Source: an uncultured Candidatus Saccharibacteria bacterium
GTDB taxonomy: Bacteria > Patescibacteriota > Minisyncoccia > 2-02-FULL-40-12 > GWA2-44-9
NCBI GenBank assembly: GCA_964653875.1
Contig: CAZZGH010000002.1
Coordinates: forward strand, 1 to 41,668
Direction: 5' to 3'
Length of the DNA: 41,668 bases
Shown: positions 1 to 41,668 of the stretch, in pieces
How positions within the stretch are numbered: the first letter of the stretch is position 1
How the letters are laid out: the number at the start of each line of letters is the position of its first letter
Notes under the pieces: generated by a model
The model's input: only the letters and a program-made list of their open reading frames with translations
The model's database searches: none
What the model was told of the DNA's origin: nothing
Translations under genes and position numbers: made by a program

Positions 1-9
1 TTTTACGAA

Positions 10-34
10 AGATGTCCGCCGTCGGCGGACATCT
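10..34. terminator. GC-rich perfect hairpin, terminator-like
   Basis: agatgtccgcc-gtc-ggcggacatct gives an 11-bp stem and 3-nt loop. There is no clean T-tract on the + strand, so function is uncertain. Confidence 0.3.
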
Positions 35-162
35 GGAGTAAAATCAATCTGTATAATCATACTATCAGATTCTTAAAATAAAGTCAACTACACGCAATCT
101 GGCACCTTATCCACAAATTTTGCTGGACAAAAAAACTGCTTCGGTTAGATTGCTGATAGTGA

Positions 163-168
163 TATAAT
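163..168 (+). promoter_or_regulatory. -10 box TATAAT, 6 nt upstream of the pilB-like ATG (leaderless-type arrangement)
   Basis: Sequence reads gtgaTATAATtaaatcATG, with the ATG at 175. Confidence 0.4.
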
Positions 169-174
169 TAAATC

Positions 175-1839
175 ATGCCAACACCAATCCAAGACAAAAA
201 AGAGGCAGAGCTAGAAAAGAAGTTGTCCGAAATTCAACTTAAAAGAACCGAGGAAGATTCTACTGCTTTAGCTAAAAAACTTAATCTTCCTTTTTCGGAC
301 TTAAAATCAGCTCCCGTCGATAATGAGGCCTTAGTTATAATAGACGAAGATACTGCCCGTTCCTCAAATTTGGCTATAATCTATAAATCGGGAAACAAAC
401 TGACTATAGCTACCACCGACCCTGAAAGTTCAACTACTCAAAAGACCCTGGGAGAGCTTAAAACAAAAGGATTTCTAATTAACCTAATCATTACATCTCC
501 GTCAGCCCTTGAAAACATACTAAACCGATATAAACTTGCTCAATCGCAAGATATTTTTGAAGTTGGAGCTATAGAAATTAAGGAGGAGGAGCTCAACAAA
601 ATACAGAATGAAATAAAAGACATTGGAGATTTGAAGAATAAGGTCATCAAAATTTCGGCTACCAGCATGCTCGAGACCTTAATTGCCGGAGCGCTTAAAA
701 TTGGCGCTTCCGATATTCATTTCGAACCGGAGTCCGAAAAAACTCGTCTTCGTTATAGATTTGACGGGGTCTTAAACGATATTACCGCTCTGGATAAAAA
801 CTCCTACGAAAAGGTTCTAAACCGCATTAAAGTACTGTCCAAGCTTAAACTGAACATCCACAGTTCTCCGCAAGACGGAAGATTTACAATCAGACAAGAG
901 TCCTTCGATATTGAGGTCAGGGTTTCTGTTCTTCCCAGTGAATTTGGAGAGACCATCGTAATGCGATTATTGGACCCCCGAACCATCAAAACAAAACTAG
1001 AAGATTTGGGTATGAGAGAAGATCTTCTTAAAATAGTGAGGGAACAGCTGGATCGAGCCACAGGAGCCATCCTCACCACCGGACCCACCGGGTCCGGTAA
1101 GACCACCAGCTTATATGCTTTTGCCCAGTATCTTAATTCCTCCGGCACGAAAATAATCACCATTGAAGATCCTATCGAATATCATATTCAGGGCATTTCT
1201 CAAACCCAGGTTGATGCTAAAAAAGGTTATAGTTTCGCTAACGGTTTAAGGGCCATAGTCAGGCAGGATCCGGACATTATTCTTGTAGGAGAAATCCGAG
1301 ATAAAGAAACAGCTGACATTGCCCTCCAGGCAGCTCTAACCGGCCACCTAGTTCTTTCTACTATTCACACTAATAATTCAGCTGGAACTATTCCTCGTCT
1401 TATTGACCTAGGTATTCAGCCCCAGATTATTGCTCCGGCTATCAATATGGCCATGGCTCAACGATTAATAAGAAAACTTTGTCCTGATTGTAAAGTTCAA
1501 AATAAGATTAGTTCGGAAATGCTAGAAAAAATACAAAAAACCCTATCACCGATAAAAGACCGCTTTAAATTGGATAAACTAGACACCTCGCTAAAGATTT
1601 ACTCTCCCGGTAAGGGCTGCAAAGAATGCAATGAACTTGGATATAAGGGAAGAGTCGGAGTTTACGAAGCGTTCGTGATCGGTAAAGAAATGGAGAGGCT
1701 CATCTTAAAATCACCTGCCATTTCCGATGTTCAAGAATTAGCCGAAAAAGAAGGCATGGTAACCATGTTACAGGATGCTTATTTAAAGTTGCTGAACGGA
1801 ATCACCTCGGTTGAAGAAATAAAGAGAATTTTAGGCTAA
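175..1839 (+). CDS. pilB: GspE/PilB-family type IV pilus assembly ATPase
   Basis: Walker A GPTGSGKTT, Asp box IITIEDPIEY, Walker B ILVGEIRD and His box GHLVLSTIHTN. Tetracysteine CPDCKV...CKECNELGYKGR. N-terminal T2SSE-N-like region. Confidence 0.85.
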   Translation: MPTPIQDKKEAELEKKLSEIQLKRTEEDSTALAKKLNLPFSDLKSAPVDNEALVIIDEDTARSSNLAIIYKSGNKLTIATTDPESSTTQKTLGELKTKGFLINLIITSPSALENILNRYKLAQSQDIFEVGAIEIKEEELNKIQNEIKDIGDLKNKVIKISATSMLETLIAGALKIGASDIHFEPESEKTRLRYRFDGVLNDITALDKNSYEKVLNRIKVLSKLKLNIHSSPQDGRFTIRQESFDIEVRVSVLPSEFGETIVMRLLDPRTIKTKLEDLGMREDLLKIVREQLDRATGAILTTGPTGSGKTTSLYAFAQYLNSSGTKIITIEDPIEYHIQGISQTQVDAKKGYSFANGLRAIVRQDPDIILVGEIRDKETADIALQAALTGHLVLSTIHTNNSAGTIPRLIDLGIQPQIIAPAINMAMAQRLIRKLCPDCKVQNKISSEMLEKIQKTLSPIKDRFKLDKLDTSLKIYSPGKGCKECNELGYKGRVGVYEAFVIGKEMERLILKSPAISDVQELAEKEGMVTMLQDAYLKLLNGITSVEEIKRILG

Positions 1840-2006
1840 GGACTTTTATAATCTGTAGGCAAATGCCCGAATTTACAAAACGCGGGGCAGGATAATTCCG
1901 AGGAATAGCCCAGTCGAAACCAAACTATCCAAACTAGATAATATCCCATTTGGACCAATGTATTTAAATACTCCGACCCAATTGCCTACAGATTATAAAA
2001 GTCCTT
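1838..2006. repeat. 25-bp perfect inverted repeat pair flanking a 119-nt core
   Basis: 1838-1862 aaggacttttataatctgtaggcaa is the exact reverse complement of 1982-2006 ttgcctacagattataaaagtcctt. The left arm overlaps the pilB stop codon. Confidence 0.8.
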
Positions 2007-2057
2007 TCCGCCGGCAGGCGGCAGGCAGATAGTTCCCATATTTTAGTTCAAATAACC

Positions 2058-3071
2058 ATGAATGTCAACCCTAATTCCATGACCCCAAAACCGGTTCCAG
2101 AAGACCAATTGCTTGATCAGGCTTTAAGGCCCAAGACTTTTGATGAGTACATTGGGCAGAACAGAATCAAAGAAAATCTTAAGGTGGTTATTGGAGCGGC
2201 AAAAAAGAGAAAGGAGCCCACAGAACACATACTCCTACATGGTCCATCCGGCTTGGGCAAAACTACTCTCGCTTACCTTATTGCCAAGGAGCTGGGGGCA
2301 AGCATCAAAATAACTTCCGGCACAGCTCTGGAAAAAGCTGGCGATGTCGGTTCAATTCTGACTGGTCTTAACGACGGAGATATTTTATTCATAGATGAGG
2401 TTCACCGGCTCAACAAAATGGTGGAAGAAGTCATCTATCCGGCCATGGAGAACTTCAAACTTGATATCGTCATCGGCAAAGGAAATTCGGCAAAGACCCT
2501 CCAAATAGACCTCCCAAGATTCACCCTAATAGCCGCTACTACCAAAATATCACTCCTTTCGGCACCTTTCAGGTCACGATTCGGAGTAAGCTTCCGTTTG
2601 GATTTCTATAAAGACGAGGATATTGAAAAAATAATCAGCCGTTCTGCCAACTTGTTGGACATAAAAATAGACAAACCCGCGATAAAGGCCATAGCCGCTT
2701 CGTCCAGATTTACTCCCCGCGTCGCAAATCGCCTCCTAAAAAGGGTTCGGGATTATGCTCAAATAAAAGATTTGGATTGTGTTAATGAAACCTTAGCTAA
2801 AGAGAGTTTAAAGCTACTGGAAATAGACCACAAAGGCCTTGAGGAGACCGACAGAAAGATACTCCTAGCTATCGCGGATAAATTTGATGGCGGACCCGTT
2901 GGGCTCAAATCCATAGCGGCAGCTATCTCGGAGGAAGAAGGAACAATTGAAGATGTTTATGAACCTTATCTGATGCAAATGGGCTTCCTCTCCAGAACTC
3001 CGAAAGGTCGGGTTATCACCTCAAATGGCTTAAGGCATCTTGGCTTACAAACAAAAGAAACTTTATTATGA
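2058..3071 (+). CDS. ruvB: Holliday junction branch-migration helicase RuvB
   Basis: Walker A GPSGLGKTTLA, Walker B ILFIDEVHRL, and a typical RuvB length and C-terminal winged-helix region. Confidence 0.95.
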   Translation: MNVNPNSMTPKPVPEDQLLDQALRPKTFDEYIGQNRIKENLKVVIGAAKKRKEPTEHILLHGPSGLGKTTLAYLIAKELGASIKITSGTALEKAGDVGSILTGLNDGDILFIDEVHRLNKMVEEVIYPAMENFKLDIVIGKGNSAKTLQIDLPRFTLIAATTKISLLSAPFRSRFGVSFRLDFYKDEDIEKIISRSANLLDIKIDKPAIKAIAASSRFTPRVANRLLKRVRDYAQIKDLDCVNETLAKESLKLLEIDHKGLEETDRKILLAIADKFDGGPVGLKSIAAAISEEEGTIEDVYEPYLMQMGFLSRTPKGRVITSNGLRHLGLQTKETLL

Positions 3072-3167
3072 GTGGGCAAATGGCTGAAATTAAAAAAATA
3101 CTAACAGAACATAATTCTAAACTAGTTCAGCCCGGAAGCCTTACTTGGATGTTTCAAGCAATTTGCA

Positions 3168-3638
3168 ATGATAATCATCGGCATTGATCCGGGTACTACA
3201 CAAATTGGTTTTGGGATAATAAAGAATGAAGGCAACCGTTTTGAGTCTTTGGGCTACGGAATAATTAAAAATTCCGGCAAAGATAAATTATCAGATTACG
3301 AAAGCACCTCCAAAGAACTGTCAAAACTAATTACTAAATTTAAACCTGAAATTTCCGTGGTGGAAAAACTTTTCTTTTTTAAAAATCAAAAAACCATCAT
3401 GTCGGTCGGGGAAATGAGGGGAGTTATAATGCTTACTCTTGCCAATCACGGCCTGCCAGTTCTTGAATTCACCCCAATACAAGTGAAACAAGCGATATCG
3501 GGCTATGGCGGGGCCGACAAGAGCCAAGTCCAAAGAATGGTTCGCTTGATTTTGGGCATTAAAAAAGAGATAAAGCCTGATGACGCCGCCGATGCGCTGG
3601 CTATTGCAATTTGCGGAGTAAATAATAAAATTGGGTAA
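3168..3638 (+). CDS. ruvC: Holliday junction resolvase RuvC
   Basis: N-terminal IIGIDPGT catalytic Asp motif and C-terminal DAADALAIAIC. 156 aa. Confidence 0.9.
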   Translation: MIIIGIDPGTTQIGFGIIKNEGNRFESLGYGIIKNSGKDKLSDYESTSKELSKLITKFKPEISVVEKLFFFKNQKTIMSVGEMRGVIMLTLANHGLPVLEFTPIQVKQAISGYGGADKSQVQRMVRLILGIKKEIKPDDAADALAIAICGVNNKIG

Positions 3639-3718
3639 AGTTTTAATAGATATCTTATTTGTATTGTCTGGCAACTCTTAAGTGGCCAGTCAATAAAAAC
3701 AAGGTAAACAAGGCCAGC

Positions 3719-3877
3719 ATGGCAATAAACGAAATGGTGGATCCGCTATACATTTTGAAAGCGGACGAAGCAGAAGAAGGAAAAAATGACGATACCGATG
3801 ATGTTGATGATTTAGATGAAGATGAAGACGATGAAAAGGAAGATGATGAGGAAGACGAAAAAGAAACAAATTGGTAA
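3719..3877 (+). CDS. Small, extremely acidic hypothetical protein (52 aa from the ATG; the ORF track starts at TTG 3659)
   Basis: MAINEMVDPLYILKADEAEEGKNDDTDDVDDLDEDEDDEKEDDEEDEKETNW. An AAGG lies 5 nt upstream of the ATG. A hairpin terminator follows. Confidence 0.4.
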   Translation: MAINEMVDPLYILKADEAEEGKNDDTDDVDDLDEDEDDEKEDDEEDEKETNW

Positions 3878-3884
3878 TTAAATA

Positions 3885-3908
3885 AAAATACCGCGGGAGC
3901 GGTATTTT
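3885..3908. terminator. Bidirectional intrinsic terminator between the acidic ORF and tyrS
   Basis: aaaataccgc-ggga-gcggtatttt: a 10-bp stem with A/T runs on both sides. Confidence 0.7.
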
Positions 3909-5062
3909 TATTTATCTATTATTTTTTCTATCTCTATTTCTACCCCCTTGCCCACTTTAACAATATCACCCTTTTTGATTTTGAAATTCCAATCCTTCAC
4001 AGTTTCACCATTTACTTCAACAGCTCCTTGATTTACAAGCTCTTTCGCCGCAGAATTAGAAGGGGCTAAACCAGCCATCACGGTAGTAGAAATTATAGTA
4101 ATGCCCCCTAGGGTCTTTCTGGGTTTATGTGCCTCGCCGACCGCCCTTTTCCCATGGTATATTCGGACTAATTCATCCGCCAATTCTTCTTTCCACTCCC
4201 GAGGGTTCTTATCTTTATTCTGTTCAATCCAGCCCAAAGACTTTTCTGTGCAAAGTTCAAACAATGTTTTTATTATTGAGTCGTCAACCATAAGTATTTT
4301 TCTTCTGATCTCTTGGGGGGTGTCGGATAAAGCAATAATTTCTCCTTCCGACTTGCTCATTTTCTTGCCAGATGAACCCACTAAAAGTTTAGTAGCAAAT
4401 ACCATTTTATCCTTCCCAAGATATTTTCTCTCCAACTCTCTCCCGACTAACATATTAAAGGTCTGGTCATTGCCGCCCACCTCCCCATCTACTCTCATGG
4501 CCACTGAATCATAACCCTGCATTAAAGGGTACAAAAATTCGTGGACACCAATCGGCTTTTCATTCTTTATCCTTTCCTGAAACATATCCCGCACAATCAT
4601 CTTCTGAACCGTAACATGGCTTGCCAATTTTATAACATCTTCAAAGCTCATCTTAGCCAACCAGGAGTTGTTGTACTTAATTTTAAACAAATTTTTAGGG
4701 ACAATTTTGGAAACTTGTCCTAAATAGGTTTTCATATTTAAACTTACTTCTTCTGATGTCAGCGGTCTGCGAGTAGTATCCTTGCCAGTGGGATCCCCTA
4801 TCCGGGCAGTGAAGTCGCCTATCAGCAAAATAATCTCATGCCCCAGTTCGGCAAGTCTTTTTATAAAAAGAAGTTGCACCGTATGCCCCAAATGGATATC
4901 GGGTCCGGTCGGATCTACTCCATAATAAATTCTGAGCTTCTCACCTCTTCCCATTCTTTCTTCCACCTCTTGTCGCGAAGGATAAAGGGTTTCAGTGTGT
5001 CTATCCAGAATTTCCTTTATTAAGCCCTTGCCGGTAATAATTTTAGGTCGGATTCCAAACAT
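3908..5062 (-). CDS. tyrS: Tyrosyl-tRNA synthetase with C-terminal S4-like domain
   Basis: Class I HIGH variant HLGH, KMSKS, GGNDQTFNM, and a C-terminal S4-like AAKELVNQGAVEVNGE. ATG at 5062 is preferred over the TTG at 5071 used in the ORF track. Confidence 0.85.
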   Translation of the reverse strand: MFGIRPKIITGKGLIKEILDRHTETLYPSRQEVEERMGRGEKLRIYYGVDPTGPDIHLGHTVQLLFIKRLAELGHEIILLIGDFTARIGDPTGKDTTRRPLTSEEVSLNMKTYLGQVSKIVPKNLFKIKYNNSWLAKMSFEDVIKLASHVTVQKMIVRDMFQERIKNEKPIGVHEFLYPLMQGYDSVAMRVDGEVGGNDQTFNMLVGRELERKYLGKDKMVFATKLLVGSSGKKMSKSEGEIIALSDTPQEIRRKILMVDDSIIKTLFELCTEKSLGWIEQNKDKNPREWKEELADELVRIYHGKRAVGEAHKPRKTLGGITIISTTVMAGLAPSNSAAKELVNQGAVEVNGETVKDWNFKIKKGDIVKVGKGVEIEIEKIIDK

Positions 5063-5084
5063 ATATATCAATATATATATATAT
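5061..5084. repeat. (AT)n microsatellite across the tyrS start/promoter
   Basis: atatatat-ca-atatatatatatat. Confidence 0.8.
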
Positions 5085-5187
5085 CAAATAATATCTTTTA
5101 TTATTCCTCTTGTAAATCATGGTAAGGGTGCCCCTTGTTAGGAGAAAAAATGTGTTATAATATTTGGCTTGTAAATGCAGCTTTTTT

Positions 5188-7356
5188 ATGGCACAATTAA
5201 CCCAAGCGAGTATGGTTAATGTAAGAAGGAGATTTAAAAAAATCTGGACAATCCAAGCTTTCAAGGCATTTGCAATGCTTTTTTTGTGGCTATTCGTAAT
5301 CGGGTCTATCATGCTTCTTTCTTTCTTTTTATACCTCCAGAGAACATTGCCAGACCCTGAATCGATTGCTACCAGAAAAGTCGGCGAATCAACTAAGATA
5401 TACGACCGCACCGGAGAGATCCTTCTATATGACATCCACGGCGAAGAAAAACGAACTATCATCCCTTGGGAACAAATCCCCGACACAATCAAGAAAGCGA
5501 CGTTGGCTTCCGAAGACAGCGATTTTTATAACCACAAGGGGTTGGATATGAGAGGCATTGCGAGGGCGTTTTTCAAAGACATAATTAATTTAGGCGTTTC
5601 ACAGGGCGGATCCACAATTACACAACAACTAGTCAAAAAGGCTCTGTTGGGCGACGAGCGAACAATTTCAAGAAAAATAAAAGAAGCTGTCTTAGCTATT
5701 GAAATAGAGAGGAAATTTACCAAAGATGAAATATTCTGGATGTACTTGAATCAAATTCCTTACGGCTCCAATGCCTACGGGATAGAATCTGCGGCTAAAG
5801 CGTTCTTTGGCAAAAAAGCTTCTCAATTAACTCTGGCTGAAGCAGCTACCATCGCTTCGGTTACAAAAGCTCCCAGTTATTATTCTCCCTTTGGCAACCA
5901 CGTTAACGAACTGTTGTCCAGAAAAAATTCTGTCCTGGCAAGAATGAAAACTCTAAATTTTATATCCGACACCGAATACCAAAAAGCTCTAGCACAAAAA
6001 CTAGAGTTTATTGGAATCGAAAAAGAGCTTGAAAATGATCAACGCCCCATGCATTTCATTATTATGGTTCGAGAATATCTGGCTTCTAAATATGGCGAAG
6101 ACGTCGTTGAAAACGGAGGCTTCAAAGTTATCACCACTTTGGATGCCAACCTTCAGTCATTAGCGCAGGAAACTGTCAAAAAGTACGCAGAGATTAATAA
6201 AGAAAAATACAAAGCTACAAACGCCGCTTTGGTGGCGATAAATCCTAAAAACGGAGACCTTTTGGCTTTGGTCGGTTCCAAAGATTACTTTAATGTTGCC
6301 GATGAAGGAAACTTTAACGTTGCTATCGCCAATAGACAGCCAGGATCAGCTTTTAAGCCTTTCGCATATGCTGTTGCTTTGGAGAAAGGATACCCCGATG
6401 ATACTGTAGTCTTTGATCTAAAAACAGAATTTAATCCGAATTGCAAACCGGACAGTTCCCAAGAAAAAGACAAATACGGAATTGACTGCTATCATCCCCA
6501 AAATTATGACGGAAGATATCGCGGACCGGTTACATTCCGACAAGGTTTAGCGCAATCTTTAAATGTTCCTTCCGTCAAAGTGCTCTACTTGGCGGGAGTT
6601 AACAATACCATAGACCTTACCGAAAAGATGGGGATTACAACACTAGGAGAAAAGTCACGCTTTGGCTTGTCTCTTGTCTTAGGGGGAGCAGAGGTTAAGC
6701 TTGTTGATTTGGTTTCCGCTTATGGAGTTTTTGCAAACGAGGGGATGCGAAGTCCATGGTCTTTTATCCAGAGAGTTGAGTCCTCTAACGGGCAAGTTTT
6801 GGAAGAAAAAAATAATGAGCCCAAACGAGTTCTTGACGCACAAATAGCTCGGCTCATCAATAACATGCTTTCTGACAATTCGGCACGAGCTCCGGTTTTT
6901 GGATACTCAAGTTCTTTATATATCCCCGGGCGAGACGTTGCCGCTAAAACAGGGACAACCCAGGAAAACAGGGACGCATGGGTAGTTGGTTATTCGCCTA
7001 CCGTTGTTACCGGCGTTTGGACAGGGAATAACAAAAATGAATCCATGACCAAAGAAGGAGCTGGTATTAGCGCCTCCGGTCCAATGTGGCATGAATTCAT
7101 GGCCAAAGCTTTAAACACTATGCCTAACGAGAAATTCACTAATCCGGATCCAGTAACAGTCAATAAAGTAATGTTAGATGGTAACTACACTTTCCTGCGA
7201 AATGGCGGTTTATTCCCTGAATACCATGAAATACTTTATTATGTGGATAAGAATAATCCTCTTGGTTCTGCGCCAACAAATCCAGGCACCGACTCACAAT
7301 TTCAAAATTGGGAATGGTCAGTAAATCAAACCTATAATACTACTTCTACACAATAA
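5188..7356 (+). CDS. Class A penicillin-binding protein (glycosyltransferase + transpeptidase)
   Basis: GT51 motifs EDSDFYNHKG and GGSTITQQL. Transpeptidase motifs SAFK, SLN and KTGT. N-terminal TM segment. ATG 5188 is preferred over TTG 5164. TGTTATAAT extended -10 at about 5153-5161. Confidence 0.9.
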   Translation: MAQLTQASMVNVRRRFKKIWTIQAFKAFAMLFLWLFVIGSIMLLSFFLYLQRTLPDPESIATRKVGESTKIYDRTGEILLYDIHGEEKRTIIPWEQIPDTIKKATLASEDSDFYNHKGLDMRGIARAFFKDIINLGVSQGGSTITQQLVKKALLGDERTISRKIKEAVLAIEIERKFTKDEIFWMYLNQIPYGSNAYGIESAAKAFFGKKASQLTLAEAATIASVTKAPSYYSPFGNHVNELLSRKNSVLARMKTLNFISDTEYQKALAQKLEFIGIEKELENDQRPMHFIIMVREYLASKYGEDVVENGGFKVITTLDANLQSLAQETVKKYAEINKEKYKATNAALVAINPKNGDLLALVGSKDYFNVADEGNFNVAIANRQPGSAFKPFAYAVALEKGYPDDTVVFDLKTEFNPNCKPDSSQEKDKYGIDCYHPQNYDGRYRGPVTFRQGLAQSLNVPSVKVLYLAGVNNTIDLTEKMGITTLGEKSRFGLSLVLGGAEVKLVDLVSAYGVFANEGMRSPWSFIQRVESSNGQVLEEKNNEPKRVLDAQIARLINNMLSDNSARAPVFGYSSSLYIPGRDVAAKTGTTQENRDAWVVGYSPTVVTGVWTGNNKNESMTKEGAGISASGPMWHEFMAKALNTMPNEKFTNPDPVTVNKVMLDGNYTFLRNGGLFPEYHEILYYVDKNNPLGSAPTNPGTDSQFQNWEWSVNQTYNTTSTQ

Positions 7357-7633
7357 TTATTTGAGTTACTTTTAGATTAGCTTCTCGCAGAAGCCGTGAT
7401 AATTCTTTTACCCTTAAACTCAACTCACCGGCTATTAGTTTATTACCGGTATTGATAACAATCTTGCAATTTTTGGAATCGTAGGAGGCATTCCATTCAA
7501 ATAAATTTTTATATTCAGCAAAATATCTGTTCAAAAACTTATCAAAAACCAAACTGACATCGGAACTTTTTTTTCCTGCTTGAATTAGATTCTTTTCCTT
7601 TTTATCCAACGTCTCTCCGATAGATCTAAACAC
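7346..7633 (-). CDS. DUF721/DciA-like small protein (GTG start)
   Basis: 95 aa, immediately downstream of dnaN. The C-terminal pattern KIVINTGNKLIAGELSLRVKELSRLL resembles the DUF721 core. The family call is by recollection only. Confidence 0.5.
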   Translation of the reverse strand: MFRSIGETLDKKEKNLIQAGKKSSDVSLVFDKFLNRYFAEYKNLFEWNASYDSKNCKIVINTGNKLIAGELSLRVKELSRLLREANLKVTQIIIV

Positions 7634-7638
7634 TTAGA

Positions 7639-7668
7639 ACTGACGACTGACGACTGACGACTGACGAC
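7639..7668. repeat. Tandem heptamer ACTGACG x4.3
   Basis: actgacgactgacgactgacgactgacgac, in the dnaN-DUF721 spacer. Confidence 0.9.
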
Positions 7669-7680
7669 AAGAATTAAATT

Positions 7681-7704
7681 GTTGTAAGTTGTAAGTTGTA
7701 AGTT
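7681..7704. repeat. Tandem heptamer GTTGTAA x3.4
   Basis: gttgtaagttgtaagttgtaagtt, in the dnaN-DUF721 spacer. Confidence 0.9.
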
Positions 7705-7709
7705 ATCGG

Positions 7710-8801
7710 TTAGCTACGCAATGGCATAATGAGATAAATTACATCTTTTTTATCATCATTTGGCCTGATAACCAAAGGACTGCCTTGTCCTGTAAACTCT
7801 ATTATGACTTTTTCTGTATCTAATATTTTAAGCCCATCTAGAAGATAGTGAAAATTCAAAGAGACATTAAATGGCTGATTATTAAGAGATGCTTCAACGA
7901 GAGTGTCTATCTCTCCTTTGTCAGAGTTTCTGGCAAAAACAGTCATTTTTCCTTCTGAACAACTTATTTTAACATCTGAAATGTTTGTTGAAAATAAGCC
8001 AGCTATCCGTGTTGTCTTTTCTAAATCATCTTTCCTTACCAATACTCTGGATATGAATTTTTCCGGAATTACTTTTTTATAATCAGGGTAAGTTCCGTCT
8101 ACAATTCTTGATACCATTTCAAAGTCATCATTAGAGAAGGATATTTGGTTGTCACTGGTATTGAAGGAAAGGTTTCCTTCCAACTCACTGGTAACCCTTA
8201 TTAATTCCACAACTGTATTTCTAGGAATAATGAAAGATTGTCTCTGAATATTTTTAAAATCAACTCTTTTTTCGGTCAGTCTAAAACTATCGGTAGCCGC
8301 AAAAATAATTTTATCATTGTTAAACTCTATAAATACTCCTGCTAATTCCGGCCTTGTTTCAGATACGGCCACTGAATCTAAAACTGTCATAAGTGAAGTC
8401 TTTAAAAGTTTGGTTGGAATAAAAGCTAAAGGTTTAGATTTTATTTTAGGTATTATTGGAAAATCTTTAGCATCAAATCCAAGTATTTGAGTTTTATATT
8501 TCTCTAAATCTATGCTTAAAATATTGCTTTTAGTCGTCAACGAAACCTTATCATCTACTATATTTCCTATAAAATCCGAAATTATTCTTGCTGGTACAGC
8601 TATTTGCCCAACCTCTTCTATTTTAGCGCCAATAATATAATTAATTCCTATTTCAAGATTTGTAGCTGATATCTTAAGCCTTCCATTTTCTGTTTTAAGA
8701 AGAATATTATTTAAGATTGGGAGAGACGAATTTTTGGAAACAACTTTCTCAACCAAGTTAAGAGCTTTTTTAAAGTTTTTTTGATTGGTAGTAATTTTCA
8801 T
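7710..8801 (-). CDS. dnaN: DNA polymerase III beta sliding clamp
   Basis: 363 aa with a three-domain clamp-like sequence (NLEIGINY..., ATDSFRL, C-terminal YLIMPLR). Lies directly downstream of dnaA. Confidence 0.9.
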   Translation of the reverse strand: MKITTNQKNFKKALNLVEKVVSKNSSLPILNNILLKTENGRLKISATNLEIGINYIIGAKIEEVGQIAVPARIISDFIGNIVDDKVSLTTKSNILSIDLEKYKTQILGFDAKDFPIIPKIKSKPLAFIPTKLLKTSLMTVLDSVAVSETRPELAGVFIEFNNDKIIFAATDSFRLTEKRVDFKNIQRQSFIIPRNTVVELIRVTSELEGNLSFNTSDNQISFSNDDFEMVSRIVDGTYPDYKKVIPEKFISRVLVRKDDLEKTTRIAGLFSTNISDVKISCSEGKMTVFARNSDKGEIDTLVEASLNNQPFNVSLNFHYLLDGLKILDTEKVIIEFTGQGSPLVIRPNDDKKDVIYLIMPLRS

Positions 8802-9031
8802 ATCTTATAATGATTAATTTAAAGTATTATTATTATCATTAAGACTGTGGAAATGTTGAAAACTTTTTACCGGTATGTTTTTATTGAGCGCCATATTAAA
8901 AAAATTAGAAAAAAAATTATTTTGGGATGTTGATAAGGTATTGATTAAATCAGAACAAAAACATGATAAGTTTTGACTCTGAAATTTTATAAACTACTTA
9001 TGAAATGAATTATACTCTATATAGTCTACAT
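8802..9031. other. Candidate oriC/DUE region in the dnaA-dnaN spacer
   Basis: AT-rich with A-tracts (8897-8920). Imperfect DnaA boxes tgtggaaat at 8846-8854 (7/9) and tgttgataa at 8928-8936 (8/9). Confidence 0.35.
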
Positions 9032-10411
9032 TCATTTGAATTCACTTATTGAATTGTAAACACGTTCTTTTATTAAAACCAACTCTTGTTTTAAGGGTTC
9101 ATCTACAGAAACTTCGTTTTTGATTTTTTCACAAGCATGAATTACTGTTGAATGATCGCGACCACCTAATTTCTGTCCTATTTCTGGAAAAGAAAGTTTA
9201 GTCTCTTCTCTAAGTAAAAACATTGCTATTTGTCTGGGTCGGACAATCTCTTTTTTGCGGCTTCTTTTTACCAGATCAGTTAATGATATACTAAAAAAAT
9301 CAGCAACAGATTTAAGGATTATTTGAGGAGAGGTTTTTTTATAGGGAGCACTTAGGTAGGTATTAAGAATATTTTTCACTTCTTTTAAATCAGGAATTCG
9401 GTTATAGATTTGGCCAAAAGCCATTACCCTATTTAAAGCTCCTTCTAATTCTCTGACATTTTTTTGGATATGAGTGGCTATGTAAGTAAGAACTTCCAAA
9501 TTAAGATCATATCCCCTTTCGGAGGACTTAAGTTTTAAAATTGCTAATCTTGTTTCAAAGTCAGGGAGACCTACGTCTGCAACCATACCACCTTGGAAAC
9601 GTGAACGTAAACGCTCTTCAAGAGCTGGGATTGTTTGAGGGGGACGATCCGAAGAAAGAATGATTTGTCTATTTTTACCGTAAAGCTCATTGAAGGTAGA
9701 AAAGAAAATGTCTTGGGTTTTTTCTTTTCCAGCGATAAACTGGATATCGTCAATCATGAGCAGGTCTAGTTTTGCATATTGGGTCTTAAGGTCTTCAATT
9801 GTTTTGTTTCTGATTGCCTCTACGATTTCAGCAGTAAATCTTTCCGCGGGTATATAGTAAATCTTTCGACCCCTGTTTTCAGAGGAGATTTTATTACCGA
9901 TGGCCTGGAGAAGATGGGTTTTTCCCAGTCCGACTCCTCCGTAAAGAAACAAAGGGTTGTAAAGTTTACCGAGATTTTTAGTTACAGCCAAGGCAGCGGC
10001 GTAAGCCAATTCGTTGTTGGAACCGATAACAAAGGATTCAAAAGAATATTTATGGTTGAGGTTGGTGGTCTTGTCTAAATCCTTATCTTGTTCTGACTCA
10101 ACCTTTTCTTCTAATTCAGTAACGAAACTCATCTTAGAGAGATCTTGTTTAACGAGTTCTGCTTTCGGGCGACCAATCGTATACCTGACCTCCCTAATTT
10201 CAGGAGTGAGATTCCTAATAGACTGAAGTATTTTTTTATTAAATTTGTTTTCAAGCCACTCTTTAATAAAACCGTTAGGAACACTGACAACGATAGCGTT
10301 TTTGTCTCTGGACAATACGGTAGTGTTTCTAAACCAAGTAGTAAAATTGGCCCTAGTCAGAGACAGTTCCATTTCTCCTAATACTGCTTTCCAGAGTTCT
10401 TCGTTGGTCAT
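9032..10411 (-). CDS. dnaA: Chromosomal replication initiator DnaA
   Basis: Walker A GGVGLGKTHLL, Walker B LLMIDDIQF. Domain IV motifs RPRQIAMFLLRE and GGRDHSTVIHA. Confidence 0.95.
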   Translation of the reverse strand: MTNEELWKAVLGEMELSLTRANFTTWFRNTTVLSRDKNAIVVSVPNGFIKEWLENKFNKKILQSIRNLTPEIREVRYTIGRPKAELVKQDLSKMSFVTELEEKVESEQDKDLDKTTNLNHKYSFESFVIGSNNELAYAAALAVTKNLGKLYNPLFLYGGVGLGKTHLLQAIGNKISSENRGRKIYYIPAERFTAEIVEAIRNKTIEDLKTQYAKLDLLMIDDIQFIAGKEKTQDIFFSTFNELYGKNRQIILSSDRPPQTIPALEERLRSRFQGGMVADVGLPDFETRLAILKLKSSERGYDLNLEVLTYIATHIQKNVRELEGALNRVMAFGQIYNRIPDLKEVKNILNTYLSAPYKKTSPQIILKSVADFFSISLTDLVKRSRKKEIVRPRQIAMFLLREETKLSFPEIGQKLGGRDHSTVIHACEKIKNEVSVDEPLKQELVLIKERVYNSISEFK

Positions 10412-10418
10412 GCCTTTT

Positions 10419-10424
10419 ATTATA
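10419..10424 (-). promoter_or_regulatory. -10 box TATAAT, 7 nt upstream of the dnaA ATG
   Basis: Minus strand reads gggTATAATaaaaggcATG. Confidence 0.4.
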
Positions 10425-10603
10425 CCCTGTAAAAACTTTAGTGGGGCAAGAAATTAGTTGATATATTGTGTATAACAAGTGGAAAATGTTAATACAATAT
10501 TGACCCCTCACCTTTTTGGCGGTCTAATTTGTGGGAGCTATAGTTTTTTAATAAAATTGAAAAAACTGGATAGGGCTTAGAAATGGGATTAAAAGGCATG
10601 GGG

Positions 10604-10632
10604 TTGACCAAGAGTATATAAAAAAGTATACT
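10604..10632 (+). promoter_or_regulatory. Sigma70-like promoter for rpmH: TTGACC, 17 nt, TATACT
   Basis: TTGACC at 10604-10609 and TATACT at 10627-10632, with the ATG 7 nt downstream at 10640. Confidence 0.55.
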
Positions 10633-10639
10633 TAATCCC

Positions 10640-10777
10640 ATGAAATCTACATTATATCGGCCAAAAAAGAAGAAAAGAAAAGTGAAACACGGTTTCTTGG
10701 GAAGAATGCAAACTAGGTCTGGCCGGAATGTCATAACCAGGCGAAGAAGAAAGGGCAGGAAAAGCCTGACTGTTTAA
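10640..10777 (+). CDS. rpmH: 50S ribosomal protein L34
   Basis: Hand translation gives [45 protein letters not shown], which matches the L34 pattern (KRTxQP..KR.R.HGF..RM.T..GR.V...RR.KGRK.L). It has the canonical position upstream of rnpA. It is below the ORF-track length cut-off. Confidence 0.9.
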
Positions 10778-10802
10778 ATATCTAAACAGTTAAATATCGA
10801 GG

Positions 10803-11135
10803 ATGGCTTTGAATAAAAAAAACCGGCTGAAGAAAAAACGTGATTTTGAAAATGTTTTTAAGAAAGGAAGAGCTGTTAATGGCAGCTTTTTATTTATTAA
10901 GTATAGAAAGAATGGCTTGGACACGTCCCGATTTGGCTTTATTGTATCAGTCAAAGTTTCCAAAAAGGCGGTTGAGAGAAATAGGATAAGAAGAATTCTT
11001 TCGGAAGCTGTTAGGGGTAGAATAGATGGTTTGGGTGGTTATGATATTGCCGTATTTGCCACTAAAAAAATAATTATGGCCGACAAAAAAGACGTGATAG
11101 AAGATTTTTTGGAGATGTTAAATAAAATAAAATGA
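10803..11135 (+). CDS. rnpA: RNase P protein component
   Basis: 110 aa, basic, with RNR motif KKAVERNRIRRILSEA. Syntenic with rpmH, yidD and yidC. Confidence 0.85.
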   Translation: MALNKKNRLKKKRDFENVFKKGRAVNGSFLFIKYRKNGLDTSRFGFIVSVKVSKKAVERNRIRRILSEAVRGRIDGLGGYDIAVFATKKIIMADKKDVIEDFLEMLNKIK

Positions 11136-11362
11136 AGAATATAATAATAGGACTTATAAAATTTTACAAGAAAGCAATCTCCCCTTTTTGGACCGGCAGT
11201 CCTTTTGGATCCTTTAATTCTTCTTGCCGGTTCTACCCAACGTGTTCTGATTATGCTATTGATGCTATTTCCAAATTTGGAGTCAGAAAAGGAACGCTAA
11301 AAACTGCCAGTAGGATCTTAAGATGCAATCCTCTGGCTAAATCAGGCGTAGATCATGCTTGA
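11132..11362 (+). CDS. yidD: Membrane protein insertion efficiency factor YidD
   Basis: CRFYPTCSDYAIDAI motif. 76 aa. 4-nt overlap with rnpA. Confidence 0.85.
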   Translation: MKNIIIGLIKFYKKAISPFWTGSPFGSFNSSCRFYPTCSDYAIDAISKFGVRKGTLKTASRILRCNPLAKSGVDHA

Positions 11363-11375
11363 TTAACAAAAAATT

Positions 11376-12068
11376 ATGGGAACACTATATACTGAAATTT
11401 TATATCGTCCGCTGTTTAATGCAGTTGTTTTTCTTTATGGTGTTTTACCATGGGATGATTTTGGTTTGGCGATAATTGCTCTGACGGCCCTTATAAGGAT
11501 ATTATTTTTTCCCTTGTCCATTAAGACGGTGAGATCTCAAAAGGCAATGAGCCTGCTAAACCCTAAATTGCAAGAAATCAAGCAAAAATTTAAAAACGAC
11601 AAGTCTGCTCAATCAATGGAAACAGTAAAACTCTATAAAGAAAATAATATTAACCCTCTTGCTGGATGTCTCCCCCTCTTAATCCAGCTCCCCATTTTGA
11701 TTGGGCTGTACCAGGCTTTTATTGCGGGATTGAAACCGGAGAATCTAAGTATGCTTTATGGATTTGTTTCAAATCCAGGAGTAGTAAACAAAATATCATT
11801 TGGTTTTATAGATATAACTTCCAAAATGCCTCTTTTAGCTGTCTTTGCTGGAGGAGCGCAGTTTGCTCAAGCATGGACAACCAAGACGCAAAATCAAGAG
11901 CTAGGTTCCAATAAGCAAATGGCGGCCATGAATAGCCAAATGTTGTATTTTTTCCCGGTTGTGATAATAGTTATTGGTTGGAATTTGCCGGCAGGTTTGA
12001 TATTATATTGGATAACAACTACAGTTTTTTCAATTTTAGAACAACTGTATATAAAATATCATGGCTGA
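11376..12068 (+). CDS. yidC: YidC/Oxa1-family membrane insertase, short form without a large periplasmic domain
   Basis: 230 aa and multi-TM. Contains KAMSLLNPKLQEIKQKFKND, NPLAGCLPLLIQLPILIGLY and LPAGLILYWITTT. Confidence 0.85.
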   Translation: MGTLYTEILYRPLFNAVVFLYGVLPWDDFGLAIIALTALIRILFFPLSIKTVRSQKAMSLLNPKLQEIKQKFKNDKSAQSMETVKLYKENNINPLAGCLPLLIQLPILIGLYQAFIAGLKPENLSMLYGFVSNPGVVNKISFGFIDITSKMPLLAVFAGGAQFAQAWTTKTQNQELGSNKQMAAMNSQMLYFFPVVIIVIGWNLPAGLILYWITTTVFSILEQLYIKYHG

Positions 12069-12549
12069 TTCGATGGATAATTTAGTAGACAACAACAAAG
12101 AAAAAGTGGCCACAATTATTAAAAAGATTGTTAGCTTTATGAACCTTGATTGTCGAGTGGAGATACAGGAGGAAAGCAATCTTGAATCAAAAACGATGAT
12201 TATCTCTCTTCATACCCCAGAAAATGTTAGATTTATTATCGGCAAGAACGGACAAAATCTTAAAGCTCTTGAACATATAATCAGAGCCATGCTTTTGAAA
12301 AACCGTGATTTTCAAAACGTTGTGGTGGATGTGAATGATTATAAGAAATCTCGAGCGTCATTTGTAGTTGACCTAGCAAAACAAGCCGTTTCAAAAGTCA
12401 GGAACACGCAGAAAGCAGAAGTTTTAAATCCGATGTCGGCTTATGAAAGGCGGATTGTCCACATGGAGTTGGCTTCTTGTCCCGATGTGGCTACCGAAAG
12501 CATCGGAGACGAACCCCAGAGACGAATAGTCATAAAGCCTTATCCATAA
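12061..12549 (+). CDS. jag: Jag/KhpB-like RNA-binding protein (KH + R3H)
   Basis: KH GxxG motif IIGKNGQNLKALEHI and R3H motif ERRIVHMEL. Sits downstream of yidC. Confidence 0.8.
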   Translation: MADSMDNLVDNNKEKVATIIKKIVSFMNLDCRVEIQEESNLESKTMIISLHTPENVRFIIGKNGQNLKALEHIIRAMLLKNRDFQNVVVDVNDYKKSRASFVVDLAKQAVSKVRNTQKAEVLNPMSAYERRIVHMELASCPDVATESIGDEPQRRIVIKPYP

Positions 12550-12574
12550 ACTTTATCGTTAGTTAAAATTCGCT

Positions 12575-12740
12575 CCCGCCCCATCCCGCCTTCTCATCTT
12601 TTTCCTAAGTTTGAATAAATAGCCTCTAATCATTGTAGAAATCTTAAGAACGCTTCGCTAGTTTAAGATTTCTTTGATTAGAGGCTTATTTATTAAGCAA
12701 ACTTATCCAGGACGATGAATCAGTCGGAATAGGGCGTTCG
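12575..12740. ncRNA. Orphan rod-like extended hairpin (about 160 nt), either an ncRNA or a MITE-like palindrome
   Basis: Core hairpin 12607-12704: aagtttg/caaactt, aataaatagcctctaatca/tgattagaggcttatttatt and agaaatcttaa/ttaagatttct. It is extended by 12578-12598 pairing with 12713-12737. No ORF, and it lies between convergent genes. Confidence 0.3.
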
Positions 12741-12825
12741 CTTTATTAATTAGAGCTCAACCCATCCCCGTTTAAGGCCGTTTGGTTTCGAGGTATAGCA
12801 ATTATTAAAAGCAAAAGGCAACTGG

Positions 12826-12942
12826 CTTAGGGGAACGACCCGCAGTCACGATTGGCTCGGTGTTCCGCTTTTAGCGGAACCAATCGGGGCGAGGGAGAAG
12901 AAATTTTTACCGCAGGAGTAAAAATATTCTGGTTCCCATAAG
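12826..12942. ncRNA. Second structured non-coding domain (closing stem plus two internal hairpins)
   Basis: Closing stem cttaggggaac/gttcccataag. Hairpin gattgg..ttccgc-tttt-agcggaa-ccaatc at 12850-12885. Hairpin attttta-ccgcaggag-taaaaat at 12902-12925. Confidence 0.25.
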
Positions 12943-12974
12943 ATAGTTGTCTTTCGCTTTTAGACATTGAACTA

Positions 12975-14042
12975 TTACTTCTTCAGCACATACAATTTGT
13001 TGTCCAAGCTATTGAGAATAACCACATAATCATCCAGACCGGAAAGAAAGAGTTCCGAAGTATTAATTTTGGAGGTTGGTGAAGATAGAAGTTTTTTGAT
13101 TCCATCAAGGCCGATTTCATATATCTCATCTCCAGAAGCTGATGACTGAGGTACTCCGCAAACCACACTTTTTCCATCTATGCCCCAGTCACATTTTGAT
13201 GCGGAGGTAGATATGTTAAGAGACATTTCCGATTCAGAAGAGACATCTTTATAGAATAAGCCAACCCCTGATTCCGTTTTTTGTGAAAACAGGAACCGAG
13301 AGCCGTCTTTAGACCACTTAACTTCAAGCCCATCCCTAGAGTCCAGTATTTTTTTAATCTCTCCGGCTTTAGATAAGCTATATAGTTCGGAACTGTCCGC
13401 GGTCTCTGTTTTGAAAGCCAAGAGGTTGTCTGATGGCCAATAAATTTCTGCATTTTCTAAGCGAGTTGGCAGTAATTTTTTGAAAGAACTGCCGTCAGGT
13501 TGTGAAATAAATATACCGCCGGAACGATCCTTCATTCCAAAGTAAGCTATTTGGCTTCCGTCCGGAGAAAACGCCAAAGATTTAATGTCAGTTCCGAGGT
13601 CGGCAGAAGCTTTTGTTTTAAAGTTAAAGTATTTGTAGTGATTCCCCTTCGGGTAGTAGAAAAGAGATACAACCTCTTTCTTTGATGGCGACCAGATTGT
13701 TTCTATTAGGTTAGATAAAGGAATTTCGGATATGGGTTTTTCTCTTAAGTCGTTTAAGGTAACCTCAAAAACTTTACCGGTATTCTTCTCGTAATAGAGA
13801 ACGCTGTCTTTTTCTTTGGATATAGCAGGTGATATGACTGTTCTCTGGCTTAAAAGCTTAAAAATACCAGAAGACCCTGCTTGTTGGTTGGGGTTGTTAT
13901 CGTTGAATTTATCCAGGATATTTCCAGTAGAGTTTGAGTTTTGACTTCTATGAAAATCTTTTTGGCTGATTAGATACCCCGACAAAAAAGCGGTAAAAGA
14001 TATAGATACGACAGTCAGGGTGATTAAAATTTTTTGATTCAT
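12975..14042 (-). CDS. N-terminally anchored TolB-like (PD40-type) beta-propeller protein
   Basis: TM segment ILITLTVVSISFTAFLSGYLI. Repeated motifs WSPSKKEVVSL, LAFSPDGSQIAYFG, IYWPSDNLLAF and VKWSKDGSRFLFS. Last gene of the T4SS-like operon. Confidence 0.6.
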   Translation of the reverse strand: MNQKILITLTVVSISFTAFLSGYLISQKDFHRSQNSNSTGNILDKFNDNNPNQQAGSSGIFKLLSQRTVISPAISKEKDSVLYYEKNTGKVFEVTLNDLREKPISEIPLSNLIETIWSPSKKEVVSLFYYPKGNHYKYFNFKTKASADLGTDIKSLAFSPDGSQIAYFGMKDRSGGIFISQPDGSSFKKLLPTRLENAEIYWPSDNLLAFKTETADSSELYSLSKAGEIKKILDSRDGLEVKWSKDGSRFLFSQKTESGVGLFYKDVSSESEMSLNISTSASKCDWGIDGKSVVCGVPQSSASGDEIYEIGLDGIKKLLSSPTSKINTSELFLSGLDDYVVILNSLDNKLYVLKK

Positions 14043-14043
14043 G

Positions 14044-14487
14044 TTATGTTCCTAATTCGGTTTGTTTATGTCCGGAGAGGCCAAGTTGGATGGGTAGCTC
14101 GTATCTTGATTTTACAAAAGACCAAATCAAAAACAAAGACCTGAATGGCAGAATATTTAGTATTGGAACTTTTTCACCAATTATTCCTACGATTATTCTT
14201 TTGAACTGCTTTCTCCCTCCTTTTGAAAGGCCAACAGACAGAAGAAGAATAGCATCAACGAAAAGACCAATTAGCCAGCCTATTGTTCCGATCGTTAGCA
14301 TGTCTATAAAGTCAGCTACGACACAAAGAAGAAGAAGAATAGCAAACATCATTGTGTCCATCTTTGCCGGTGTTTCGGGCTGATTTCCCTTCTCTCTTTC
14401 TTCTCTTTCTTGGTCGGCTTGATAGAGAGCCCTATCAGACTCAAGTTGTTCTTGATAGTTTTGTTGCTGGTTTTCGGGCATTGTCAT
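14044..14487 (-). CDS. Small membrane protein with an acidic N-terminal tail (unknown function)
   Basis: 147 aa. Hydrophilic QQNYQEQLESDRALYQADQEREEREK followed by 2-3 TM segments. 1-nt gap to the next gene. Confidence 0.55.
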   Translation of the reverse strand: MTMPENQQQNYQEQLESDRALYQADQEREEREKGNQPETPAKMDTMMFAILLLLCVVADFIDMLTIGTIGWLIGLFVDAILLLSVGLSKGGRKQFKRIIVGIIGEKVPILNILPFRSLFLIWSFVKSRYELPIQLGLSGHKQTELGT

Positions 14488-14504
14488 TAGTTGTTGGTTG
14501 TTGA

Positions 14505-16247
14505 TTACCCCCTAAGTTTCGCCCACTCTTCCTTGGCTTTCTCTATCTCAAGTATCTGGCGGGGGTCGGAGGTGATTATCTGGTCTTCGGCATAAGATGC
14601 GACAACGCGGATGCCGATGTGGTTTTGGCCGAGGAAAAACAATCCGAAACCTACCCGTGCTTCCAGCAGGTAATATTTTTCCGCATCGGTTAAGTTGAAC
14701 GTTGTTTTAACCACCTCGATGGATGATGGCGATTGTTTCATAAGAACCTGTATAGAAGAGTTGCTTAAAATTGTTTTTCCTTGAGGCGATGCCAGAAAAT
14801 CAGGGATATCTTGTGATATGGTGGTCAGACCAGCATAATATTTTCTGGCACGCTTCGCGATATTGGAGAGGAAGTTAGCGCCTAATTCGTATTTCATGAG
14901 CCACCACGCCTCATCAACCACAAGGATTCGCTGTTTGAGCGTTCTTCTGATGGTTACCCACATGAAATTTAAAATTAGGTACATGGCAATTGGCCTTAAC
15001 TCCTCCTCCATTTCTCTAATACTGAAGACTATCATTTGGTTATCTAGCGAAACATTTGTCGGCTTGTTCAAAAAGCCAGCAAAGGTTCCCTGGGTGTATT
15101 TCTTCAACCTGATTGCCATTGACTCTGCTCCAGTTAGGCCTTCTAATATGCTTTGAAGGTCAGAAAGCAAGGGCGGTGAAGATTTGGTAAAGTTGACTTC
15201 TGGAGTGATATCCTTGATGGCATAAGTTTGGATTAAAGCTTCATCTAGGATGGCTGTTTCTTCGGGGGTCAATTCTCCGAGTATGAGTCGTAAAAGGCCA
15301 GTCAGATCAAGAATATGAGATTTGAAAACATCGGCCGGAGATTCGTCTTCTTTTGGTGTTGGCAGATCGAAGGGATTAATATGCTGATCGGAATTGACTG
15401 AGATTTTTATCGACGAGCCACCGATAGTGTCCGAAAGGTACTTGTATTCATTTTCGGGATCAATAATTAAAACCTGGGTTCCAAACAAAAGACTTCGTAA
15501 TATCTCAAGTTTGACAGTATAACTTTTTCCGCCACCTGATTTGCCGAACACAACAGAATTATAATTTTCAAGTTTGAATCTATCGAAAAGTACCAAGGAA
15601 TTATTGTGTGTGTTTATGCCATAAAGCACTCCGGAATTTGAGGTTAGGTCAAAAGAAACAAATGGGAACAAAGAAGAAAGGGGCTCCGTATTTAAGGAAG
15701 TATGGACATTGAGTCGGTCATCGTTAGAAGGCAGAGTTGAATTAAAACCTTCGTTCATCCTGAAAACGGCGGGTTTTGAAAAAACCAGCTGATATTCCAA
15801 GAGGCCCTTTATTTTATTCTCGGTCTCATCCAGCTCTTTAATGTTGTTTTCGTAGATTGTAATGTAGACACCAAGTTCAAAGAATTTGTCTGTTCCCTGT
15901 TGAAGCTTGTCGCGAAGTACTTCTATGTCTTGAATGCCGGTTTCAAGTATTGGATCGCGGACCTTGCCTTTTGAGGATTCTTCCATCGCCTGTGACTGGA
16001 GTCGAGCTAGCTGATCTCTTAATTGTTTAAGAACTGTAGTCGTATTTTTGGGAAGAATAAAAATAGAAATATCAAAAACACGATCTAAGTTTATAACTGG
16101 TGAAAACCAATTAGTGTGAAGATATCGAGGGTAGGTGGCCAAAAATATCGTGCGGGCGTATTTATCCCCTATTTGAAAATAATTAGGTGAAACACTGAAA
16201 GCTGAAGGGGCGAATAGTTCGTCTATTTTTTTATTATTCTGGTCCAT
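14505..16247 (-). CDS. virB4: VirB4/TraC/PrgJ-family T4SS ATPase, C-terminal ATPase part
   Basis: Walker A FGKSGGGKSYTVK and Walker B RILVVDEAWWLM. The region YARTIFLATYPRYLHTNWF is typical of the VirB4 middle region. Confidence 0.8.
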   Translation of the reverse strand: MDQNNKKIDELFAPSAFSVSPNYFQIGDKYARTIFLATYPRYLHTNWFSPVINLDRVFDISIFILPKNTTTVLKQLRDQLARLQSQAMEESSKGKVRDPILETGIQDIEVLRDKLQQGTDKFFELGVYITIYENNIKELDETENKIKGLLEYQLVFSKPAVFRMNEGFNSTLPSNDDRLNVHTSLNTEPLSSLFPFVSFDLTSNSGVLYGINTHNNSLVLFDRFKLENYNSVVFGKSGGGKSYTVKLEILRSLLFGTQVLIIDPENEYKYLSDTIGGSSIKISVNSDQHINPFDLPTPKEDESPADVFKSHILDLTGLLRLILGELTPEETAILDEALIQTYAIKDITPEVNFTKSSPPLLSDLQSILEGLTGAESMAIRLKKYTQGTFAGFLNKPTNVSLDNQMIVFSIREMEEELRPIAMYLILNFMWVTIRRTLKQRILVVDEAWWLMKYELGANFLSNIAKRARKYYAGLTTISQDIPDFLASPQGKTILSNSSIQVLMKQSPSSIEVVKTTFNLTDAEKYYLLEARVGFGLFFLGQNHIGIRVVASYAEDQIITSDPRQILEIEKAKEEWAKLRG

Positions 16248-16872
16248 TTTCGGATGTTAGTTTGTTACCTGGGTTGTATAGCCCGTAGAAAAGATTCATT
16301 AGGTCGTTTCCTTCTAAAGTTTTCGCTTTAAGTCCCATTCCAATCAAGCCGTCAAAGATTAGTTCGGTTCTTTGGAGGAGTTGGCTTTTGTAAGTCTCCA
16401 GCTGTTCGGGCGTTAATTCCTTAACAACCGCCGATGGTTTAAATATGCTTTTTAAACTCTGTGTTATTCCGGATTTTGACGGTGCTTCAAAAACGTAAAA
16501 AGGAACGACAATATAAAATTTCTTAGACATGATGTTGGAAAGGTCTGAAAGCTCTTCGACGAATTTTGAGTATTCTATTGCCTGGATTTTCAAAAGCTCA
16601 TTGGTTAGGGCATTTGCAGATTCATTGATCAATTTGAGATACTCATCGATGTTTAGTTTTCTGGAATTTACAACGATCTGAAGCGGAAAATCTATTGAAT
16701 TAATAAAACGCTGGAAATTTTGGAGAATGGCCGTCTGTTCTCCTTCGGAACGGAGTTCAAAATTAATTGCCGAAACTTCAATCACAGCTCTCAAGGATCC
16801 GTTTTTTAGCAATACAATACTGTCTATTATGTTTGCTATCTCTACTAATTGTTTAGTTGATTTGATAGCCAT
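16234..16872 (-). CDS. VirB4/PrgJ-type N-terminal domain encoded as a separate ORF
   Basis: LLKNGSLRAVIEVSAINFELRSEGEQTAILQNFQRFINSIDFPLQIVVNSRKLNIDEYL matches the N-terminal pattern of Gram-positive VirB4 homologues. It overlaps the ATPase ORF by 14 nt in another frame. Confidence 0.65.
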   Translation of the reverse strand: MAIKSTKQLVEIANIIDSIVLLKNGSLRAVIEVSAINFELRSEGEQTAILQNFQRFINSIDFPLQIVVNSRKLNIDEYLKLINESANALTNELLKIQAIEYSKFVEELSDLSNIMSKKFYIVVPFYVFEAPSKSGITQSLKSIFKPSAVVKELTPEQLETYKSQLLQRTELIFDGLIGMGLKAKTLEGNDLMNLFYGLYNPGNKLTSENGPE

Positions 16873-16904
16873 TTTGAATGTTGAATGTGGATAGTAGAAT
16901 GTTG

Positions 16905-17225
16905 TTAAGAATTTTTACCACCTTCTACCCTCCACTCGCTACTTTCATTATTTTTCTTAAATATATATTTCTTGGGGTTCGTAAAATAAGAAAGCCCGTA
17001 GCTGGCGTAAACTATCAGCGGAACACCGTCTATTTTCAAAAAAGCCAAAGCAAGAAAAATCACAGCCACTGGTATTGCAAAAATGAAGAATAAAATTCCC
17101 CTAACTAAAGTAAAAAGCAGAAACACAAAAGCGGCTCCGCCCGCAATCCATAAAAACTGCTGGAGCGTAAACGGCCCTACTATTTTAGTCTCTGTCTCTA
17201 TGAATTGTGGCAATTGAAAACGCAT
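16905..17225 (-). CDS. PrgI/VirB3-like small T4SS membrane protein
   Basis: MRFQLPQFIETETKIVGPFTLQQFLWIAGGAAFVFLLF followed by a second TM. 106 aa. Immediately upstream of the VirB4 ORFs. Confidence 0.65.
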   Translation of the reverse strand: MRFQLPQFIETETKIVGPFTLQQFLWIAGGAAFVFLLFTLVRGILFFIFAIPVAVIFLALAFLKIDGVPLIVYASYGLSYFTNPKKYIFKKNNESSEWRVEGGKNS

Positions 17226-17338
17226 TTGTAACTTGCTGGCCTCTCCCGCCTAAACTATGGCGAAGTTTATTTTATAAACTAAGTATAGCAGATTTTTAGC
17301 CAAAAATGGCGTAAGTAGTCAACAGCCCGATTTTGTTA

Positions 17339-17344
17339 TATAAT
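17339..17344 (+). promoter_or_regulatory. -10 box TATAAT, 8 nt upstream of the mntA-like ATG
   Basis: Sequence reads ttgtTATAATccaattatATG. Confidence 0.4.
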
Positions 17345-17352
17345 CCAATTAT

Positions 17353-17658
17353 ATGAGAATTGAACACTACCCTCTCGGAAAATTAAAAAAAGACATTCTG
17401 GGTATTATAGGAAAACACTTGGATATTTTAGCGTATAAAGTGTTTTTTTTCGGTTCACGGGTAGTTGGTTCCGGTAACGAGCGGTCGGATATTGACGTCG
17501 GCATTGAAGGTCCGGGAGAGATTTCCTACGAAATTATGGCTAAAATTAAAGACGAAATTGACAACCTGCCCATTCTCTATAAAATTGAGATAGTGGATTT
17601 TGCCAAGGTCTCCCCGGATTTTTACAAAGTTGTTTCATTCCGGCGCGATTATTTATAA
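17353..17658 (+). CDS. mntA: MNT-type nucleotidyltransferase (MntA-like antitoxin)
   Basis: GSRVVGSGNERSDIDVGIEG (GS...SDIDV) minimal NTase motif. 101 aa. Confidence 0.8.
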   Translation: MRIEHYPLGKLKKDILGIIGKHLDILAYKVFFFGSRVVGSGNERSDIDVGIEGPGEISYEIMAKIKDEIDNLPILYKIEIVDFAKVSPDFYKVVSFRRDYL

Positions 17659-17668
17659 TTTTTTTATT

Positions 17669-18058
17669 ATGTCAAAACTTGAAGCTGTTTTAAATCAATT
17701 TGAACAAGCCCTGCAAAGATTGGATGAGGTTTTGAAAGAACCCAAGAACTCTATTATTCGCGATTCGGCTATCCAGCGGTTTGAGTTTAGTTTGGATTTA
17801 TCATGGAAGTCCGTTAAAGCGTATCTTGAGGACAAGAAAGGAATAGCCTGCTCTTCGCCGAAGGATTGTTTCCGTGAAGCATATCGGCAGGGTCTGGTTG
17901 AATACAACGATGCTTGGATTAAGTATGTGGATATGAGAAATGAAACCGCCCACACCTATAAAGAAGAAATTGCCGACAAAATATACGCGGAACTGCCCAA
18001 GGCCTTAGCAGACTTTATGAATTTATTGAAGGCCTTAAGGCAGCCAACAGATGCTTGA
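17669..18058 (+). CDS. hepT: HEPN-domain protein, HI0074 nucleotidyltransferase-substrate-binding family (HepT-like toxin)
   Basis: DSAIQRFEFSLDLSWKSVKAYL and the Rx4H motif RNETAHTY. The internal ATG at 17669 was chosen (129 aa). Confidence 0.8.
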   Translation: MSKLEAVLNQFEQALQRLDEVLKEPKNSIIRDSAIQRFEFSLDLSWKSVKAYLEDKKGIACSSPKDCFREAYRQGLVEYNDAWIKYVDMRNETAHTYKEEIADKIYAELPKALADFMNLLKALRQPTDA

Positions 18059-18077
18059 TATAGCTTTTAATCCATAG

Positions 18078-18083
18078 TATAGT
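18078..18083 (+). promoter_or_regulatory. -10-like TATAGT, 6 nt upstream of the hicB ATG
   Basis: Sequence reads cataGTATAGTgaaaatATG. Confidence 0.3.
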
Positions 18084-18089
18084 GAAAAT

Positions 18090-18335
18090 ATGCTTAGCGA
18101 ATATATAGAAAAACAATTTAAAAAAGCAAAATTTAAGGTCTTGAAGGACGGTTCTTATTTTGGTTCTGTTTCTAGTTTCCCTGGAGTTTGGGCTAATAGA
18201 AAAACCTTAGCAACGTGTAAAAAGGAGTTACGTGAGGTTTTGGAGGAGTCTCTGATTTTAAAAGTTAGGAACAAAGAAAGCATTCCCGGTTTTGACATAA
18301 AATTTGATCGCCGCTCGATGTTTAAACATGCCTAA
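18090..18335 (+). CDS. hicB: HicB-like antitoxin
   Basis: YFGSVSSFPGVWANRKTLATCKKELREVLEESL is a typical HicB N-terminal fold signature. It overlaps hicA by 8 nt (ATGCCTAA). Confidence 0.7.
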   Translation: MLSEYIEKQFKKAKFKVLKDGSYFGSVSSFPGVWANRKTLATCKKELREVLEESLILKVRNKESIPGFDIKFDRRSMFKHA

Positions 18336-18540
18336 GAGTATTTCTTGGCGCAAGTTAGTCCAAAATTTCAAGAAATTAAGTTTTGACGGCCCATACTCTG
18401 GCGGCCGTCATTTATTTATGATTAAAGGAAAACTCAAGGTTCACATACCTAATCCCCACAGCAAAGATATTTCTGGCTTTTTAATAGCCGAAATTTTACG
18501 TCAAGCCGGCCTCTCAACTAAGGAGTGGAATAGTCTGTAA
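18328..18540 (+). CDS. hicA: HicA-like mRNA interferase toxin
   Basis: KLVQNFKKLSFDGPYSGGRHLFMIKG..VHIPNPHSKDISGFLIAEILRQAGLS. 70 aa from the internal ATG. Confidence 0.7.
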   Translation: MPKSISWRKLVQNFKKLSFDGPYSGGRHLFMIKGKLKVHIPNPHSKDISGFLIAEILRQAGLSTKEWNSL

Positions 18541-18585
18541 TATCTTGGTTTCCGTCTCAATAAATTGTGGTAGTTGAAAACGCAT
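18514..18585 (-). pseudogene. Truncated duplicate of the prgI 5' end (first 15 codons, then an unrelated tail)
   Basis: The minus strand encodes MRFQLPQFIETETKI, then LQTIPLLS and a stop. The first 15 aa are identical to PrgI at 17181-17225. Its ATG overlaps the upstream gene's stop codon as TAATG. Confidence 0.75.
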
Positions 18586-20840
18586 TATTGTTTGTTTCTT
18601 AAGTCTACGGTGTTATTGGGATTGGTCGGTGGATTTGGCGGAGTTGGAGATCCGAAACCAACTTGTCCTCTGGGATAGTTTCCGCTGCCTCGGCCGGTTC
18701 TTGGAGGGCCTGCCGGTAGCGTTCCTTCTGCTGGCCCACCGCTGGTCCCACCTAAACCACCTCCACGAATTATTGCTTCGCCAGTTGCTTTCCCTGTTAT
18801 TTCTGCTAATTCTTTTGCAACTCTTTCCTTTTTTGCTTTTATTTTTTCCGCATCAAATTCATCTGGAGATATCTTTTGCCAAGACTCCAGTTGTTGCTTT
18901 GTCCCCTTTGCCATCATGGCTTCAATTTTCTGCTGGTTTAAAGACCCCATTACTAAATTTTTTCTCGCTTCGTATCCAGTATCTTCTGGACCCGTGGAAA
19001 CACCCACGTAATCTTTTAAAGCTCTGGTGGCTTCCAGTAAAGCGTCTGGGTTCATGCGGCTGATTGCTTCTTCCATGGCAACCCGCATCCCTTCAGGAGT
19101 ATTTTCTATTGCTTTTCCAGCTTTCATTAACAGTTGATTTTGTAGTCCAACCTTGGTGGATAATTCAAAATTATGTTTTTCGATCTTTTTGAGAAGATCT
19201 TTCTGTTCACCTTCAAGACCGAATAGGCCCAGGACTTTATTAAGATTTTGTTCGGCACCCTCTTCGGTATTAGTTAAGTAGCGGTCGCCTTTATCGGCCA
19301 TGACATTTGTTATTTTTTGTTTTGTCTCTATGTCGGGCACTCTACCAAGCCAGGTCTCTCTTTCTTGCGCTGACATCTTGTCGTAATCAAGACTTCTGGC
19401 AAATTGCTTAGCTCCAAGAGGTGAAACCTCTTCATAAAGTTCATATGTTTTTCTACGGCCTGCCTCGGATAAAAGCTTTCTATCTTTCAGTATTTCTGCC
19501 GCTGCCAATCTTTCGTCTTTTCTACCCCTAGACATCAAAGCTTCTAGTTGAGTGGGATCTGTAACGGTTTTAAACTTCTCCTTGTTGGCAGCAATATCTT
19601 TGGCTAATTGTTTGTCGGCAGCTCCTCGAACTCCAAATCTTTCTGCCCAGCCGGATGTTTGTCTTTCTAATCCGGCTTTACCACCATAAAGTTTTCCGAA
19701 TCTCCCCGGCAAACCCTCCTGTTTAACCTGTTCTAATCTTTGTTGAGCCGCCCCTCCCATTGCTGTTAACCCCAATCTTCTCGCTGCAACGCCTCGTGAC
19801 CACGTTGCGATCCCCACCACTCCGGTTCCAGAAAACATGGAGGCCTTCATCGCCACTATTGTTCCACCGATTAAAAATATTCCACTTAAAACGTAGAAGA
19901 ATAAAATTTGAAGAGTAAACGAACTTCCGCCGAGGGGCTGATTAGCTGTTTGTGTGGCTATCTTAGAAAGTACTGCGCCCTGGTTTTGTAAAAAATAGAG
20001 CCCAAAATAAAGAAAGAAAAGAAAAATTGGCAGAAACATATTCCAGCCGATAAATGTGCCCCACCATTTTTTGAATGTTCCTTGTCCAGAAGGAAAAATA
20101 TTCAGAATCCAGGCAATTGGAGAAACAATAAGTAAAGCCCATAAAATAGGAATCCTTATTAAGGCAAACAAAAATGCCGTCAACAAACTAAACGCGAACG
20201 TAAAAAGGAGAACGACGGAGAAAATGAGGGTTATTATTGTTCCGAAAACTGCGTTATCTAGGGCATTGGCAAAAGCATTGGCAGAAATTTGGTCGGGATT
20301 AAGGGGAATGTTGTTTACCAGCCCTTGACCCAATCGGCCAGACATGTCTCCAATAGAAGTAAGGAAGGTATTACTTAGGATCTGTGTTCCCTGGATAACC
20401 ATTACTCCGAGAACCAAACTGAAATTTATCAGGAGCGCTGTTAGGAGAAATTTTCCAAACAATGCTCTGGCGTTGTATCTTGCCGCTCCGGGAAGAATAT
20501 CAAAAATAGTTGCAAAAGCCATCACAATGAGGGCAACAATAAAAAACATATTAGCGAAGTCTCTCATAATTTTCCAACTCTCATCTATAACCGCGAGTCC
20601 TCCGTTAGGATAAACTGGTATATTGATTACTTGATAAAGACCAGCGGCGAGTAAAGAAATGACTTGCCCGACAGCTGAAAACATTACAAAAAGAAGCCAA
20701 CCAAATACACTTGAAATTGCATTTGTGGCAATAGATTCTATCCCAAAAGCATTGACCAGATGTGTCGGCAGAAAAACTAAAACAATCGCAAAAAGAATTG
20801 CGAGACAGAGTTTTTTATTTTTTATTTTAAATCCGTCCAT
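18585..20840 (-). CDS. VirB6/TrbL-like polytopic membrane protein with a long helical, Gly/Pro-tailed C-terminal extension
   Basis: About 9 predicted TM segments in the first ~375 aa. These are followed by ~370 hydrophilic residues ending GGGLGGTSGGPAEGTLPAGPPRTGRGSGNYPRGQVGFGSPTPPNPPTNP. Its position next to prgI/virB4 supports the call. Confidence 0.55.
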   Translation of the reverse strand: MDGFKIKNKKLCLAILFAIVLVFLPTHLVNAFGIESIATNAISSVFGWLLFVMFSAVGQVISLLAAGLYQVINIPVYPNGGLAVIDESWKIMRDFANMFFIVALIVMAFATIFDILPGAARYNARALFGKFLLTALLINFSLVLGVMVIQGTQILSNTFLTSIGDMSGRLGQGLVNNIPLNPDQISANAFANALDNAVFGTIITLIFSVVLLFTFAFSLLTAFLFALIRIPILWALLIVSPIAWILNIFPSGQGTFKKWWGTFIGWNMFLPIFLFFLYFGLYFLQNQGAVLSKIATQTANQPLGGSSFTLQILFFYVLSGIFLIGGTIVAMKASMFSGTGVVGIATWSRGVAARRLGLTAMGGAAQQRLEQVKQEGLPGRFGKLYGGKAGLERQTSGWAERFGVRGAADKQLAKDIAANKEKFKTVTDPTQLEALMSRGRKDERLAAAEILKDRKLLSEAGRRKTYELYEEVSPLGAKQFARSLDYDKMSAQERETWLGRVPDIETKQKITNVMADKGDRYLTNTEEGAEQNLNKVLGLFGLEGEQKDLLKKIEKHNFELSTKVGLQNQLLMKAGKAIENTPEGMRVAMEEAISRMNPDALLEATRALKDYVGVSTGPEDTGYEARKNLVMGSLNQQKIEAMMAKGTKQQLESWQKISPDEFDAEKIKAKKERVAKELAEITGKATGEAIIRGGGLGGTSGGPAEGTLPAGPPRTGRGSGNYPRGQVGFGSPTPPNPPTNPNNTVDLRNKQ

Positions 20841-20863
20841 GTGTCTAGTATTTTCAACTGTTT

Positions 20864-22309
20864 CTATTGAGTGCAGCTTAAGGGGATATCGCCGGTGAAT
20901 TGAGTTGTCATTACGTTTCTTAACGGTGTACTTCCTGCTCCCGAATCAGTAATAGCGTCGTAACGTTCAATTGTAGTATCGCCTGACTTCCAAACCGCAA
21001 TAAGATCTCCCGTGTTTGGGTTGTCATTCCCGTTCTTTACATTAGTTGTTGCATTAAATCCTGTTTCTCTAAGTTTTGTGGATATAAGATTTAAAATTGT
21101 AAATCCATTTGCAGTTGTATTGAGAGCGTCAGCGATTCCTCCCGAGTTGGTAGCCAGGACAGCATCAGTGGCAGTTCGGAGTGCCCCTGCATAATCAGGG
21201 TTTCCGCCAGAATTTCTGCATACTCCCGTGCCTCCTCCTCCCGGTGGCGCGGAAGGAGGAGAAGAACTTGCTTGTGGCACATTATAACCCCAAGCTCTAG
21301 CACAGTTGGTTTGGCAAGTAATGTTATCGGCCGCCGGACAAGAATTAACACACGCAAGATATTTGTCGGAACTTGAAGTGTCGGTTTTGGGAGCGGTTGC
21401 GTAATCATTTGAGGGATTGGATGTAGCTAAATTTATTATTCTGTTTGTAATTGCGGAGCCGATAGCAATAATTACTTCACTTAATTCATCTGATGAAACA
21501 AGCCACCCCAAATCATTGTCGATAGTGCTGGCCGCCGATTTGCCTAAAAGATCTCCCGGGGTAAAAATCTGACCCATAAAGACACATTGTGCATTGGGCC
21601 CCTTCCCTGTACAAGAGTTGCGTACAGATGTATAGCCGCTACCAGCCATTGCTTCATAAACATCACTTGATTGTGCTAATGATCTTTGTCTGGCTGACTC
21701 ATCGAGAGATCCGAACAGAAGACCGTAATAATTATTTTGTGGTTCAAGCATTCTTGACCAAGCATTCCACCCGCCATTTCCAGAGAAGTCATTTTGATAA
21801 TTAGTCATACTAAAATTGGAGGGCATGGTGCAATTTGATCGTAGAGCAAAAGAATCAAAGTTGCCTGTTCTTAGATTTTGTCCTTGAGAGGGTACCACGG
21901 TGTTAGCCGCAAACAGTTCCTTGATACTTCCAGAAGTATAGCTGCATAAATTCGTTGATGCTAATATGCTTCTGAAGACATTCTCGCCTCTATATTGGGC
22001 ATTGGTTTGAAAGTTACTCCAATTTTGGACGAAAGCTGGCCCGCCGTCTCTTCCGCCAGTTTGAATTTTATTAATTATTCCGGAAACAGCAATATTTAAT
22101 AAACTTCTGGCAATAGTTCTGGCTATGGCATCAAGAACGTATTCTTTTACTGTCAGAGATGTGGCAGAACCAGCGGTTGTAGCATTAAAAGCCGCATTGA
22201 TAGGATCATTAACTACTGCTGCTCCAGCATTTATTTTGGGGGCATTAACAGCCAAACCCCAGGCGAACCCGATGATGGTGGTAATAACGATTAATTTTTT
22301 GAAAATCAT
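20864..22309 (-). CDS. Secreted Cys-rich hypothetical protein, two domains joined by a Pro/Gly linker
   Basis: Signal-like N-terminus MIFKKLIVITTIIGFAWGLAVNA. About 12 Cys residues. Linker SSSPPSAPPGGGGTG. No family recognised. Confidence 0.6.
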   Translation of the reverse strand: MIFKKLIVITTIIGFAWGLAVNAPKINAGAAVVNDPINAAFNATTAGSATSLTVKEYVLDAIARTIARSLLNIAVSGIINKIQTGGRDGGPAFVQNWSNFQTNAQYRGENVFRSILASTNLCSYTSGSIKELFAANTVVPSQGQNLRTGNFDSFALRSNCTMPSNFSMTNYQNDFSGNGGWNAWSRMLEPQNNYYGLLFGSLDESARQRSLAQSSDVYEAMAGSGYTSVRNSCTGKGPNAQCVFMGQIFTPGDLLGKSAASTIDNDLGWLVSSDELSEVIIAIGSAITNRIINLATSNPSNDYATAPKTDTSSSDKYLACVNSCPAADNITCQTNCARAWGYNVPQASSSPPSAPPGGGGTGVCRNSGGNPDYAGALRTATDAVLATNSGGIADALNTTANGFTILNLISTKLRETGFNATTNVKNGNDNPNTGDLIAVWKSGDTTIERYDAITDSGAGSTPLRNVMTTQFTGDIPLSCTQ

Positions 22310-23202
22310 TTGTAAAGCTGGTTTAAAAGGTTATAGAAATTATCATCCAAAGCTAGGTTGTTTTTAGAAATATTGGAATTGACTTGCTTTAGTAGGTTTT
22401 TTATATCACCATCAACATTTTTAATGTCTTCAAGCGCGATATACGCCCTGTATGGATCTGATTGGTAAAAACCTAGAGATTCATAATCAACCATTGACCG
22501 GTTGATTATGTCTAATAGACCATAATGTATTTCCTGCCAGTCCTTGGGAATGGACATTTTAACCAAAGCTTGGTACACATCTTTGAAATTGTTTTTGAAC
22601 TCCGAAAGAAGAATTATGTATTGGTCGCCGGTGGCTTTAAGGCCGATATTATCACGAGGAGCAAAAAGAAGTTGTTTTATTATTTGCGATACGTCGTTTA
22701 GGTAAGACTCTTGATTTTCTTTTGAATTGCTTATTAAAGTTAGAGTAGGTTTTTTAGAAGATTGGGATTGGTAGAAATCGTCAACAATTACCGCAGAAAT
22801 ATTACCAATTGATGAGCCGAAATTTTTATTTTCGGGTTTTAAATCTTCAGAATAAAGACCGCCGACGACTAATTTTTGTATTTTTTCTGTTAAATTTGTC
22901 GAGTTGGATAAAAGGTCATTCGGACCGGGTTTTAGAGGATCGTGTCCCGATGCTACCTCTTCTCCGTCTTTAAAACCGTCGCCATCGGTGTCGGGATTTT
23001 GAAAGTCGGTATTCCAGTAGGACTCCTCTCTGTTTGTCAGGCCGTCATGGTCAGCATCGGTGTCGGGAACAGGTAAGGGATTTTCTATATCGATGGCCGC
23101 AAAGGGGGCAGATTTACCGTCTAAGGAATTGAAAACACTGTAAACCGAAAACAGGGCGGCTAACGCCAGAAAACCGAAAAATATTTTAATTTTGTTTGGC
23201 AT
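22306..23202 (-). CDS. Secreted protein with thrombospondin type-3-like calcium-binding repeats
   Basis: Signal-like N-terminus. DTDADHDGLTNREE and NPDTDGDGFKDGEEVASGHDP (DxDxDG repeats). 4-nt overlap with the next gene. Confidence 0.6.
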   Translation of the reverse strand: MPNKIKIFFGFLALAALFSVYSVFNSLDGKSAPFAAIDIENPLPVPDTDADHDGLTNREESYWNTDFQNPDTDGDGFKDGEEVASGHDPLKPGPNDLLSNSTNLTEKIQKLVVGGLYSEDLKPENKNFGSSIGNISAVIVDDFYQSQSSKKPTLTLISNSKENQESYLNDVSQIIKQLLFAPRDNIGLKATGDQYIILLSEFKNNFKDVYQALVKMSIPKDWQEIHYGLLDIINRSMVDYESLGFYQSDPYRAYIALEDIKNVDGDIKNLLKQVNSNISKNNLALDDNFYNLLNQLYK

Positions 23203-24670
23203 TTCGTGATTTAGTTATACCTAACCCAAAAATTGCCAAAGACAACAATAAAATTGGCAAATCTCCTAACTTATTATACCATGTCTGTTTTTTATTGGGC
23301 ACAACATCAGCTGTTAATATCTGGTAGCCGCTGGATTCGGTCGATTTTACGATATTTCCATTGCCATCCACAACATAAGAACGGCCAAAATTTGAGGCCA
23401 AAACGGCATATTTCCCGCTTTCAGCCGCCCGGAACCTCAACATAGACAAGAATTGGGACTCTATTACGCGGCTACCTCTAAATGCGCCTAAGTTTTGGAG
23501 AAATATTAGTAAGCCGTATTGATCTTGAGATGAGATGGTGGGAGATACCACATCTGAACACACAAGGATCTTTATCTGAAAATTATTATAGTTCAATAAG
23601 TCGGAGTGAGAACCTGCTTTTAGTTCGGAACTTTCAGCAGTGATTGCGCCCTTCCCTAAGATAAAAAGAAGCAACTTTAAAACATAAGGAATATATTCTC
23701 CAGCCGGCGTTAATAATTGCTTGTCATAAAAACCGGAAATTCCGTTTTTAGAGTTAACAAACAAAGTTCTTGATTTATAGCTTTCCTCATCTGGCAAGAT
23801 GTTGTTGTCTATGATGGTGAACTCTTTATCGGAAAGTTTTTTAAAATAATTTTGTGCAGAACTATTGTCTAAAAAAGTAAGCAAGGTTTTTGAAAAATTA
23901 GAACTTTCAGGGAAAACGACGATTCCCCCGTCAACTGCGCTTGCCGCCTCTTTTAGCATTTCTAATTTTTTAGTGTAATTGTCCAATATCTCATTTGCGG
24001 AGAATTTAAACCTTGTTTCGTCTCTTGTTTGTATTAAGGAAATTTTTATTGTGTCTGGCACTTCCTTGTTATTTTTTAAGGAAAGTCCGATTGTTATAAA
24101 AAACATCAAAACCATTAACCCAAGATTAAATAAAACCGCCTTCGAATTAATCTTGTACTTGCCGGCGACAAAAAAGAAAATAGTACCCACTATCAACATC
24201 AGTACAAAATTTATCCCATAAATTCCCCAAACAGAAGAAATTCTTAAAATAAAAGGCCAAGAAACCAAAGAATAAGCAGGACTTCCCAGTGTCCAGTGCG
24301 GGCCAAATAAATTCCCGCTACCTGTCCATAGAAATCCAAATCCCCAAGACCTCAAGTATTCGGCAATAACAAATACGCCGGCGGCTATTAAGGGGGTTGG
24401 TAAAAATTTATTTTCTTTACTTAATCTGTCGATAAAAAAAGAAAATAAGCCCCAAAAGAGAGCTGTTCCAGCTACGCTTAAAGTAAAAACAAATAAAATC
24501 AGCAAAAAAGAATAAAGTCCGCTTTCAACTCCAAACGTGTTAAGAGGATACAAAGACCAAAACCAGCGGAAAGTATATGAAAAGTAAACGAGACCAACAA
24601 TAAAACCCGGCCAGAAACCAGAGGGGCGCAGACGAACTATTTTTCCATAAATTTTGATAATTCTGTCCAT
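23186..24670 (-). CDS. lnt: Apolipoprotein N-acyltransferase (Lnt)-like protein: polytopic N-terminus plus CN-hydrolase domain
   Basis: Multi-TM N-terminal half. CN-hydrolase triad context VVFPES, YDKQLLTPAGEYIPY and KILVCSD. Confidence 0.7.
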   Translation of the reverse strand: MDRIIKIYGKIVRLRPSGFWPGFIVGLVYFSYTFRWFWSLYPLNTFGVESGLYSFLLILFVFTLSVAGTALFWGLFSFFIDRLSKENKFLPTPLIAAGVFVIAEYLRSWGFGFLWTGSGNLFGPHWTLGSPAYSLVSWPFILRISSVWGIYGINFVLMLIVGTIFFFVAGKYKINSKAVLFNLGLMVLMFFITIGLSLKNNKEVPDTIKISLIQTRDETRFKFSANEILDNYTKKLEMLKEAASAVDGGIVVFPESSNFSKTLLTFLDNSSAQNYFKKLSDKEFTIIDNNILPDEESYKSRTLFVNSKNGISGFYDKQLLTPAGEYIPYVLKLLLFILGKGAITAESSELKAGSHSDLLNYNNFQIKILVCSDVVSPTISSQDQYGLLIFLQNLGAFRGSRVIESQFLSMLRFRAAESGKYAVLASNFGRSYVVDGNGNIVKSTESSGYQILTADVVPNKKQTWYNKLGDLPILLLSLAIFGLGITKSRNAKQN

Positions 24671-25530
24671 TGGCTTAATGATAAGTTTTCTGCTCGGACA
24701 TCGTGTCTAATATCCAGTTCTTTGAATATCTTGAACAGGTCATCCTTAATCATACCAAAATTTTTGGCCAGGTTGTTGATCAGTTGTTTTCTTTTGCCGG
24801 AAAAGCCGGCTTTTATCAGCTTAAAAAATATTTCATGATTGGTTAATGTTAGCTGATCGTGGGGTGCCTGCCCTGTACCAAACCCGCCCCCCTTCTTAAT
24901 GGTGGTCAGCGGAATAGTTTGGTGCGGGGTTAGTTTTATTATCGCCGAATCCACCTTCGGCGTCGGCCGAAAACTTCCTCGGGAGACATAACATATTATT
25001 TTTACATCCGAATAAAGTTGAACTGATAAAGCAAGAAGATTCATGTTCGGTGGTTTGGCGACAATTCTTTGAGCAACTTCTTTTTGAACAGTTAGGATAA
25101 TTAATTCTGGCCTCGGCCACTCCTCGAAGATAGTTTTCAGAAGGTGTGAAGTTATGTAATATGGGATATTTGCCACAACCTTATACAAGGTTAAACCTTG
25201 TATAACAAGGTTTAACCTTGGTATTTTCATTAAACTTTCAATTGTAAAATTTAATATATCCCCCTCTATCACCTCAACGTTTGTGTTTTTAAATTTTTCT
25301 TTTAACTCACCTATGAGTCTGTGGTCTTTTTCTACAGCTATAACTCGTCCGGCTTGTCCTGAGTTAGTCGAACGGACTTTTTCGGAAAGTAGTTTCGTTA
25401 GGTTTCCCGTTCCGGGACCGATTTCTAAAACAGTATCGTTCGGACTTAATTCTGCCGCGGACACTATTTTTTCAAGTACGCCCGCGTTTATCAGAAAATT
25501 CTGGCCGAGAGATTTTTTGGGATATGGCAT
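24637..25530 (-). CDS. rsmA: 16S rRNA (adenine1518/1519-N6)-dimethyltransferase RsmA/KsgA
   Basis: KKSLGQNFL, VLEIGPGTGNLT and ANIPYYITS. 297 aa with apparent insertions. Confidence 0.9.
   Translation of the reverse strand: MPYPKKSLGQNFLINAGVLEKIVSAAELSPNDTVLEIGPGTGNLTKLLSEKVRSTNSGQAGRVIAVEKDHRLIGELKEKFKNTNVEVIEGDILNFTIESLMKIPRLNLVIQGLTLYKVVANIPYYITSHLLKTIFEEWPRPELIILTVQKEVAQRIVAKPPNMNLLALSVQLYSDVKIICYVSRGSFRPTPKVDSAIIKLTPHQTIPLTTIKKGGGFGTGQAPHDQLTLTNHEIFFKLIKAGFSGKRKQLINNLAKNFGMIKDDLFKIFKELDIRHDVRAENLSLSQWTELSKFMEK
25177..25220. repeat. Nested/tandem palindromes inside the rsmA coding sequence
   Basis: Alternating arms aacctt/aaggtt occur five times. 25181-25205 ttatacaaggtt-a-aaccttgtataa is a perfect palindrome. 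25206-25220 caaggtt-t-aaccttg follows. Confidence 0.85.
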
Positions 25531-25535
25531 AGGTT

Positions 25536-25577
25536 AATGTCCCCCAAATTATGCAAATGCATAATTTGGGGGACATT
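25536..25577. repeat. Palindromic element, family copy 1 (pcrA-rsmA junction)
   Basis: aatgtcccccaaattatgca-aa-tgcataatttgggggacatt, with 20-bp arms. Confidence 0.9.
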
Positions 25578-25588
25578 TTATGTCGTAA

Positions 25589-27553
25589 TCAATATTCTAT
25601 GATTTCATCGTCGGAATAGCTCCCTTCAAATAAGGGTTGAATTTTTAGGATATCTTGGGGCATTTCATAAATAAATCGTGACGGCAGGTTTGTTTGAGTT
25701 GAGCCAAAAATATTTCTATATTTTGCATGAGTTAAAATCAGCCGATCTTTTGCCCGGGTAATGGCGACATAGCAAAGTCGGCGTTCCTCCTCTAATTCCA
25801 GAGGAGCTAAGGTGGCTCGGCTATGAGGAAAGAGACCTTCTTCCATGCCGGCGATAAAGACAACCGGGAACTCCAGTCCTTTTGAAGAATGAATTGTCAT
25901 TAAAGTTATCCGGTCAGCGGAATTTTTCATTTTGTCCGTTTCCTGCAAGAGGGCGATTTCTTCTAAGAATTTTTCTATCCCTTCTTCTCCCGGCAGTGTG
26001 TCATATTTTTTGGAAACGGTCAGGAGTTCTTTTATGTTCTCCATCCGATCGTCTGTGTCGACGTAGAGGTCTTTTTTTATAGCTAAATTTTTTAGATATT
26101 CTTCGTAGTTAGTTTCTTTGACGATATGTTTTATGACAGATGTTAGACTCCTGTGTTTTTTTCTTTCCGACAGATCGACCAAAAGGTTTTTAAATTCGAT
26201 TAAAGATTTAGCTTGTTTTGTGTTGCCTTTTTCTTTAGCCAGTATTCCGATTGATTGAATCAGGTCGGGTGCGCCAATTGACGTAATTTTATTGAATGTC
26301 GTTTCGCCGATTCCCCTTGTCGGAACATTGTAGATTCTTTCAAGACTAATCAAATCAGTCGGATTAACCATGAATCTTAAATAAGAAAGAATGTCTTTTA
26401 TTTCTTTTCTCTCATAAAATCTTAGTCCGCCCACAATTTGATAGGGAAACCCTCTGGTTATCAGCTCTTCTTCAATTGCCCTTGATTGAGCGTGGGTTCG
26501 ATATAAAATCGTGAAATCTTGAATTTTATGCCCCGATTCCAAAAGAGAATCAATTTTGTCGGTTATAAATTCGGCTTCGGCCCTCTCGTTCAAAGTTTCC
26601 CTGACATGTATCTTCTCCCCTTTCGTATTTTCCGTCCACAATTCTTTGGGGACTTGAGTTTGGTTGTTTGAAATTATGTTTTGAGCTGCGGCGAGAATAT
26701 TTTTTGTAGAGCGGTAATTTTGTTCAAGAAAAATAACTTTGGCGTCGGGATAATCTTTCTGGAAATTCAGAATATTTCTGATATCGGCATCGCGGAAAGC
26801 GTAAATTGATTGGGCGTCATCACCTATTGCGAAGATGTTTCTGCTTTTGGCCGAGAGGAGATTGACCAGAGTGTATTGGTCGTGGCTGGTATCCTGATAC
26901 TCGTCTACAAGAATATATTTCCAGAAACTCTGATATTTTTCCAGAATTTCGGGGTTTTGTTTGAAAATTTTAACGGTTAGAACAATTAAATCATCAAAGT
27001 CTAGGCCGCTCATCCTTTTTAGTTCTGTCTGGTAGTTGTTGTAAACCCTGGAAACAATTTTTGTAAAAAATTCTGTGGGGTTATAGTTTTCAGGGAAGAT
27101 TAGATTGGTCTTAAGCTTAGAAATTTTGTTTAATATCAAATGCGGATTATATCTCTTAGGATCAATTTCTAGATTTACCATTACTTTTTTGATTAAGCTT
27201 ACCTGATCATTGGTGTCAAAAATTGAGAAGTTTGATTTGTAACCAAGGAGAGAAATTTCTTTTCTCAATATTCTCAAACATATTGAATGAAAAGTGCCGG
27301 TCATGGGTTGAGCCGATTTAGTCTGAAGTAACTTATCAATCCTTTCTTTCATTTCGTTTGATGCTTTGTTTGTAAAAGTGATGGCCAAGATACTACCGGG
27401 TCTTATTCCTTGAGAAATTAAGTAAGCCACCCGATGAGTTAAGCAGCGAGTTTTACCTGAACCCGGACCGGAAATAACCAAAACAGGACCGTCAATTGCT
27501 TTGACGGCCTCTATTTGTTTGTCGTTTAGGTTTTTGAATATTTCGTCGTTCAT
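25589..27553 (-). CDS. pcrA: UvrD/PcrA-family ATP-dependent DNA helicase
   Basis: VISGPGSGKT, ILVDEYQDT, TIHSSKGLEF and VAITRAKDRL. ATG 27553 is preferred over GTG 27568. Confidence 0.9.
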   Translation of the reverse strand: MNDEIFKNLNDKQIEAVKAIDGPVLVISGPGSGKTRCLTHRVAYLISQGIRPGSILAITFTNKASNEMKERIDKLLQTKSAQPMTGTFHSICLRILRKEISLLGYKSNFSIFDTNDQVSLIKKVMVNLEIDPKRYNPHLILNKISKLKTNLIFPENYNPTEFFTKIVSRVYNNYQTELKRMSGLDFDDLIVLTVKIFKQNPEILEKYQSFWKYILVDEYQDTSHDQYTLVNLLSAKSRNIFAIGDDAQSIYAFRDADIRNILNFQKDYPDAKVIFLEQNYRSTKNILAAAQNIISNNQTQVPKELWTENTKGEKIHVRETLNERAEAEFITDKIDSLLESGHKIQDFTILYRTHAQSRAIEEELITRGFPYQIVGGLRFYERKEIKDILSYLRFMVNPTDLISLERIYNVPTRGIGETTFNKITSIGAPDLIQSIGILAKEKGNTKQAKSLIEFKNLLVDLSERKKHRSLTSVIKHIVKETNYEEYLKNLAIKKDLYVDTDDRMENIKELLTVSKKYDTLPGEEGIEKFLEEIALLQETDKMKNSADRITLMTIHSSKGLEFPVVFIAGMEEGLFPHSRATLAPLELEEERRLCYVAITRAKDRLILTHAKYRNIFGSTQTNLPSRFIYEMPQDILKIQPLFEGSYSDDEIIEY

Positions 27554-27657
27554 GAATTTTGTGGTCACAAGTATTTTTCCTGACGGAAAAATCTCGCGAC
27601 CCCGGCTCGCGGTTTTTGCCTTTCGCTATCGCTCAAACAAAAACATCGCTCCGCCTT

Positions 27658-27705
27658 CCACAAGAGCTAAAAATCTCAAGCAGTTGAGGTTTTAAGCTCT
27701 TGTGG
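27658..27705 (-). terminator. Long hairpin immediately after tRNA-Ala copy 1
   Basis: ccacaagagct ... agctcttgtgg, with inner stem ctcaa-gcag-ttgag. It overlaps the last 3 nt of the tRNA. Confidence 0.5.
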
Positions 27706-27773
27706 ACCCGGGGAGAATCGAACTCCCGCCTCGACAATGCGAATGTTGCGTTATGCCACTTAACTACGGGCTC
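27703..27773 (-). tRNA. tRNA-Ala(CGC), copy 1, no encoded CCA, with two A-C mismatches
   Basis: Hand-folded cloverleaf. Acceptor gagcccg/cgggtcc with G3:U70. D stem gtta/taac. Anticodon loop ttCGCat. T arm gggag-ttcgatt-ctccc. A2:C71 mismatch plus one A-C in the anticodon stem. Confidence 0.75.
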
Positions 27774-28154
27774 TTATCTAACTTTTTTTATTTCACCAAA
27801 CGGGTGCGGTAATTCTCTGGCTTCAATGAGATCTTCCACGTGTTTTTGCCAAAGTTTTAATTTAGCTTCCATGTTTTCTCTGGCAACATTGTTTTGTGAA
27901 TGAATTCTAATCTCTGCTCGGAACAACTCAGGATGTTTTTCTGACATCCATTTCATGATTTCCAAACCCTCAGTTAGTTCTCCACTATTTTCACCCAAGT
28001 CATTATCAAGACTTAGGGCATCAATTCTTTCTCCAGATTTGCTGGCCTCGTCTATAAGAGACTTAAATTCTTCAAAATTAATCGCTACTCGCCAACCATC
28101 GGGTATCCAATTTTTCCGCTCGTTATGAGCTTGATCGTCTAAAAATATTTTCAT
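27774..28154 (-). CDS. Cyclic-phosphate-processing receiver (cREC)-like domain protein
   Basis: MKIFLDD...DGW...IDALSLDNDLGE...EGLEIMKWM...IRIHSQNNVARENM matches my recollection of the family pattern (LDD, GW, SLDHDLG, HS.NP..R..M). The internal ATG was chosen because the ORF-track N-terminus runs through a tRNA gene. Confidence 0.65.
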   Translation of the reverse strand: MKIFLDDQAHNERKNWIPDGWRVAINFEEFKSLIDEASKSGERIDALSLDNDLGENSGELTEGLEIMKWMSEKHPELFRAEIRIHSQNNVARENMEAKLKLWQKHVEDLIEARELPHPFGEIKKVR

Positions 28155-28190
28155 AGGTTTTTTATCAGTTAATCCTCGGTAAATCAAATT

Positions 28191-28264
28191 TGGTGGACCC
28201 GGCGGTAATCGAAACCGCGTCCCGGCAATGCGAATGCCGTATATTACCACTATACGACGGGCCC
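28191..28264 (-). tRNA. tRNA-Ala(CGC), copy 2, CCA encoded
   Basis: Acceptor gggcccg/cgggtcc with G3:U70. Perfect anticodon stem cggca/tgccg. Anticodon loop ttCGCat. T arm gcggt-ttcgatt-accgc. 3' ACCA. Confidence 0.85.
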
Positions 28265-28267
28265 AAT

Positions 28268-29152
28268 TTAAATTAATCTACTCAAAATTTTATCTAATTG
28301 ATTATTTGGATACAAGTCTTTAGGATAAATTCCAATAAGTTTTATCTTATTTTTGCGGCAGAGTTTAATTTTTTCTTTTACAGCCCTATCGTATCTTGGG
28401 CTATCTTTTGCAAGACCAAAGTATTCGACAAATATTTTACCATTTTTTATGGACCAATCGGCCTTGTGGTCGGTAGTCGGGTATTTTGTGTCACGGTTAT
28501 GGGGGATACCGCGCTTGGTTAGCCAGTTGTCGACTATGGCTTCAGAGATTGAATCACAGACATGGCCATCATTAGCTTTGGTTTTCATACGGCGATACAT
28601 GCGGTGGTCATGAGAACGATGTGGCGTAAAATTAGCGGCGATTATCGCGTTGTTCCATGAGCCAAATTGGTGGATAGCTTTATGTGATATTTCCATTATT
28701 TCTCTTTTGGCAGGAACTCGTTTGTTCTTGCCATAGTGATTCTTAATAATAGAAATTATCTGTTCTTTAGAATACTTAGGAACATGAGAATAATGAAAGC
28801 TTGACCACCCGCACTTACTTGAACAATATTTAGATTCCCTGTTCTTAAACTCCTTACCACAAACCTTGCAATATCTTTTGGGCCATTTTGGATATCTTTG
28901 ATTATTTACAATCGCAGCACAGGATTTAGAGCAGTAGTTAGACGCAGAAATGTTGCCTGGTGCTCTGTAGAATTTTTTGCCGCACTCATGGTTCTCGCAA
29001 AGTATAATACTGCCTCGTATTTTGGATTTGTAATGACATTTTTTAGAGCAAAATGAATGATAGCCAGCATTTTTGTTAAAAATAAAATAAGCTCTCTTCG
29101 TCAGGAATTGTTTGCGGCAAAAATAACATCGGATTTTTACCCTTGATAACAC
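28268..29152 (-). CDS. Triple zinc-ribbon protein with a homing-endonuclease-associated repeat and a C-terminal PD-(D/E)XK (Vsr/DUF559-like) nuclease-like domain
   Basis: Three CxxC...FCSxxC units. FGSWNNAIIAANF repeat motif. The C-terminus DSISEAIVDNWL...ADWSIKNGKIFVEYFG...KIKL...KLIGIY resembles a restriction-endonuclease fold. GTG start. Confidence 0.5.
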   Translation of the reverse strand: MLSRVKIRCYFCRKQFLTKRAYFIFNKNAGYHSFCSKKCHYKSKIRGSIILCENHECGKKFYRAPGNISASNYCSKSCAAIVNNQRYPKWPKRYCKVCGKEFKNRESKYCSSKCGWSSFHYSHVPKYSKEQIISIIKNHYGKNKRVPAKREIMEISHKAIHQFGSWNNAIIAANFTPHRSHDHRMYRRMKTKANDGHVCDSISEAIVDNWLTKRGIPHNRDTKYPTTDHKADWSIKNGKIFVEYFGLAKDSPRYDRAVKEKIKLCRKNKIKLIGIYPKDLYPNNQLDKILSRLI

Positions 29153-29158
29153 CCTTTA

Positions 29159-29164
29159 ATTATA
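29159..29164 (-). promoter_or_regulatory. -10 box TATAAT, 6 nt upstream of the GTG start of the zinc-ribbon ORF
   Basis: Minus strand reads gaTATAATtaaaggGTG. Confidence 0.35.
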
Positions 29165-29221
29165 TCAAAGTTTAAGTCGAGCTACAAGGATTTGAATCTC
29201 GGATTCTTTCGCACCATTTTG

Positions 29222-29293
29222 TCAGGCTGGAGGGAGTCGGACCCTCTTTCTCTATCGCCCGAGGATAGCGTGTTACCGTTACACTACAGCCTG
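29222..29293 (-). tRNA. tRNA-Pro(CGG), no encoded CCA, unusual T-loop
   Basis: Acceptor caggctg/cagcctg (C1:G72, typical of bacterial tRNA-Pro). D arm gtgt-aacggta-acac. Anticodon loop ctCGGgc with G37. T arm gaggg-tccgact-ccctc. Confidence 0.8.
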
Positions 29294-29297
29294 GAAT

Positions 29298-30731
29298 TTA
29301 TACATAATATTTCTTCATCCTCTCCTTCTCTTCTTCCTCAATGGCTTTTTCTATTGTCTCCAACGATTTTCTTAATTCTTCCGGTGTTTTTTTATCCAAT
29401 TCATGAATTCTTTTTTCCAGATATTCTTTGGTGTTTTTATTTGGGTCGTCAATTACTTCAGCCAAAAGATAATTCAAGATTAATCCGATTTTTGGCCCTG
29501 GTTTTATATCAAGTTCCTTCATAATATCTTCTCCTCCAATTTTGAGCATTTTTACGGAGATAGGATCGCTGGAGACCTTGTCTATAATATACTGAAGATG
29601 GCGTAATTTATAGGGAACAGCCTTTGGTCTGCCCGAACCTATTCTGTCCGCTTCGCGGACCTTTATCAAGTCTTCAATATTTTCTAAGCTAATCTTTGTC
29701 AACAACCTTCTTACCGAGGACTCCGTTACCTCTTCGGGATTATAGTAGAACATATGGTAGCGGACCAGTTTTATTATTTTTTCAGCCTGATCTTTTGGGA
29801 ATTTTAGCCGAGACATTATTTCTGCAACCATTTTTGCCCCGATAACCTCATGGCCGTAGAATGTTGAATTCCGGCCCGCTCCCCTTTTAGATTTTGGTTT
29901 ACCTATGTCATGAAACAATGATGCCAAACGCACATCCAAAGAATAGTTTTTTTCTGCCGAATATTTTAGTGCCTTGACGAGATGTTCCCAAACGGTATAA
30001 ATATGGTGCAAGTTTTGTTCAACTCCAACTCCTTCTAATAATTCAGGAATAATATGTTTAAGCAACCCTGTTTCTTGGAGACGGATAACCCCGTCGTAGG
30101 CATTGTCGGAATTAATAATTTTTACAAATTCGTCCCGGATTCTCTCTTTGGAAATAGCTACCAGCCAGGCAGAGTTTTTGTTTATTGCTTCAAGTGTTTC
30201 CTTTTCTATTTTAAAACCAAGGAGCGTTGCAAATCTTATGGCTCTTAATAGTCGGAGGGCATCCTCATTAAATCTTTCTTCGGGCTTACCTACTGTCCTT
30301 ATTGTTTTGGATTTTAAGTCTTTCTGGCCGTTGAATAAGTCTATAATTTCTCCATTTATGTCCATTGCCAACGCATTTACCGTAAAATCACGCCGTGACA
30401 AGTCATCTTCAAGTTTGTCGGCGAATTTAACAGAATCTGGATGGCGTTTGTCCGTATATTTACCCTCAATACGGTATGGTGTGACCTCGACAAGAGCAAG
30501 TTCAGGTTTTTCTGAATTCGTTTTAACTGCTACTGTGCCGAATGTATTTTCATAGACATGTTCGGGGAATAATTTTTGTATTTTTTCGGGCTTGGCGTTT
30601 GTAGTGACATCCCAATCTTTCGGTTCTTTGCCCAATAACAAATCACGGACACAGCCTCCTACTGTATATCCTTCAAGTCCTGCGCTATTTAATTTTTTTA
30701 TAATCTCCCGTATTTCTTTTGGAAGTTGCAT
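29298..30731 (-). CDS. cca: CCA-adding tRNA nucleotidyltransferase with HD domain
   Basis: GGCVRDLLLG and DWDV polymerase-beta motifs. HD motif LFHDIGKP. 477 aa. Confidence 0.85.
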   Translation of the reverse strand: MQLPKEIREIIKKLNSAGLEGYTVGGCVRDLLLGKEPKDWDVTTNAKPEKIQKLFPEHVYENTFGTVAVKTNSEKPELALVEVTPYRIEGKYTDKRHPDSVKFADKLEDDLSRRDFTVNALAMDINGEIIDLFNGQKDLKSKTIRTVGKPEERFNEDALRLLRAIRFATLLGFKIEKETLEAINKNSAWLVAISKERIRDEFVKIINSDNAYDGVIRLQETGLLKHIIPELLEGVGVEQNLHHIYTVWEHLVKALKYSAEKNYSLDVRLASLFHDIGKPKSKRGAGRNSTFYGHEVIGAKMVAEIMSRLKFPKDQAEKIIKLVRYHMFYYNPEEVTESSVRRLLTKISLENIEDLIKVREADRIGSGRPKAVPYKLRHLQYIIDKVSSDPISVKMLKIGGEDIMKELDIKPGPKIGLILNYLLAEVIDDPNKNTKEYLEKRIHELDKKTPEELRKSLETIEKAIEEEEKERMKKYYV

Positions 30732-30743
30732 GTTTTCTTATGA

Positions 30744-30817
30744 TGCCCCGGGCAGGATTTGAACCTGCAGTCTTCCCCTTAGGACGGGGCTGCTTAATCC
30801 AATTAAGCTACCGGGGC
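30744..30817 (-). tRNA. tRNA-Arg(CCT), no encoded CCA
   Basis: Acceptor gccccgg/ccggggc. D arm gctt-aattggatt-aagc. Anticodon loop gtCCTaa. T arm gcagg-ttcaaat-cctgc. Confidence 0.85.
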
Positions 30818-31435
30818 GTTAATTTCTTTTGAAATACCGACAATCAAAGACCTAACTACTTTAAACAAATAGCCACTTTTCCTAACCGCAACTCTGCACA
30901 TTCCAAATTCAGTCCTACCCCTCTTGCCACCATCGTTATAATACATGTTAATTTGTTTTTTAGGAACTTTTGTTATTTTTGACCAGTGTCTTAAACACTT
31001 GTCTCGATTCATCCCGGTAAAATACCTGACAGTTATTAGTAGTTGGCCCTTGTCTACACGAAAACATTTTTTTAGTATGCCGATAAATATACTTATCATT
31101 TCTGCATTAGTATTGACGAAAGAAAAAGCATTTTTATTATCTCCTTCAGCCCAGTAAAGCATCGCTAAAAGACTTACTAAATATTTGTTGTTGCTGTTGA
31201 GAAGTATTCTTGCTTCATCTTTTGCTTTAATTAAATCTCGTTCTTTTTTTAACCTACTCCCGCCTTGATTGGCCTTTAATTTTAAGATATACTTTTTCCG
31301 TAACTTAATAGTGTGTATGTGATGCCATACTGTACTTTTTGGCATTGAGAGTATCTTAACCAGCTCCTCAATACTGTGACCTTCTTTTCGTAGCTGCTTT
31401 AGCTGCTCTACTTTTTCTAAAGAATGGACATGCAT
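30803..31435 (-). CDS. HTH plus LAGLIDADG-type homing-endonuclease-like protein
   Basis: N-terminal HTH-like HSIEELVKILSMPKSTVWHHI. LAGLIDADG-like motif LLAMLYWAEGD. The last 15 nt overlap the 5' end of tRNA-Arg. Confidence 0.6.
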   Translation of the reverse strand: MHVHSLEKVEQLKQLRKEGHSIEELVKILSMPKSTVWHHIHTIKLRKKYILKLKANQGGSRLKKERDLIKAKDEARILLNSNNKYLVSLLAMLYWAEGDNKNAFSFVNTNAEMISIFIGILKKCFRVDKGQLLITVRYFTGMNRDKCLRHWSKITKVPKKQINMYYNDGGKRGRTEFGMCRVAVRKSGYLFKVVRSLIVGISKEINAPVA

Positions 31436-31504
31436 AATACATTCAGTATATAATTTTAATTAGAACAAGTAAATAGCTCCTTGTTTATAGATTGAGGTTC
31501 AAAT

Positions 31505-31580
31505 GGGCCGTTAGCTCAGCTGGTAGAGCGTTTCTATGGCATAGAAAAGGTCACCGGTTCAAATCCGGTACGGTCCACCA
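31505..31580 (+). tRNA. tRNA-Ala(GGC), CCA encoded
   Basis: Acceptor gggccgt/acggtcc with G3:U70. Anticodon loop atGGCat. T arm accgg-ttcaaat-ccggt. Confidence 0.9.
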
Positions 31581-31614
31581 AATCTAAAAACGACCCTCGG
31601 GTCGTTTTTAGATT
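31581..31614. terminator. Bidirectional intrinsic terminator (perfect palindrome)
   Basis: aatctaaaaacgaccc-tc-gggtcgtttttagatt. It serves tRNA-Ala(GGC) on the + strand and the gatA-downstream gene on the - strand. Confidence 0.75.
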
Positions 31615-32210
31615 GCCTGGAGTTCTTTTAATGTTTTTTCATAGAGACCGACCGCTCTTTTGGCTTCAGTATAGCGCAGGAAATAATTGGTATCATGAAC
31701 TAGACGATTTCTTATTTTGTGGGCCTCCCAGAGACCCTGCAAGGTTGTTAATTGGCCCGGTTGGATGTTCATCAATCTGTCCCCCATTGTATCTCCCGGA
31801 AAGCCGGAATTTTTTAATAAATCATCAGCCATTTTATCCGCTTCAATTACGGCAAACTTCCATTCGGCTTCGCGGGTAGAATTAATATGCTTTTCGATTT
31901 CAACCCAACGGGCATTAAGTCCTGATGTAGCAGGCGAAGGTGGCATGATTGTTTTTACTAAGTTTATTTTTACGGCCGCTAATCTGTTTATTTTTATTAT
32001 CACTATAACCAATAAGATTCCAAGCAGCACGCTTGCTACTGTAAGGATTAATTTCACGATATTCCAGATTTCATCCGCTCCAAAACCGGGCAAATATTCC
32101 AAAGCTTGGGCTATGGTAATATTTCCGACCCTAAGATCGTATACTTGATATAAATTATCGAGGGTGCTTTGTATTGTGTTGTTATCGTAGAAAGGCATTT
32201 TTAGGTTCAA
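31608..32210 (-). CDS. Single-pass membrane protein of unknown function with an Rx4H-containing C-terminal domain
   Basis: TM segment IVKLILTVASVLLGILLVIVII. C-terminal AHKIRNRLVHD. 4-nt overlap with the gatA stop. Confidence 0.55.
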   Translation of the reverse strand: MNLKMPFYDNNTIQSTLDNLYQVYDLRVGNITIAQALEYLPGFGADEIWNIVKLILTVASVLLGILLVIVIIKINRLAAVKINLVKTIMPPSPATSGLNARWVEIEKHINSTREAEWKFAVIEADKMADDLLKNSGFPGDTMGDRLMNIQPGQLTTLQGLWEAHKIRNRLVHDTNYFLRYTEAKRAVGLYEKTLKELQAI

Positions 32211-33610
32211 CTTAAAACCTGTTCAAGGTTGTAGGATACCCTTAAAACGGTCTCTTCGTCAAAAGGCCGGCCGATGATTTGGAATCCTATCGGCATTTTG
32301 CTTGTAGACCCCTTACCGCAAGGAATGGATATTCCGGGTAGCCCGGTAAGGTTAACCGGGACGGTGTAAATGTCTTCCAGATAAAGTGACAATGGGTCGG
32401 ATATTTTTTCGCCGAGTTTGAACGCGGCATGAGGCGCTGTCGGCCCGACGATGACGTCAACCTTTTTAAAAGCGTCATCGAAGTCCTTTTTTATAAGATT
32501 CCGCATCTTTTGAGCTTTAAGATAATAGGCGTCATAATAGCCGGAGGATAGCGCGTATGTTCCTAACATTATTCTTCTTTTGGGTTCAGCGCCTAATCCT
32601 TCTGAACGGGATTCAAGGTAAGTGTCTAAGAGGGTCCCCGCTTTTTTGGAGGAGTGGCCATAACGGATACCATCAAATCTGGAGAGATTAGCCGAGACTT
32701 CACTGGGGACGATAATATAATATGTGGCCAAAGCATATTCAAAATTAGGCAGGCTTATCTCAACGATTTCAGCGCCAAGATCTTCAAGTTTATTGATTGT
32801 TGTTTTTATTTTTTCCCGAACTTCTTCATCGAGCCCTTCCCTGAAAAATTCTTTCGGAACACCGACTTTGAGTCCTTTGATTTTTCGGCCGATGTTTTCG
32901 GTAAAGTCCGGGGTTGTTTTGGTTACAGTAGTGGAGTCAAAAATGTCATGACCGGAAATAGCGTTTAGCACTAAGGCAGCATCATAAACATTTTTGGTCA
33001 AGGGTCCGATTTGGTCCAAAGATGAGGCCATGGCAATTAGTCCATTTCTGGAAACCCGGCCATAGGTTGGCTTAAGTCCGACAACTCCGCACATGCTGGC
33101 CGGCTGGCGCACAGAACCGCCGGTGTCAGATCCAAGAGCAAAAACACAAAGATCTGCGGCTACAGCGGCGGCGGAACCGCCGGAAGAGCCTCCCGGAACA
33201 CGAGTTAGATCATGGGGGTTCTTTGTTGGTCCAAAGGCGGAATTTTCGGTTGAAGTTCCCATGGCGAATTCATCAAGATTGGTTTTTCCAAGAAAAGATA
33301 CTCCCGCCTGACGGAGTTTTTTTACAACAGTTGCGTCGTAAGCCGACATGTAGTTTTTAAGTATCTTTGAACCGGCGGTGGCGATAGTTCCCTCAATGAG
33401 CATATTGTCTTTAATCGCGCATGGAACTGCCGCAAGCGGAGCTTGCGAGTCGAAAGTTGAAAGTTGAAAGTTGAAAGTTGAAAGATATGCATTTAGTTTT
33501 TTATTTTCTTTTTTAATTTTGTCAGAATATTTTTTGAAAATTTCTTCAATCGTAAAATGACCTTTTTGAAGGCTGTCTTTGACATCTTTGATTGTGAACC
33601 CGTTTACCAT
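32207..33610 (-). CDS. gatA: Glu/Asp-tRNA amidotransferase subunit A
   Basis: Amidase signature GGSSGGSAAAVAA and AIKDNM. ATG 33610 (MVNGFTIKDV) is preferred. The ORF-track N-terminus reads through a palindromic element. Confidence 0.9.
   Translation of the reverse strand: MVNGFTIKDVKDSLQKGHFTIEEIFKKYSDKIKKENKKLNAYLSTFNFQLSTFDSQAPLAAVPCAIKDNMLIEGTIATAGSKILKNYMSAYDATVVKKLRQAGVSFLGKTNLDEFAMGTSTENSAFGPTKNPHDLTRVPGGSSGGSAAAVAADLCVFALGSDTGGSVRQPASMCGVVGLKPTYGRVSRNGLIAMASSLDQIGPLTKNVYDAALVLNAISGHDIFDSTTVTKTTPDFTENIGRKIKGLKVGVPKEFFREGLDEEVREKIKTTINKLEDLGAEIVEISLPNFEYALATYYIIVPSEVSANLSRFDGIRYGHSSKKAGTLLDTYLESRSEGLGAEPKRRIMLGTYALSSGYYDAYYLKAQKMRNLIKKDFDDAFKKVDVIVGPTAPHAAFKLGEKISDPLSLYLEDIYTVPVNLTGLPGISIPCGKGSTSKMPIGFQIIGRPFDEETVLRVSYNLEQVLS
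33450..33484. repeat. Tandem heptamer TTGAAAG x5 inside gatA
   Basis: tcgaaag ttgaaag ttgaaag ttgaaag ttgaaag. It encodes LSTFNFQLSTFDS on the minus strand. Confidence 0.9.
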
Positions 33611-33618
33611 CAACTTGG

Positions 33619-33664
33619 AGTATGTACCCCATTTTATGCATATGCATAAAATGGGGTACATACT
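33619..33664. repeat. Palindromic element, family copy 2 (gatC-gatA junction)
   Basis: agtatgtaccccattttatgca-ta-tgcataaaatggggtacatact, a perfect 46-nt palindrome. Confidence 0.9.
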
Positions 33665-33667
33665 ATT

Positions 33668-33976
33668 TTATTTTTTCCTTTCAAGGACAGATTTAACTTT
33701 TACAAACCTATTTTCTTTATAGGGTGCTTGACCAACAAGTTTCTCGTTAAGGTTTTCGTTCATCTCGAATTCCCCTCTCGACTCGTCATTGCGGAAAGAA
33801 TTCACTAATCCTGTTGTCTGATAAAGCGGTTCAACTCCAGTTGTATCAACCTCGTTTAACTTTTCAATGTATTCTAAAATCGAAGACAGATCTTTTTTGA
33901 GGCTCTTTTCTTCTTTTTCGGTTATTTTTATTCTCGCCAAACTAGCGATATGTCTGACCTCTTTATCGGTTAGCAT
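33668..33976 (-). CDS. gatC: Glu/Asp-tRNA amidotransferase subunit C
   Basis: 102 aa. VRHIASLARIKITEKEE...LSSILEYIEKLNEVDT is typical of GatC. Lies upstream of gatA. Confidence 0.85.
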   Translation of the reverse strand: MLTDKEVRHIASLARIKITEKEEKSLKKDLSSILEYIEKLNEVDTTGVEPLYQTTGLVNSFRNDESRGEFEMNENLNEKLVGQAPYKENRFVKVKSVLERKK

Positions 33977-33980
33977 GATT

Positions 33981-36041
33981 TCATTTTACCATGTTTAAAA
34001 ATTCTTTCTCATCAATTATCTTAACCCCCAATTTTTTAGCGTCATCATATTTTGAACCCGGTTCGGAGCCGGCTACGACGTAGTCAGTATTTTTGGAGAC
34101 CGAACCGGACACATCTCCGCCAAGCTCTCTAATTTTATCCCGCGCTTCGTCTCGACCCAAAGTTTCCAGCGTACCCGTCAAAACAAATGTTTTACCGGCG
34201 AGCTTGGTAGATTCTTTGGTGATCTTTTCCTCCACAATATGAACTCCCGCCTTTTTAAACTTAGACAGAATATTTTTGTTGTAAGGTTTTTGAAACCAAG
34301 AATATATGCTTTGGGCGACTATTGGTCCAATATCAGAAACTGATTGTAGGTCGTTGAATGTTGCATGTTGTAAATTCTCTAGCGTTTTGAATCTTTTGGC
34401 CAAAACAAAACCGGTTTCTTCGCCGACATGGTCGATACCCAACGAATAAATAAATTTATTCAGGGTAACTTTCTTTTGTGATTGAATTGCGTCGATAATG
34501 TTCTCGGCGGATTTGTCGGCAAATCTTTCCAGATTCAGCAGGTCCTCTTTTTTGAGACTGAACAAATCAGCGGAATCGCGTATGAGTCCGGCGGCCATGA
34601 GCTGGTCTATTATCCGGGGGCCAATGCCGGCCATGTTCAATGCTTTGCGCGAAACAAAATGATAAATTGCCTCTCTCTTAATAGCCGGACAGTCGCGATT
34701 CACACAGCGGTATGCCACTTGATCCTGGATTTTTTCAATTGGTTCTCCGCAAACCGGACATTTTTTAGGCATATGAAACTCTTTTTCTTTTCCGGTTCGC
34801 AATTCCTTAAGAACTTTTTTAACATCAGGAATTACGTCGCCTGCCCTGCCTATAATGACGGTATCCCCCATTTTAACTCCAAGACGTTTTATTTCATCAA
34901 GATTGTGGAGGGTTGCCCGGGAGACGGTCGTGCCGCCTATTTGAACAGGCCTCAAGACTGCTACGGGAGTTAAAACACCTGTCCGGCCAACTTGCACAAT
35001 TATATCTTCAACTAACGTTTCGGACTCTTTTGGTGAAAATTTATAAGCGATAGCTCCCCGGGGAGCTTTTCCAACTGTGCCTAATCGGCTCAAGGTGTTT
35101 GTATGATTCAAGATAACAACTACACCATCTATTTCATAATTTAATTTCTCCCTTTCTTTTTCCCAAGGATCCCGGAATTTATTTACCTCCTCCATATCCG
35201 GGACTGCTTTGTTGTGGGGATTGGTTTTAAAGCCGAGCGCCTTTAATATCAAATGTTCTTCTTCGTGGGTTTTCTGCCCGAAATCGGTAATTAAGGAATA
35301 GGCATAGGAATCTAATCGGCGGGATGCTGTAATTTTGGGGTCGAGCTGCCTTATAGAACCGGCGGCCAAGTTGCGCGGGTTAGCATAAACCTTAAGTCCG
35401 GCTTTTTTCTGTGCTTTATTTATGTTTTCAAATTCCTTTCTGGTTATAAAAACCTCACCACGCACTGTCAATTCTCCGGAAAGAGCTTTTTTGGCTCCAG
35501 GTATAAAACGCTCCAGTTTTTCTTTCTTTAGATTCGCAACAACTTCCCCCTCGCCTAATAGATCGAGAGGAATTGCTTCTACGGTTTTGAGATTTTGGGT
35601 TACGTCCTCGCCAACAACCCCATCTCCCCTTGTTGAACCAGTATAAAGTTGGCCCCTTTTGTAAATTAGTTCTATGGCTAGTCCGTCTATTTTCAATTCA
35701 CAATAATAACCGTATTGTTTGGCACCAGGAAAAACTTTTTCAAATCTTTTCTCCCACTCTTTCATATCGTTTTCATCAAAAGCATCATTGAATGAAAGCA
35801 TCGGTTCGGGATGTTTAATTTTCTTGAATTGTTTAAGCGGTTTGCCGGCTACTCTTTGAGTCGGTGAATCGGGTGCTACTAAATCAGGAAATTCCGCTTC
35901 TAAGTCGAACAGCTCTTTCTTAAGGGCATCTAGCGCCTCGTCGGATATCTCTTGACGGTCTAGAACATGATAAAGATAACGATGCTTATTTATCGCTGTT
36001 TTAAGTTTCTCAATACGTTCTTTAGCTTGGGTTTTGGTCAT
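33981..36041 (-). CDS. ligA: NAD-dependent DNA ligase
   Basis: Adenylation motif CELKIDGLA. Zn finger CPVCGEPIEK...YRCVNRDCPA. HhH region. C-terminal BRCT GKTFVLTGTL. ATG 36041 is preferred over the upstream start in the ORF track. Confidence 0.95.
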   Translation of the reverse strand: MTKTQAKERIEKLKTAINKHRYLYHVLDRQEISDEALDALKKELFDLEAEFPDLVAPDSPTQRVAGKPLKQFKKIKHPEPMLSFNDAFDENDMKEWEKRFEKVFPGAKQYGYYCELKIDGLAIELIYKRGQLYTGSTRGDGVVGEDVTQNLKTVEAIPLDLLGEGEVVANLKKEKLERFIPGAKKALSGELTVRGEVFITRKEFENINKAQKKAGLKVYANPRNLAAGSIRQLDPKITASRRLDSYAYSLITDFGQKTHEEEHLILKALGFKTNPHNKAVPDMEEVNKFRDPWEKEREKLNYEIDGVVVILNHTNTLSRLGTVGKAPRGAIAYKFSPKESETLVEDIIVQVGRTGVLTPVAVLRPVQIGGTTVSRATLHNLDEIKRLGVKMGDTVIIGRAGDVIPDVKKVLKELRTGKEKEFHMPKKCPVCGEPIEKIQDQVAYRCVNRDCPAIKREAIYHFVSRKALNMAGIGPRIIDQLMAAGLIRDSADLFSLKKEDLLNLERFADKSAENIIDAIQSQKKVTLNKFIYSLGIDHVGEETGFVLAKRFKTLENLQHATFNDLQSVSDIGPIVAQSIYSWFQKPYNKNILSKFKKAGVHIVEEKITKESTKLAGKTFVLTGTLETLGRDEARDKIRELGGDVSGSVSKNTDYVVAGSEPGSKYDDAKKLGVKIIDEKEFLNMVK

Positions 36042-36049
36042 AAACCATT

Positions 36050-36085
36050 GATTTCTAGTTATTCTAATTGTTCTAATTATTCTAG
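36050..36085. repeat. Four tandem 9-mers TTRTTCTAR upstream of ligA
   Basis: gatttctag ttattctaa ttgttctaa ttattctag. Minus-strand units contain TAGAAT/TAGAAC. Confidence 0.8.
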
Positions 36086-36150
36086 ACAAGCCCCAGACCC
36101 CAATTTTAGGTTAGTTAGGTTAGTTTGAAATTAGATCAACTAAGCGACGA

Positions 36151-36537
36151 TTATTCAATCATATCAAGGGATCGAGTGACTCCCCTGTATGTTCCTACCG
36201 CCCTGTGGTTTAAGGGGATTTCCGTTGGGGCGCATGAAGACAATCCGGGACCAAAATAAATCGCAAAAGTTGCGCCAGTTGACATGGTCGGAGCGCTTAC
36301 CGACGGAGATCTTGCTCTTTGTTCATGTAAACACCATTCCAAGGCGCTGTCAGCGGTATAAATAGCAGCCACTGAATTAATGGCTTCGGTTGATGATCTT
36401 AGCCGAGGTAAAAATATATTACCCAAAGCTAAGGTAATGGTTAAAATAACCCCAAGCATTAAGACTGCGAAAATTATAATCGAACCTTTTTGGTTACTCT
36501 TGTTCATATTGGTCAGGTAATCAATTTTGAAATTCAT
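36151..36537 (-). CDS. PilX-like pilus-associated protein (N-terminal TM, no clear G/FTL cleavage motif)
   Basis: QKGSIIIFAVLMLGVILTITLALG hydrophobic N-terminus. Last gene of the minor pilin block. An alternative start lies at 36507. Confidence 0.5.
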   Translation of the reverse strand: MNFKIDYLTNMNKSNQKGSIIIFAVLMLGVILTITLALGNIFLPRLRSSTEAINSVAAIYTADSALEWCLHEQRARSPSVSAPTMSTGATFAIYFGPGLSSCAPTEIPLNHRAVGTYRGVTRSLDMIE

Positions 36538-37081
36538 AGAACATATCTCTTGAGGTAACTGTGGTTTGGATATTTATTTGCATCTTTTCTATTCCGGTTC
36601 GGTTTTCAACCGATGTGACTATTGATGTCCGCGGGCTCTGATTATCGTCAACCAAAGATCCCAAAATACAAAAATTCATTTTTGAGAAATTGACGCTAGA
36701 AGCGCTGATGTCAACATAGTTTCCGCCGTTTATACTTCTTTGAACAATTCCTCCACTTGTCCGGTAAGTTACAGTTCCCTTGATGGGGTGAATTAATATA
36801 AGGGTAGTTGCCGTACAGTTTGGAGATTCCTGATTAGAGATTCTGCTTACCCTTATGTCCCGAGAAATCTCCTCGGATACCAAAAGAGCATTATCTTGAA
36901 TCTTTTGGACGGCAAAAGCGCGTCTTTCTATGTTAATAATCTGTATGAAAATGGCGCTCACAGTTAAAGCAATAATCGAGAAAATCAAAGAAGTTACAAG
37001 AACCTCTACTATCGTGAAACCCCTCTCTGCATTTCTGTATTTTGACATTTCAATGTTTGACATAATTTTATTTCCAATCAA
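36521..37081 (-). CDS. Type IV minor pilin/pseudopilin
   Basis: Prepilin signature ERG|FTIVEVLVTSLIFSIIALTV. Confidence 0.7.
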   Translation of the reverse strand: MIGNKIMSNIEMSKYRNAERGFTIVEVLVTSLIFSIIALTVSAIFIQIINIERRAFAVQKIQDNALLVSEEISRDIRVSRISNQESPNCTATTLILIHPIKGTVTYRTSGGIVQRSINGGNYVDISASSVNFSKMNFCILGSLVDDNQSPRTSIVTSVENRTGIEKMQINIQTTVTSRDMFYEFQN

Positions 37082-37556
37082 ATAAATGCGATTCAGCCTT
37101 TACGCTTCGAGCCCTATTTTTCTTTTCGATCCAAGTTACGTCGCTTATTATTCTTAACTCTTCGGAGTTTATTTTTGTTATGGTCACGGTTCTTTTAAAT
37201 ATAGTATCCGTTCCGGAAGAATAGTTATACAGGCCAGTGTTTATTTTAAGAGGAGGGTTAGATCCTAGAGCAATAAGAGTATTTGAATTCCATTCAATTC
37301 TATAAATTCCGTCGGGTAGCCCGGTATCAAAAGCCAGTCTATTGTGCCAATTCGCATCTCTTAACGCTCGAATAACCTCAAGACCTTCTTGAGATAAGTT
37401 AGCTGCAATAAGATTATGTTGGATAATAGACGCAGTGGATGAAATATTGCTGGACAGAATCAAAGCCGGCCCTAAAGCAATGGTTAAAATAACCAAAGCC
37501 ACTAGGGTTTCAACAAGCGTAAACCCTCTATTCAATTTTTCCTGATGTAGATACAT
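37068..37556 (-). CDS. Type IV minor pilin/pseudopilin
   Basis: Prepilin signature NRG|FTLVETLVALVILTIALG. Confidence 0.7.
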   Translation of the reverse strand: MYLHQEKLNRGFTLVETLVALVILTIALGPALILSSNISSTASIIQHNLIAANLSQEGLEVIRALRDANWHNRLAFDTGLPDGIYRIEWNSNTLIALGSNPPLKINTGLYNYSSGTDTIFKRTVTITKINSEELRIISDVTWIEKKNRARSVKAESHLFDWK

Positions 37557-38088
37557 TTATGGTTTTGCAATCTTGCGGACAGGTGCCTCCTCTTTTACCG
37601 ATTGTAATAGTTATGGAAGCGCTAGATGAGGAGTTGTTTATGTATGTATAAGGATGGGGCGGTTCCCAAAAGATATCACTAAAAATAGCTTTAAACTCAA
37701 CTTTGTTATTTTCGAATTTCTTGGTTGTAGCAGTTGTGTCCGCACCGTCGAGGTTTCTGTTAAGAGAGGGGCAATTATTGGAACTTGCATCAGGGCCAAC
37801 ATAGATAGAGTAAGAGGTGGGGTTGATATAATGTACTCCGTAACCGCATCTTATTTTTTGTCCCGAACCACTATTATATTTTGTACTTGCAAGAGCTTTG
37901 TTTTGAGTAGCTCGTAAATCTGCGATAATAATACTCGCATTCTCGGTTAAATCTACTCGGGTTCTTTGAAAATTGATTAACATAAAAGTACTGATAACTC
38001 CGGTTATTGCTGCTACCACCAGAAGCTCAACCAAAGTAAAACCTGATGAATTTTCAAAAAAATTGGCCAATAATTTTTTGTATTTCAT
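37528..38088 (-). CDS. Type IV minor pilin/pseudopilin
   Basis: Prepilin signature SSG|[17 protein letters not shown]. Confidence 0.7.
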   Translation of the reverse strand: MKYKKLLANFFENSSGFTLVELLVVAAITGVISTFMLINFQRTRVDLTENASIIIADLRATQNKALASTKYNSGSGQKIRCGYGVHYINPTSYSIYVGPDASSNNCPSLNRNLDGADTTATTKKFENNKVEFKAIFSDIFWEPPHPYTYINNSSSSASITITIGKRGGTCPQDCKTINVSTSGKIE

Positions 38089-38806
38089 TTTGAAAAATGA
38101 TGATTATGATTGAAACTCCGGCTAAAAAAGAACCGAAAGGTAAAGCGGTTTTACAAGTTGCCTTTCCGAAGAGCATTAATCCGATTCCTGTCAAAGCTGC
38201 TATCCACACAGAGAGTATCATCGATAAAAACCCCAAGGGATAACCGAGTACTAATCCAACCAGGAATAATAGCTTGGCATCTCCCAATCCTGCCCATTTC
38301 CCATCGGACGCTATATATATTATAGCAAAAATACCCCCCATGATTAAAGCGGATAAAAACAAGGTCATAAATTCTGATTGTCGAAAAAAATAATTGAACA
38401 AAATTGTGATAATAATCAAGGGCAAGGTTATTTTTTCGGGGATTAAGAAGTAGAGATAATCAAAGAAAATTAAAACAATAAAAGAGATGATAATTAGTAG
38501 ATAGTAAAAATCTTCCACTCCAAAAACCGGCTTGAAGATAGCGTAAAATAATAAAAGGCAAAATGCGGTGAGGAGTTCGACTAAGGGGTAAATGAGAGAG
38601 ATCTTGTCTTTGCAGTTTCGACACCGGCTTCTTAAAATAATATAACTTAAAACCGGAAACAAATCGTACCATTTAATTCGTCTTAAACATTGAGAGCATT
38701 CTGACCGACCTATCAGGATTCCGCCCTTTTTGTTTAAACGGAAAATAACCACACTCAAGAAACTGCCGATACATAGACCAATGATGAATAGCAATGCCCA
38801 CTCCAT
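38054..38806 (-). CDS. pilD: Prepilin peptidase (A24 family)
   Basis: N-terminal CSQC...CRNC zinc motif. Polytopic. Catalytic-Asp context GLGDAKLL. Confidence 0.85.
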   Translation of the reverse strand: MEWALLFIIGLCIGSFLSVVIFRLNKKGGILIGRSECSQCLRRIKWYDLFPVLSYIILRSRCRNCKDKISLIYPLVELLTAFCLLLFYAIFKPVFGVEDFYYLLIIISFIVLIFFDYLYFLIPEKITLPLIIITILFNYFFRQSEFMTLFLSALIMGGIFAIIYIASDGKWAGLGDAKLLFLVGLVLGYPLGFLSMILSVWIAALTGIGLMLFGKATCKTALPFGSFLAGVSIIIIIFQNEIQKIIGQFF

Positions 38807-38816
38807 GCTCTTATTA

Positions 38817-38849
38817 TATCAAAGAATCGCTATTAGCGATTCTTTGATA
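38817..38849 (-). terminator. Stem-loop after pilA (attenuator or stabiliser between the major pilin gene and pilD)
   Basis: tatcaaagaatcgct-att-agcgattctttgata, a 15-bp stem. No strong U-tract. Confidence 0.45.
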
Positions 38850-38872
38850 CTGAATTTCTATCTTAAATTATT

Positions 38873-39385
38873 CTATTGGCTCTGGCCTTGGTCGTAAACG
38901 CAGTCAATAGCAGTTGTGGTACAGTTAGCACCATTGGCATCGGCTCCATTACGCGCCTGTCCGGTCCATCCGGTAGAATCAATATCCGCATCGCTTTTTA
39001 GAGCGGCAGCAGATTGTTCAAGTTCCGCCCACATATGATATTTTGTCAGACCGCTGTAAGCGTAATTGTAAGTATAATTGCCGTTATTTAAGGGGTCTGC
39101 GGGCAACTGGGTAATATATTTTGGAACAAAAAGCGCGCCTAAAGCGGTCCATGTCGCAACTTGAGGATATTGACCGGCATCATCAAAATAGAGTTCTGCT
39201 GCAGTTCTTGTCTGACTTATATCAACAATTCTTTTTGCGTCTCTCGCCCTTTGTCTGGCAACACCTAACTGTAACAAGAGCAGTGTGGCTAAAATTCCGA
39301 TAATTGCGATGACGACTAATAATTCGACCAATGTAAAACCTTTCGACAGACTCAAAGTGAGTTCTTTTTGGCTTTTATTTTTCAT
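38873..39385 (-). CDS. pilA: Major type IV pilin
   Basis: LSKG|[21 protein letters not shown]. 170 aa. C-terminal Cys pair (NCTTTAIDC). Confidence 0.85.
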
Positions 39386-39391
39386 ATTCTA

Positions 39392-39397
39392 ATTATA
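39392..39397 (-). promoter_or_regulatory. -10 box TATAAT, 6 nt upstream of the pilA ATG
   Basis: Minus strand reads aagTATAATtagaatATG. A possible TTGCGC -35 lies 18 nt upstream. Confidence 0.45.
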
Positions 39398-39453
39398 CTT
39401 AAATGATTGATTGAAGCGCAAGGAGGGTTATAAACAGGGACCAGTTCCTGATG

Positions 39454-40665
39454 TTAAGTGACATTAACCAAATTATATATCGGAAGCAAAATGGCGGATA
39501 CCAAGATTGCTACGGCTACACCAAGAACTAAGACTAAAATCGGTTCAATAAGTGTGGCGATGTTCTCTATTGTAGTATCCGATTCAGACTTATAAAATTT
39601 GGAAATATGCTCGAGCATAAAATCAAGCTTTCCGGTCTTCTCCCCTATTGCTACCATAGATGACATGAGTGGCGGAATCTCTTTATGCTTCCCGAACACA
39701 TCAGAGATGCTTCCTCCTCCCCTAACGCTTTCTTCGGCATCAAGAAGAATTAACTGGTAATTTACATTGCCAACCAAATCGGAAGTGATGTGAATGGTAT
39801 CAAGAATAGGTATTCCTGATTTAATCAAGGTAGATAAACTTTCCGATATTCTGGCAAGATATAAATTCCTTACCACTGTTCCCAATGCAGGCATATTTAT
39901 CTTGAAATTATCAAACGTAGCCTTGCCCTTGGTTGTTTTGATATATCTCCATCCCAAGAAAAGAGAGCCGAAAATAAGTGTGAAAAGGTAGTAAAGATAG
40001 TTATTTACGAAATTAGTTACCCAAATCAGTGTTCGGGTTGTTAGAGGCAGGTCATTGGCTCCGACATCCTTGAAGATGGCCAATAATTGAGGCAAGACAT
40101 AAACCACCATGATGCCGGTGACGACAATAAGAGCAAATACCACGAACGCCGGATAAGCCAAAGCTCCTCTTATTTTGGAATTTATCTCCTGGCTTCTTTC
40201 GAGATGATCGGCCAAGTAGAGCAAGGCCTCATGCAATTTGCCGGAAATTTCTCCTGATTGGACGAGTTTAATATAAAAAGAAGAAAATAACTTTGGATGA
40301 ACAGCTAAAGCGTTTGATAAAGCAGAGCCTCCTTCAACTGCGTCTGAAATTTCGGATACTATTTTTCTTAAGGTGGGCTTTTCAAATTGACGAGCTAGTG
40401 TTCTTAATCCTTCCGCCAATGGCATGTCGGCATCAATAAGAGTTGAAAGCTGGCGGGTGAAAATAACGATATCTTTGTTTGTCGGTTTTTGAAAATATTT
40501 ATTGAGGTCTATGGAAAAAATGTCGCCTTCTAATCGTTCAATTGCTAAAATCAAGTACCCCTTGCTTTGAAGAATATTAACAGCCGCATTCTCATCTGGA
40601 GCCCCTATCTTCCCCTCGAGTATCTCACCGTTCTGGGTTTTAATTTTATATGAGAAATTAGTCAT
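39454..40665 (-). CDS. pilC: Type IV pilus platform protein PilC (GspF family)
   Basis: 403 aa. Duplicated GspF-type domains (FTRQLSTLIDADMPLAEGL; ARISESLSTLIKSGIPILDTI). Three TM segments. Confidence 0.85.
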   Translation of the reverse strand: MTNFSYKIKTQNGEILEGKIGAPDENAAVNILQSKGYLILAIERLEGDIFSIDLNKYFQKPTNKDIVIFTRQLSTLIDADMPLAEGLRTLARQFEKPTLRKIVSEISDAVEGGSALSNALAVHPKLFSSFYIKLVQSGEISGKLHEALLYLADHLERSQEINSKIRGALAYPAFVVFALIVVTGIMVVYVLPQLLAIFKDVGANDLPLTTRTLIWVTNFVNNYLYYLFTLIFGSLFLGWRYIKTTKGKATFDNFKINMPALGTVVRNLYLARISESLSTLIKSGIPILDTIHITSDLVGNVNYQLILLDAEESVRGGGSISDVFGKHKEIPPLMSSMVAIGEKTGKLDFMLEHISKFYKSESDTTIENIATLIEPILVLVLGVAVAILVSAILLPIYNLVNVT

Positions 40666-40669
40666 AGTT

Positions 40670-41668
40670 TTATTGGAGCAGATTTTTTAATTCGGTTTGA
40701 TTAAGCGAATAGAATTCTGCTCTTTCCCAGCTTATTTCTTTTCTTCTGACTAAATCTGCCAATGATCTGTCTAAACTTATCATTCCAACATCTTGGCTGG
40801 TCTCTATTACCATATCCATTTGTCTGGGGCGGTTATCGCGAATTAAAGTTCTGATAGCCGGAGTAGCTATCATGACCTCCACTGCAGGAATAAGACCGCC
40901 TTTTATCCTCGGAATCAATCTTTGTGAAATTATGCCCGAGATGGTGTTAGCGAGCTGGTTTCTGATTTGTGATTCTTGACTGGATGGAAAACTATCTATT
41001 ATTCTTTCTACGGTTTGGGAAGCACTGTTGGTATGCAAAGAAGTTAAAACTAAGTGTCCCGTCTCCGCCGCGGTTACCACCGCACTCATGGTTTCATAAT
41101 CTCTCATTTCCCCGACCATAATGACGTTAGCGTTTTGTCGGAAAGTTGACCGCAGCGCTTTGTGAAAAGAAAATGTATCTTGATAAACCTCCCTTTGGTC
41201 TATGATGCTTTTGTTGGGAGAAAATATGTATTCTATCGGATCCTCGATAGTGACGATTTTTTCAGCCCGTTCCTTATTTATCATATCTATTATGGCGGCC
41301 AATGTCGTGGATTTCCCGTGGCCATTCGGTCCTACCACTAAAATGAAACCCTGGGACAGTTTTGAGAATATTTTGATTATTTGAGGCAGGTTAAGTTCGT
41401 CAATGGTTTTAACTTCATTCGGAATCAACCTCAAAGAGGCGGCTAGACCGCCTTTGGTCTGATAAGCATCTACCCTGAATCGGTTCTTCCCTTCCAGTTC
41501 ATATGAAAAGTCCAGTTCTTTTTCTGACAAGAACCTAGCCTCTCGGTCTTCTCCCAAAAGGGCGAAAACTAACCCGTCTAAAGTTTCTTTATCTAAAATT
41601 TCTTGTTGATTGAGCGTTATTAAACGGCCGTCTATTCTTAATGTCGGATAATGGCCGGGAGATAAATG
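40670..41668 (-). CDS. pilT: PilT-type retraction ATPase, 5'-truncated by the window edge
   Basis: Walker A GPNGHGKSTT, IVTIEDPIEY, IMVGEMRD and GHLVLTSLHT. The frame stays open to position 41668 (HLSPGHYPTLRIDGRL...). Confidence 0.85.
   Translation of the reverse strand, partial: HLSPGHYPTLRIDGRLITLNQQEILDKETLDGLVFALLGEDREARFLSEKELDFSYELEGKNRFRVDAYQTKGGLAASLRLIPNEVKTIDELNLPQIIKIFSKLSQGFILVVGPNGHGKSTTLAAIIDMINKERAEKIVTIEDPIEYIFSPNKSIIDQREVYQDTFSFHKALRSTFRQNANVIMVGEMRDYETMSAVVTAAETGHLVLTSLHTNSASQTVERIIDSFPSSQESQIRNQLANTISGIISQRLIPRIKGGLIPAVEVMIATPAIRTLIRDNRPRQMDMVIETSQDVGMISLDRSLADLVRRKEISWERAEFYSLNQTELKNLLQ

Follow-up and report, generated by a model that had tools for sequence, protein, structure and literature searches.

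A relaxase-free, origin-adjacent T4SS gene cluster of the Patescibacteria type and the uncharacterised envelope protein set that travels with it

Introduction

The VirB4 ATPases of Patescibacteria form a monophyletic clade inside MPF_FATA (Quinonero-Coronel et al. 2025, PMC12102498). The same survey, whose dataset includes Yanofskybacteria genomes, places TrsD, PrgI/VirB3 and VirB6 near virB4 in Patescibacteria, with relaxases absent, locates the Paceibacteria T4SS close to dnaA, dnaN, KsgA and RnpA, and reports that most Patescibacteria genomes have VirD4 homologues, usually at a distance from virB4 (PMC12102498). In Southlakia epibionticum, the T4SS corresponds to SEML1_0006-0019 (Wang et al. 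2023, PMC10633639); the SEML1 gene table has the same core order beside the origin, recF being SEML1_0003, and epibiotic growth of Saccharibacteria requires the T4SS genes (PMC10633639). The Patescibacteria T4SS, its missing relaxase and its position near dnaA have already been published (Cell 2023, PMC10633639; Microbial Genomics 2025, PMC12102498).

Here we describe a cluster found in a 41.7-kb stretch of DNA, referred to below as the window. The original prediction was that an ultrasmall, probably host-attached bacterium has here a domesticated chromosomal T4SS-like machine of the Gram-positive type rather than a conjugative element. It is supported by the confirmed core families, by synteny and by the lack of a relaxase, coupling protein (T4CP) or integrase in the window. 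The region is very probably a chromosomal, vertically inherited T4SS characteristic of Patescibacteria (CPR), in the Paceibacteria/Yanofskybacteria arrangement. The cluster is real and is not new, a relaxase-free, origin-adjacent T4SS cluster having already been described as typical of ultrasmall Patescibacteria.

Results

A split cluster beside the origin

All nine minus-strand ORFs are present, with the predicted junctions at 14042/14044, 14487/14505 and 16872/16905 and an overlap at 16234-16247, followed by the junction at 20840/20864 and overlaps at 22306-22309 and 23186-23202. The tight packing that had been proposed is real at these junctions, but a 1,359-nt gap that had gone unlisted separates prgI (16905-17225) from the VirB6-like gene (18585-20840). 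Similarly, the genes are coupled within each half, where start and stop codons overlap by 4-17 nt or the gaps measure 1-32 nt, but the proposed operon is split by an inserted toxin-antitoxin cassette. The housekeeping context was described correctly: pcrA and rsmA lie directly upstream of the cluster, and dnaA (9032-10411), with dnaN, rnpA, yidD, yidC and jag around it, is 2.5 kb from the cluster end.

The VirB4, TrsD, PrgI and VirB6 core

Profile-HMM searches with the nine ORFs matched VirB4, TrsD and PrgI directly, and the VirB4 and PrgI/VirB3 assignments hold, both proteins scoring above their family cutoffs. The VirB4-family ATPase (580 aa, 14505..16247, minus strand) matches NCBIfam NF045971 conju_CD1110 over model positions 183-733 (2.4e-104, 350 bits, cutoff 325), as well as Pfam P-loop_TraG, AAA_10 and CagE_TrbE_VirB, and contains both the Walker A (GKSGGGKSY) and Walker B (LVVDEAW) motifs originally read from it. 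It is without the first ~180 residues of canonical VirB4. The equivalent of the VirB4 N-terminal domain is a TrsD-like protein (212 aa, 16234..16872, minus strand), whose gene overlaps virB4 by 14 nt and which matches NCBIfam TrsD (1.9e-6) and the N-terminal parts of VirB4 models (NF045975 positions 102-233, NF045971 positions 9-118); an ortholog bears the Pfam TraC-like family PF26593. The idea that this 'VirB4-N' is a frameshifted VirB4 was rejected, as the TrsD-like protein is a separate ORF of 203-258 aa in 70 of 71 related loci. The PrgI/VirB3-like membrane protein (106 aa, 16905..17225, minus strand) matches Pfam PF12666 (1.4e-9, 38.8 bits, cutoff 27) and has a hydrophobic hairpin at residues 19-75.

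The extended VirB6/TrbL-like polytopic protein (751 aa, 18585..20840, minus strand) has about 8 hydrophobic segments in residues 1-336 and a ~400-residue hydrophilic C-terminal region ending in ...NNTVDLRNKQ. The window protein itself has no direct Pfam match; its predicted VirB6-like identity was borne out by three independent routes. Among its orthologs, 8 of 50 match PF04610 TrbL (best 1.7e-5), with homolog P0236 at 31.8 bits over a cutoff of 25.9, and PF19590 TrbL_3 is also present. The ortholog profile has a single PDB match, R388 TrwI/VirB6 (7o3v_F), and TrwI chains occupy Foldseek ranks 1-4 and 6 with an AF2 model of residues 1-380 (probability 0.87-0.99). These TrwI matches are individually weak (profile E=0.0017; Foldseek E=0.02-0.06, TM 0.23-0.41). 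Although paired in profile and fold searches, TrwI (PDB 7O3V, 8RT9) and the window protein share only about 12% identity at TM-scores of 0.23-0.41, and the window protein continues at its C-terminus for about 400 further hydrophilic residues, hence 'extended VirB6'.

These proteins resemble the Gram-positive MPF_FATA T4SS (pCF10 Prg/Pcf, pGO1 Trs, C. difficile CTn2 CD1110) in a VirB4 over the CD1110 cutoff, a PrgI family protein, a VirB6/PrgH-class polytopic protein, a TrsD-like protein as in pGO1 Trs, and the absence of an outer-membrane core. In contrast to those systems, which are carried on mobile elements, the window cluster is chromosomal and vertically inherited and is without a relaxase, T4CP (PcfC/VirD4), VirB1-like hydrolase (PrgK/TrsG), VirB8-like protein (PrgL) or adhesins (PrgB). 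As originally read, the window shows no conjugation genes: a scan of the ORFs of about 100 aa or longer beyond the cluster met housekeeping, type IV pilus and unassigned genes only, and neither a relaxase nor a VirD4-type coupling protein nor an integrase. With 41.7 kb of the genome in view, a T4CP or relaxase may still lie elsewhere in it. A VirB1-like hydrolase, a VirB8-like protein and a VirB2-like pilin were likewise missing from the Pfam and NCBIfam matches in the window.

Conservation of the locus

The nearest matches come from Candidatus Yanofskybacteria and Paceibacterota MAGs, with a VirB4 up to 93% identical, and the source organism is a Yanofskybacteria/Paceibacteria relative. The gene set recurs in dozens of species-level genomes (VirB4 59-93% identical), which keep both its order and its origin-proximal position. 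Across Paceibacteria species this order is pcrA-rsmA-TSP3-Cys-rich-VirB6-PrgI-TrsD-VirB4-membrane protein-propeller, then jag/yidC/rnpA and dnaA. TSP3, Cys-rich, VirB6, PrgI and TrsD occur in the window order in 38 of the 48 related loci with at least 7 kb of upstream sequence (VirB4 identity 59-93%), and dnaA is present in 58 of 66. An independent look-up of precomputed Pfam labels gave the same order (TSP3_bac, TrbL_3, PrgI, TraC-like and VirB4 domains, then jag, yidC, yidD, rnpA, rpmH and dnaA). The recurrence of order and origin-proximal position across dozens of species therefore indicates vertical inheritance rather than a mobile island.

In gene content, order and position, the window is like the Patescibacteria-clade T4SS (PMC12102498): an MPF_FATA-affinity VirB4 with adjacent, separate TrsD-like, PrgI/VirB3 and VirB6/TrbL genes, no relaxase or T4CP nearby, and a location beside dnaA, dnaN, rsmA (KsgA) and rnpA. 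It differs in its toxin-antitoxin insertion and Lnt gene, and pilins occur close to virB4 in roughly half of the assemblies surveyed whereas the 41.7-kb window has no VirB2-like pilin. TSP3, Cys-rich, small-membrane, TolB-like and N-x-V-D-L-R-tail proteins, all belonging to the locus or its relatives, are not discussed in that survey.

The envelope proteins

The last gene of the cluster encodes a membrane-anchored TolB-like (PD40) beta-propeller (355 aa, 12975..14042, minus strand) with a single hydrophobic segment, an N-terminal anchor at residues 4-25, and two cysteines that are invariant in the family. Its matches to Pfam PD40 and TIGR02800 TolB are weak, far under the TolB cutoff; a profile of 40 orthologs finds TolB chains in the PDB at 9e-18. 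Next to it, a 147-aa membrane protein (14044..14487, minus strand), a positional family downstream of virB4, has no Pfam or NCBIfam match and 67 homologs, all unnamed and near Yanofskybacteria level; in relatives its place is taken by a membrane protein that is either short (130-195 aa) or long (210-260 aa). Its hydrophobic segments (39-90 and 107-125) would form 2-3 helices. The acidic tail ascribed to it turned out to be its N-terminal 45 residues (11 D/E vs 5 K/R) rather than its C-terminus.

In the other half, the Cys-rich secreted protein (481 aa, 10 cysteines, 20864..22309, minus strand) starts with a signal-like segment (residues 1-24). Sequence searches of Pfam, NCBIfam and the PDB gave no match to it, nor did Foldseek match its AF2 model (pLDDT 81) to any PDB or BFVD entry at E<=0.001. 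It has 136 unnamed homologs and belongs to a large unannotated family (3,698 50%-identity clusters at E<=1e-3) with four invariant cysteines. The anchored or secreted TSP3-repeat protein (298 aa, 22306..23202, minus strand) combines bacterial thrombospondin type-3 (calcium-binding) repeats, over the Pfam TSP3_bac cutoff (5.3e-9), with an unassigned ~200-aa C-terminal domain. The repeat D/G residues are invariant across 38 orthologs, and the PDB profile match is limited to the repeat region of a biofilm surface protein. The propeller, Cys-rich and TSP3 proteins each have a signal or anchor segment, and in all three the N-terminal segment is without a lipobox cysteine. Their linkage to virB4/virB6 was confirmed in relatives, with orthologs of TSP3 in 44 of 48 loci, of the Cys-rich protein in 41 of 48, and of the propeller, downstream of virB4, in 60 of the 66 loci with enough sequence.

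The apolipoprotein N-acyltransferase (Lnt; 23186..24670, minus strand; Pfam LNT_N and CN_hydrolase) just passes TIGR00546 (134.1 bits, cutoff 132.9) and has candidate catalytic E/K/C residues in the motifs FPE(253), KQLLTP(317) and CSD(371). Proposed at first as an accessory part, it occurs in just 13 of 48 related loci and is probably a variable co-directional neighbour, not a component.

A role of the accessory proteins in the machine is suggested by synteny, and they could instead be unrelated envelope genes. There is a modest chance that they and Lnt are ordinary envelope genes beside the T4SS core in a rarely rearranged, origin-proximal block: none of the accessory proteins resembles a known T4SS component in sequence or structure, the housekeeping genes pcrA, rsmA, jag, yidC, rnpA and dnaA are equally syntenic, and Lnt is demonstrably dispensable at the locus (13/48). 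However, the junctions between TSP3, Cys-rich and VirB6 are overlaps or gaps of 4-25 nt, in most relatives as in the window, and the propeller and membrane protein directly follow virB4. More distant loci, moreover, have other exported proteins and PF18895 T4SS pilins at the accessory positions, which suggests that these positions act as a variable extracellular module of the system.

Comparison with Southlakia and the direction of transport

The Southlakia epibionticum T4SS shares with the window an origin-proximal position, the order VirB6-like ... PrgI - TrsD-like - VirB4 - downstream envelope proteins, monoderm-type subunits, and a cluster without a relaxase or coupling protein. Beyond what is found in the window, its cluster includes lysozyme/peptidase genes that follow virB4, a protein of the NTF2-like (VirB8-like) type, a pair of VirB6-like proteins and six PF18895 pilins; the window, unlike Southlakia as reported, has TSP3, Cys-rich and propeller genes. 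Essentiality has been demonstrated only in Southlakia (PMC10633639).

We consider it unlikely that the machine imports, as a DNA or nucleotide uptake device like the archaeal Ced system feeding a bacterium unable to make nucleotides. The missing T4CP and relaxase, weak matches of VirB4 to CedB and CedD (5.3e-6 and 7.7e-5) and the linkage of T4SS to comF, recG and radA in class ABY1 (PMC12102498) would fit such a device. However, CedB reaches only 25 bits where the cutoff is 700, VirB4 matches the conjugative CD1110 type best, the cluster has no competence genes, and ComEC-dependent transformation in Saccharibacteria is separable from T4SS essentiality (PMC12857230).

The toxin-antitoxin insertion

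The 1.36-kb (1,359-nt) interruption between prgI and virB6 contains four plus-strand toxin-antitoxin genes and a duplicate of the prgI start. The cassette (17353..18540) comprises two pairs by Pfam/NCBIfam: MNT (17353-17658) and HEPN (17600-18058), and HicB-like (18090-18335) and HicA (18304-18540), with matches to Pfam Polbeta/NTP_transf_2, TIGR01987 HI0074 (1.2e-28), PF21748 UPF0150 (2.5e-20) and PF07927 HicA. MNT and HEPN are absent from all 80 related loci searched, and the cassette is not part of the machine. A 23-codon stub (18514..18585, minus strand) duplicates the first 15 prgI codons with eight nucleotide differences, all synonymous. Its ATG overlaps the VirB6-like stop codon (TAATG), and it represents one of the two copies of a 65-nt imperfect direct repeat (17162-17226 and 18522-18586, 75% identical).

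Most relatives have a conserved gene with an N-x-V-D-L-R tail upstream of prgI, which is absent from the window. We suggest that the cassette inserted between virB6 and prgI in this copy, and that of the small cytoplasmic gene usually found there only the C-terminal N-x-V-D-L-R tail would be left, fused to VirB6. The window copy may thus be impaired, because it is interrupted and has lost this conserved gene. Outright decay, in which the opposite-strand insertion with its prgI stub uncoupled prgI-virB4 from virB6 and, with the upstream gene lost, left a possibly non-functional system, is quite improbable: the nine ORFs are all intact and of orthologous length, the motif is kept in frame on VirB6 as in five other genomes, and prgI is there at full length, preceded by an upstream region of its own.

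Finally, it is extremely improbable that an integrative conjugative element left this cluster behind, with its relaxase, coupling protein and integrase located beyond the window or lost only recently: VirB4 is indeed most similar to ICE/plasmid-type MPF_FATA ATPases and the visible genome is limited to 41.7 kb, but in dozens of species these genes occupy the interval from rsmA to jag/dnaA, base composition is the same in cluster and flanks, no integrase or flanking repeats were found around the block, the nearest tRNAs are >3 kb beyond its limits, and relaxases are rare across the phylum (PMC12102498).

Discussion

This is not a machine for conjugation. On the model of known T4SS, the VirB6/TrbL-like protein, the VirB3-like PrgI and the VirB4 ATPase would form a cytoplasmic-membrane translocon, with the VirB4 N-terminal domain supplied by the separate TrsD-like protein and ATP hydrolysis by VirB4 driving assembly and/or substrate passage. 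We infer the envelope-spanning part entirely, because the VirB1-like hydrolase, VirB8-like protein and VirB2-like pilin were not found in the window. Linkage and topology suggest that the TSP3-repeat, Cys-rich and anchored TolB-like propeller proteins, joined by the small membrane protein, may form or decorate the extracytoplasmic part, and that the accessory proteins may take the place of the VirB1, VirB8 and adhesin/pilin components that other monoderm systems have.

What is still uncharacterised is the conserved envelope protein set travelling with the T4SS cluster. The remaining novelty lies in these conserved accessory proteins without annotation, among them a Cys-rich family of about 3,700 clusters without a structural match, in the conserved C-terminal N-x-V-D-L-R motif, here fused onto VirB6, and in the absence of a T4SS pilin from the window. 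Extrapolating from the Saccharibacteria system, which belongs to a different class (Saccharimonadia), the machine most likely serves host-cell interaction, via protein export or macromolecule exchange.

A cluster fixed near the chromosomal origin

The cluster occupies the minus strand from 12975 to 24670, and an ORF scan reproduced its nine co-directional genes together with all seven junctions of the original prediction. In order of coordinate, these genes encode a TolB-like propeller protein (355 aa, 12975-14042), a small membrane protein (147 aa, 14044-14487), VirB4 (580 aa, 14505-16247), a TrsD-like protein (212 aa, 16234-16872), PrgI (106 aa, 16905-17225), a VirB6-like protein (751 aa, 18585-20840), a Cys-rich protein (481 aa, 20864-22309), a TSP3 protein (298 aa, 22306-23202) and Lnt (494 aa, 23186-24670). 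The genes rsmA (24637-25530) and then pcrA (25589-27568) come next after Lnt. The cluster had been described as packed throughout, with gaps of 1-32 nt or overlaps; this does not hold for prgI and the 751-aa gene, which are separated by 1,359 nt. Promoter and terminator counts within the cluster were at chance level and are therefore uninformative on operon structure.

The window is origin-proximal chromosome, with dnaN, dnaA, rnpA, yidD, yidC and jag on one flank of the cluster and rsmA, pcrA, tRNAs, the CCA-adding enzyme, gatCA and ligA on the other. The number of DnaA boxes in the window was within chance (16 found vs. 10.9 expected), and oriC itself was not located. [quoted passage not shown] The rsmA gene contains a perfect palindrome with a 16-bp stem at 25186-25220 (CAAGGTTAAACCTTG TATAA CAAGGTTTAACCTTG), which is in frame and codes for part of ...PRLNLVIQGLTLYK... 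The encoded protein has 297 aa in the window vs. 262 aa in the related locus L081, suggesting that rsmA may carry a small in-frame insertion.

To place the cluster among its relatives, we searched for VirB4 in one genome per GTDB species, which gave 306 relatives, and compared the best 80 of these (56-93% identity). Nearly all of these 80 were labelled as CPR/Patescibacteria MAGs, the top relative being a Candidatus Yanofskybacteria at 93%, with Giovannonibacteria, Azambacteria and others at 56-60%. Every window protein was then compared with the related loci by tblastn. In the 48 loci whose sequence extends 7 kb or more upstream of virB4, orthologs were found for PrgI in 48, for TrsD in 47, for the VirB6-like protein in 46, for the TSP3 protein in 44, for the Cys-rich protein in 41 and for Lnt in 13. 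All five upstream genes (Lnt excluded) were in the exact order of the window in 38/48 loci, at VirB4 identities of 59-93%; the genome comparison proposed with the original prediction thus bore out the recurrence of this gene set and order. Downstream, the propeller gene was found in 60 and dnaA in 58 of the 66 loci that extend 4 kb or more on that side.

An archetype of the locus, looked up independently through a 33%-identical homolog of the Cys-rich protein and read from precomputed Pfam labels, has the order pcrA, rsmA, TSP3_bac (299 aa), Cys-rich protein (632 aa), TrbL_3 (669 aa), a 164-aa protein, PrgI (102 aa), TraC-like/TrsD (215 aa), VirB4 (584 aa), a 177-aa protein and propeller (359 aa). 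Beyond the propeller gene lie jag, yidC, yidD, rnpA and rpmH on the opposite strand, then dnaA. The locus keeps its place between rsmA and jag/dnaA from species to species. A fixed chromosomal position over such divergence indicates vertical inheritance and argues against an integrative and conjugative element (ICE).

The content of the window leads to the same view of the ICE or plasmid alternative. The scanned ORFs of the 41.7-kb window include no relaxase, no VirD4/TcpA-type coupling ATPase and no integrase with att boundaries, and no cluster protein had a Pfam or NCBIfam match to a VirB1-like hydrolase or a VirB8-like protein, upholding these absences of the original prediction within the window. 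By Pfam scans, the ORFs flanking the cluster were housekeeping, type IV pilus or unassigned genes. The GC content of the cluster (0.36-0.44) is the same as that of its flanks. Judged on this window, the cluster is very probably not a conjugative element. The duplicated tRNA-Ala(CGC) was rejected as an att-like repeat, as its two genes differ in sequence. These two genes (27702-28264) lie 420 nt apart, only one having an encoded CCA; a cREC_REC-domain ORF (27774-28250) is located between them, overlapping the second, and an HNH-repeat ORF (28268-29152) follows.

The core proteins and a two-piece VirB4

The 580-aa VirB4 scored 350.1 bits against the NCBIfam model NF045971 (conju_CD1110; cutoff 325), which marks an affinity to the MPF_FATA class, and contains the Walker A and B motifs quoted in the original prediction. 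The match begins only at model position 183, and the 212-aa protein, which matches NF041427 TrsD (1.9e-6), also aligns with two VirB4 models over their N-terminal 100-230 positions, indicating that VirB4 is encoded in two pieces. Such a split is usual in the family: in 70/71 related loci, the TrsD-like piece has its own ORF of 203-258 aa, and a recent survey of Patescibacteria likewise reports a separate TrsD-like gene (Quinonero-Coronel et al. 2025; PMC12102498). In the one exception among the 71 loci (L025, MAG JBBTTJ010000025), TrsD and VirB4 apparently form one 715-aa ORF, which could be either a true re-fusion or an artefact of assembly or frameshift. For the window itself, an alternative genetic code or a frameshift as the cause of both the split VirB4 and the gap at 17.2-18.6 kb can be rejected: translation straight across the gap runs into many stops, the gap holds bona fide plus-strand toxin-antitoxin genes, and TrsD is a separate ORF in the relatives.

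PrgI matched PF12666 with 38.8 bits (cutoff 27), placing a PrgI/VirB3 homologue near virB4. The 751-aa protein had no direct Pfam match, even at E≤10, and its assignment depends on its relatives and on structure. Eight of 50 orthologs match PF04610 (TrbL/VirB6). P0236, a homolog that matches the window protein at E=8e-12, exceeds the cutoff of this family with 31.8 bits, and orthologs bear the precomputed label PF19590 (TrbL_3). Run against all PDB sequences at E≤10, a profile of the 50 orthologs had a single match (E=0.0017), which was TrwI, the R388 plasmid's VirB6. When residues 1-380 were modelled with AF2 (pLDDT 77, pTM 0.68), Foldseek placed TrwI chains at ranks 1-4 and 6, with match probabilities of 0.87-0.99, the top hits reaching 0.97-0.99, and low TM-scores. 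This evidence is indirect but concordant, and we accept the homology of the 751-aa protein to VirB6. It qualifies as an 'extended VirB6', because its first 336 residues, with some eight hydrophobic segments, are followed by about 400 hydrophilic ones. The core set originally proposed, a PrgI/VirB3-like protein, VirB4 and a VirB6-like protein, is thus upheld by NCBIfam and Pfam, by the ortholog profile and by Foldseek. The 212-aa gene should be annotated as TrsD-like and not as a VirB4 fragment, and the 751-aa gene as extended VirB6/TrbL.

A C-terminal motif and a toxin-antitoxin insertion

In most relatives, the VirB6-like gene and prgI are separated by a gene for a soluble protein of 150-420 aa that belongs to no Pfam family (for example L033 8327-8851, L005 8436-8951 and L081 13925-14419). 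Its C-terminus reads N-x-[VI]-[VI]-[DN]-L-R, followed by 2-10 residues before the stop. The codons of this motif vary synonymously in 30/66 loci, pointing to constraint at the protein level. The window lacks an intervening gene with this motif; its VirB6-like protein itself ends in ...NNTVDLRNKQ (motif region 18585-18630), and the motif is also found at the VirB6-like C-terminus in 5 of 52 orthologs examined (L007, L049, L013, L028 and L039). From these sequences, it appears that in the window the intervening gene was lost and the motif fused onto the C-terminus of VirB6.

The corresponding interval of the window (17226-18586) contains four plus-strand genes forming two toxin-antitoxin pairs, inside the T4SS cluster and on the strand opposite to it. 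Pfam and NCBIfam identify an MNT nucleotidyltransferase (17353-17658) and a HEPN/HI0074 subunit (17600-18058; TIGR01987, 1.2e-28), then a HicB/UPF0150-like antitoxin (18090-18335; 2.5e-20) and a HicA toxin (18304-18540; Pfam). MNT and HEPN, the two cassette proteins covered by the tblastn comparison, were absent from all 80 related loci. The cassette is bracketed by an imperfect direct repeat of 65 nt (17162-17226 and 18522-18586, 75% identical). In the upstream copy lies a 23-codon stub that begins with the same 15 residues as PrgI and whose ATG overlaps the stop codon of the VirB6-like gene (TAATG). The 15 shared codons differ from those of prgI at eight nucleotides, all of them synonymous, which suggests that the copies may have diverged under selection, for example by recombination with a diverged allele, and would not be a simple target-site duplication.

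Accessory envelope proteins

The propeller, TSP3 and Cys-rich proteins each start with a single hydrophobic segment, so these three larger accessory proteins are predicted to be exported or anchored. The propeller protein is TolB-like in its blades only: its profile matched TolB chains at 9e-18 in the propeller regions, and TIGR02800 gave 33.8 bits vs. a cutoff of 343, again through the blades. It is not a full-length TolB of the Tol-Pal type, and the window contains none of tolA, tolQ, tolR or pal. The protein has two invariant cysteines. In the TSP3 protein, the aspartate-rich calcium-binding repeats are invariant, and the C-terminal domain of about 200 residues had no match.

The Cys-rich protein, with 10 cysteines of which 4 are invariant, belongs to a large family without a Pfam model, which comprises 3,698 clusters of 50% identity with E≤1e-3 and 1,917 with the stricter E≤1e-10. 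Among the 136 homologs listed by a word-indexed search, none had a functional name and only two had any Pfam domain. The AF2 model (pLDDT 81) is reasonably confident, with two well-ordered domains. Used whole, as a multi-domain query, it had no Foldseek match at E≤0.001 in PDB or BFVD, lysozyme and NTF2 folds included, and the family profile matched no PDB sequence. A role as a VirB1-like hydrolase or a known adhesin was rejected on these grounds, the best hit, PcsB, being non-significant (E=0.23).

In the 147-aa protein, an acidic N-terminal head is combined with 2-3 hydrophobic helices. Homologs were detectable only among close relatives; at the same position, relatives encode a membrane protein of similar design. 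It was rejected as a VirB2-like pilin, with E=3.1 against an HMM of PF18895 type and no Pfam match. This HMM, built from pilins of distant loci that were confirmed as T4SS_pilin, had no match either in the window or in any of 10 close loci. In the more distant Paceibacteria loci (L061-L079; e.g. L061 11786-13644 and L067 11735-13518), virB4 is followed by a secreted Ig-like protein of about 330 aa and a PF18895 pilin with a Cys-rich C-terminal extension; in the window lineage, the 147-aa membrane protein takes that place and a pilin is absent.

The Lnt-like acyltransferase was correctly identified in the original prediction but probably does not belong to the accessory set. The protein has the LNT_N and CN-hydrolase regions, scores 134.1 bits against TIGR00546 (cutoff 132.9) and has candidate E/K/C residues in FPE(253), KQLLTP(317) and CSD(371). 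A functional partnership with the T4SS was rejected, because the gene is missing from 35 of the 48 related loci and the exported proteins of the cluster have no lipobox cysteine. It should not be counted in the T4SS when annotating. A presumed monoderm CPR bacterium here carries a full-length Lnt with candidate catalytic residues.

For the accessory proteins, the putative link to the T4SS lies solely in conserved adjacency and overlapping starts and stops. Their combination in the Paceibacteria arrangement appears to be undescribed, since the words PD40, TolB, thrombospondin and apolipoprotein are absent from the 2025 paper, and PD40, TSP3, PF18884, PF07676 and LNT from the portion of its supplements available to us (PMC12102498).

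Comparison with known systems and implications

Wang et al. (2023; PMC10633639) described an origin-proximal T4SS (SEML1_0006-0019) in Saccharibacteria and found that epibiotic growth requires it. The system is similar to Gram-positive conjugative systems and carries pilins, with no recognisable coupling protein or relaxase. Tables in that study give the same core order as the window: VirB6-like, PrgI, the hypothetical SEML1_0009 at the TrsD position, VirB4 and wall-active proteins. Quinonero-Coronel et al. surveyed 3,035 genomes, Yanofskybacteria included, and found that Patescibacteria VirB4 forms a monophyletic clade nested in MPF_FATA, with TrsD as the commonest partner, PrgI/VirB3 and VirB6 near virB4, and almost no relaxases; virB4 is close to dnaA, dnaN, KsgA and RnpA, notably in Paceibacteria (PMC12102498). 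A 2025 T4SS review restates these points. The window has VirB4, TrsD, PrgI/VirB3 and VirB6/TrbL in the same origin-proximal context free of relaxase and T4CP, but lacks the VirB2-like (PF18895) pilins that are frequent, though not universal, near virB4 in this clade. The cluster is unlike the archaeal Ced DNA-import system, as judged from the CedB-type ATPase (NF041017, 25 bits vs. a cutoff of 700).

The cluster is thus very probably a T4SS of the Patescibacteria type, with four core families, conserved linkage of the remaining genes, a fixed chromosomal site and no conjugation genes in the window. The central claim of the original prediction, a domesticated, non-conjugative T4SS, is correct and, in view of the two studies above, already in the literature: the feature is real, the kind of system has been described and the lineage surveyed. 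By established T4SS biology, VirB6, VirB3 and VirB4 (with TrsD) would constitute the membrane translocon and motor, while topology and synteny suggest that the exported accessory proteins may make up the extracytoplasmic part. A role in host interaction is proposed by analogy only. Cultivated Yanofskybacteria attach to methanogenic archaea (Methanothrix; PMC9600506, PMC10936435) and highly express secretion-system genes, making an archaeal target plausible.

We tentatively put forward, as a possibility with the odds against it, that the five unannotated partners (TSP3, Cys-rich, 147-aa, propeller and motif proteins) belong to the structure of a T4SS variant of Paceibacteria that has no pilus. 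The exported ones would take over from VirB1, VirB8, adhesins and pilins, forming a wall-spanning, host-contacting module, and the motif would be a docking peptide for the VirB4/TrsD/PrgI complex.

The T4SS is one of a small number of envelope machines on which the host dependence of Patescibacteria is believed to rest. That the system exists, how it is distributed and that it is non-conjugative have all been published, and the window adds nothing on these points; what interest remains comes from the conserved partners that lack annotation, from the motif at the C-terminus and from an arrangement without a pilus. The window supplies a concrete list of conserved candidates for the outer parts still missing in Paceibacteria and, in the short C-terminal motif, a testable candidate interaction peptide. 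If the proposal is true, then, given the attachment of Yanofskybacteria to methanogenic archaea, the system could be a case of a bacterial T4SS fitted to the envelope of an archaeon.

Follow-up and report, generated by a model that had tools for sequence, protein, structure and literature searches.

Two toxin–antitoxin pairs at the prgI junction of a Patescibacteria type IV secretion operon probably belong to a recurrent, recombination-driven cassette array

How did two toxin–antitoxin (TA) pairs come to lie antisense within a type IV secretion system (T4SS) operon, between two copies of the start of prgI that differ in sequence and encode the same peptide? The locus lies in a 41,668-nt stretch of DNA, referred to here as the window. 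A sequence-only reading had described it as one block bracketed by one duplication. Comparison with related loci leads us to regard the region as probably one case of a recurrent modular cassette array, driven by recombination and situated where the VirB6-side gene meets prgI. The host clade of this array is that of the Yanofskybacteria-type Patescibacteria (CPR), where it occupies a chromosomal T4SS operon. No earlier description of the array was found in literature searches.

The gene identities proposed from the sequence (mntA-hepT, hicB-hicA, prgI and VirB4) agreed with Pfam (Table 1). The prgI product matched PF12666 (E = 1.4e-9) and its gene lies two genes upstream of that for VirB4, consistent with membership in the PrgI/VirB3 proteins of monoderm-type T4SS; the same prgI-virB4 arrangement is found in published Patescibacteria T4SS (PMC12102498). 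The upstream 751-aa ORF gave no Pfam match in the window, and its 750-aa homologue in the related locus L131 matched PF19590 (TrbL_3). The 3′ end of this upstream gene is colinear with a gene of ~175 aa that abuts prgI in relatives with an empty site. The T4SS operon is chromosomal and adjoins dnaA, as has also been published for Patescibacteria (PMC12102498); it is located next to oriC, is not a mobile element and is probably essential. With the insert in place, the TraC-like and VirB4 genes (14505..16872) are cut off from the upstream part of the operon.

Within the insert, hicB precedes hicA with an overlap of 8 nt. The 81-aa HicB matched UPF0150 as its sole Pfam family, and Pfam detected no DNA-binding domain in it. 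With HicA (PF07927) encoded next to HicB, the pair is predicted to form a HicAB type II TA system. The hallmark of MntA-HepT systems is a minimal nucleotidyltransferase with a GSx(n)DxD motif beside a HEPN protein with an Rx4-6H motif. The translations contain GSRVVGSGNERSDIDV and RNETAH, and the pair is classed as a putative MntA-HepT (MNT-HEPN) type II/VII TA system. Each cassette has a promoter-like site of its own in a promoter scan, at 17316-17344 for cassette A and at 18055-18083 (TTGATA-17-TATAGT) for cassette B. Neither integrase, resolvase nor transposase was found by Pfam among 30 window ORFs (the 4 cassette genes and 26 others).

Table 1. Features of the insert and its surroundings (window coordinates).
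Feature	Position	Strand	Basis or remark
VirB4-like ATPase	14505-16247	-	Pfam
TraC-like protein, 212 aa	16234-16872	-	Pfam; precomputed PF26593 matches on homologues
Full-length prgI, VirB3 homologue, 106 aa	16905..17225	-	Pfam PF12666; proximal copy 17181-17225
Leader, 56 nt, module to prgI ATG	17226..17281	-	Comparison with L084, L003
43-nt promoter-like module, TGTTGACTAC-N25-TGCTATACT	17282..17324	-	Invariant 9-mer at fixed distance from extended -10 motif
Cassette A, mntA-hepT	17353..18058	+	Pfam
mntA	17353-17658	+	MNT-type nucleotidyltransferase; Pfam Polbeta/NTP_transf_2
hepT	17669-18058	+	Pfam NTase_sub_bind / HEPN (HepT-like)
Module core remnant of cassette B, CTGTTGGCTGCC	18039..18050	-	Fused to hepT 3′ end
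Cassette B, hicB-hicA	18090..18540	+	Pfam UPF0150 and HicA_toxin
hicB	18090-18335	+	Pfam UPF0150 (HicB-like)
hicA	18328-18540	+	Pfam HicA (HicA_toxin)
Distal prgI 5′ relic (prgI′)	18514..18585	-	nt 18541-18585 = prgI codons 1-15; ORF then antisense into hicA 3′ end
Upstream T4SS gene, 751 aa, VirB6/TrbL-like	18585..20840	-	Stop 18585-18587

That the first 45 nt of prgI recur beside the upstream gene with the same peptide was confirmed both by alignment and by a repeat search of the 6-kb region, in which this pair was the top direct repeat; its local alignment scored z = 15 against shuffles. Read on the minus strand (17225->17181 and 18585->18541), both copies run from ATG to ATA and translate as MRFQLPQFIETETKI. 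They are 18% diverged, with 8 differences in seven codons (TTG/CTA, TTC/TTT, ATA/ATT, ACA/ACG, GAG/GAA, ACT/ACC and AAA/AAG), and a codon-by-codon check bore out the claim that all eight are synonymous. Of the 126 single substitutions that codons 2-15 allow, only 25 are synonymous, so that eight out of eight would arise by chance with a probability of ~2e-6. Past nt 45 the copies are alike at 11/19 nt, into the hicA 3′ end, a weak similarity that was judged not significant. The distal copy starts a 23-codon ORF (MRFQLPQFIETETKILQTIPLLS, then a stop), its ATG overlaps the stop of the upstream ORF (TAATG, 18583-18587), and the complement of the hicA stop codon (18538-18540) follows it directly. 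Both junctions recur in independent assemblies and are not artefacts of assembly. The distal one is covered by L156, a Logan contig of a different run that is 99.6% identical to window 17230-19200, and three other contigs are identical (100%) across the proximal one. A search for close strain variants of the window found solely identical arrangements.

The synonymous-only differences are explained by the first 15 PrgI residues, which are near-invariant across the clade; among alleles that encode an identical peptide, 2-12 of the 45 nt differ. This makes the two copies different functional alleles of prgI rather than a decaying duplicate, in line with the earlier argument against a decayed target-site duplication. 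The proximal copy is nearest to L089 (4 differences to the proximal and 3 to the distal copy of that locus), and the distal copy to the proximal copy of L096 (2 differences), L082 (3) and L083 (3). As to which window copy is native, these small counts over 45 nt are suggestive at most.

Most relatives have an empty site (for example L085, L086, L087, L004 and L034, with many others), and close relatives show the same stop/start overlap there, ...CAATAATG. In L085 and L087 the site reads ...AAACA(A/G)TAATG-prgI, and the 3′ end of the window's upstream gene together with the distal copy is colinear with both at 84-86%. Two proposals were thus upheld, namely that the distal TAATG is the ancestral junction and that related genomes would contain the uninterrupted virB6-side TAATG-prgI; no full-length second prgI that could have supplied the fragment was seen in the window. 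Gain and loss are read here from species-level relatives at about 75-82% nt identity; among the loci compared, neither an empty-site variant more than 90% identical to this genome nor a circular or excised cassette was seen.

At least nine other distinct arrangements carry cargo at this junction flanked by prgI 5′ fragments of 48-75 nt, with relics of this length in L013, L084, L089, L096, L098, L131, L136, L138, L144 and L145. The typical unit in relatives consists of antisense cargo, a 43-nt module and a prgI 5′ segment, in that order. Cassettes A and B occur in the same order as in the window in L136, L138 and L156, and in reverse order in L131-L135 and L137. A hicBA cassette without mntA-hepT, bearing its own prgI′, is present in L098 and shares 84% nt identity with cassette B, and mntA-hepT has other partners elsewhere (a 48-aa ORF in L089, a relBE-like pair in L149, a Fic gene in L144). 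At least three prgI 5′ copies lie in L131. What had been taken for one block bracketed by one duplication is instead two independent cassettes of a recurrent array (L131-L138, L098, L089). PADLOC and Pfam gave no match for the 164-210-aa antisense genes of L002, L011, L012, L014, L017, L026 and L040. A '215-aa antisense ORF' in L082 was spurious, being antisense of the upstream gene.

The module between cassette A and prgI occurs once in the window, and its consensus in relatives is TGTTGACTAC-N25-TGnTATAMT. In 1.46 Mb of related loci, every strict-pattern match (11/11) sits 6-162 nt upstream of a prgI-like ATG, and complete modules in further loci have such an ATG just downstream wherever the contig is long enough; internal core-only remnants (e.g. 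L149) do not. We presume that the module is a promoter for prgI and the downstream genes, and expression of prgI-virB4 from inside the insert, as the sequence-only reading had proposed, is probable given that the module is exclusive to prgI starts in occupied sites. A role as a general promoter was rejected on its single occurrence in the window and its exclusive position upstream of prgI starts elsewhere. The distance from the 9-mer to the -10 hexamer is 29 nt, unlike normal -35 spacing. RNAalifold predicted zero pairs across 15 variants of the module, and Rfam returned nothing relevant in a gathering search of the whole window or in an E-value search of 17100-18700 and L084. Two readings by eye were also set aside: a sigma-54 promoter (TGGC...CTGC), because the GG/GC positions vary among variants, and an attC-like or dif-like site, for which the motif order or palindromy was unfit. 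L084 and L003 have a longer noncoding segment, and the last ~34-38 nt of the leader are what is left of its 3′ part.

The relatives also indicate how the window's own junctions differ. In L136 and L138 an intact module and a 75-nt prgI′ lie between the two cassettes, and in a three-way alignment ~170 nt of these loci (the rest of the module, the leader, the 75-nt prgI′ and the hepT stop) are absent from the window. The hepT product of the window ends in ...ALRQPTDA, as against ...ALK in L089, L131 and L149, with five codons read into the core remnant; this remnant was matched at reverse-complement position 23620. A core-only junction like that of the window, with a different left-hand cassette, is found in L149. 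At the other end, the hicBA cassette abuts nt 63 of prgI′ in L131 and nt 75 in L098. The earlier statement that homology ends exactly at the hicA stop codon thus describes a junction that was trimmed secondarily.

Differences between copies within one array follow two patterns. They are confined to nt 1-24, with nt 25-45 identical, in L013, L084, L089, L131, L136 and L138, and identity extends to nt 62 in L131, L136 and L013; they occur throughout in the window, L096, L098, L144 and L145. Such a distribution would be expected from recombination or gene conversion between the repeats, with occasional import of a foreign allele. In the L131, L136 and L138 arrays, which come from one population, nt 1-24 of each copy seem to be linked to the module that belongs to the cassette upstream of it. 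This linkage is inconsistent in other genomes.

As comparison shows, a unit comprises a cargo antisense to the operon, usually a type II TA pair, then a promoter-like module of 43 nt aimed into prgI, and then the first 45-75 nt of prgI in a further copy. In the model that we favour, the window holds two such cassettes, hicBA beside the upstream gene and mntA-hepT beside prgI, from which the middle module and prgI′ have been lost, leaving the module core alone fused to hepT. The distal 45-nt copy is the relic of an earlier prgI 5′ end, trimmed to the hicA stop codon and still joined to the upstream gene via the ancestral TAATG, and the proximal copy is the allele linked to the mntA-hepT cassette. 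Each allele evolved inside a working gene, hence the synonymous-only differences. Most likely, recombination within the prgI′ direct repeats adds, removes and rearranges cassettes; it could be homologous recombination of the unequal or Campbell type, probably acting on DNA arriving from relatives, and the junctions would later be shortened by microhomology-mediated deletions. Selection may preserve the upstream gene, the promoter for prgI-virB4 and the toxin reading frame, and the TA pairs are probably kept by addiction.

Homologous recombination leaves three features unexplained. The 9-mer TGTTGACTA is the exact right boundary for five unrelated cargo types (mntA-hepT, hicBA, the relBE-like pair, an IS200-like element and the gene of L012/L017), the prgI′ junction falls at nt 75 for three cargo types, and divergence within arrays ends abruptly near nt 24. 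That breakpoints recur in this way hints at a step directed by sequence. It is conceivable, if on balance unlikely, that a dedicated site-specific cassette system with integron-like logic operates here through an enzyme in trans (e.g. Y1/HUH, IS200/IS605-type). Insertion would then occur at the left edge of the core TGTTGACTA and at ~nt 24/25 or nt 75 of prgI, with the module and prgI 5′ segment as attachment platform. Such a step is kept in play because mobile elements share the breakpoints. A genuine IS200-like element (Y1_Tnp, 17-nt hairpins at both ends) lies at the same right-hand boundary in L082 and L089/L141. Two different arrays (carriers L098 and L144-L147) contain a 53-nt hairpin element, with compensatory changes in its stem, that occurs exclusively within prgI′; its position, nt 24/25, is the point at which within-array divergence also ends in L131/L136/L138. 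Core-only junctions with different left neighbours, in the window and L149, fit as well. The ends of the IS200-like element show no obvious target duplication.

Several observations weigh against such a system. No recombinase or transposase was found in the cassettes or the 30 scanned window ORFs, the TA cassettes are without IS hairpins, and the module has no conserved fold. The prgI′ lengths vary (45, 48, 63, 66 and 75 nt), and identical tracts of at least 21 nt (38-51 nt in L131, L136 and L013) are a hallmark of homologous recombination or gene conversion. A 6-nt microhomology (TACTTT) could explain the core-hepT junction as a deletion, and the exact boundary could reflect a selection filter if the module once abutted the upstream stop codon. 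A cassette-capture platform of a kind not described before, set in an essential T4SS operon of this clade and taking up small TA, IS, Fic and other cassettes by a trans enzyme, possibly Y1/HUH, is likewise conceivable but unlikely. Insertion would then be site-specific, at TGTTGACTA and a fixed prgI point, as in an integron but without the integron integrase, and each cassette would bring a portable promoter and the first prgI codons, so that the operon survives.

It is distinctly improbable that both TA modules arrived as one block by a single recombination with a diverged prgI allele. In such a homology-facilitated illegitimate recombination, homology would have joined just one of the two ends, and the first 45 nt of the recipient's own prgI would have stayed behind as a scar. 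This import would account for the synonymous-only divergence and the ancestral junction at the distal copy, and the proximal copy with module and mntA-hepT is indeed colinear with L089 (82% nt identity over 1090 nt of cassette A, module and prgI); one such event may have joined mntA-hepT-prgI to a resident hicBA at the module core. However, the TA pairs are separable, occurring alone, with other partners and in reverse order. Together with the lone hicBA and its own prgI′ in L098 and the three or more prgI 5′ copies in L131, this means that import of a single block is not the whole history. A true target-site duplication with both copies kept by purifying selection on a 23-aa mini-protein or by translational coupling can be dismissed as highly improbable, for although the relics of the window (15 codons), L096 and L084 (22 codons each) carry 0 replacements and the relic start is still coupled to the upstream stop, replacements in the relics of L013 (Q23R), L098 (T20M and L21F), L144 (P18L) and L145 suggest a relic peptide without selection, the 53-nt hairpin insert interrupts those of L098 and L144-L147 and shifts the frame in L098, relic length ranges over 45-75 nt, far outside known transposase target-site duplications, and full-length prgI alleles of different genomes show the same synonymous-only pattern.

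The proposed array bears on how TA loci spread. They are known to move between genomes, and apart from integrons, plasmids and phages little is understood of how they do so; in these loci two TA pairs are traceable as discrete units that change places at a single site defined to the nucleotide. With its promoter-like element and surrogate gene start, each unit appears to offset the damage to the operon, a T4SS operon that reportedly cannot be dispensed with for epibiotic growth in a different lineage of Patescibacteria. The locus offers a concrete case of accessory-gene turnover in very small CPR genomes and a natural marker of recombination between strains, and the 43-nt module is a candidate promoter in organisms where few are defined. 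If mere homologous recombination and selection are at work, it is a tidy, unsurprising genomic hotspot.

Among known systems, the target-site duplications of transposons measure about 2-15 bp, are identical at insertion and accompany defined element ends and a transposase; the repeats here are 45 nt (to 75 nt in relatives) and 18% diverged, with no transposase in the block. IS200/IS605 (Y1 HUH) elements are marked by subterminal hairpins at either end, by insertion 3′ of a short target that is not duplicated, and by a Y1 transposase acting in cis or trans. A genuine member does occupy the same slot at the same nucleotide boundary, with hairpins and Y1 transposase (L082, L141), and a solo hairpin element lies in prgI′. 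For the TA cassettes of the window, which are flanked by long gene-derived repeats, no matching hairpins or transposase were found; the shared target boundary is their sole link to that family.

A closer parallel is provided by e14 and phage 21 in E. coli icd, where the element carries a gene end and displaces a fragment, icdC (PMC13626634), and excision recombines the two copies (Hill et al. 1989 as cited in PMC13626634). Both cases combine a working gene that has an element-borne end with a displaced fragment, the copies differing mainly at synonymous sites: here a full-length prgI follows the insert, the 45-nt relic follows the upstream gene, and relatives have empty sites with an uninterrupted junction. 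In contrast to e14, the 5′ end is duplicated and a promoter-like element comes along; the units are 0.45-0.9 kb, encode no integrase and are stacked several at a time, and the target is the T4SS operon of a CPR bacterium. No site-specific integrase was found by Pfam in the cassette genes or the 26 other window ORFs, though a partner might be encoded farther off in the genome.

At fda in streptococci, integrative elements and cis-mobilizable elements without an integrase (CIMEs) accumulate in tandem at one att site, as with ICESt1/ICESt3. There as here, att-like direct repeats derived from a gene end separate the units, some of which lack a recombination gene, and arrays vary among strains. In the present case neither an ICE nor a partner integrase was identified, each unit carries one TA pair as cargo, and the repeats consist of coding sequence, 45-75 nt long, in which long tracts are identical, fitting homologous recombination.

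Vibrio superintegrons are chromosomal integron cassette arrays with prominent TA cassettes, and the present arrays resemble them in their ordered, small, single-function cassettes, fixed platform by a promoter, prominence of TA pairs and variable order. Integrons are marked by IntI beside attI and Pc, by attC sites of the form RYYYAAC...GTTRRRY and by usually promoterless cassettes in one orientation. Here, in contrast, no IntI was found (30 window ORFs, Pfam), there are no attC hairpins with RYYYAAC/GTTRRRY cores, and each cassette has a promoter-like site of its own and runs antisense to the platform. The hairpin element of L098, which is absent from the window, has the attC motif order reversed.

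In conjugative elements and phages, hotspots such as those of SXT/R391 and P2/P4 place variable cargo between core genes that are conserved. The resemblance lies in a fixed intergenic spot, in a transfer-gene cluster, that receives unrelated accessory genes, often for TA or defence. The differences are that the cluster is chromosomal here and that tightly coupled genes are split, for which a portable promoter-like element and a surrogate gene start appear to compensate.

The start of prgI, a VirB3 homologue, is present twice in the window as 45-nt copies read on the minus strand, one opening the full gene (17225-17181, proximal) and one a displaced fragment, prgI' (18585-18541, distal). Each encodes MRFQLPQFIETETKI. 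Eight nucleotide differences, spread over 7 codons, separate the copies, and all eight are synonymous, as the sequence-only reading had reported. Silent changes make up 25 of the 126 possible single substitutions in the compared codons, giving a chance of about 2e-6 for eight silent changes. The pair was the top direct repeat of the surrounding 6 kb in a repeat search and scored 15 SD over shuffled controls in local alignment. The distal copy overlaps the stop codon of the upstream 751-aa VirB6/TrbL-like gene as TAATG and directly adjoins the complement of the hicA stop codon. Because independent contigs from four other sequencing runs between them reproduce both junctions (99.6-100% identity), the structure is real and not an assembly product.

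For comparison, 80 genome loci and 49 metagenome loci (numbered with the prefix L) were fetched through VirB4 and PrgI. In most of them the upstream gene abuts or overlaps prgI; L085, L086 and L087, which are closely related to the window, are among these empty sites. An empty site with TAATG-prgI, as sought in relatives, was found in L085 and L087, where the junction reads ...AAACA(A/G)TAATG and so has the overlap seen at the distal junction of the window. Both loci are colinear (84-86%) with the distal copy and the adjoining end of the upstream gene. The distal junction is therefore the ancestral one. An antisense gene without any prgI fragment lies at the same site in L002, L011, L012, L014, L017, L026, L029 and L040. 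Three metagenome or MAG contigs (L003, L083 and L091) start 65-69 nt upstream of prgI, within module or leader sequence, as would be expected if the array were polymorphic or repeated in those populations, breaking assembly.

A motif and local-alignment screen upstream of full-length prgI detected prgI 5' fragments in L013, L084, L089, L096 and L098, and L131-L138 and L144-L147 were added through the contexts of MntA homologues. The unit is a cassette of cargo, a promoter-like module pointing into prgI, and a prgI 5' segment; mntA-hepT and hicBA, the two toxin-antitoxin (TA) pairs of the window, are cassettes in their own right. In L131-L135 and L137 the order is upstream gene, prgI' (75 nt), hepT-mntA, module, prgI' (63 nt), hicA-hicB, module and full prgI, the reverse of the window's cassette order. 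The window's order is found in L136 and L138, where hicB and hepT are separated by an intact module, a leader and a prgI' of 75 nt. Alignment with these two loci showed about 170 nt to be absent from the window, where the module core CTGTTGGC (~18042-18049), fused to hepT, is the sole remainder of the middle unit. HepT ends in ...ALK* in L089, L131 and L149 and in ...ALRQPTDA* in the window, whose hepT stop is lost; five extra codons (RQPTDA*), supplied by the complementary strand of the core remnant (18039-18058), lengthen the HEPN toxin. The stop is TAA in L089, L131 and L136 and TAG in L144 and L149; judging from the predicted deletion product, that of the window probably changed from TAG to CAG. 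A 6-nt microhomology, TACTTT, seen in L136 at both ends of the missing segment, could yield this deletion. A core-only junction of this type also occurs in L149, where the left-hand cassette is relBE-like. The window thus carries a recurrent two-cassette array with its middle unit lost. The sequence-only reading, which described one toxin-antitoxin block bracketed by the duplication, was therefore incomplete, while its ancestral junction, diverged allele and internal promoter stand.

Features of the window and of related prgI loci
Feature	Locus	Position	Strand	Remark
VirB4-like ATPase	window	14505-16247	-	Pfam
prgI	window	16905-17225	-	Pfam
Module	window	17282-17324	-	single occurrence in window
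mntA	window	17353-17658	+	Pfam
hepT	window	17669-18058	+	Pfam
hicB	window	18090-18335	+	Pfam
hicA	window	18328-18540	+	Pfam
Upstream gene	window	18585-20840	-	single ORF
prgI', 45 nt	window			hicBA
prgI', 63 nt	L131; L144			hicBA; hepT
prgI', 66 nt	L084, L089, L096			48-aa-ORF group
prgI', 75 nt	L098; L131 and L136; L013			hicBA; hepT; 
Cargo	L098		antisense	hicBA, 84% nt identity to window's hicBA
Cargo	L089		antisense	48-aa ORF and mntA-hepT, 82% nt identity to window's mntA-hepT
Cargo	L096		antisense	48-aa ORF and relBE-like pair
Cargo	L013		antisense	a different hicBA
Cargo	L084		sense	another hicBA
Cargo	L144			antisense Fic gene, among others
IS200/IS605-like element	L082; L141; L089; L139, L142	2570-3320; 1400-2760; 1-760; 		antisense cargo of L082, L089, L141
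53-nt hairpin element	L098; L144; L145-L147	1563-1615; about 1008-1060 (reverse complement); 		
ATTCG(C/T)A-repeat leaders	L098; L136; L017; L014, L015	2226-2279; 526-578 (reverse complement); 6790-6866; upstream of prgI		

The first 15 PrgI residues are almost invariant across the clade, and full-length alleles that encode exactly this peptide show 2-12 differences from the window copies over 45 nt, in agreement with the diverged allele proposed earlier. The proximal copy is nearest to L089 (4 differences to its proximal and 3 to its distal copy), with which the window has the mntA-hepT cassette in common; for the distal copy the best match is L096's proximal copy (2 differences), followed by L082 and L083 (3 each). 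Since prgI' relics elsewhere carry replacements (L013, L098, L144, L145), hairpin inserts (L098, L144-L147) and a frame shift (L098), the relic peptide is under no selection of its own. Taken together with the near-invariant peptide, this decay favours a reading of the window copies as two alleles, each the product of evolution within a functional gene.

The module, TGTTGACTAC-N25-TGnTATAMT, lies upstream of a prgI or prgI' copy at every occupied site of the window's subclade, as do 11/11 strict-pattern matches in 1.46 Mb of related sequence. In later-fetched loci, each complete module is closely followed by a prgI-like ATG wherever the contig extends far enough, which is not the case for internal core-only remnants like that of L149. 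The invariant 9-mer core is 29 nt upstream of the -10 hexamer. The extended -10 motif is 6-10 nt from the ATG in most loci, suggesting a leaderless prgI mRNA there, and 56 nt from it in the window. No conserved fold was found by structure prediction and no match in Rfam. The module would act as the promoter restoring prgI-virB4 expression after the operon was split, and it supplies, as a prediction, the internal prgI promoter anticipated from the sequence. A predicted mntA promoter (17316-17344) on the other strand shares sequence with this core through its -35-like hexamer, TAGTCA, so that the two predicted promoters, for cargo and prgI, stand back to back. The L017 core falls within a perfect palindrome of 16 nt, AGTCAACATGTTGACT.

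Two leader types were observed. A conserved noncoding segment of ~90 nt with the hairpin CCATAGTRAACTATGG lies between module and prgI (L084:975-1134, L003:1-64), occurs twice elsewhere in L036 (14109-14201, 16407-16499) and is reduced to a 3' remnant in the window (17226-17263); it has no Rfam match and might represent a new kind of leader or small RNA. In the other type, the stretch from the module (or upstream gene) to prgI contains ATTCG(C/T)A three or four times at intervals, and these repeats could form a regulator-binding array.

Divergence between copies followed two patterns. In the first (L013, L084, L089, L131, L136, L138), differences within an array are confined to nt 1-24, nt 25-45 are identical, and identity runs on to nt 62 in L131, L136 and L013. 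This pattern reflects concerted evolution or recent duplication and is consistent with homologous recombination, unequal or of Campbell type, between repeats of 45-75 nt; a crossover between the full prgI of a cassette-A allele and the prgI' of a cassette-B allele would give exactly the A-B or B-A arrays seen. In the second pattern (window, L096, L098, L144, L145) the copies differ throughout, and a diverged allele would have to be imported, in line with the recombination event originally proposed. Each variable-length relic ends at or near a cargo stop codon, and such lengths would be expected if deletions had trimmed the relics up to the limit set by the toxin reading frame.

Homologous recombination between prgI' repeats does not explain the fixed breakpoints. 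Five unrelated cargo types have the same exact end nucleotide, left of TGTTGACTA, and at this point, exactly between the upstream-gene stop and the module core, L082 and L141 carry an IS200/IS605-type element with a Y1_Tnp gene (PF01797) and 17-nt hairpins (CATAGGGCGGACCTATG / CATAGGTCCGCCCTATG) at both ends. L082 is without a prgI' fragment. The 53-nt hairpin element was confined to prgI', where two unrelated arrays carry it at nt 24/25, and was found nowhere else among 155 loci examined or in the window; its loop CACGCTGTGAGCCCTCGCGAC is conserved, its stems show compensatory changes, and DNA folding gave -19.4 and -15.8 kcal/mol. Its site is where within-array divergence stops in L131. The shared cargo boundary, the IS element at the same point and the hairpin site raise the possibility, which we regard as improbable, of a sequence-directed step, perhaps catalysed in trans by an HUH enzyme. 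Alternatively, insertions inside the upstream gene or the module may not be tolerated, so that viable insertions have a common boundary. Two further observations concern the cargo: the IS-like element of L141 has a third hairpin, which brackets a passenger gene of 174 aa, and in L144 (46-969, locus plus strand) a 307-aa Fic-domain gene, a further cargo type, follows a prgI' relic of its own that is split by the hairpin.

The array lies in the origin region of a Patescibacteria chromosome (dnaA, dnaN, rnpA, yidC, jag, then the T4SS cluster), with its nearest VirB4 relatives in Candidatus Yanofskybacteria / Paceibacterota MAGs. A 2025 survey described chromosomal, origin-proximal T4SS of this kind, equated PrgI with VirB3 and noted that PrgI is essential for epibiotic growth in Southlakia; it makes no mention of cassettes at the prgI junction (PMC12102498). 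A Pfam scan found no integrase, resolvase or transposase in the cassettes or the 26 other window ORFs. Many relatives (compared: L034, L085, L087) have a ~700-aa VirB6-like gene and a separate ~170-aa gene in place of the single 751-aa ORF, whose C-terminus (...NTVDLRNKQ*) matches that of the ~170-aa gene, suggesting a fusion or internal deletion. At 27703-31577, five tRNA genes are interspersed among protein genes, including those for an HNH homing-endonuclease-associated-repeat protein (28268-29152) and a CCA-adding enzyme.

No description of this prgI array was found in the literature searched; it would be of greater interest if the fixed breakpoints prove enzymatic. The nearest textbook case is e14 / phage 21 at icd in E. 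coli, where the gene receives a substitute end from the element and the differences in the displaced icdC fragment are mainly synonymous (PMC13626634). The array logic is shared with CIMEs, in which integrase-less units accrete in tandem at one att site, and with TA-rich integron arrays, and variable cargo between core genes is likewise found at ICE and phage hotspots. What sets the prgI array apart is that duplication affects the 5' end of the gene, together with a promoter-like element, that the unit is a single TA pair without a recombinase, and that the site belongs to a chromosomal T4SS operon in a CPR bacterium.

Follow-up and report, generated by a model that had tools for sequence, protein, structure and literature searches.

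The cluster of tRNA and protein genes on the minus strand of the window analyzed here (the whole stretch of 41,668 nt) comes from Candidatus Yanofskybacteria (Patescibacteria), an ultra-small groundwater bacterium, and is probably a two-layer mixed tRNA-protein transcription unit, in which lineage-specific endonuclease and cREC inserts join a conserved cca-tRNA operon (Table 1). The source genome is a MAG of 0.8 Mb in 101 contigs, with some tRNA contigs duplicated. The first-pass annotation of the window had described the cluster as a tRNA-punctuated polycistron; the layout behind this description is real and non-random, and no minus-strand terminator-like site is found between 31435 and 27702, but the cluster does not read as one uniform unit, since two of its four coding sequences appear to be lineage-specific cassettes with promoter-like sites of their own.

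The tRNA ends were called in two ways, with ARAGORN and with the Rfam tRNA model (gathering score 29), and the 5′ ends of the four minus-strand tRNAs (51–60 bits) are identical in both and agree with those of the earlier annotation, whose six junction distances are all correct. The 210-aa ORF overlaps tRNA-Arg by 15 nt, the tRNA-Arg 3′ end lies 12 nt from the cca ATG, the cca stop 4 nt from tRNA-Pro, the stop of the 294-aa ORF 3 nt from tRNA-Ala(CGC) copy 2, this copy 36 nt from the cREC ATG, and the cREC stop 0 nt from tRNA-Ala(CGC) copy 1, so that all four coding sequences end inside or 0–4 nt from a tRNA 5′ end. An encoded CCA is indeed absent from three of the four minus-strand tRNAs, copy 2 of tRNA-Ala(CGC) being the sole carrier, but this is the norm of the genome (29 of 47 tRNAs lack it) and not a special trait of the cluster.

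Table 1. Features of the cluster in window coordinates; for coding sequences on the minus strand, the higher coordinate marks the start and the lower the stop.
Feature	Coordinates	Strand	Evidence	Remarks
tRNA-Ala(GGC)	31505..31580	+	ARAGORN; Rfam 65.9 bits; synteny	Divergent neighbor bounding the unit; same position in relatives
Promoter-like site TTTACT-17-TATACT	31445..31473	-	Sequence	Ends 9 nt ahead of the 210-aa ORF start (ATG)
210-aa free-standing homing-endonuclease-like gene	30803..31435	-	Alignment, structure model, synteny
tRNA-Arg(CCT)	30744..30817	-	ARAGORN, Rfam	No encoded CCA; first gene of the conserved operon
cca, CCA-adding tRNA nucleotidyltransferase with HD domain	29298..30731	-	Pfam PolyA_pol 6e-39, PolyA_pol_RNAbd, HD, tRNA_NucTran2_2
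tRNA-Pro(CGG)	29221..29293	-	ARAGORN, Rfam	No encoded CCA
Degenerate tRNA-Pro remnant	29176..29220	-	Sequence comparison	3′ part (T arm, acceptor strand), genus type
Extended -10 element TGATATAAT	29159..29167	-	Sequence	Ends 6 nt ahead of the GTG of the 294-aa ORF
294-aa free-standing homing-endonuclease-like gene	28268..29152	-	Pfam, structure comparison, synteny
tRNA-Ala(CGC) copy 2	28191..28264	-	ARAGORN, Rfam	Encoded CCA
cREC, 126 aa	27774..28154	-	Pfam PF20274 2.4e-19, 70 bits
tRNA-Ala(CGC) copy 1	27702..27773	-	ARAGORN, Rfam 51.1 bits	No encoded CCA
First terminator-like structures past the cluster	27595..27705	-	Fold z-score -4.7

A genome-wide survey of stop-to-tRNA distances, which the first-pass annotation had proposed as a check, places the upstream stop at -15 to +5 nt in 12 of the 27 tRNAs that have an ORF upstream on the same strand. 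Eleven of the 14 endonuclease-like ORFs in the genome end -15 to +37 nt from a tRNA 5′ end (hypergeometric P ∼1e-16), all Pfam LAGLIDADG_3 and HNH_3 matches of the genome fall in such tRNA-adjoining ORFs, and among relatives, 10 of the 16 free-standing LAGLIDADG_3 ORFs that were read lie against a tRNA 5′ end. In seven ORFs of the source genome and relatives, the stop codon is taken from U8-A9-G10 of the tRNA. It is confirmed by this survey, by the P value, and by cca junctions kept in dozens of relatives that the junction pattern is more than chance. Tight abutment is a genome-wide trait of such selfish genes and not an operon-processing design, and the overlapping and 0–4 nt junctions of the cluster reflect a habit of this lineage, in which genes are set tightly against the 5′ ends of tRNAs.

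The first layer, which would be ancestral in Paceibacteria, consists of a promoter followed by tRNA-Arg(CCT), cca, tRNA-Pro(CGG), and tRNA-Ala(CGC). This gene order is found again in ∼100 Paceibacteria loci, and the order and spacing of tRNA-Arg(CCT), cca, and tRNA-Pro(CGG) are kept in several candidate phyla of Paceibacteria. In the cca contexts surveyed, a same-strand tRNA-Pro(CGG) follows cca in 30 relatives and 80 named Paceibacteria loci; among the latter, the gap from the cca stop is 0–7 nt in 19 of 80, and tRNA-Arg(CCT) stands 3–13 nt ahead of cca in ∼35. Nine relatives without an upstream endonuclease ORF share a predicted TTGAAA-17-TGnTAnnAT promoter 20–35 nt upstream of tRNA-Arg, and the 3–13 nt ahead of their cca are too short for any promoter. 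Some relatives have dut in the interval from cca to tRNA-Pro, where it overlaps cca, and these are therefore mixed operons. Because cca has no room for a promoter or leader of its own, and because the tight tRNA spacing recurs behind a conserved promoter in endonuclease-free relatives, it is strongly implied that cca is carried on a tRNA precursor transcript together with its flanking tRNAs. RNase P cleavage at tRNA-Pro would then end the cca message 0–7 nt beyond its stop, and 3′ maturation of tRNA-Arg would leave a cca leader of 3–13 nt, which fits a genome where Shine-Dalgarno sites are seldom used. Such an arrangement would couple synthesis of tRNAs with output of the CCA-adding enzyme.

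The second layer, which would be recent, comprises an HTH-LAGLIDADG cassette before tRNA-Arg, a zinc-ribbon/HNH-repeat/Vsr-fold cassette after tRNA-Pro, and the rare cREC with a second, possibly decaying tRNA-Ala(CGC), all lodged in spacers. The 210-aa protein has an HTH at its N terminus and a single LAGLIDADG-type domain, with the motif LYWAEG and an E97 that is invariant in the alignment. Its structure model (pLDDT 86) finds its best structural matches in I-DmoI (Z 6.9), the Tli VMA intein endonuclease domain (6.5), WhiA (6.4), and E-DreI (6.2), and it has no Pfam match, so that the assignment to the LAGLIDADG type is made on modest scores. The TAA stop and final four codons of the ORF fall within tRNA-Arg, and paralogues also adjoin tRNAs. 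By synteny, the ORF is not found in same-genus relatives, where tRNA-Ala(GGC) and tRNA-Arg are 54 nt apart, and the same slot holds it in two relatives outside the genus (G032 and G030). The promoter-like site ahead of the ORF takes the place of the conserved promoter of endonuclease-free relatives.

The 294-aa protein combines zinc ribbons with a DNA-binding HNH_repeat module (Pfam PF18780, 1e-7) and, at its C terminus, a Vsr-fold nuclease domain; residues 200–294 match the I-Bth0305I catalytic domain (3r3p_B; Z 10.9, rmsd 2.8 over 91 aa) and Vsr (Z 8.8). Orthologues with 53–62% identity lie directly 3′ of tRNA-Pro(CGG) in four other genera, whereas in the same genus, four loci include this slot, and none has the ORF between tRNA-Pro and tRNA-Ala, which are 12–15 nt apart there. 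In the source genome, the GTG start lies 68 nt from the tRNA-Pro 3′ end, and the spacer holds the tRNA-Pro remnant (identical at 21 of 27 positions to the tRNA-Pro T-arm region in relative G003), which provides a -35-like TTGTAG for the cassette; a comparable tRNA remnant precedes the orthologous ORFs in two other loci (L010 and L014). From the position of TGATATAAT, the transcript of the 294-aa ORF is predicted to be leaderless.

Both genes are putative, lineage-specific homing-endonuclease cassettes, and they are read as mobile because they are missing in the same genus while the same slots are filled in other genera and families. The identity between orthologous cassettes is no higher than that of cca (65–74%), and ancient presence with repeated loss therefore looks the same as transfer. 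Each cassette would consist of a start-abutting promoter and an ORF without a terminator, reaching or entering the next tRNA; its insertion would disrupt the target site at the edge of the tRNA, which in turn would provide 3′-end formation.

cREC, whose product bears the cyclic-phosphate-processing receiver domain and is predicted to be an RNA-end or cADPR phosphoesterase, is a rare accessory gene between two tRNAs, present in 2 of 41 relatives searched (a count that includes the source genome) and above the cut-off of its family only in the source genome within a 401-genome sample of the phylum. Its homologues lie between tRNA-Arg(TCT) and tRNA-Pro(TGG) in four of five other contexts read, where they begin 1–2 nt past a tRNA 3′ end and stop 4 nt ahead of the next tRNA; this leaves no space for a promoter or leader of their own and strongly implies that in those genomes they are transcribed jointly with the tRNAs on either side. 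Copy 2 of tRNA-Ala(CGC), upstream of cREC, is the type I allele of the genus, which lies 12–15 nt past tRNA-Pro in same-genus relatives, and has perfect stems with G3:U70. Copy 1 is a type II allele, as in relative G001, carries two G-to-A changes that break stems (A2.C71 and A28.C42), scores lowest in Rfam among the five tRNAs of the locus, and is possibly decaying.

Past copy 1, strong terminator-like structures appear for the first time, namely a 48-nt hairpin (27705–27658, with internal CUCAA..UUGAG-U5) and CGCGAGCCGGGGUCGCG followed by a T run (27611–27595). Both endonuclease cassettes seem to bring their own promoters, and because promoter-like sites precede both ORFs, the region may be read as at least two overlapping transcripts instead of one. 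SD-like motifs are found at 8% of long-ORF starts (5% background), whereas an extended -10 element stands directly ahead of the start in 9% of long ORFs (0.9% background), and start codons 6–7 nt past such an element are abundant; in a genome so poor in SD sites and rich in such starts, near-leaderless mRNAs released by tRNA 3′ processing are plausible. RNase P RNA (122 bits) and a tmRNA gene are found in the genome, and no RNase Z equivalog is found at the cut-off of its family. An mRNA ending 0–4 nt past its stop may be a poor template, with translation only ahead of processing.

Punctuation by design would involve one primary transcript from ∼31445 to ∼27600, from which RNase P and a 3′ endonuclease free every mRNA, with leaderless translation as the main route for all four coding sequences. 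The absence of terminator-like sites between the genes, the tightness of all four stop-tRNA junctions, the cREC homologues that start almost at a tRNA 3′ end, the SD-poor genome with its many apparently leaderless starts, and the RNase P RNA are all consistent with it. It is nevertheless unlikely, as two of the four coding sequences are recent inserts absent from same-genus genomes and bear promoter-like elements directly at the start codon, the gaps between tRNA and start (68 and 36 nt) are too wide for tight punctuation, the genes have complete stop codons, and the RNase Z equivalog was not found at its cut-off. In E. coli, moreover, RNase P cleavage is followed by decay of the upstream mRNA within 30 s (PMC2241853), which speaks against processed forms as the main templates. 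In the preferred reading, the junctions do not form a purpose-built punctuation system, even though RNA processing as predicted would look much like that of mitochondria.

Plain compaction, in which every tRNA and coding sequence has its own promoter, some inside neighbors, and the short spacers follow from deletion bias in a 0.8-Mb genome, agrees with the coding density of ∼85%, the many CDS pairs that overlap or abut within the window, and promoter-like sites occurring throughout at chance level (26 found, 19.8 expected). This is very improbable given the order and spacing kept around cca across several candidate phyla and the single conserved promoter before tRNA-Arg, and it leaves unexplained why three unrelated nuclease families occur almost only at tRNA 5′ ends and why cREC recurs between tRNAs. 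The nuclease-like ORFs might instead have been domesticated as host factors, such as DNA-binding regulators specific for tRNA genes, and not be mobile. WhiA is derived from LAGLIDADG enzymes, and its place among the structural matches, the N-terminal HTH, and intact ORFs in the same slot across genera at 53–62% identity would suit such a role; it is made improbable by patchy presence even inside one genus, by unrelated folds (LAGLIDADG, HNH, and Vsr-like) with the same positional habit, by the invariant acidic residue at the catalytic position, and by the tRNA remnant adjoining the cassette, as repair after cleavage would leave. The two-layer unit of an operon with later inserts is preferred to each of these.

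In the Ojala model of animal mitochondria, RNase P and RNase Z reportedly free mRNAs from polycistronic transcripts. The present locus is similar in that coding sequences have tRNAs on either side at distances of 0 to a few nt and the predicted mRNAs are almost leaderless and end at or near their stops. It differs in that stops are complete or borrowed from the tRNA interior and not finished by polyadenylation, that separate promoters seem to serve some of the genes, that the arrangement is confined to part of the genome, and that processing is predicted from sequence. The earlier view of the layout as mitochondrion-like stands for the layout itself. Bacterial precedents for RNase P cleavage of joint mRNA-tRNA transcripts already exist: in E. 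coli secG-leuU, where the spacer is 14 nt, the enzyme frees the tRNA from the message (PMC2241853). As in secG-leuU and tufB-type co-transcripts, a protein gene and a tRNA would share one transcript and be parted by one RNase P cleavage at the tRNA 5′ end (PMC2241853); unlike secG-leuU, the spacers here are -15 to +4 nt, a coding sequence also follows a tRNA by only 3–13 nt, the embedded cca and (as predicted) cREC act on tRNA ends, and the cca arrangement is kept across a whole class.

SegB of phages T4/T6 cuts within tRNA genes and is co-inherited with them (PMC2330249, PMC13096335). Like SegB and other free-standing homing endonucleases, the putative cassettes lie among tRNA genes and outside introns or inteins, whereas the host is a cellular (CPR) genome, the families are LAGLIDADG, HNH, and Vsr-like instead of GIY-YIG, and the ORFs precisely abut or overlap the tRNA 5′ end, with tRNA bases 8–10 often forming the stop. 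The C-terminal domain of the 294-aa protein is Vsr-like as in the I-Bth0305I/EDxHD family (PDB 3r3p; “fractured genes,” PMC2677866; 91 of 98 residues aligned), but I-Bth0305I is intron-encoded in a phage gene, whereas the 294-aa ORF is free-standing behind a tRNA, carries N-terminal zinc ribbons and HNH_repeat, and has a sequence identity of only 12%. LAGLIDADG endonucleases of CPR rRNA introns and rRNA-operon spacers (PMC8172020) share the host group, the superfamily, and the stable-RNA operon setting with the cassettes described here, which differ in adjoining tRNAs and, for the 210-aa type, in combining a single LAGLIDADG domain with an HTH.

The 805-kb genome (101 contigs, 40% GC) in which the window is contig 2 has Candidatus Yanofskybacteria MAGs from groundwater as its nearest named records, and six DNA sequencing runs from two groundwater studies contain 64–91% of the window's words; no RNA run containing it was found. 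The minus-strand tRNA cluster lies among housekeeping genes of the same strand, with ligA, gatC, gatA, and a 200-aa ORF upstream and genes for a UvrD/PcrA helicase and KsgA downstream; the 200-aa ORF overlaps the gatA stop and is without a Pfam family. The tRNA boundaries drawn in the first-pass annotation agree with ARAGORN and with the Rfam tRNA covariance model, which gave 5' ends identical to those of ARAGORN at 51–66 bits (gathering score 29). All six of its distances were reproduced from an ORF listing and a junction print-out: a 15-nt overlap between the 210-aa ORF and tRNA-Arg(CCT), 12 nt from tRNA-Arg to the cca ATG, 4 nt from the cca stop to tRNA-Pro(CGG), 3 nt from the stop of the 294-aa ORF to tRNA-Ala(CGC) copy 2, 36 nt from copy 2 to the cREC ATG, and 0 nt from the cREC stop to copy 1. 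An encoded CCA is indeed missing from three of the four minus-strand tRNAs, copy 2 having one, but this is typical of the genome, in which 18 of 47 tRNAs encode CCA.

Coordinates of the tRNA genes and other features in the cluster region of the window
Feature	Position	Strand	Source
tRNA-Ala(CGC) copy 1	27702-27773	-	ARAGORN
tRNA-Ala(CGC) copy 2	28191-28264	-	ARAGORN
GTG start of 294-aa ORF	29152	-	
Extended -10 of 294-aa ORF	29167-29159	-	
tRNA-Pro 3' remnant	29176-29220	-	
tRNA-Pro(CGG)	29221-29293	-	ARAGORN
tRNA-Arg(CCT)	30744-30817	-	ARAGORN
tRNA-Ala(GGC)	31505-31580	+	ARAGORN
200-aa ORF	31608-32210	-	

The co-transcription idea finds its strongest support at cca. The cca product, with the Pfam domains PF01743 (6e-39), PF12627 (5e-21), PF01966 (6.5e-12), and PF13735 (1e-10), is predicted to be a bacterial class II CCA-adding enzyme with nucleotidyltransferase head, RNA-binding body, and HD domain. 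A synteny survey of 40 relatives and 80 named genome contigs, with loci scanned by ARAGORN, recovered a recurring order of tRNA-Ala(GGC) on the opposite strand, tRNA-Arg(CCT), cca, tRNA-Pro(CGG), and often tRNA-Ala(CGC) in records labelled Yanofsky-, Nealson-, Azam-, Wolfe-, and Giovannonibacteria. About 65 of the 80 named loci have a same-strand tRNA-Pro(CGG) after cca (with a gap of 0–7 nt in 19), about 35 have tRNA-Arg(CCT) 3–13 nt ahead of cca, and about ten carry one additional gene between cca and tRNA-Pro, which where examined was dut, overlapping cca. Such a dUTPase gene, overlapping the cca end, occupies this position in the loci L006, L007, and L008 of the relatives G011, G015, and G018, and the tRNA-bounded unit is therefore able to carry other housekeeping genes. 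Since a gap of 3–13 nt is too short for a promoter, cca would share the tRNA-Arg transcript, barring a promoter within the tRNA gene itself. A well-conserved sigma-70-type promoter (TTGAAA-17 nt-TGnTAnnAT) was found 20–35 nt upstream of tRNA-Arg in nine relatives with no ORF in the tRNA-Ala(GGC)/tRNA-Arg spacer; this motif was not found in the window between 27 and 32 kb.

Genome-wide, an extended -10 element (TGnTAnnAT) stands directly before the start of 9% of long ORFs versus 0.9% of random positions, a ten-fold enrichment, whereas SD-like motifs before starts are barely enriched (8% versus a background of 5%). Many endonuclease-like ORFs start 6–7 nt after an extended -10. Because SD-like motifs are few and the extended -10 is enriched, leaderless or near-leaderless initiation seems common, which suggests that leaderless mRNAs may be widespread in this genome; nothing was found in the literature on leaderless translation in Patescibacteria. 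Candidates for near-leaderless messages are cca and cREC, with spacings of 3–13 and 1–2 nt after a tRNA, respectively. The first minus-strand terminator-like sites lie beyond tRNA-Ala copy 1, where a hairpin of 48 nt is accompanied by a GC hairpin followed by a T run (fold z = -4.7); none was found within the cluster.

Transcription of the cluster would start from two promoters, one before the 210-aa ORF and another before the 294-aa ORF, and RNase P would cut at every tRNA 5' end. The resulting messages would end 4 nt (cca), 3 nt (294-aa ORF), and 0 nt (cREC) past the stop, and the cut would take away the stop codon of the 210-aa ORF. Both RNase P RNA (122 bits) and tmRNA are present in the genome, while the RNase Z equivalog model gave only weak metallo-beta-lactamase matches below cut-off, which in a genome 92% complete is not evidence of absence. 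Contig 42 (at about 1900-2760 and 3507-4535) carries a 287-aa ORF of metallo-beta-lactamase fold, with a weak RNase Z-model match, near tRNA-Pro(GGG); an unassigned 316-aa ORF lies 4 nt ahead of that tRNA. In Escherichia coli, secG mRNA is degraded within 30 s after its separation from leuU by RNase P (PMC2241853), and processing would therefore probably restrict the expression of upstream genes rather than mature their messages. For selfish endonucleases such a limit would be plausible, and cca may be throttled by it.

The remaining genes of the cluster appear to be additions to a more compact array, because in genomes of the same genus tRNA-Pro and tRNA-Ala(CGC) are separated by 12–15 nt and tRNA-Ala(GGC) and tRNA-Arg by 54 nt; the additions comprise the 210-aa ORF, the 294-aa ORF, and cREC with the second tRNA-Ala. 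No ORF was found in the 210-aa and 294-aa slots of the covering same-genus loci of G001, G002, G003, and G005, the entire 210-aa spacer being visible only in G001 and G003. Both ORFs are thus sporadically present or absent at a fixed site among relatives, and both lie in spacers between intact tRNA genes, outside any intron or intein.

The 294-aa ORF has conserved CxxC pairs (zinc ribbons) and Pfam HNH_repeat, and in its AlphaFold model the C-terminal domain best matches the catalytic domain of I-Bth0305I (3r3p_B; Z 10.9, rmsd 2.8 Å over 91 residues), followed by Vsr (Z 8.8). By this modelled fold, its predicted nuclease domain belongs to a family already known among homing endonucleases. Four other genera (G009, G017, G018, and G024) have orthologues with 53–62% identity immediately behind tRNA-Pro(CGG). 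Between the functional tRNA-Pro(CGG) and the 294-aa ORF sits a 45-nt remnant, a degenerate copy of both the T arm and the acceptor 3' strand from a genus-type tRNA-Pro (21/27 matches); it contributes the -35-like hexamer of the ORF, the extended -10 being TGATATAAT ahead of a GTG start; a comparable remnant precedes two of the orthologues. This remnant is an indirect hint of homing by the 294-aa cassette. The functional tRNA-Pro(CGG) has an unusual T loop (TCCGACT), and in the anticodon and T stems it resembles the tRNA of G017, from another genus, at 94% and same-genus copies at only 78%. This allele type is not strictly tied to the presence of the endonuclease gene.

The case for the 210-aa ORF is weaker. 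Apart from weak HTH matches, no Pfam family was found, and a sequence profile searched against the PDB returned HTH domains only. An LYWAEG motif with an invariant E97 aligns across nine paralogues and relatives. In the structural model (pLDDT 86), residues 1–44 match Hin/Tc3-type HTH domains, and the best matches of residues 81–205 are I-DmoI (Z 6.9), an intein endonuclease domain, WhiA, and E-DreI, with LAGLIDADG enzymes leading at Z 6.2–6.9. Foldseek alone gave no match against the PDB at E ≤ 0.001, and assignment of the model to the LAGLIDADG-type endonucleases is for this reason of moderate strength. The nearest relatives, with 61% and 55% identity, occur in G032 and G030, from two other families of the order, directly before tRNA-Arg(CCT) and also running into that tRNA, while in G018 and G019 the corresponding spacer contains remoter family members (22–23%) that face tRNA-Ala(GGC) instead. 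The tRNA-Arg allele is 84% and 81% identical to those of endonuclease-bearing genomes versus 62–78% for same-genus genomes, a further indirect hint of homing. The promoter-like site of this ORF, TTTACT-17-TATACT, ends 9 nt before the ATG.

The 126-aa cREC product matches PF20274 at 70.2 bits (Pfam cut-off 27), a family predicted to be a cyclic-phosphate (RNA 2',3'-cP or cADPR) phosphoesterase and linked to RNA ligases (PMC7824862); its enzymatic function is a published prediction only. The gene is rare, occurring in two of the 41 relatives searched (this genome included), and in a 401-genome sample of the phylum it was above the family cut-off in this genome only, with one other, sub-threshold match. 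In G011 and three metagenome contigs, homologues with 58–65% identity lie between tRNA-Arg(TCT) and tRNA-Pro(TGG), with the stop always 4 nt before the tRNA and the ATG 1 nt (two cases), 20 nt (one), or 192 nt (one) after tRNA-Arg; one further homologue is without flanking tRNAs. In the genome carrying the window, tRNA-Arg(TCT) and tRNA-Pro(TGG) are 14 nt apart with no cREC between them, and the gene is instead flanked by tRNA-Ala(CGC) alleles that have diverged from each other. In three same-genus genomes, the copy 2 allele follows tRNA-Pro; copy 1 is the G001 allele with two stem-breaking G-to-A changes (A2.C71 and A28.C42) and may be a decaying redundant copy.

Tight spacing of stop codons and tRNAs, which the first-pass annotation had suggested surveying, extends beyond the cluster and is non-random. 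Genome-wide, the stop lies within -15 to +5 nt of the tRNA for 12 of the 27 tRNAs with a same-strand upstream ORF, and 11 of 14 endonuclease-like ORFs end -15 to +37 nt from a tRNA 5' end (hypergeometric probability about 1e-16), with two others beginning right after a tRNA. The tRNA-abutting ORFs form paralogous groups of seven HTH-LAGLIDADG-like members, three Pfam LAGLIDADG_3 members plus one on contig 25, and three zinc-ribbon/HNH-type members; all LAGLIDADG_3 and HNH_3 matches in the genome are such ORFs, and NCBIfam holds no name for any of them. In seven ORFs of this genome and its relatives, the stop codon falls on U8-A9-G10 (TAG) of the tRNA, giving a recurrent 10-nt overlap, while others stop 0–6 nt upstream. 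Among relatives, 10 of 16 readable free-standing LAGLIDADG_3 ORFs abut a tRNA 5' end. No publication was found on endonuclease-tRNA abutment in cellular genomes. A paralogue of the 210-aa ORF at locus L032 970-1656 (contig 10, 15969-16655) begins immediately (0 nt) after the 3' end of tRNA-Glu(TTC), so that tRNA 3' processing would result in a leaderless message. A second nest, L035 (contig 18, 7550-10390), is an array of tRNA-Leu(GAG)-Val(GAC)-Phe-Gly(GCC) with three endonuclease-like ORFs, before tRNA-Leu, tRNA-Phe, and tRNA-Gly, of which the relative's locus L069 has one. In addition, three contigs (4, 39, and 91) each have a copy of tRNA-Arg(GCG), and the ORF upstream differs among them; two of these ORFs are endonuclease-like paralogues (46% identical). 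The triplicate suggests a strain mixture or duplication in the MAG.

Several explanations of the cluster can be weighed against these observations. A prophage or integrase island is disfavoured by the lack of an integrase, by the housekeeping flanks (ligA, gatCA, pcrA/uvrD, and ksgA), and by the retention of the cluster in about 100 genomes, and an assembly artefact by the same synteny in relatives and the presence of the window in runs of two studies. Evidence that the tRNA-Pro allele and the 294-aa gene were transferred together is ambiguous, as the G017 counterparts share 94% identity at the tRNA and only 58% at the endonuclease, and a genome lacking the 294-aa gene has this tRNA type too. 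The mitochondrion-like tRNA punctuation of the first-pass annotation is supported in part and fits best for cca and, elsewhere, for cREC, which, judged by their spacing, are conserved or recurrent tRNA-sandwiched genes without room for signals of their own; homing-endonuclease cassettes lodging at tRNA boundaries are the better explanation of the remaining tight junctions. In its broadest form, the proposal is that expression of protein genes from tRNA precursors is routine in Paceibacteria (CPR), with tRNA 3' processing giving near-leaderless mRNAs and RNase P giving 3' ends, as a bacterial counterpart of mitochondrial punctuation that favours tRNA-end-servicing genes and is exploited by selfish endonuclease genes for expression and 3'-end formation. 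This is put forward tentatively, our judgement leaning somewhat against it. If true, tRNA excision would provide free-living-type bacteria that have tiny genomes with mRNA ends and near-leaderless messages, convergently with mitochondria, and a simple logic would couple the essential CCA-adding enzyme to tRNA output in a genome where 29 of 47 tRNAs have no encoded CCA. Independent of punctuation, several unrelated families of homing endonucleases in CPR bacteria appear to favour tRNA gene boundaries as their niche, which can explain the rapid turnover of tRNA alleles, remnants, and surrounding gene order in these genomes. For annotation, ORFs running into tRNAs are real here and not artefacts, and the repeated placement of cREC between tRNAs is a lead on the unproven prediction of cyclic-phosphate RNA-end processing.

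Compared with mitochondrial punctuation, where tRNAs are tight to mRNAs, the stop-to-tRNA gaps here are similarly short (-15, 4, 3, and 0 nt), whereas on the start side the tRNA-to-start gaps are 12, 68, and 36 nt and only cca is tight. Mitochondrial incomplete stops are completed by polyadenylation, whereas the four stops here are complete TAA codons, one of them inside a tRNA. No terminator-like site separates the genes, which would fit a single polycistronic transcript, but promoter-like sites precede two of the CDSs. Among published cases, the endonucleases come closest to phage SegB, which sits in tRNA clusters. The arrangement combines known kinds, namely mRNA-tRNA co-transcripts of bacteria and tRNA clusters with free-standing endonucleases, and is not a new category.

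Follow-up and report, generated by a model that had tools for sequence, protein, structure and literature searches.

A small stand-alone gene of the cREC family was found between two tRNA-Ala(CGC) genes in a Patescibacteria genome, and with its homologs it appears to form a cellular cREC subfamily that recurrently adjoins tRNA genes. This recurrent adjacency is the new point; the cREC family and its predicted action on RNA ends were already known. We propose that cREC is a tRNA-operon gene, probably acting on damaged tRNA ends, which moved into a recombination-prone slot and left one intact and one decaying tRNA allele; we give this explanation about an even chance of being right. The window (the whole stretch of 41,668 nucleotides analyzed here) belongs to an ordinary Yanofskybacteria-like (Patescibacteria) chromosome from groundwater and is neither a prophage nor an island. 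Its gene content is of the housekeeping type (type IV pilus genes, GatCA, LigA, KsgA, Lnt and UvrD).

All genes of the row lie on the minus strand. The row begins with tRNA-Arg(CCT) (30744..30817); 12 nt further downstream follows the gene for the CCA-adding enzyme (29298..30731; PolyA_pol head and HD domain), which stands between tRNA genes and was assigned by domain search and by synteny over 80 loci. It is followed by tRNA-Pro(CGG) (29221..29293), the conserved upstream border of a variable slot. Both of these tRNAs were identified by ARAGORN, Rfam and synteny. Next are a gene for a 294-aa Cys-rich endonuclease-like protein (28268..29152), tRNA-Ala(CGC) copy 2 with an encoded CCA (28191..28264), a 36-nt leader from copy 2 to the cREC start codon, read directly from the sequence (28155..28190), the cREC gene (27774..28154) and tRNA-Ala(CGC) copy 1 (27703..27773). 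The row ends in a terminator-like hairpin of 23 bp followed by a T-run (27657..27706, minus strand; inverted repeat 91% complementary), which overlaps the final 4 nt of copy 1. The terminator scan detected no terminator-like site between the genes of the row and two after copy 1, the hairpin just named and another at 27595-27611. Since the gaps are tiny and terminator-like sites are absent between the genes, the alternating tRNA and protein genes probably form one transcription unit with tRNA-Arg(CCT) as its upstream part. A 50-nt element of high read depth (27563-27612) occurs once in the window and is absent from the 124 loci compared.

The mechanical ORF of cREC encodes 158 aa and starts at a GTG within copy 2. 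All homologs begin at MKIFLDD, and the real gene is therefore taken to be 28154..27774, encoding 126 aa (MKIFLDD...KKVR). Its TAA stop codon immediately adjoins G1 of copy 1. The initial annotation had placed the 126-aa protein in the cREC family on the basis of its motifs, and the profile and fold comparisons agree with that assignment. Pfam PF20274 (cREC_REC) matches with 70.2 bits, above the curated cut-off of 27 (E 2.4e-19, profile positions 1-87 of 88); phrog_1479 was also matched, and PF20274 is present in all 19 cREC homologs too. The AlphaFold model (pLDDT 88.7) is receiver-like. Its best PDB fold matches are receiver domains, which are weak (E 3e-3, TM about 0.5), and phage proteins annotated as cREC lead its viral fold matches (E 3e-5, TM about 0.6). 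A PDB sequence search with the cREC profile returned nothing meaningful, and cREC had no match in PADLOC. Residues D6, D7, D50, D52, H85 and S86 are invariant in 14-16 homologs.

The definition of the cREC family goes back to comparative genomics of jumbo phages (Iyer et al. 2021, PMC7824862; Iyer et al. 2022, PMC9503650). Its predicted role is to resolve cyclic phosphates at the ends of RNA, and in phages it is linked to tRNA ligase genes (PMC7824862, PMC9503650). ADP-ribose-1'',2''-cyclic phosphate and cyclic ADP-ribose are equally plausible substrates, and the activity is a prediction for the founding members as well (PMC9503650). The protein of the window resembles the published family in its significant Pfam match, its receiver-like fold, its small stand-alone form and its conserved acidic residues (DD after strand 1 and DxD after strand 3). 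No histidine kinase was seen beside any member of the subfamily. The published members are mostly from phages and prophages and are linked to tRNA ligases, sirtuin/KptA, Nudix, 2H and WYL genes (PMC7824862, PMC9503650). In contrast, the gene of the window is cellular and has none of those partners; tRNA genes are its only recurrent neighbors. No ligase, sirtuin, KptA, Nudix or 2H gene was found among the neighbors of the subfamily members seen, the nearby partners being tRNA genes alone, plus the CCA-adding enzyme in this window.

Members of the cellular subfamily are co-oriented with tRNA genes and located 0-100 nt from them in six independent tRNA contexts: Ala-CGC/Ala-CGC, Pro-CGG/Ala-CGC, Arg-TCT/Pro-TGG, Lys-CTT, Ala-GGC and Val-GAC. 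In three of the six, tRNAs are found on both sides of cREC at ≤36 nt. By comparison, 8.7% of control ORFs taken from comparable loci are adjacent to a tRNA (p about 7e-4). In other genomes the tRNAs that flank cREC are unrelated isoacceptors and no duplicates. Viral contigs yielded no close cREC relative; 19 distant homologs from them served as a negative control, of which 0/19 stand beside a tRNA and none has a tRNA within 4 kb. A search of annotated phages gave two distant matches, both in unannotated huge phages (tRNAs 4.6 kb away in one and none in the other). Because in Patescibacteria the subfamily habitually sits within tRNA rows, co-oriented and at distances of 0-36 nt from the tRNAs on its flanks, cREC is most likely co-transcribed with the tRNAs. 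A search for RNA-seq evidence found the sequence in no RNA run.

It is also conceivable, although we regard it as unlikely, that the tRNA genes are mere conserved anchors where accessory genes accumulate and that cREC, unrelated to tRNA, has NAD+/ADP-ribose-derived molecules or cyclic nucleotides as its substrates during conflict between phage and host. The literature does stress NAD+/ADPr contexts for cREC, and some subfamily members lack a nearby tRNA (L010, L095 and L124; L-numbers denote loci). At L098 an intrinsic terminator lies between the tRNA and cREC. Moreover, the gap between tRNA-Pro and tRNA-Ala in relatives holds many unrelated cargo genes, including nuclease-like genes, toxin-antitoxin pairs, a serine recombinase, transporters, a dUTPase and a NAD kinase, so part of the cREC-tRNA linkage could be a hot-spot effect. 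Against this explanation stand the six independent contexts with their close two-sided flanking in three, the enrichment over control ORFs, and the finding that no NAD+/ADPr-processing gene adjoins any subfamily member seen. Furthermore, the CCA-adding enzyme, a genuine tRNA-maturation gene, is embedded in tRNA rows in the same way as cREC: a co-oriented tRNA lies within 150 nt upstream at 42/74 and downstream at 39/74 of its loci.

The cREC gene of the window is flanked by two tRNA-Ala(CGC) genes. ARAGORN and Rfam RF00005 each identified both genes, and the Rfam alignment and the raw sequence confirmed the G3:U70 pair and the common anticodon loop of the initial annotation. Against the RF00005 gathering score of 29, copy 1 ("type A" allele) scores 51.1 bits and copy 2 ("type B" allele) 56.7 bits, so copy 1 is accepted as a tRNA by the covariance model. 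Both copies carry G3:U70 and A73 as expected of tRNA-Ala, and the anticodon loop UUCGCAU is identical. The T-stems, GGGAG/CUCCC in copy 1 and GCGGU/ACCGC in copy 2, differ in a fully compensatory manner, an earlier observation that the Rfam alignment and the raw sequence support. Copy 2 (28194-28264 without CCA, 28191-28264 with it) has perfect stems throughout and an encoded CCA, and its minimum free energy (MFE) structure is a cloverleaf (-28.7 kcal/mol). Copy 1 contains the mismatches A2:C71 and A28:C42 and has CAA instead of CCA on its 3' side. These features of the two copies had been read correctly at the outset. The MFE structure predicted for copy 1 (-18.2 kcal/mol) is not a cloverleaf, and about 9 kcal/mol of predicted stability is lost relative to the L012 allele (-27.4 kcal/mol). 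The two copies were said to share about 70 percent identity; the divergence holds, and the measured figure is slightly higher at 54/71 = 76% in a global alignment and 73% in register. Both are full length, with 17 differences spread over positions 9-62 and a longest identical run of ~11-12 nt.

About 55 relatives share the synteny tRNA-Arg / CCA-adding enzyme / tRNA-Pro(CGG) / variable gap / tRNA-Ala(CGC) / UvrD. Each of them has a single tRNA-Ala(CGC) at the site, as the initial annotation had expected of related genomes, and the tandem is found in none. L011, L013, L014 and L015 each have as their only tRNA-Ala(CGC) a gene 99% identical to copy 2. The only tRNA-Ala(CGC) of L012 matches copy 1 except for two changes in copy 1, G2>A and G28>A, each of which disrupts a stem pair. 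Among ~50 reliably parsed orthologs, which do not include three further sequences that were mis-parsed or odd, copy 1 alone shows these acceptor and anticodon-stem mismatches. The trailer and terminator of copy 1 are orthologous to those of L018, in which the same hairpin follows the single tRNA-Ala(CGC) just before uvrD. Thus the foreign-looking copy 1 (mismatched and lacking CCA) occupies the ancestral slot beside the conserved terminator and UvrD. Encoded CCA was rejected as a marker of origin, since its presence varies among orthologs whatever the allele (only about one quarter encode it).

The syntenic tRNAs are phylogenetically uncoupled from the neighboring CCA protein (rho 0.00-0.16). 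They differ by up to 38% between close species and are at least 93% identical between some distant ones. The best reading is that the two copies are diverged native alleles that circulate among sister species and came to be placed side by side, so that the pair looks like an unfinished gene swap. Copy 2 looks like the working gene, and copy 1 looks redundant and starting to decay, although two substitutions are too few to serve as proof of decay and would both be pair-breaking by chance in about one case in four (a rough estimate). The duplicated tRNA is probably a transient by-product of limited importance.

Almost all relatives lack cREC. In a neighbor-joining tree of the 126-aa protein, built without support values, the cREC of the window is nested among homologs of the Arg-TCT/Pro-TGG slot, and it shows 38% identity to the cREC of L020 in the same tRNA-Ala slot. 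Grouping with a different tRNA slot and not with L020, it probably arrived secondarily. A comparison of cREC leaders and trailers across loci found no flank shared with the window, only the ORF: the 36-nt leader has no homology to the leaders of cREC homologs at other loci, and the Arg-TCT/Pro-TGG clade has a conserved 4-nt ATAT spacer before tRNA-Pro. A truncated cREC remnant is found upstream of tRNA-Ala(CGC) in L023.

That remnant is one of several observations consistent with an ancient tandem, in which type B, cREC and type A already stood in a row in the ancestor of the subclade. On this view, recombination between the two tRNAs removed one of them, and cREC, from the relatives, and the window preserves the original arrangement. 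The type B gene of L018 has the same trailer and terminator as type A of the window, and the CAAG trailer is also found in L011 and L015. Both alleles are 97-100% conserved among species whose CCA-enzyme proteins are ~80% identical. The tRNAs of L023, L024 and L047 combine a B-like 5' half with an A-like 3' half, as expected of a B-to-A crossover, but they are equally explicable as evolutionary intermediates. We nevertheless find this history rather doubtful: none of the ~55 relatives has kept the tandem, the cREC of the window is only 38% identical to the L020/L023-type cREC and nearer to its Arg/Pro-slot homologs, and general shuffling of all four syntenic tRNAs accounts for the shared alleles without paralogy.

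The initial annotation proposed instead an acquired module that had brought a tRNA-Ala(CGC) with it, had inserted at the resident tRNA-Ala gene and served for tRNA replacement and repair against anticodon nucleases. Taken as a whole, we consider this proposal quite improbable, although parts of it agree with our results. The relatives have a lone tRNA-Ala(CGC) and nearly all lack cREC, the family is predicted to function in RNA repair, and the affiliation with another tRNA slot makes a secondary arrival of cREC probable. There is also a phage precedent for extra tRNA copies that overcome a tRNA-cleaving defense (PMC13096335). The signs of integration are lacking. No integrase or recombinase was found between the copies, where cREC is alone, or in the neighbors UvrD, endonuclease-like protein and CCA-adding enzyme. 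No att-type exact repeat of the tRNA 3' part and no flanking direct repeat besides the tRNAs were detected. GC content is 0.36-0.44 throughout the window with no composition shift, and foreign origin by composition was rejected for this reason.

The isoacceptor does not appear to belong to a module either, as sister species carry the one or the other copy as their only, native allele and cREC elsewhere is flanked by non-duplicated tRNAs of other isotypes. The location of the foreign-looking copy 1 in the ancestral slot does not speak for such a module. A replacement role against anticodon nucleases is unlikely as well: a nuclease of the anticodon loop would cut both tRNAs because their loops are identical, and copy 1, the putative spare, carries two pair-breaking changes.

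The 294-aa gene, whose stop codon lies 3 nt before copy 2, encodes a homing-endonuclease-associated repeat and a C-terminal nuclease-like domain (HNH_repeat E 1.2e-7 in Pfam; phrog_1271 "HNH endonuclease"; PDC-S69 C-terminal region in PADLOC). No recognized catalytic nuclease domain was found by domain search, and no PDB sequence match. The gene is present at the same slot in L015, L022, L025, L026, L028 and L032 (6 of ~55 loci), always after tRNA-Pro(CGG), and one contig of run X1 joins tRNA-Ala straight to tRNA-Pro without it. It is thus polymorphic for presence and absence at a conserved site. Its presence does not cleanly track the neighboring tRNA allele. In principle, such an endonuclease could have cut at or near the tRNA gene, with repair duplicating or co-converting the tRNA. 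The proximity to copy 2, the polymorphism, a GIY-YIG-like ORF after tRNA-Ala in L020 and L023, and the documented SegB-tRNA linkage and SegB-driven tRNA amplification (PMC2330249, PMC13096335) are in line with this. It is very improbable all the same, as all six relatives with the endonuclease-like gene have a single tRNA-Ala and the 294-aa protein shows no recognized catalytic domain; the copies, being only 76% identical, are not a recent amplification.

Although both alleles occur in more abundant co-resident populations (read depth 200-1000x for the tRNA segments vs ~9x for unique sequence), the chance that two strains with different tRNA-Ala alleles were joined in assembly is negligible, because the region is covered by independent unitigs from four groundwater runs (two studies), a single contig of 518 nt runs without any difference over 27703-28220 (copy 1, cREC and into copy 2), and the longest stretch shared by the copies is too short to mislead an assembler. 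A contig of runs X3/X6 in which type B leads straight to the terminator was considered as a cREC-less strain of the window organism and rejected; it represents another species because its 10 intervening letters match L018.

We return to the preferred explanation of cREC as a tRNA-operon gene. cREC would be transcribed together with the flanking tRNAs and then released from the precursor by RNase P and RNase Z. Given the family prediction and the gene linkage, tRNA is the most likely target of its product. Foremost among the possibilities, the protein would open 2',3'-cyclic phosphate ends that metal-independent RNases or toxins leave behind; restoring the tRNA could then fall to a phosphatase and the CCA-adding enzyme or a ligase. 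A role in RNA or tRNA repair, as suggested in the initial annotation, fits the family prediction (PMC7824862, PMC9503650) and appears strengthened by the recurrent tRNA linkage. Recombination that carried cREC into the slot would have set the two tRNA-Ala(CGC) alleles in tandem. Copy 1 may still act as an RNase P processing site and as the terminator-proximal end of the cREC message.

Co-transcription of tRNA and protein genes with release by tRNA processing is known from the E. coli thrU-tyrU-glyT-thrT-tufB operon and from the mitochondrial "tRNA punctuation" model. As in these cases, the cREC ORF abuts same-strand tRNAs, with its stop codon touching the tRNA 5' end as in mitochondria, and its product is presumably tRNA-related, as EF-Tu is. 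The bacterial precedent differs in its longer spacers; for the window, co-transcription and processing are predictions. Islands and prophages targeted to tRNA genes encode an integrase and repeat the 3' part of the tRNA exactly. The window resembles them in having an accessory gene beside a tRNA gene and a second tRNA-like copy at the far end; unlike them, it has no integrase, and both copies are full length with their differences distributed across positions 9-62.

Several systems repair tRNA cut by toxins: T4 Pnk/Rnl1 (against PrrC), Pnkp/Hen1 and RtcA/RtcB. The predicted healing of 2',3'-cyclic phosphate ends and the presumed tRNA substrate are similar (PMC9503650), but the window has no kinase, ligase or methyltransferase partner, and the sole nearby RNA-end enzyme is the CCA-adding enzyme with its HD domain. 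The setting is also comparable to that of SegB, a free-standing homing endonuclease in the tRNA clusters of phages T4/T6, where an endonuclease-like accessory gene lies between tRNA genes and is polymorphic for presence and absence (PMC2330249, PMC13096335). A duplicated neighboring tRNA and the theme of tRNA damage are shared. The differences from SegB are the cellular genome, the diverged alleles in place of identical amplified repeats, and the putative nature of the nuclease activity of the 294-aa protein.

The finding of tRNA genes as the sole recurrent partner provides independent support for the predicted action of cREC on RNA ends, and specifically on tRNA ends. With its 126 aa and four invariant aspartates, the stand-alone cREC offers a simple test object for a widespread family known by prediction only. 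The tRNA rows of Patescibacteria appear as tightly packed operons holding accessory nucleases and enzymes related to tRNA, and exchange between species is far freer for the syntenic tRNA genes than for the protein genes beside them. If general, this would bear on the ways in which ultra-small bacteria keep up and protect their translation machinery. A bolder possibility, which we put forward tentatively and think unlikely to hold in full, is that the cREC of Patescibacteria is a dedicated tRNA-end repair enzyme in "tRNA-punctuated" operons. If so, tRNA genes would be in an arms race with tRNA-targeting nucleases or with endonucleases that target tRNA genes. The arms race would drive quick replacement of tRNA alleles between species, and the window would be a snapshot of it, with a repair gene caught between two alleles and the decaying copy kept as the signal by which RNase P processing sets the 3' end of the cREC message.

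Five tRNA genes were found in the window by ARAGORN and Rfam in agreement, two of which are tRNA-Ala(CGC) genes on the minus strand. Copy 1 occupies 27703-27773 (51.1 bits, Rfam) and copy 2 occupies 28194-28264 (28191-28264 including the encoded CCA; 56.7 bits). The initial annotation had described both as tRNAs, and covariance-model scoring places both above the Rfam gathering score of 29 for tRNA calls. Its structural description also holds when checked against the Rfam alignments and the sequence itself: the copies share G3:U70 and the anticodon loop UUCGCAU, and their T-stems differ in a compensatory way (GGGAG/CUCCC versus GCGGU/ACCGC). Copy 2 encodes CCA and all its stems are perfect; copy 1 has the mismatches A2:C71 and A28:C42 and is followed by CAA instead of CCA. 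A73 is present in both. The copies are diverged as claimed, with a measured identity of 73-76% rather than 'about 70%'. The tRNA-cREC-tRNA arrangement was recovered in unitigs of four groundwater metagenome runs from two studies, and a 518-nt contig spans copy 1 into copy 2 with zero differences from the window, which excludes an assembly chimera.

Between the copies lies the gene of a cREC protein (receiver-like family, predicted to process cyclic phosphates). The ORF lister gave a 158-aa frame with its start inside copy 2. Since all cREC homologs start at MKIFLDD, the gene was assigned to 28154..27774 (minus strand, 126 aa), with a 36-nt leader after copy 2 and a stop codon that abuts G1 of copy 1. 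The proposed cREC assignment was confirmed by an HMM search (Pfam cREC_REC, E 2.4e-19), and the protein also matches phrog_1479. Its AlphaFold model (pLDDT 88.7) has receiver domains as best, weak PDB matches and annotated phage cREC proteins as best viral structure matches. D6, D7, D50, D52, H85 and S86 are invariant among homologs. In the published view, cREC is by prediction a receiver-derived phosphoesterase, experimentally uncharacterized, that would open 2',3'-cyclic phosphates at RNA termini or the 1'',2''-cyclic phosphate carried by ADP-ribose. Published cREC genes come mostly from phages, and their linked partners are genes for tRNA ligases, sirtuin/KptA and Nudix proteins.

The window is ordinary Patescibacteria chromosome carrying genes for type IV pilus, GatC/GatA, NAD-dependent DNA ligase, KsgA, Lnt and UvrD/PcrA helicase. 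Judged by the relatives of its CCA-adding enzyme, the organism belongs with Candidatus Yanofskybacteria-type genomes. A VirB4/TraG-like ATPase (14505-16247) probably belongs to a type IV secretion-like system of the kind that Patescibacteria commonly have. The minus-strand genes around cREC are packed with very small gaps: tRNA-Arg(CCT) is followed after 12 nt by the CCA-adding enzyme, after 4 nt by tRNA-Pro(CGG), after 68 nt by a 294-aa Cys-rich protein with a homing-endonuclease-associated repeat, after 3 nt by copy 2, after 36 nt by cREC and after 0 nt by copy 1. Next 3' of copy 1 comes a 23-bp hairpin with a T-run, followed by another hairpin, and a terminator scan found no terminator-like sites between the genes of this row. 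We infer that these alternating tRNA and protein genes form one transcription unit. The CCA-adding enzyme gene (29298-30731) is wedged between co-oriented tRNAs, Arg upstream and Pro(CGG) downstream; across 74 related loci, a co-oriented tRNA lies within 150 nt upstream in 42 and downstream in 39, and the median upstream distance is 9 nt. A 210-aa ORF without Pfam match (30803-31435) shares ~15 nt with the 5' end of tRNA-Arg(CCT); its homologs in related loci L015, L030, L034 and L037 also show a small overlap, and those in L039 and L050 lie just upstream (gap 10-13 nt). A 50-nt stretch (27563-27612) lying between the hairpins and the start of uvrD has a unitig depth of 100-1700x in the groundwater runs versus ~9x for the surrounding unique sequence. 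The matching unitigs run on into unrelated sequence on both sides, and no second occurrence was found in the window or in a set of 124 fetched loci; the stretch is perhaps a short shared element.

To examine synteny, 80 loci around CCA-enzyme orthologs were fetched and scanned. Gene order is conserved: tRNA-Ala(GGC) on the opposite strand, tRNA-Arg(CCT), CCA enzyme, tRNA-Pro(CGG), a variable gap, tRNA-Ala(CGC), 0-3 kb, UvrD and KsgA; in the window the first, second and fourth lie at 31505-31580, 30744-30817 and 29221-29293. A single tRNA-Ala(CGC) is found in all ~55 loci covering the site, as the initial annotation had anticipated for an insertion. Same-anticodon duplicates are rare (three loci among 373 tRNAs scanned): L087 has two tRNA-Met(CAT), an expected pairing, and the only other pair is tRNA-Leu(TAA) in L020 and L041, with 4.6-5 kb separating the two genes. 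Between tRNA-Pro and tRNA-Ala, the gap is 12 nt to 5 kb long and carries unrelated genes, among them those for a membrane protein, dUTPase, HicAB- and RelE-type pairs, a serine recombinase and NAD kinase. The 294-aa endonuclease-like gene (window 28268-29152) occurs in six of the ~55 syntenic genomes (L015, L022, L025, L026, L028, L032), always after tRNA-Pro(CGG); the C-terminal domain of its product matches the defense candidate PDC-S69. A contig of groundwater run X1 without this gene joins tRNA-Ala straight to tRNA-Pro. Precise single-gene inversion of tRNA-Ala(CGC) relative to conserved neighbors is seen in four genomes (L011, within a ~110-nt gap, L015, L035 and L042). tRNA-Pro(CGG) is precisely inverted in L035, L046, L055 and L065. 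The tRNA-Pro/tRNA-Ala gap is a recombination-prone slot.

Copy 2 (type B) shares 99% identity with the only tRNA-Ala(CGC) of L011, L013, L014 and L015, and 94-96% with that of L016, L018 and L026. The sole gene of L012 equals copy 1 (type A) except for G2>A and G28>A in copy 1. L011-L014 are equally near the window (CCA enzyme 80-82%, UvrD 84% identity). Type-A-like genes are also found in the distant relatives L031, L054, L082 and L085, type B is restricted to one subclade, and the genes of L023, L024 and L047 have a B-like 5' half and an A-like 3' half. On sequence grounds, the two copies appear to be two circulating alleles. A contig of run X4 joining window 27727 to 28242 shows a community member with a tRNA-Ala(GGC) that matches copy 2 in its D-arm and copy 1 in its T-arm, a further sign of mosaic tRNA bodies. 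Both private changes of copy 1 turn a G-C pair into A-C, and copy 1 alone has an acceptor- or anticodon-stem mismatch among ~50 reliably parsed orthologs (three mis-parsed or odd entries were left out). The predicted stability is -27.4 kcal/mol for the L012 allele, -18.2 for copy 1 with the cloverleaf lost, and -28.7 for copy 2, which folds as a cloverleaf. Copy 1 thus looks damaged. Encoded CCA is scattered among orthologs independent of allele and is therefore uninformative on origin. The trailer and hairpin of copy 1 are orthologous to the sequence 3' of the single type-B gene of L018, just before uvrD, which indicates that the degenerate copy holds the ancestral slot.

Allele dimorphism is general among the syntenic tRNAs and not peculiar to tRNA-Ala(CGC). 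In L011-L058, identity of the four tRNAs (Pro-CGG, Arg-CCT, Ala-GGC, Ala-CGC) between genomes was uncorrelated with that of the neighboring CCA protein (Spearman rho 0.00-0.16), a weakness to which saturation adds. Divergence reaches 30-38% between close species, and some distant species have tRNAs at least 93% identical. These discordant extremes suggest that tRNA alleles are exchanged often in this clade.

Most weight is given to recombination that put cREC and one allele beside the other allele, with homologous flank anchoring one end and illegitimate joining at the other, because the tandem is unique among ~55 relatives, the window cREC comes from a foreign clade and alleles are evidently often exchanged. 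A less likely route is an ancestral tandem with differential loss in relatives, which the trailer common to L018, L011 and L015 and the mixed A/B tRNAs favor. Endonuclease-stimulated repair has precedents in SegB, which homes within a tRNA cluster of T4 and has driven the amplification of tRNAs against Septu (PMC2330249, PMC13096335), but is given little weight, since the copies are 24% diverged and all relatives bearing the endonuclease-like gene have a single tRNA-Ala. An integrase-type island was excluded (no recombinase, no exact partial repeat, no composition shift).

Exact-protein look-ups and a metagenome scan located members of the window cREC subfamily (38-67% identity) immediately next to tRNA genes of the same orientation, in six distinct contexts: Ala-CGC/cREC/Ala-CGC in the window (36 and 0 nt); Pro-CGG/cREC/Ala-CGC in L020 (1 nt upstream; a 1-nt overlap between stop codon and tRNA start); Arg-TCT/cREC/Pro-TGG in three sub-lineages (1-192 nt and 4 nt); Leu-Lys(CTT)/cREC/Ile-Val in L094 and L119-L121 (24 nt); Ala-GGC/cREC in L098 (84 nt); and Val-GAC/cREC in L122 (65 nt). 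A co-oriented tRNA lies 0.5-2 kb upstream in L001-4, L096, L099 and L123; members in L010, L095 and L124 are without a nearby tRNA. L023 retains a 19-codon cREC remnant (14625-14684; MKIWLDDQLNNPERPNWVK*) 4 nt upstream of tRNA-Ala(CGC), of which L020 has the intact counterpart. A GIY-YIG-like ORF lies 3' of tRNA-Ala(CGC) in both L020 and L023. Among control ORFs drawn from loci of this kind, tRNA-rich themselves, 8.7% have a co-oriented tRNA within 100 nt, versus 6 of ~14 independent cREC contexts (p ~7e-4). None of 19 viral-contig homologs has a tRNA within 4 kb and adjacency is rare in more distant metagenomic homologs, so the linkage is a property of this cellular subfamily. A neighbor-joining tree places the window cREC within the Arg-TCT/Pro-TGG clade, far from that of L020, and no flanking sequence common to different contexts was found; the cREC ORF therefore moved between tRNA slots, each time landing beside tRNAs.

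The CCA-adding enzyme gene, encoding a true tRNA-maturation enzyme, is embedded in tRNA rows like cREC. Judged from gene order, this embedding would favor the RNA-end option for cREC, with tRNA as substrate. cREC would be co-transcribed with its flanking tRNAs and cut free by RNase P and RNase Z; the protein may heal cyclic-phosphate ends of damaged tRNAs, and the CCA-adding enzyme, or some other end-repair enzyme, could complete the repair. In E. coli, the CCA-adding enzyme has an HD domain that acts as a phosphatase and as a 2',3'-cyclic phosphodiesterase. Neither a ligase nor a kinase that could partner cREC was found in the window. The gene was probably acquired and is probably tRNA-related, as first proposed, but the ideas of an element with 'its own' isoacceptor and of a replacement tRNA do not stand. 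Most probably the duplication is a transient by-product, with copy 1 in decay. More interesting is a cellular cREC subfamily repeatedly embedded in Patescibacteria tRNA operons, amid unusually fluid tRNA alleles.
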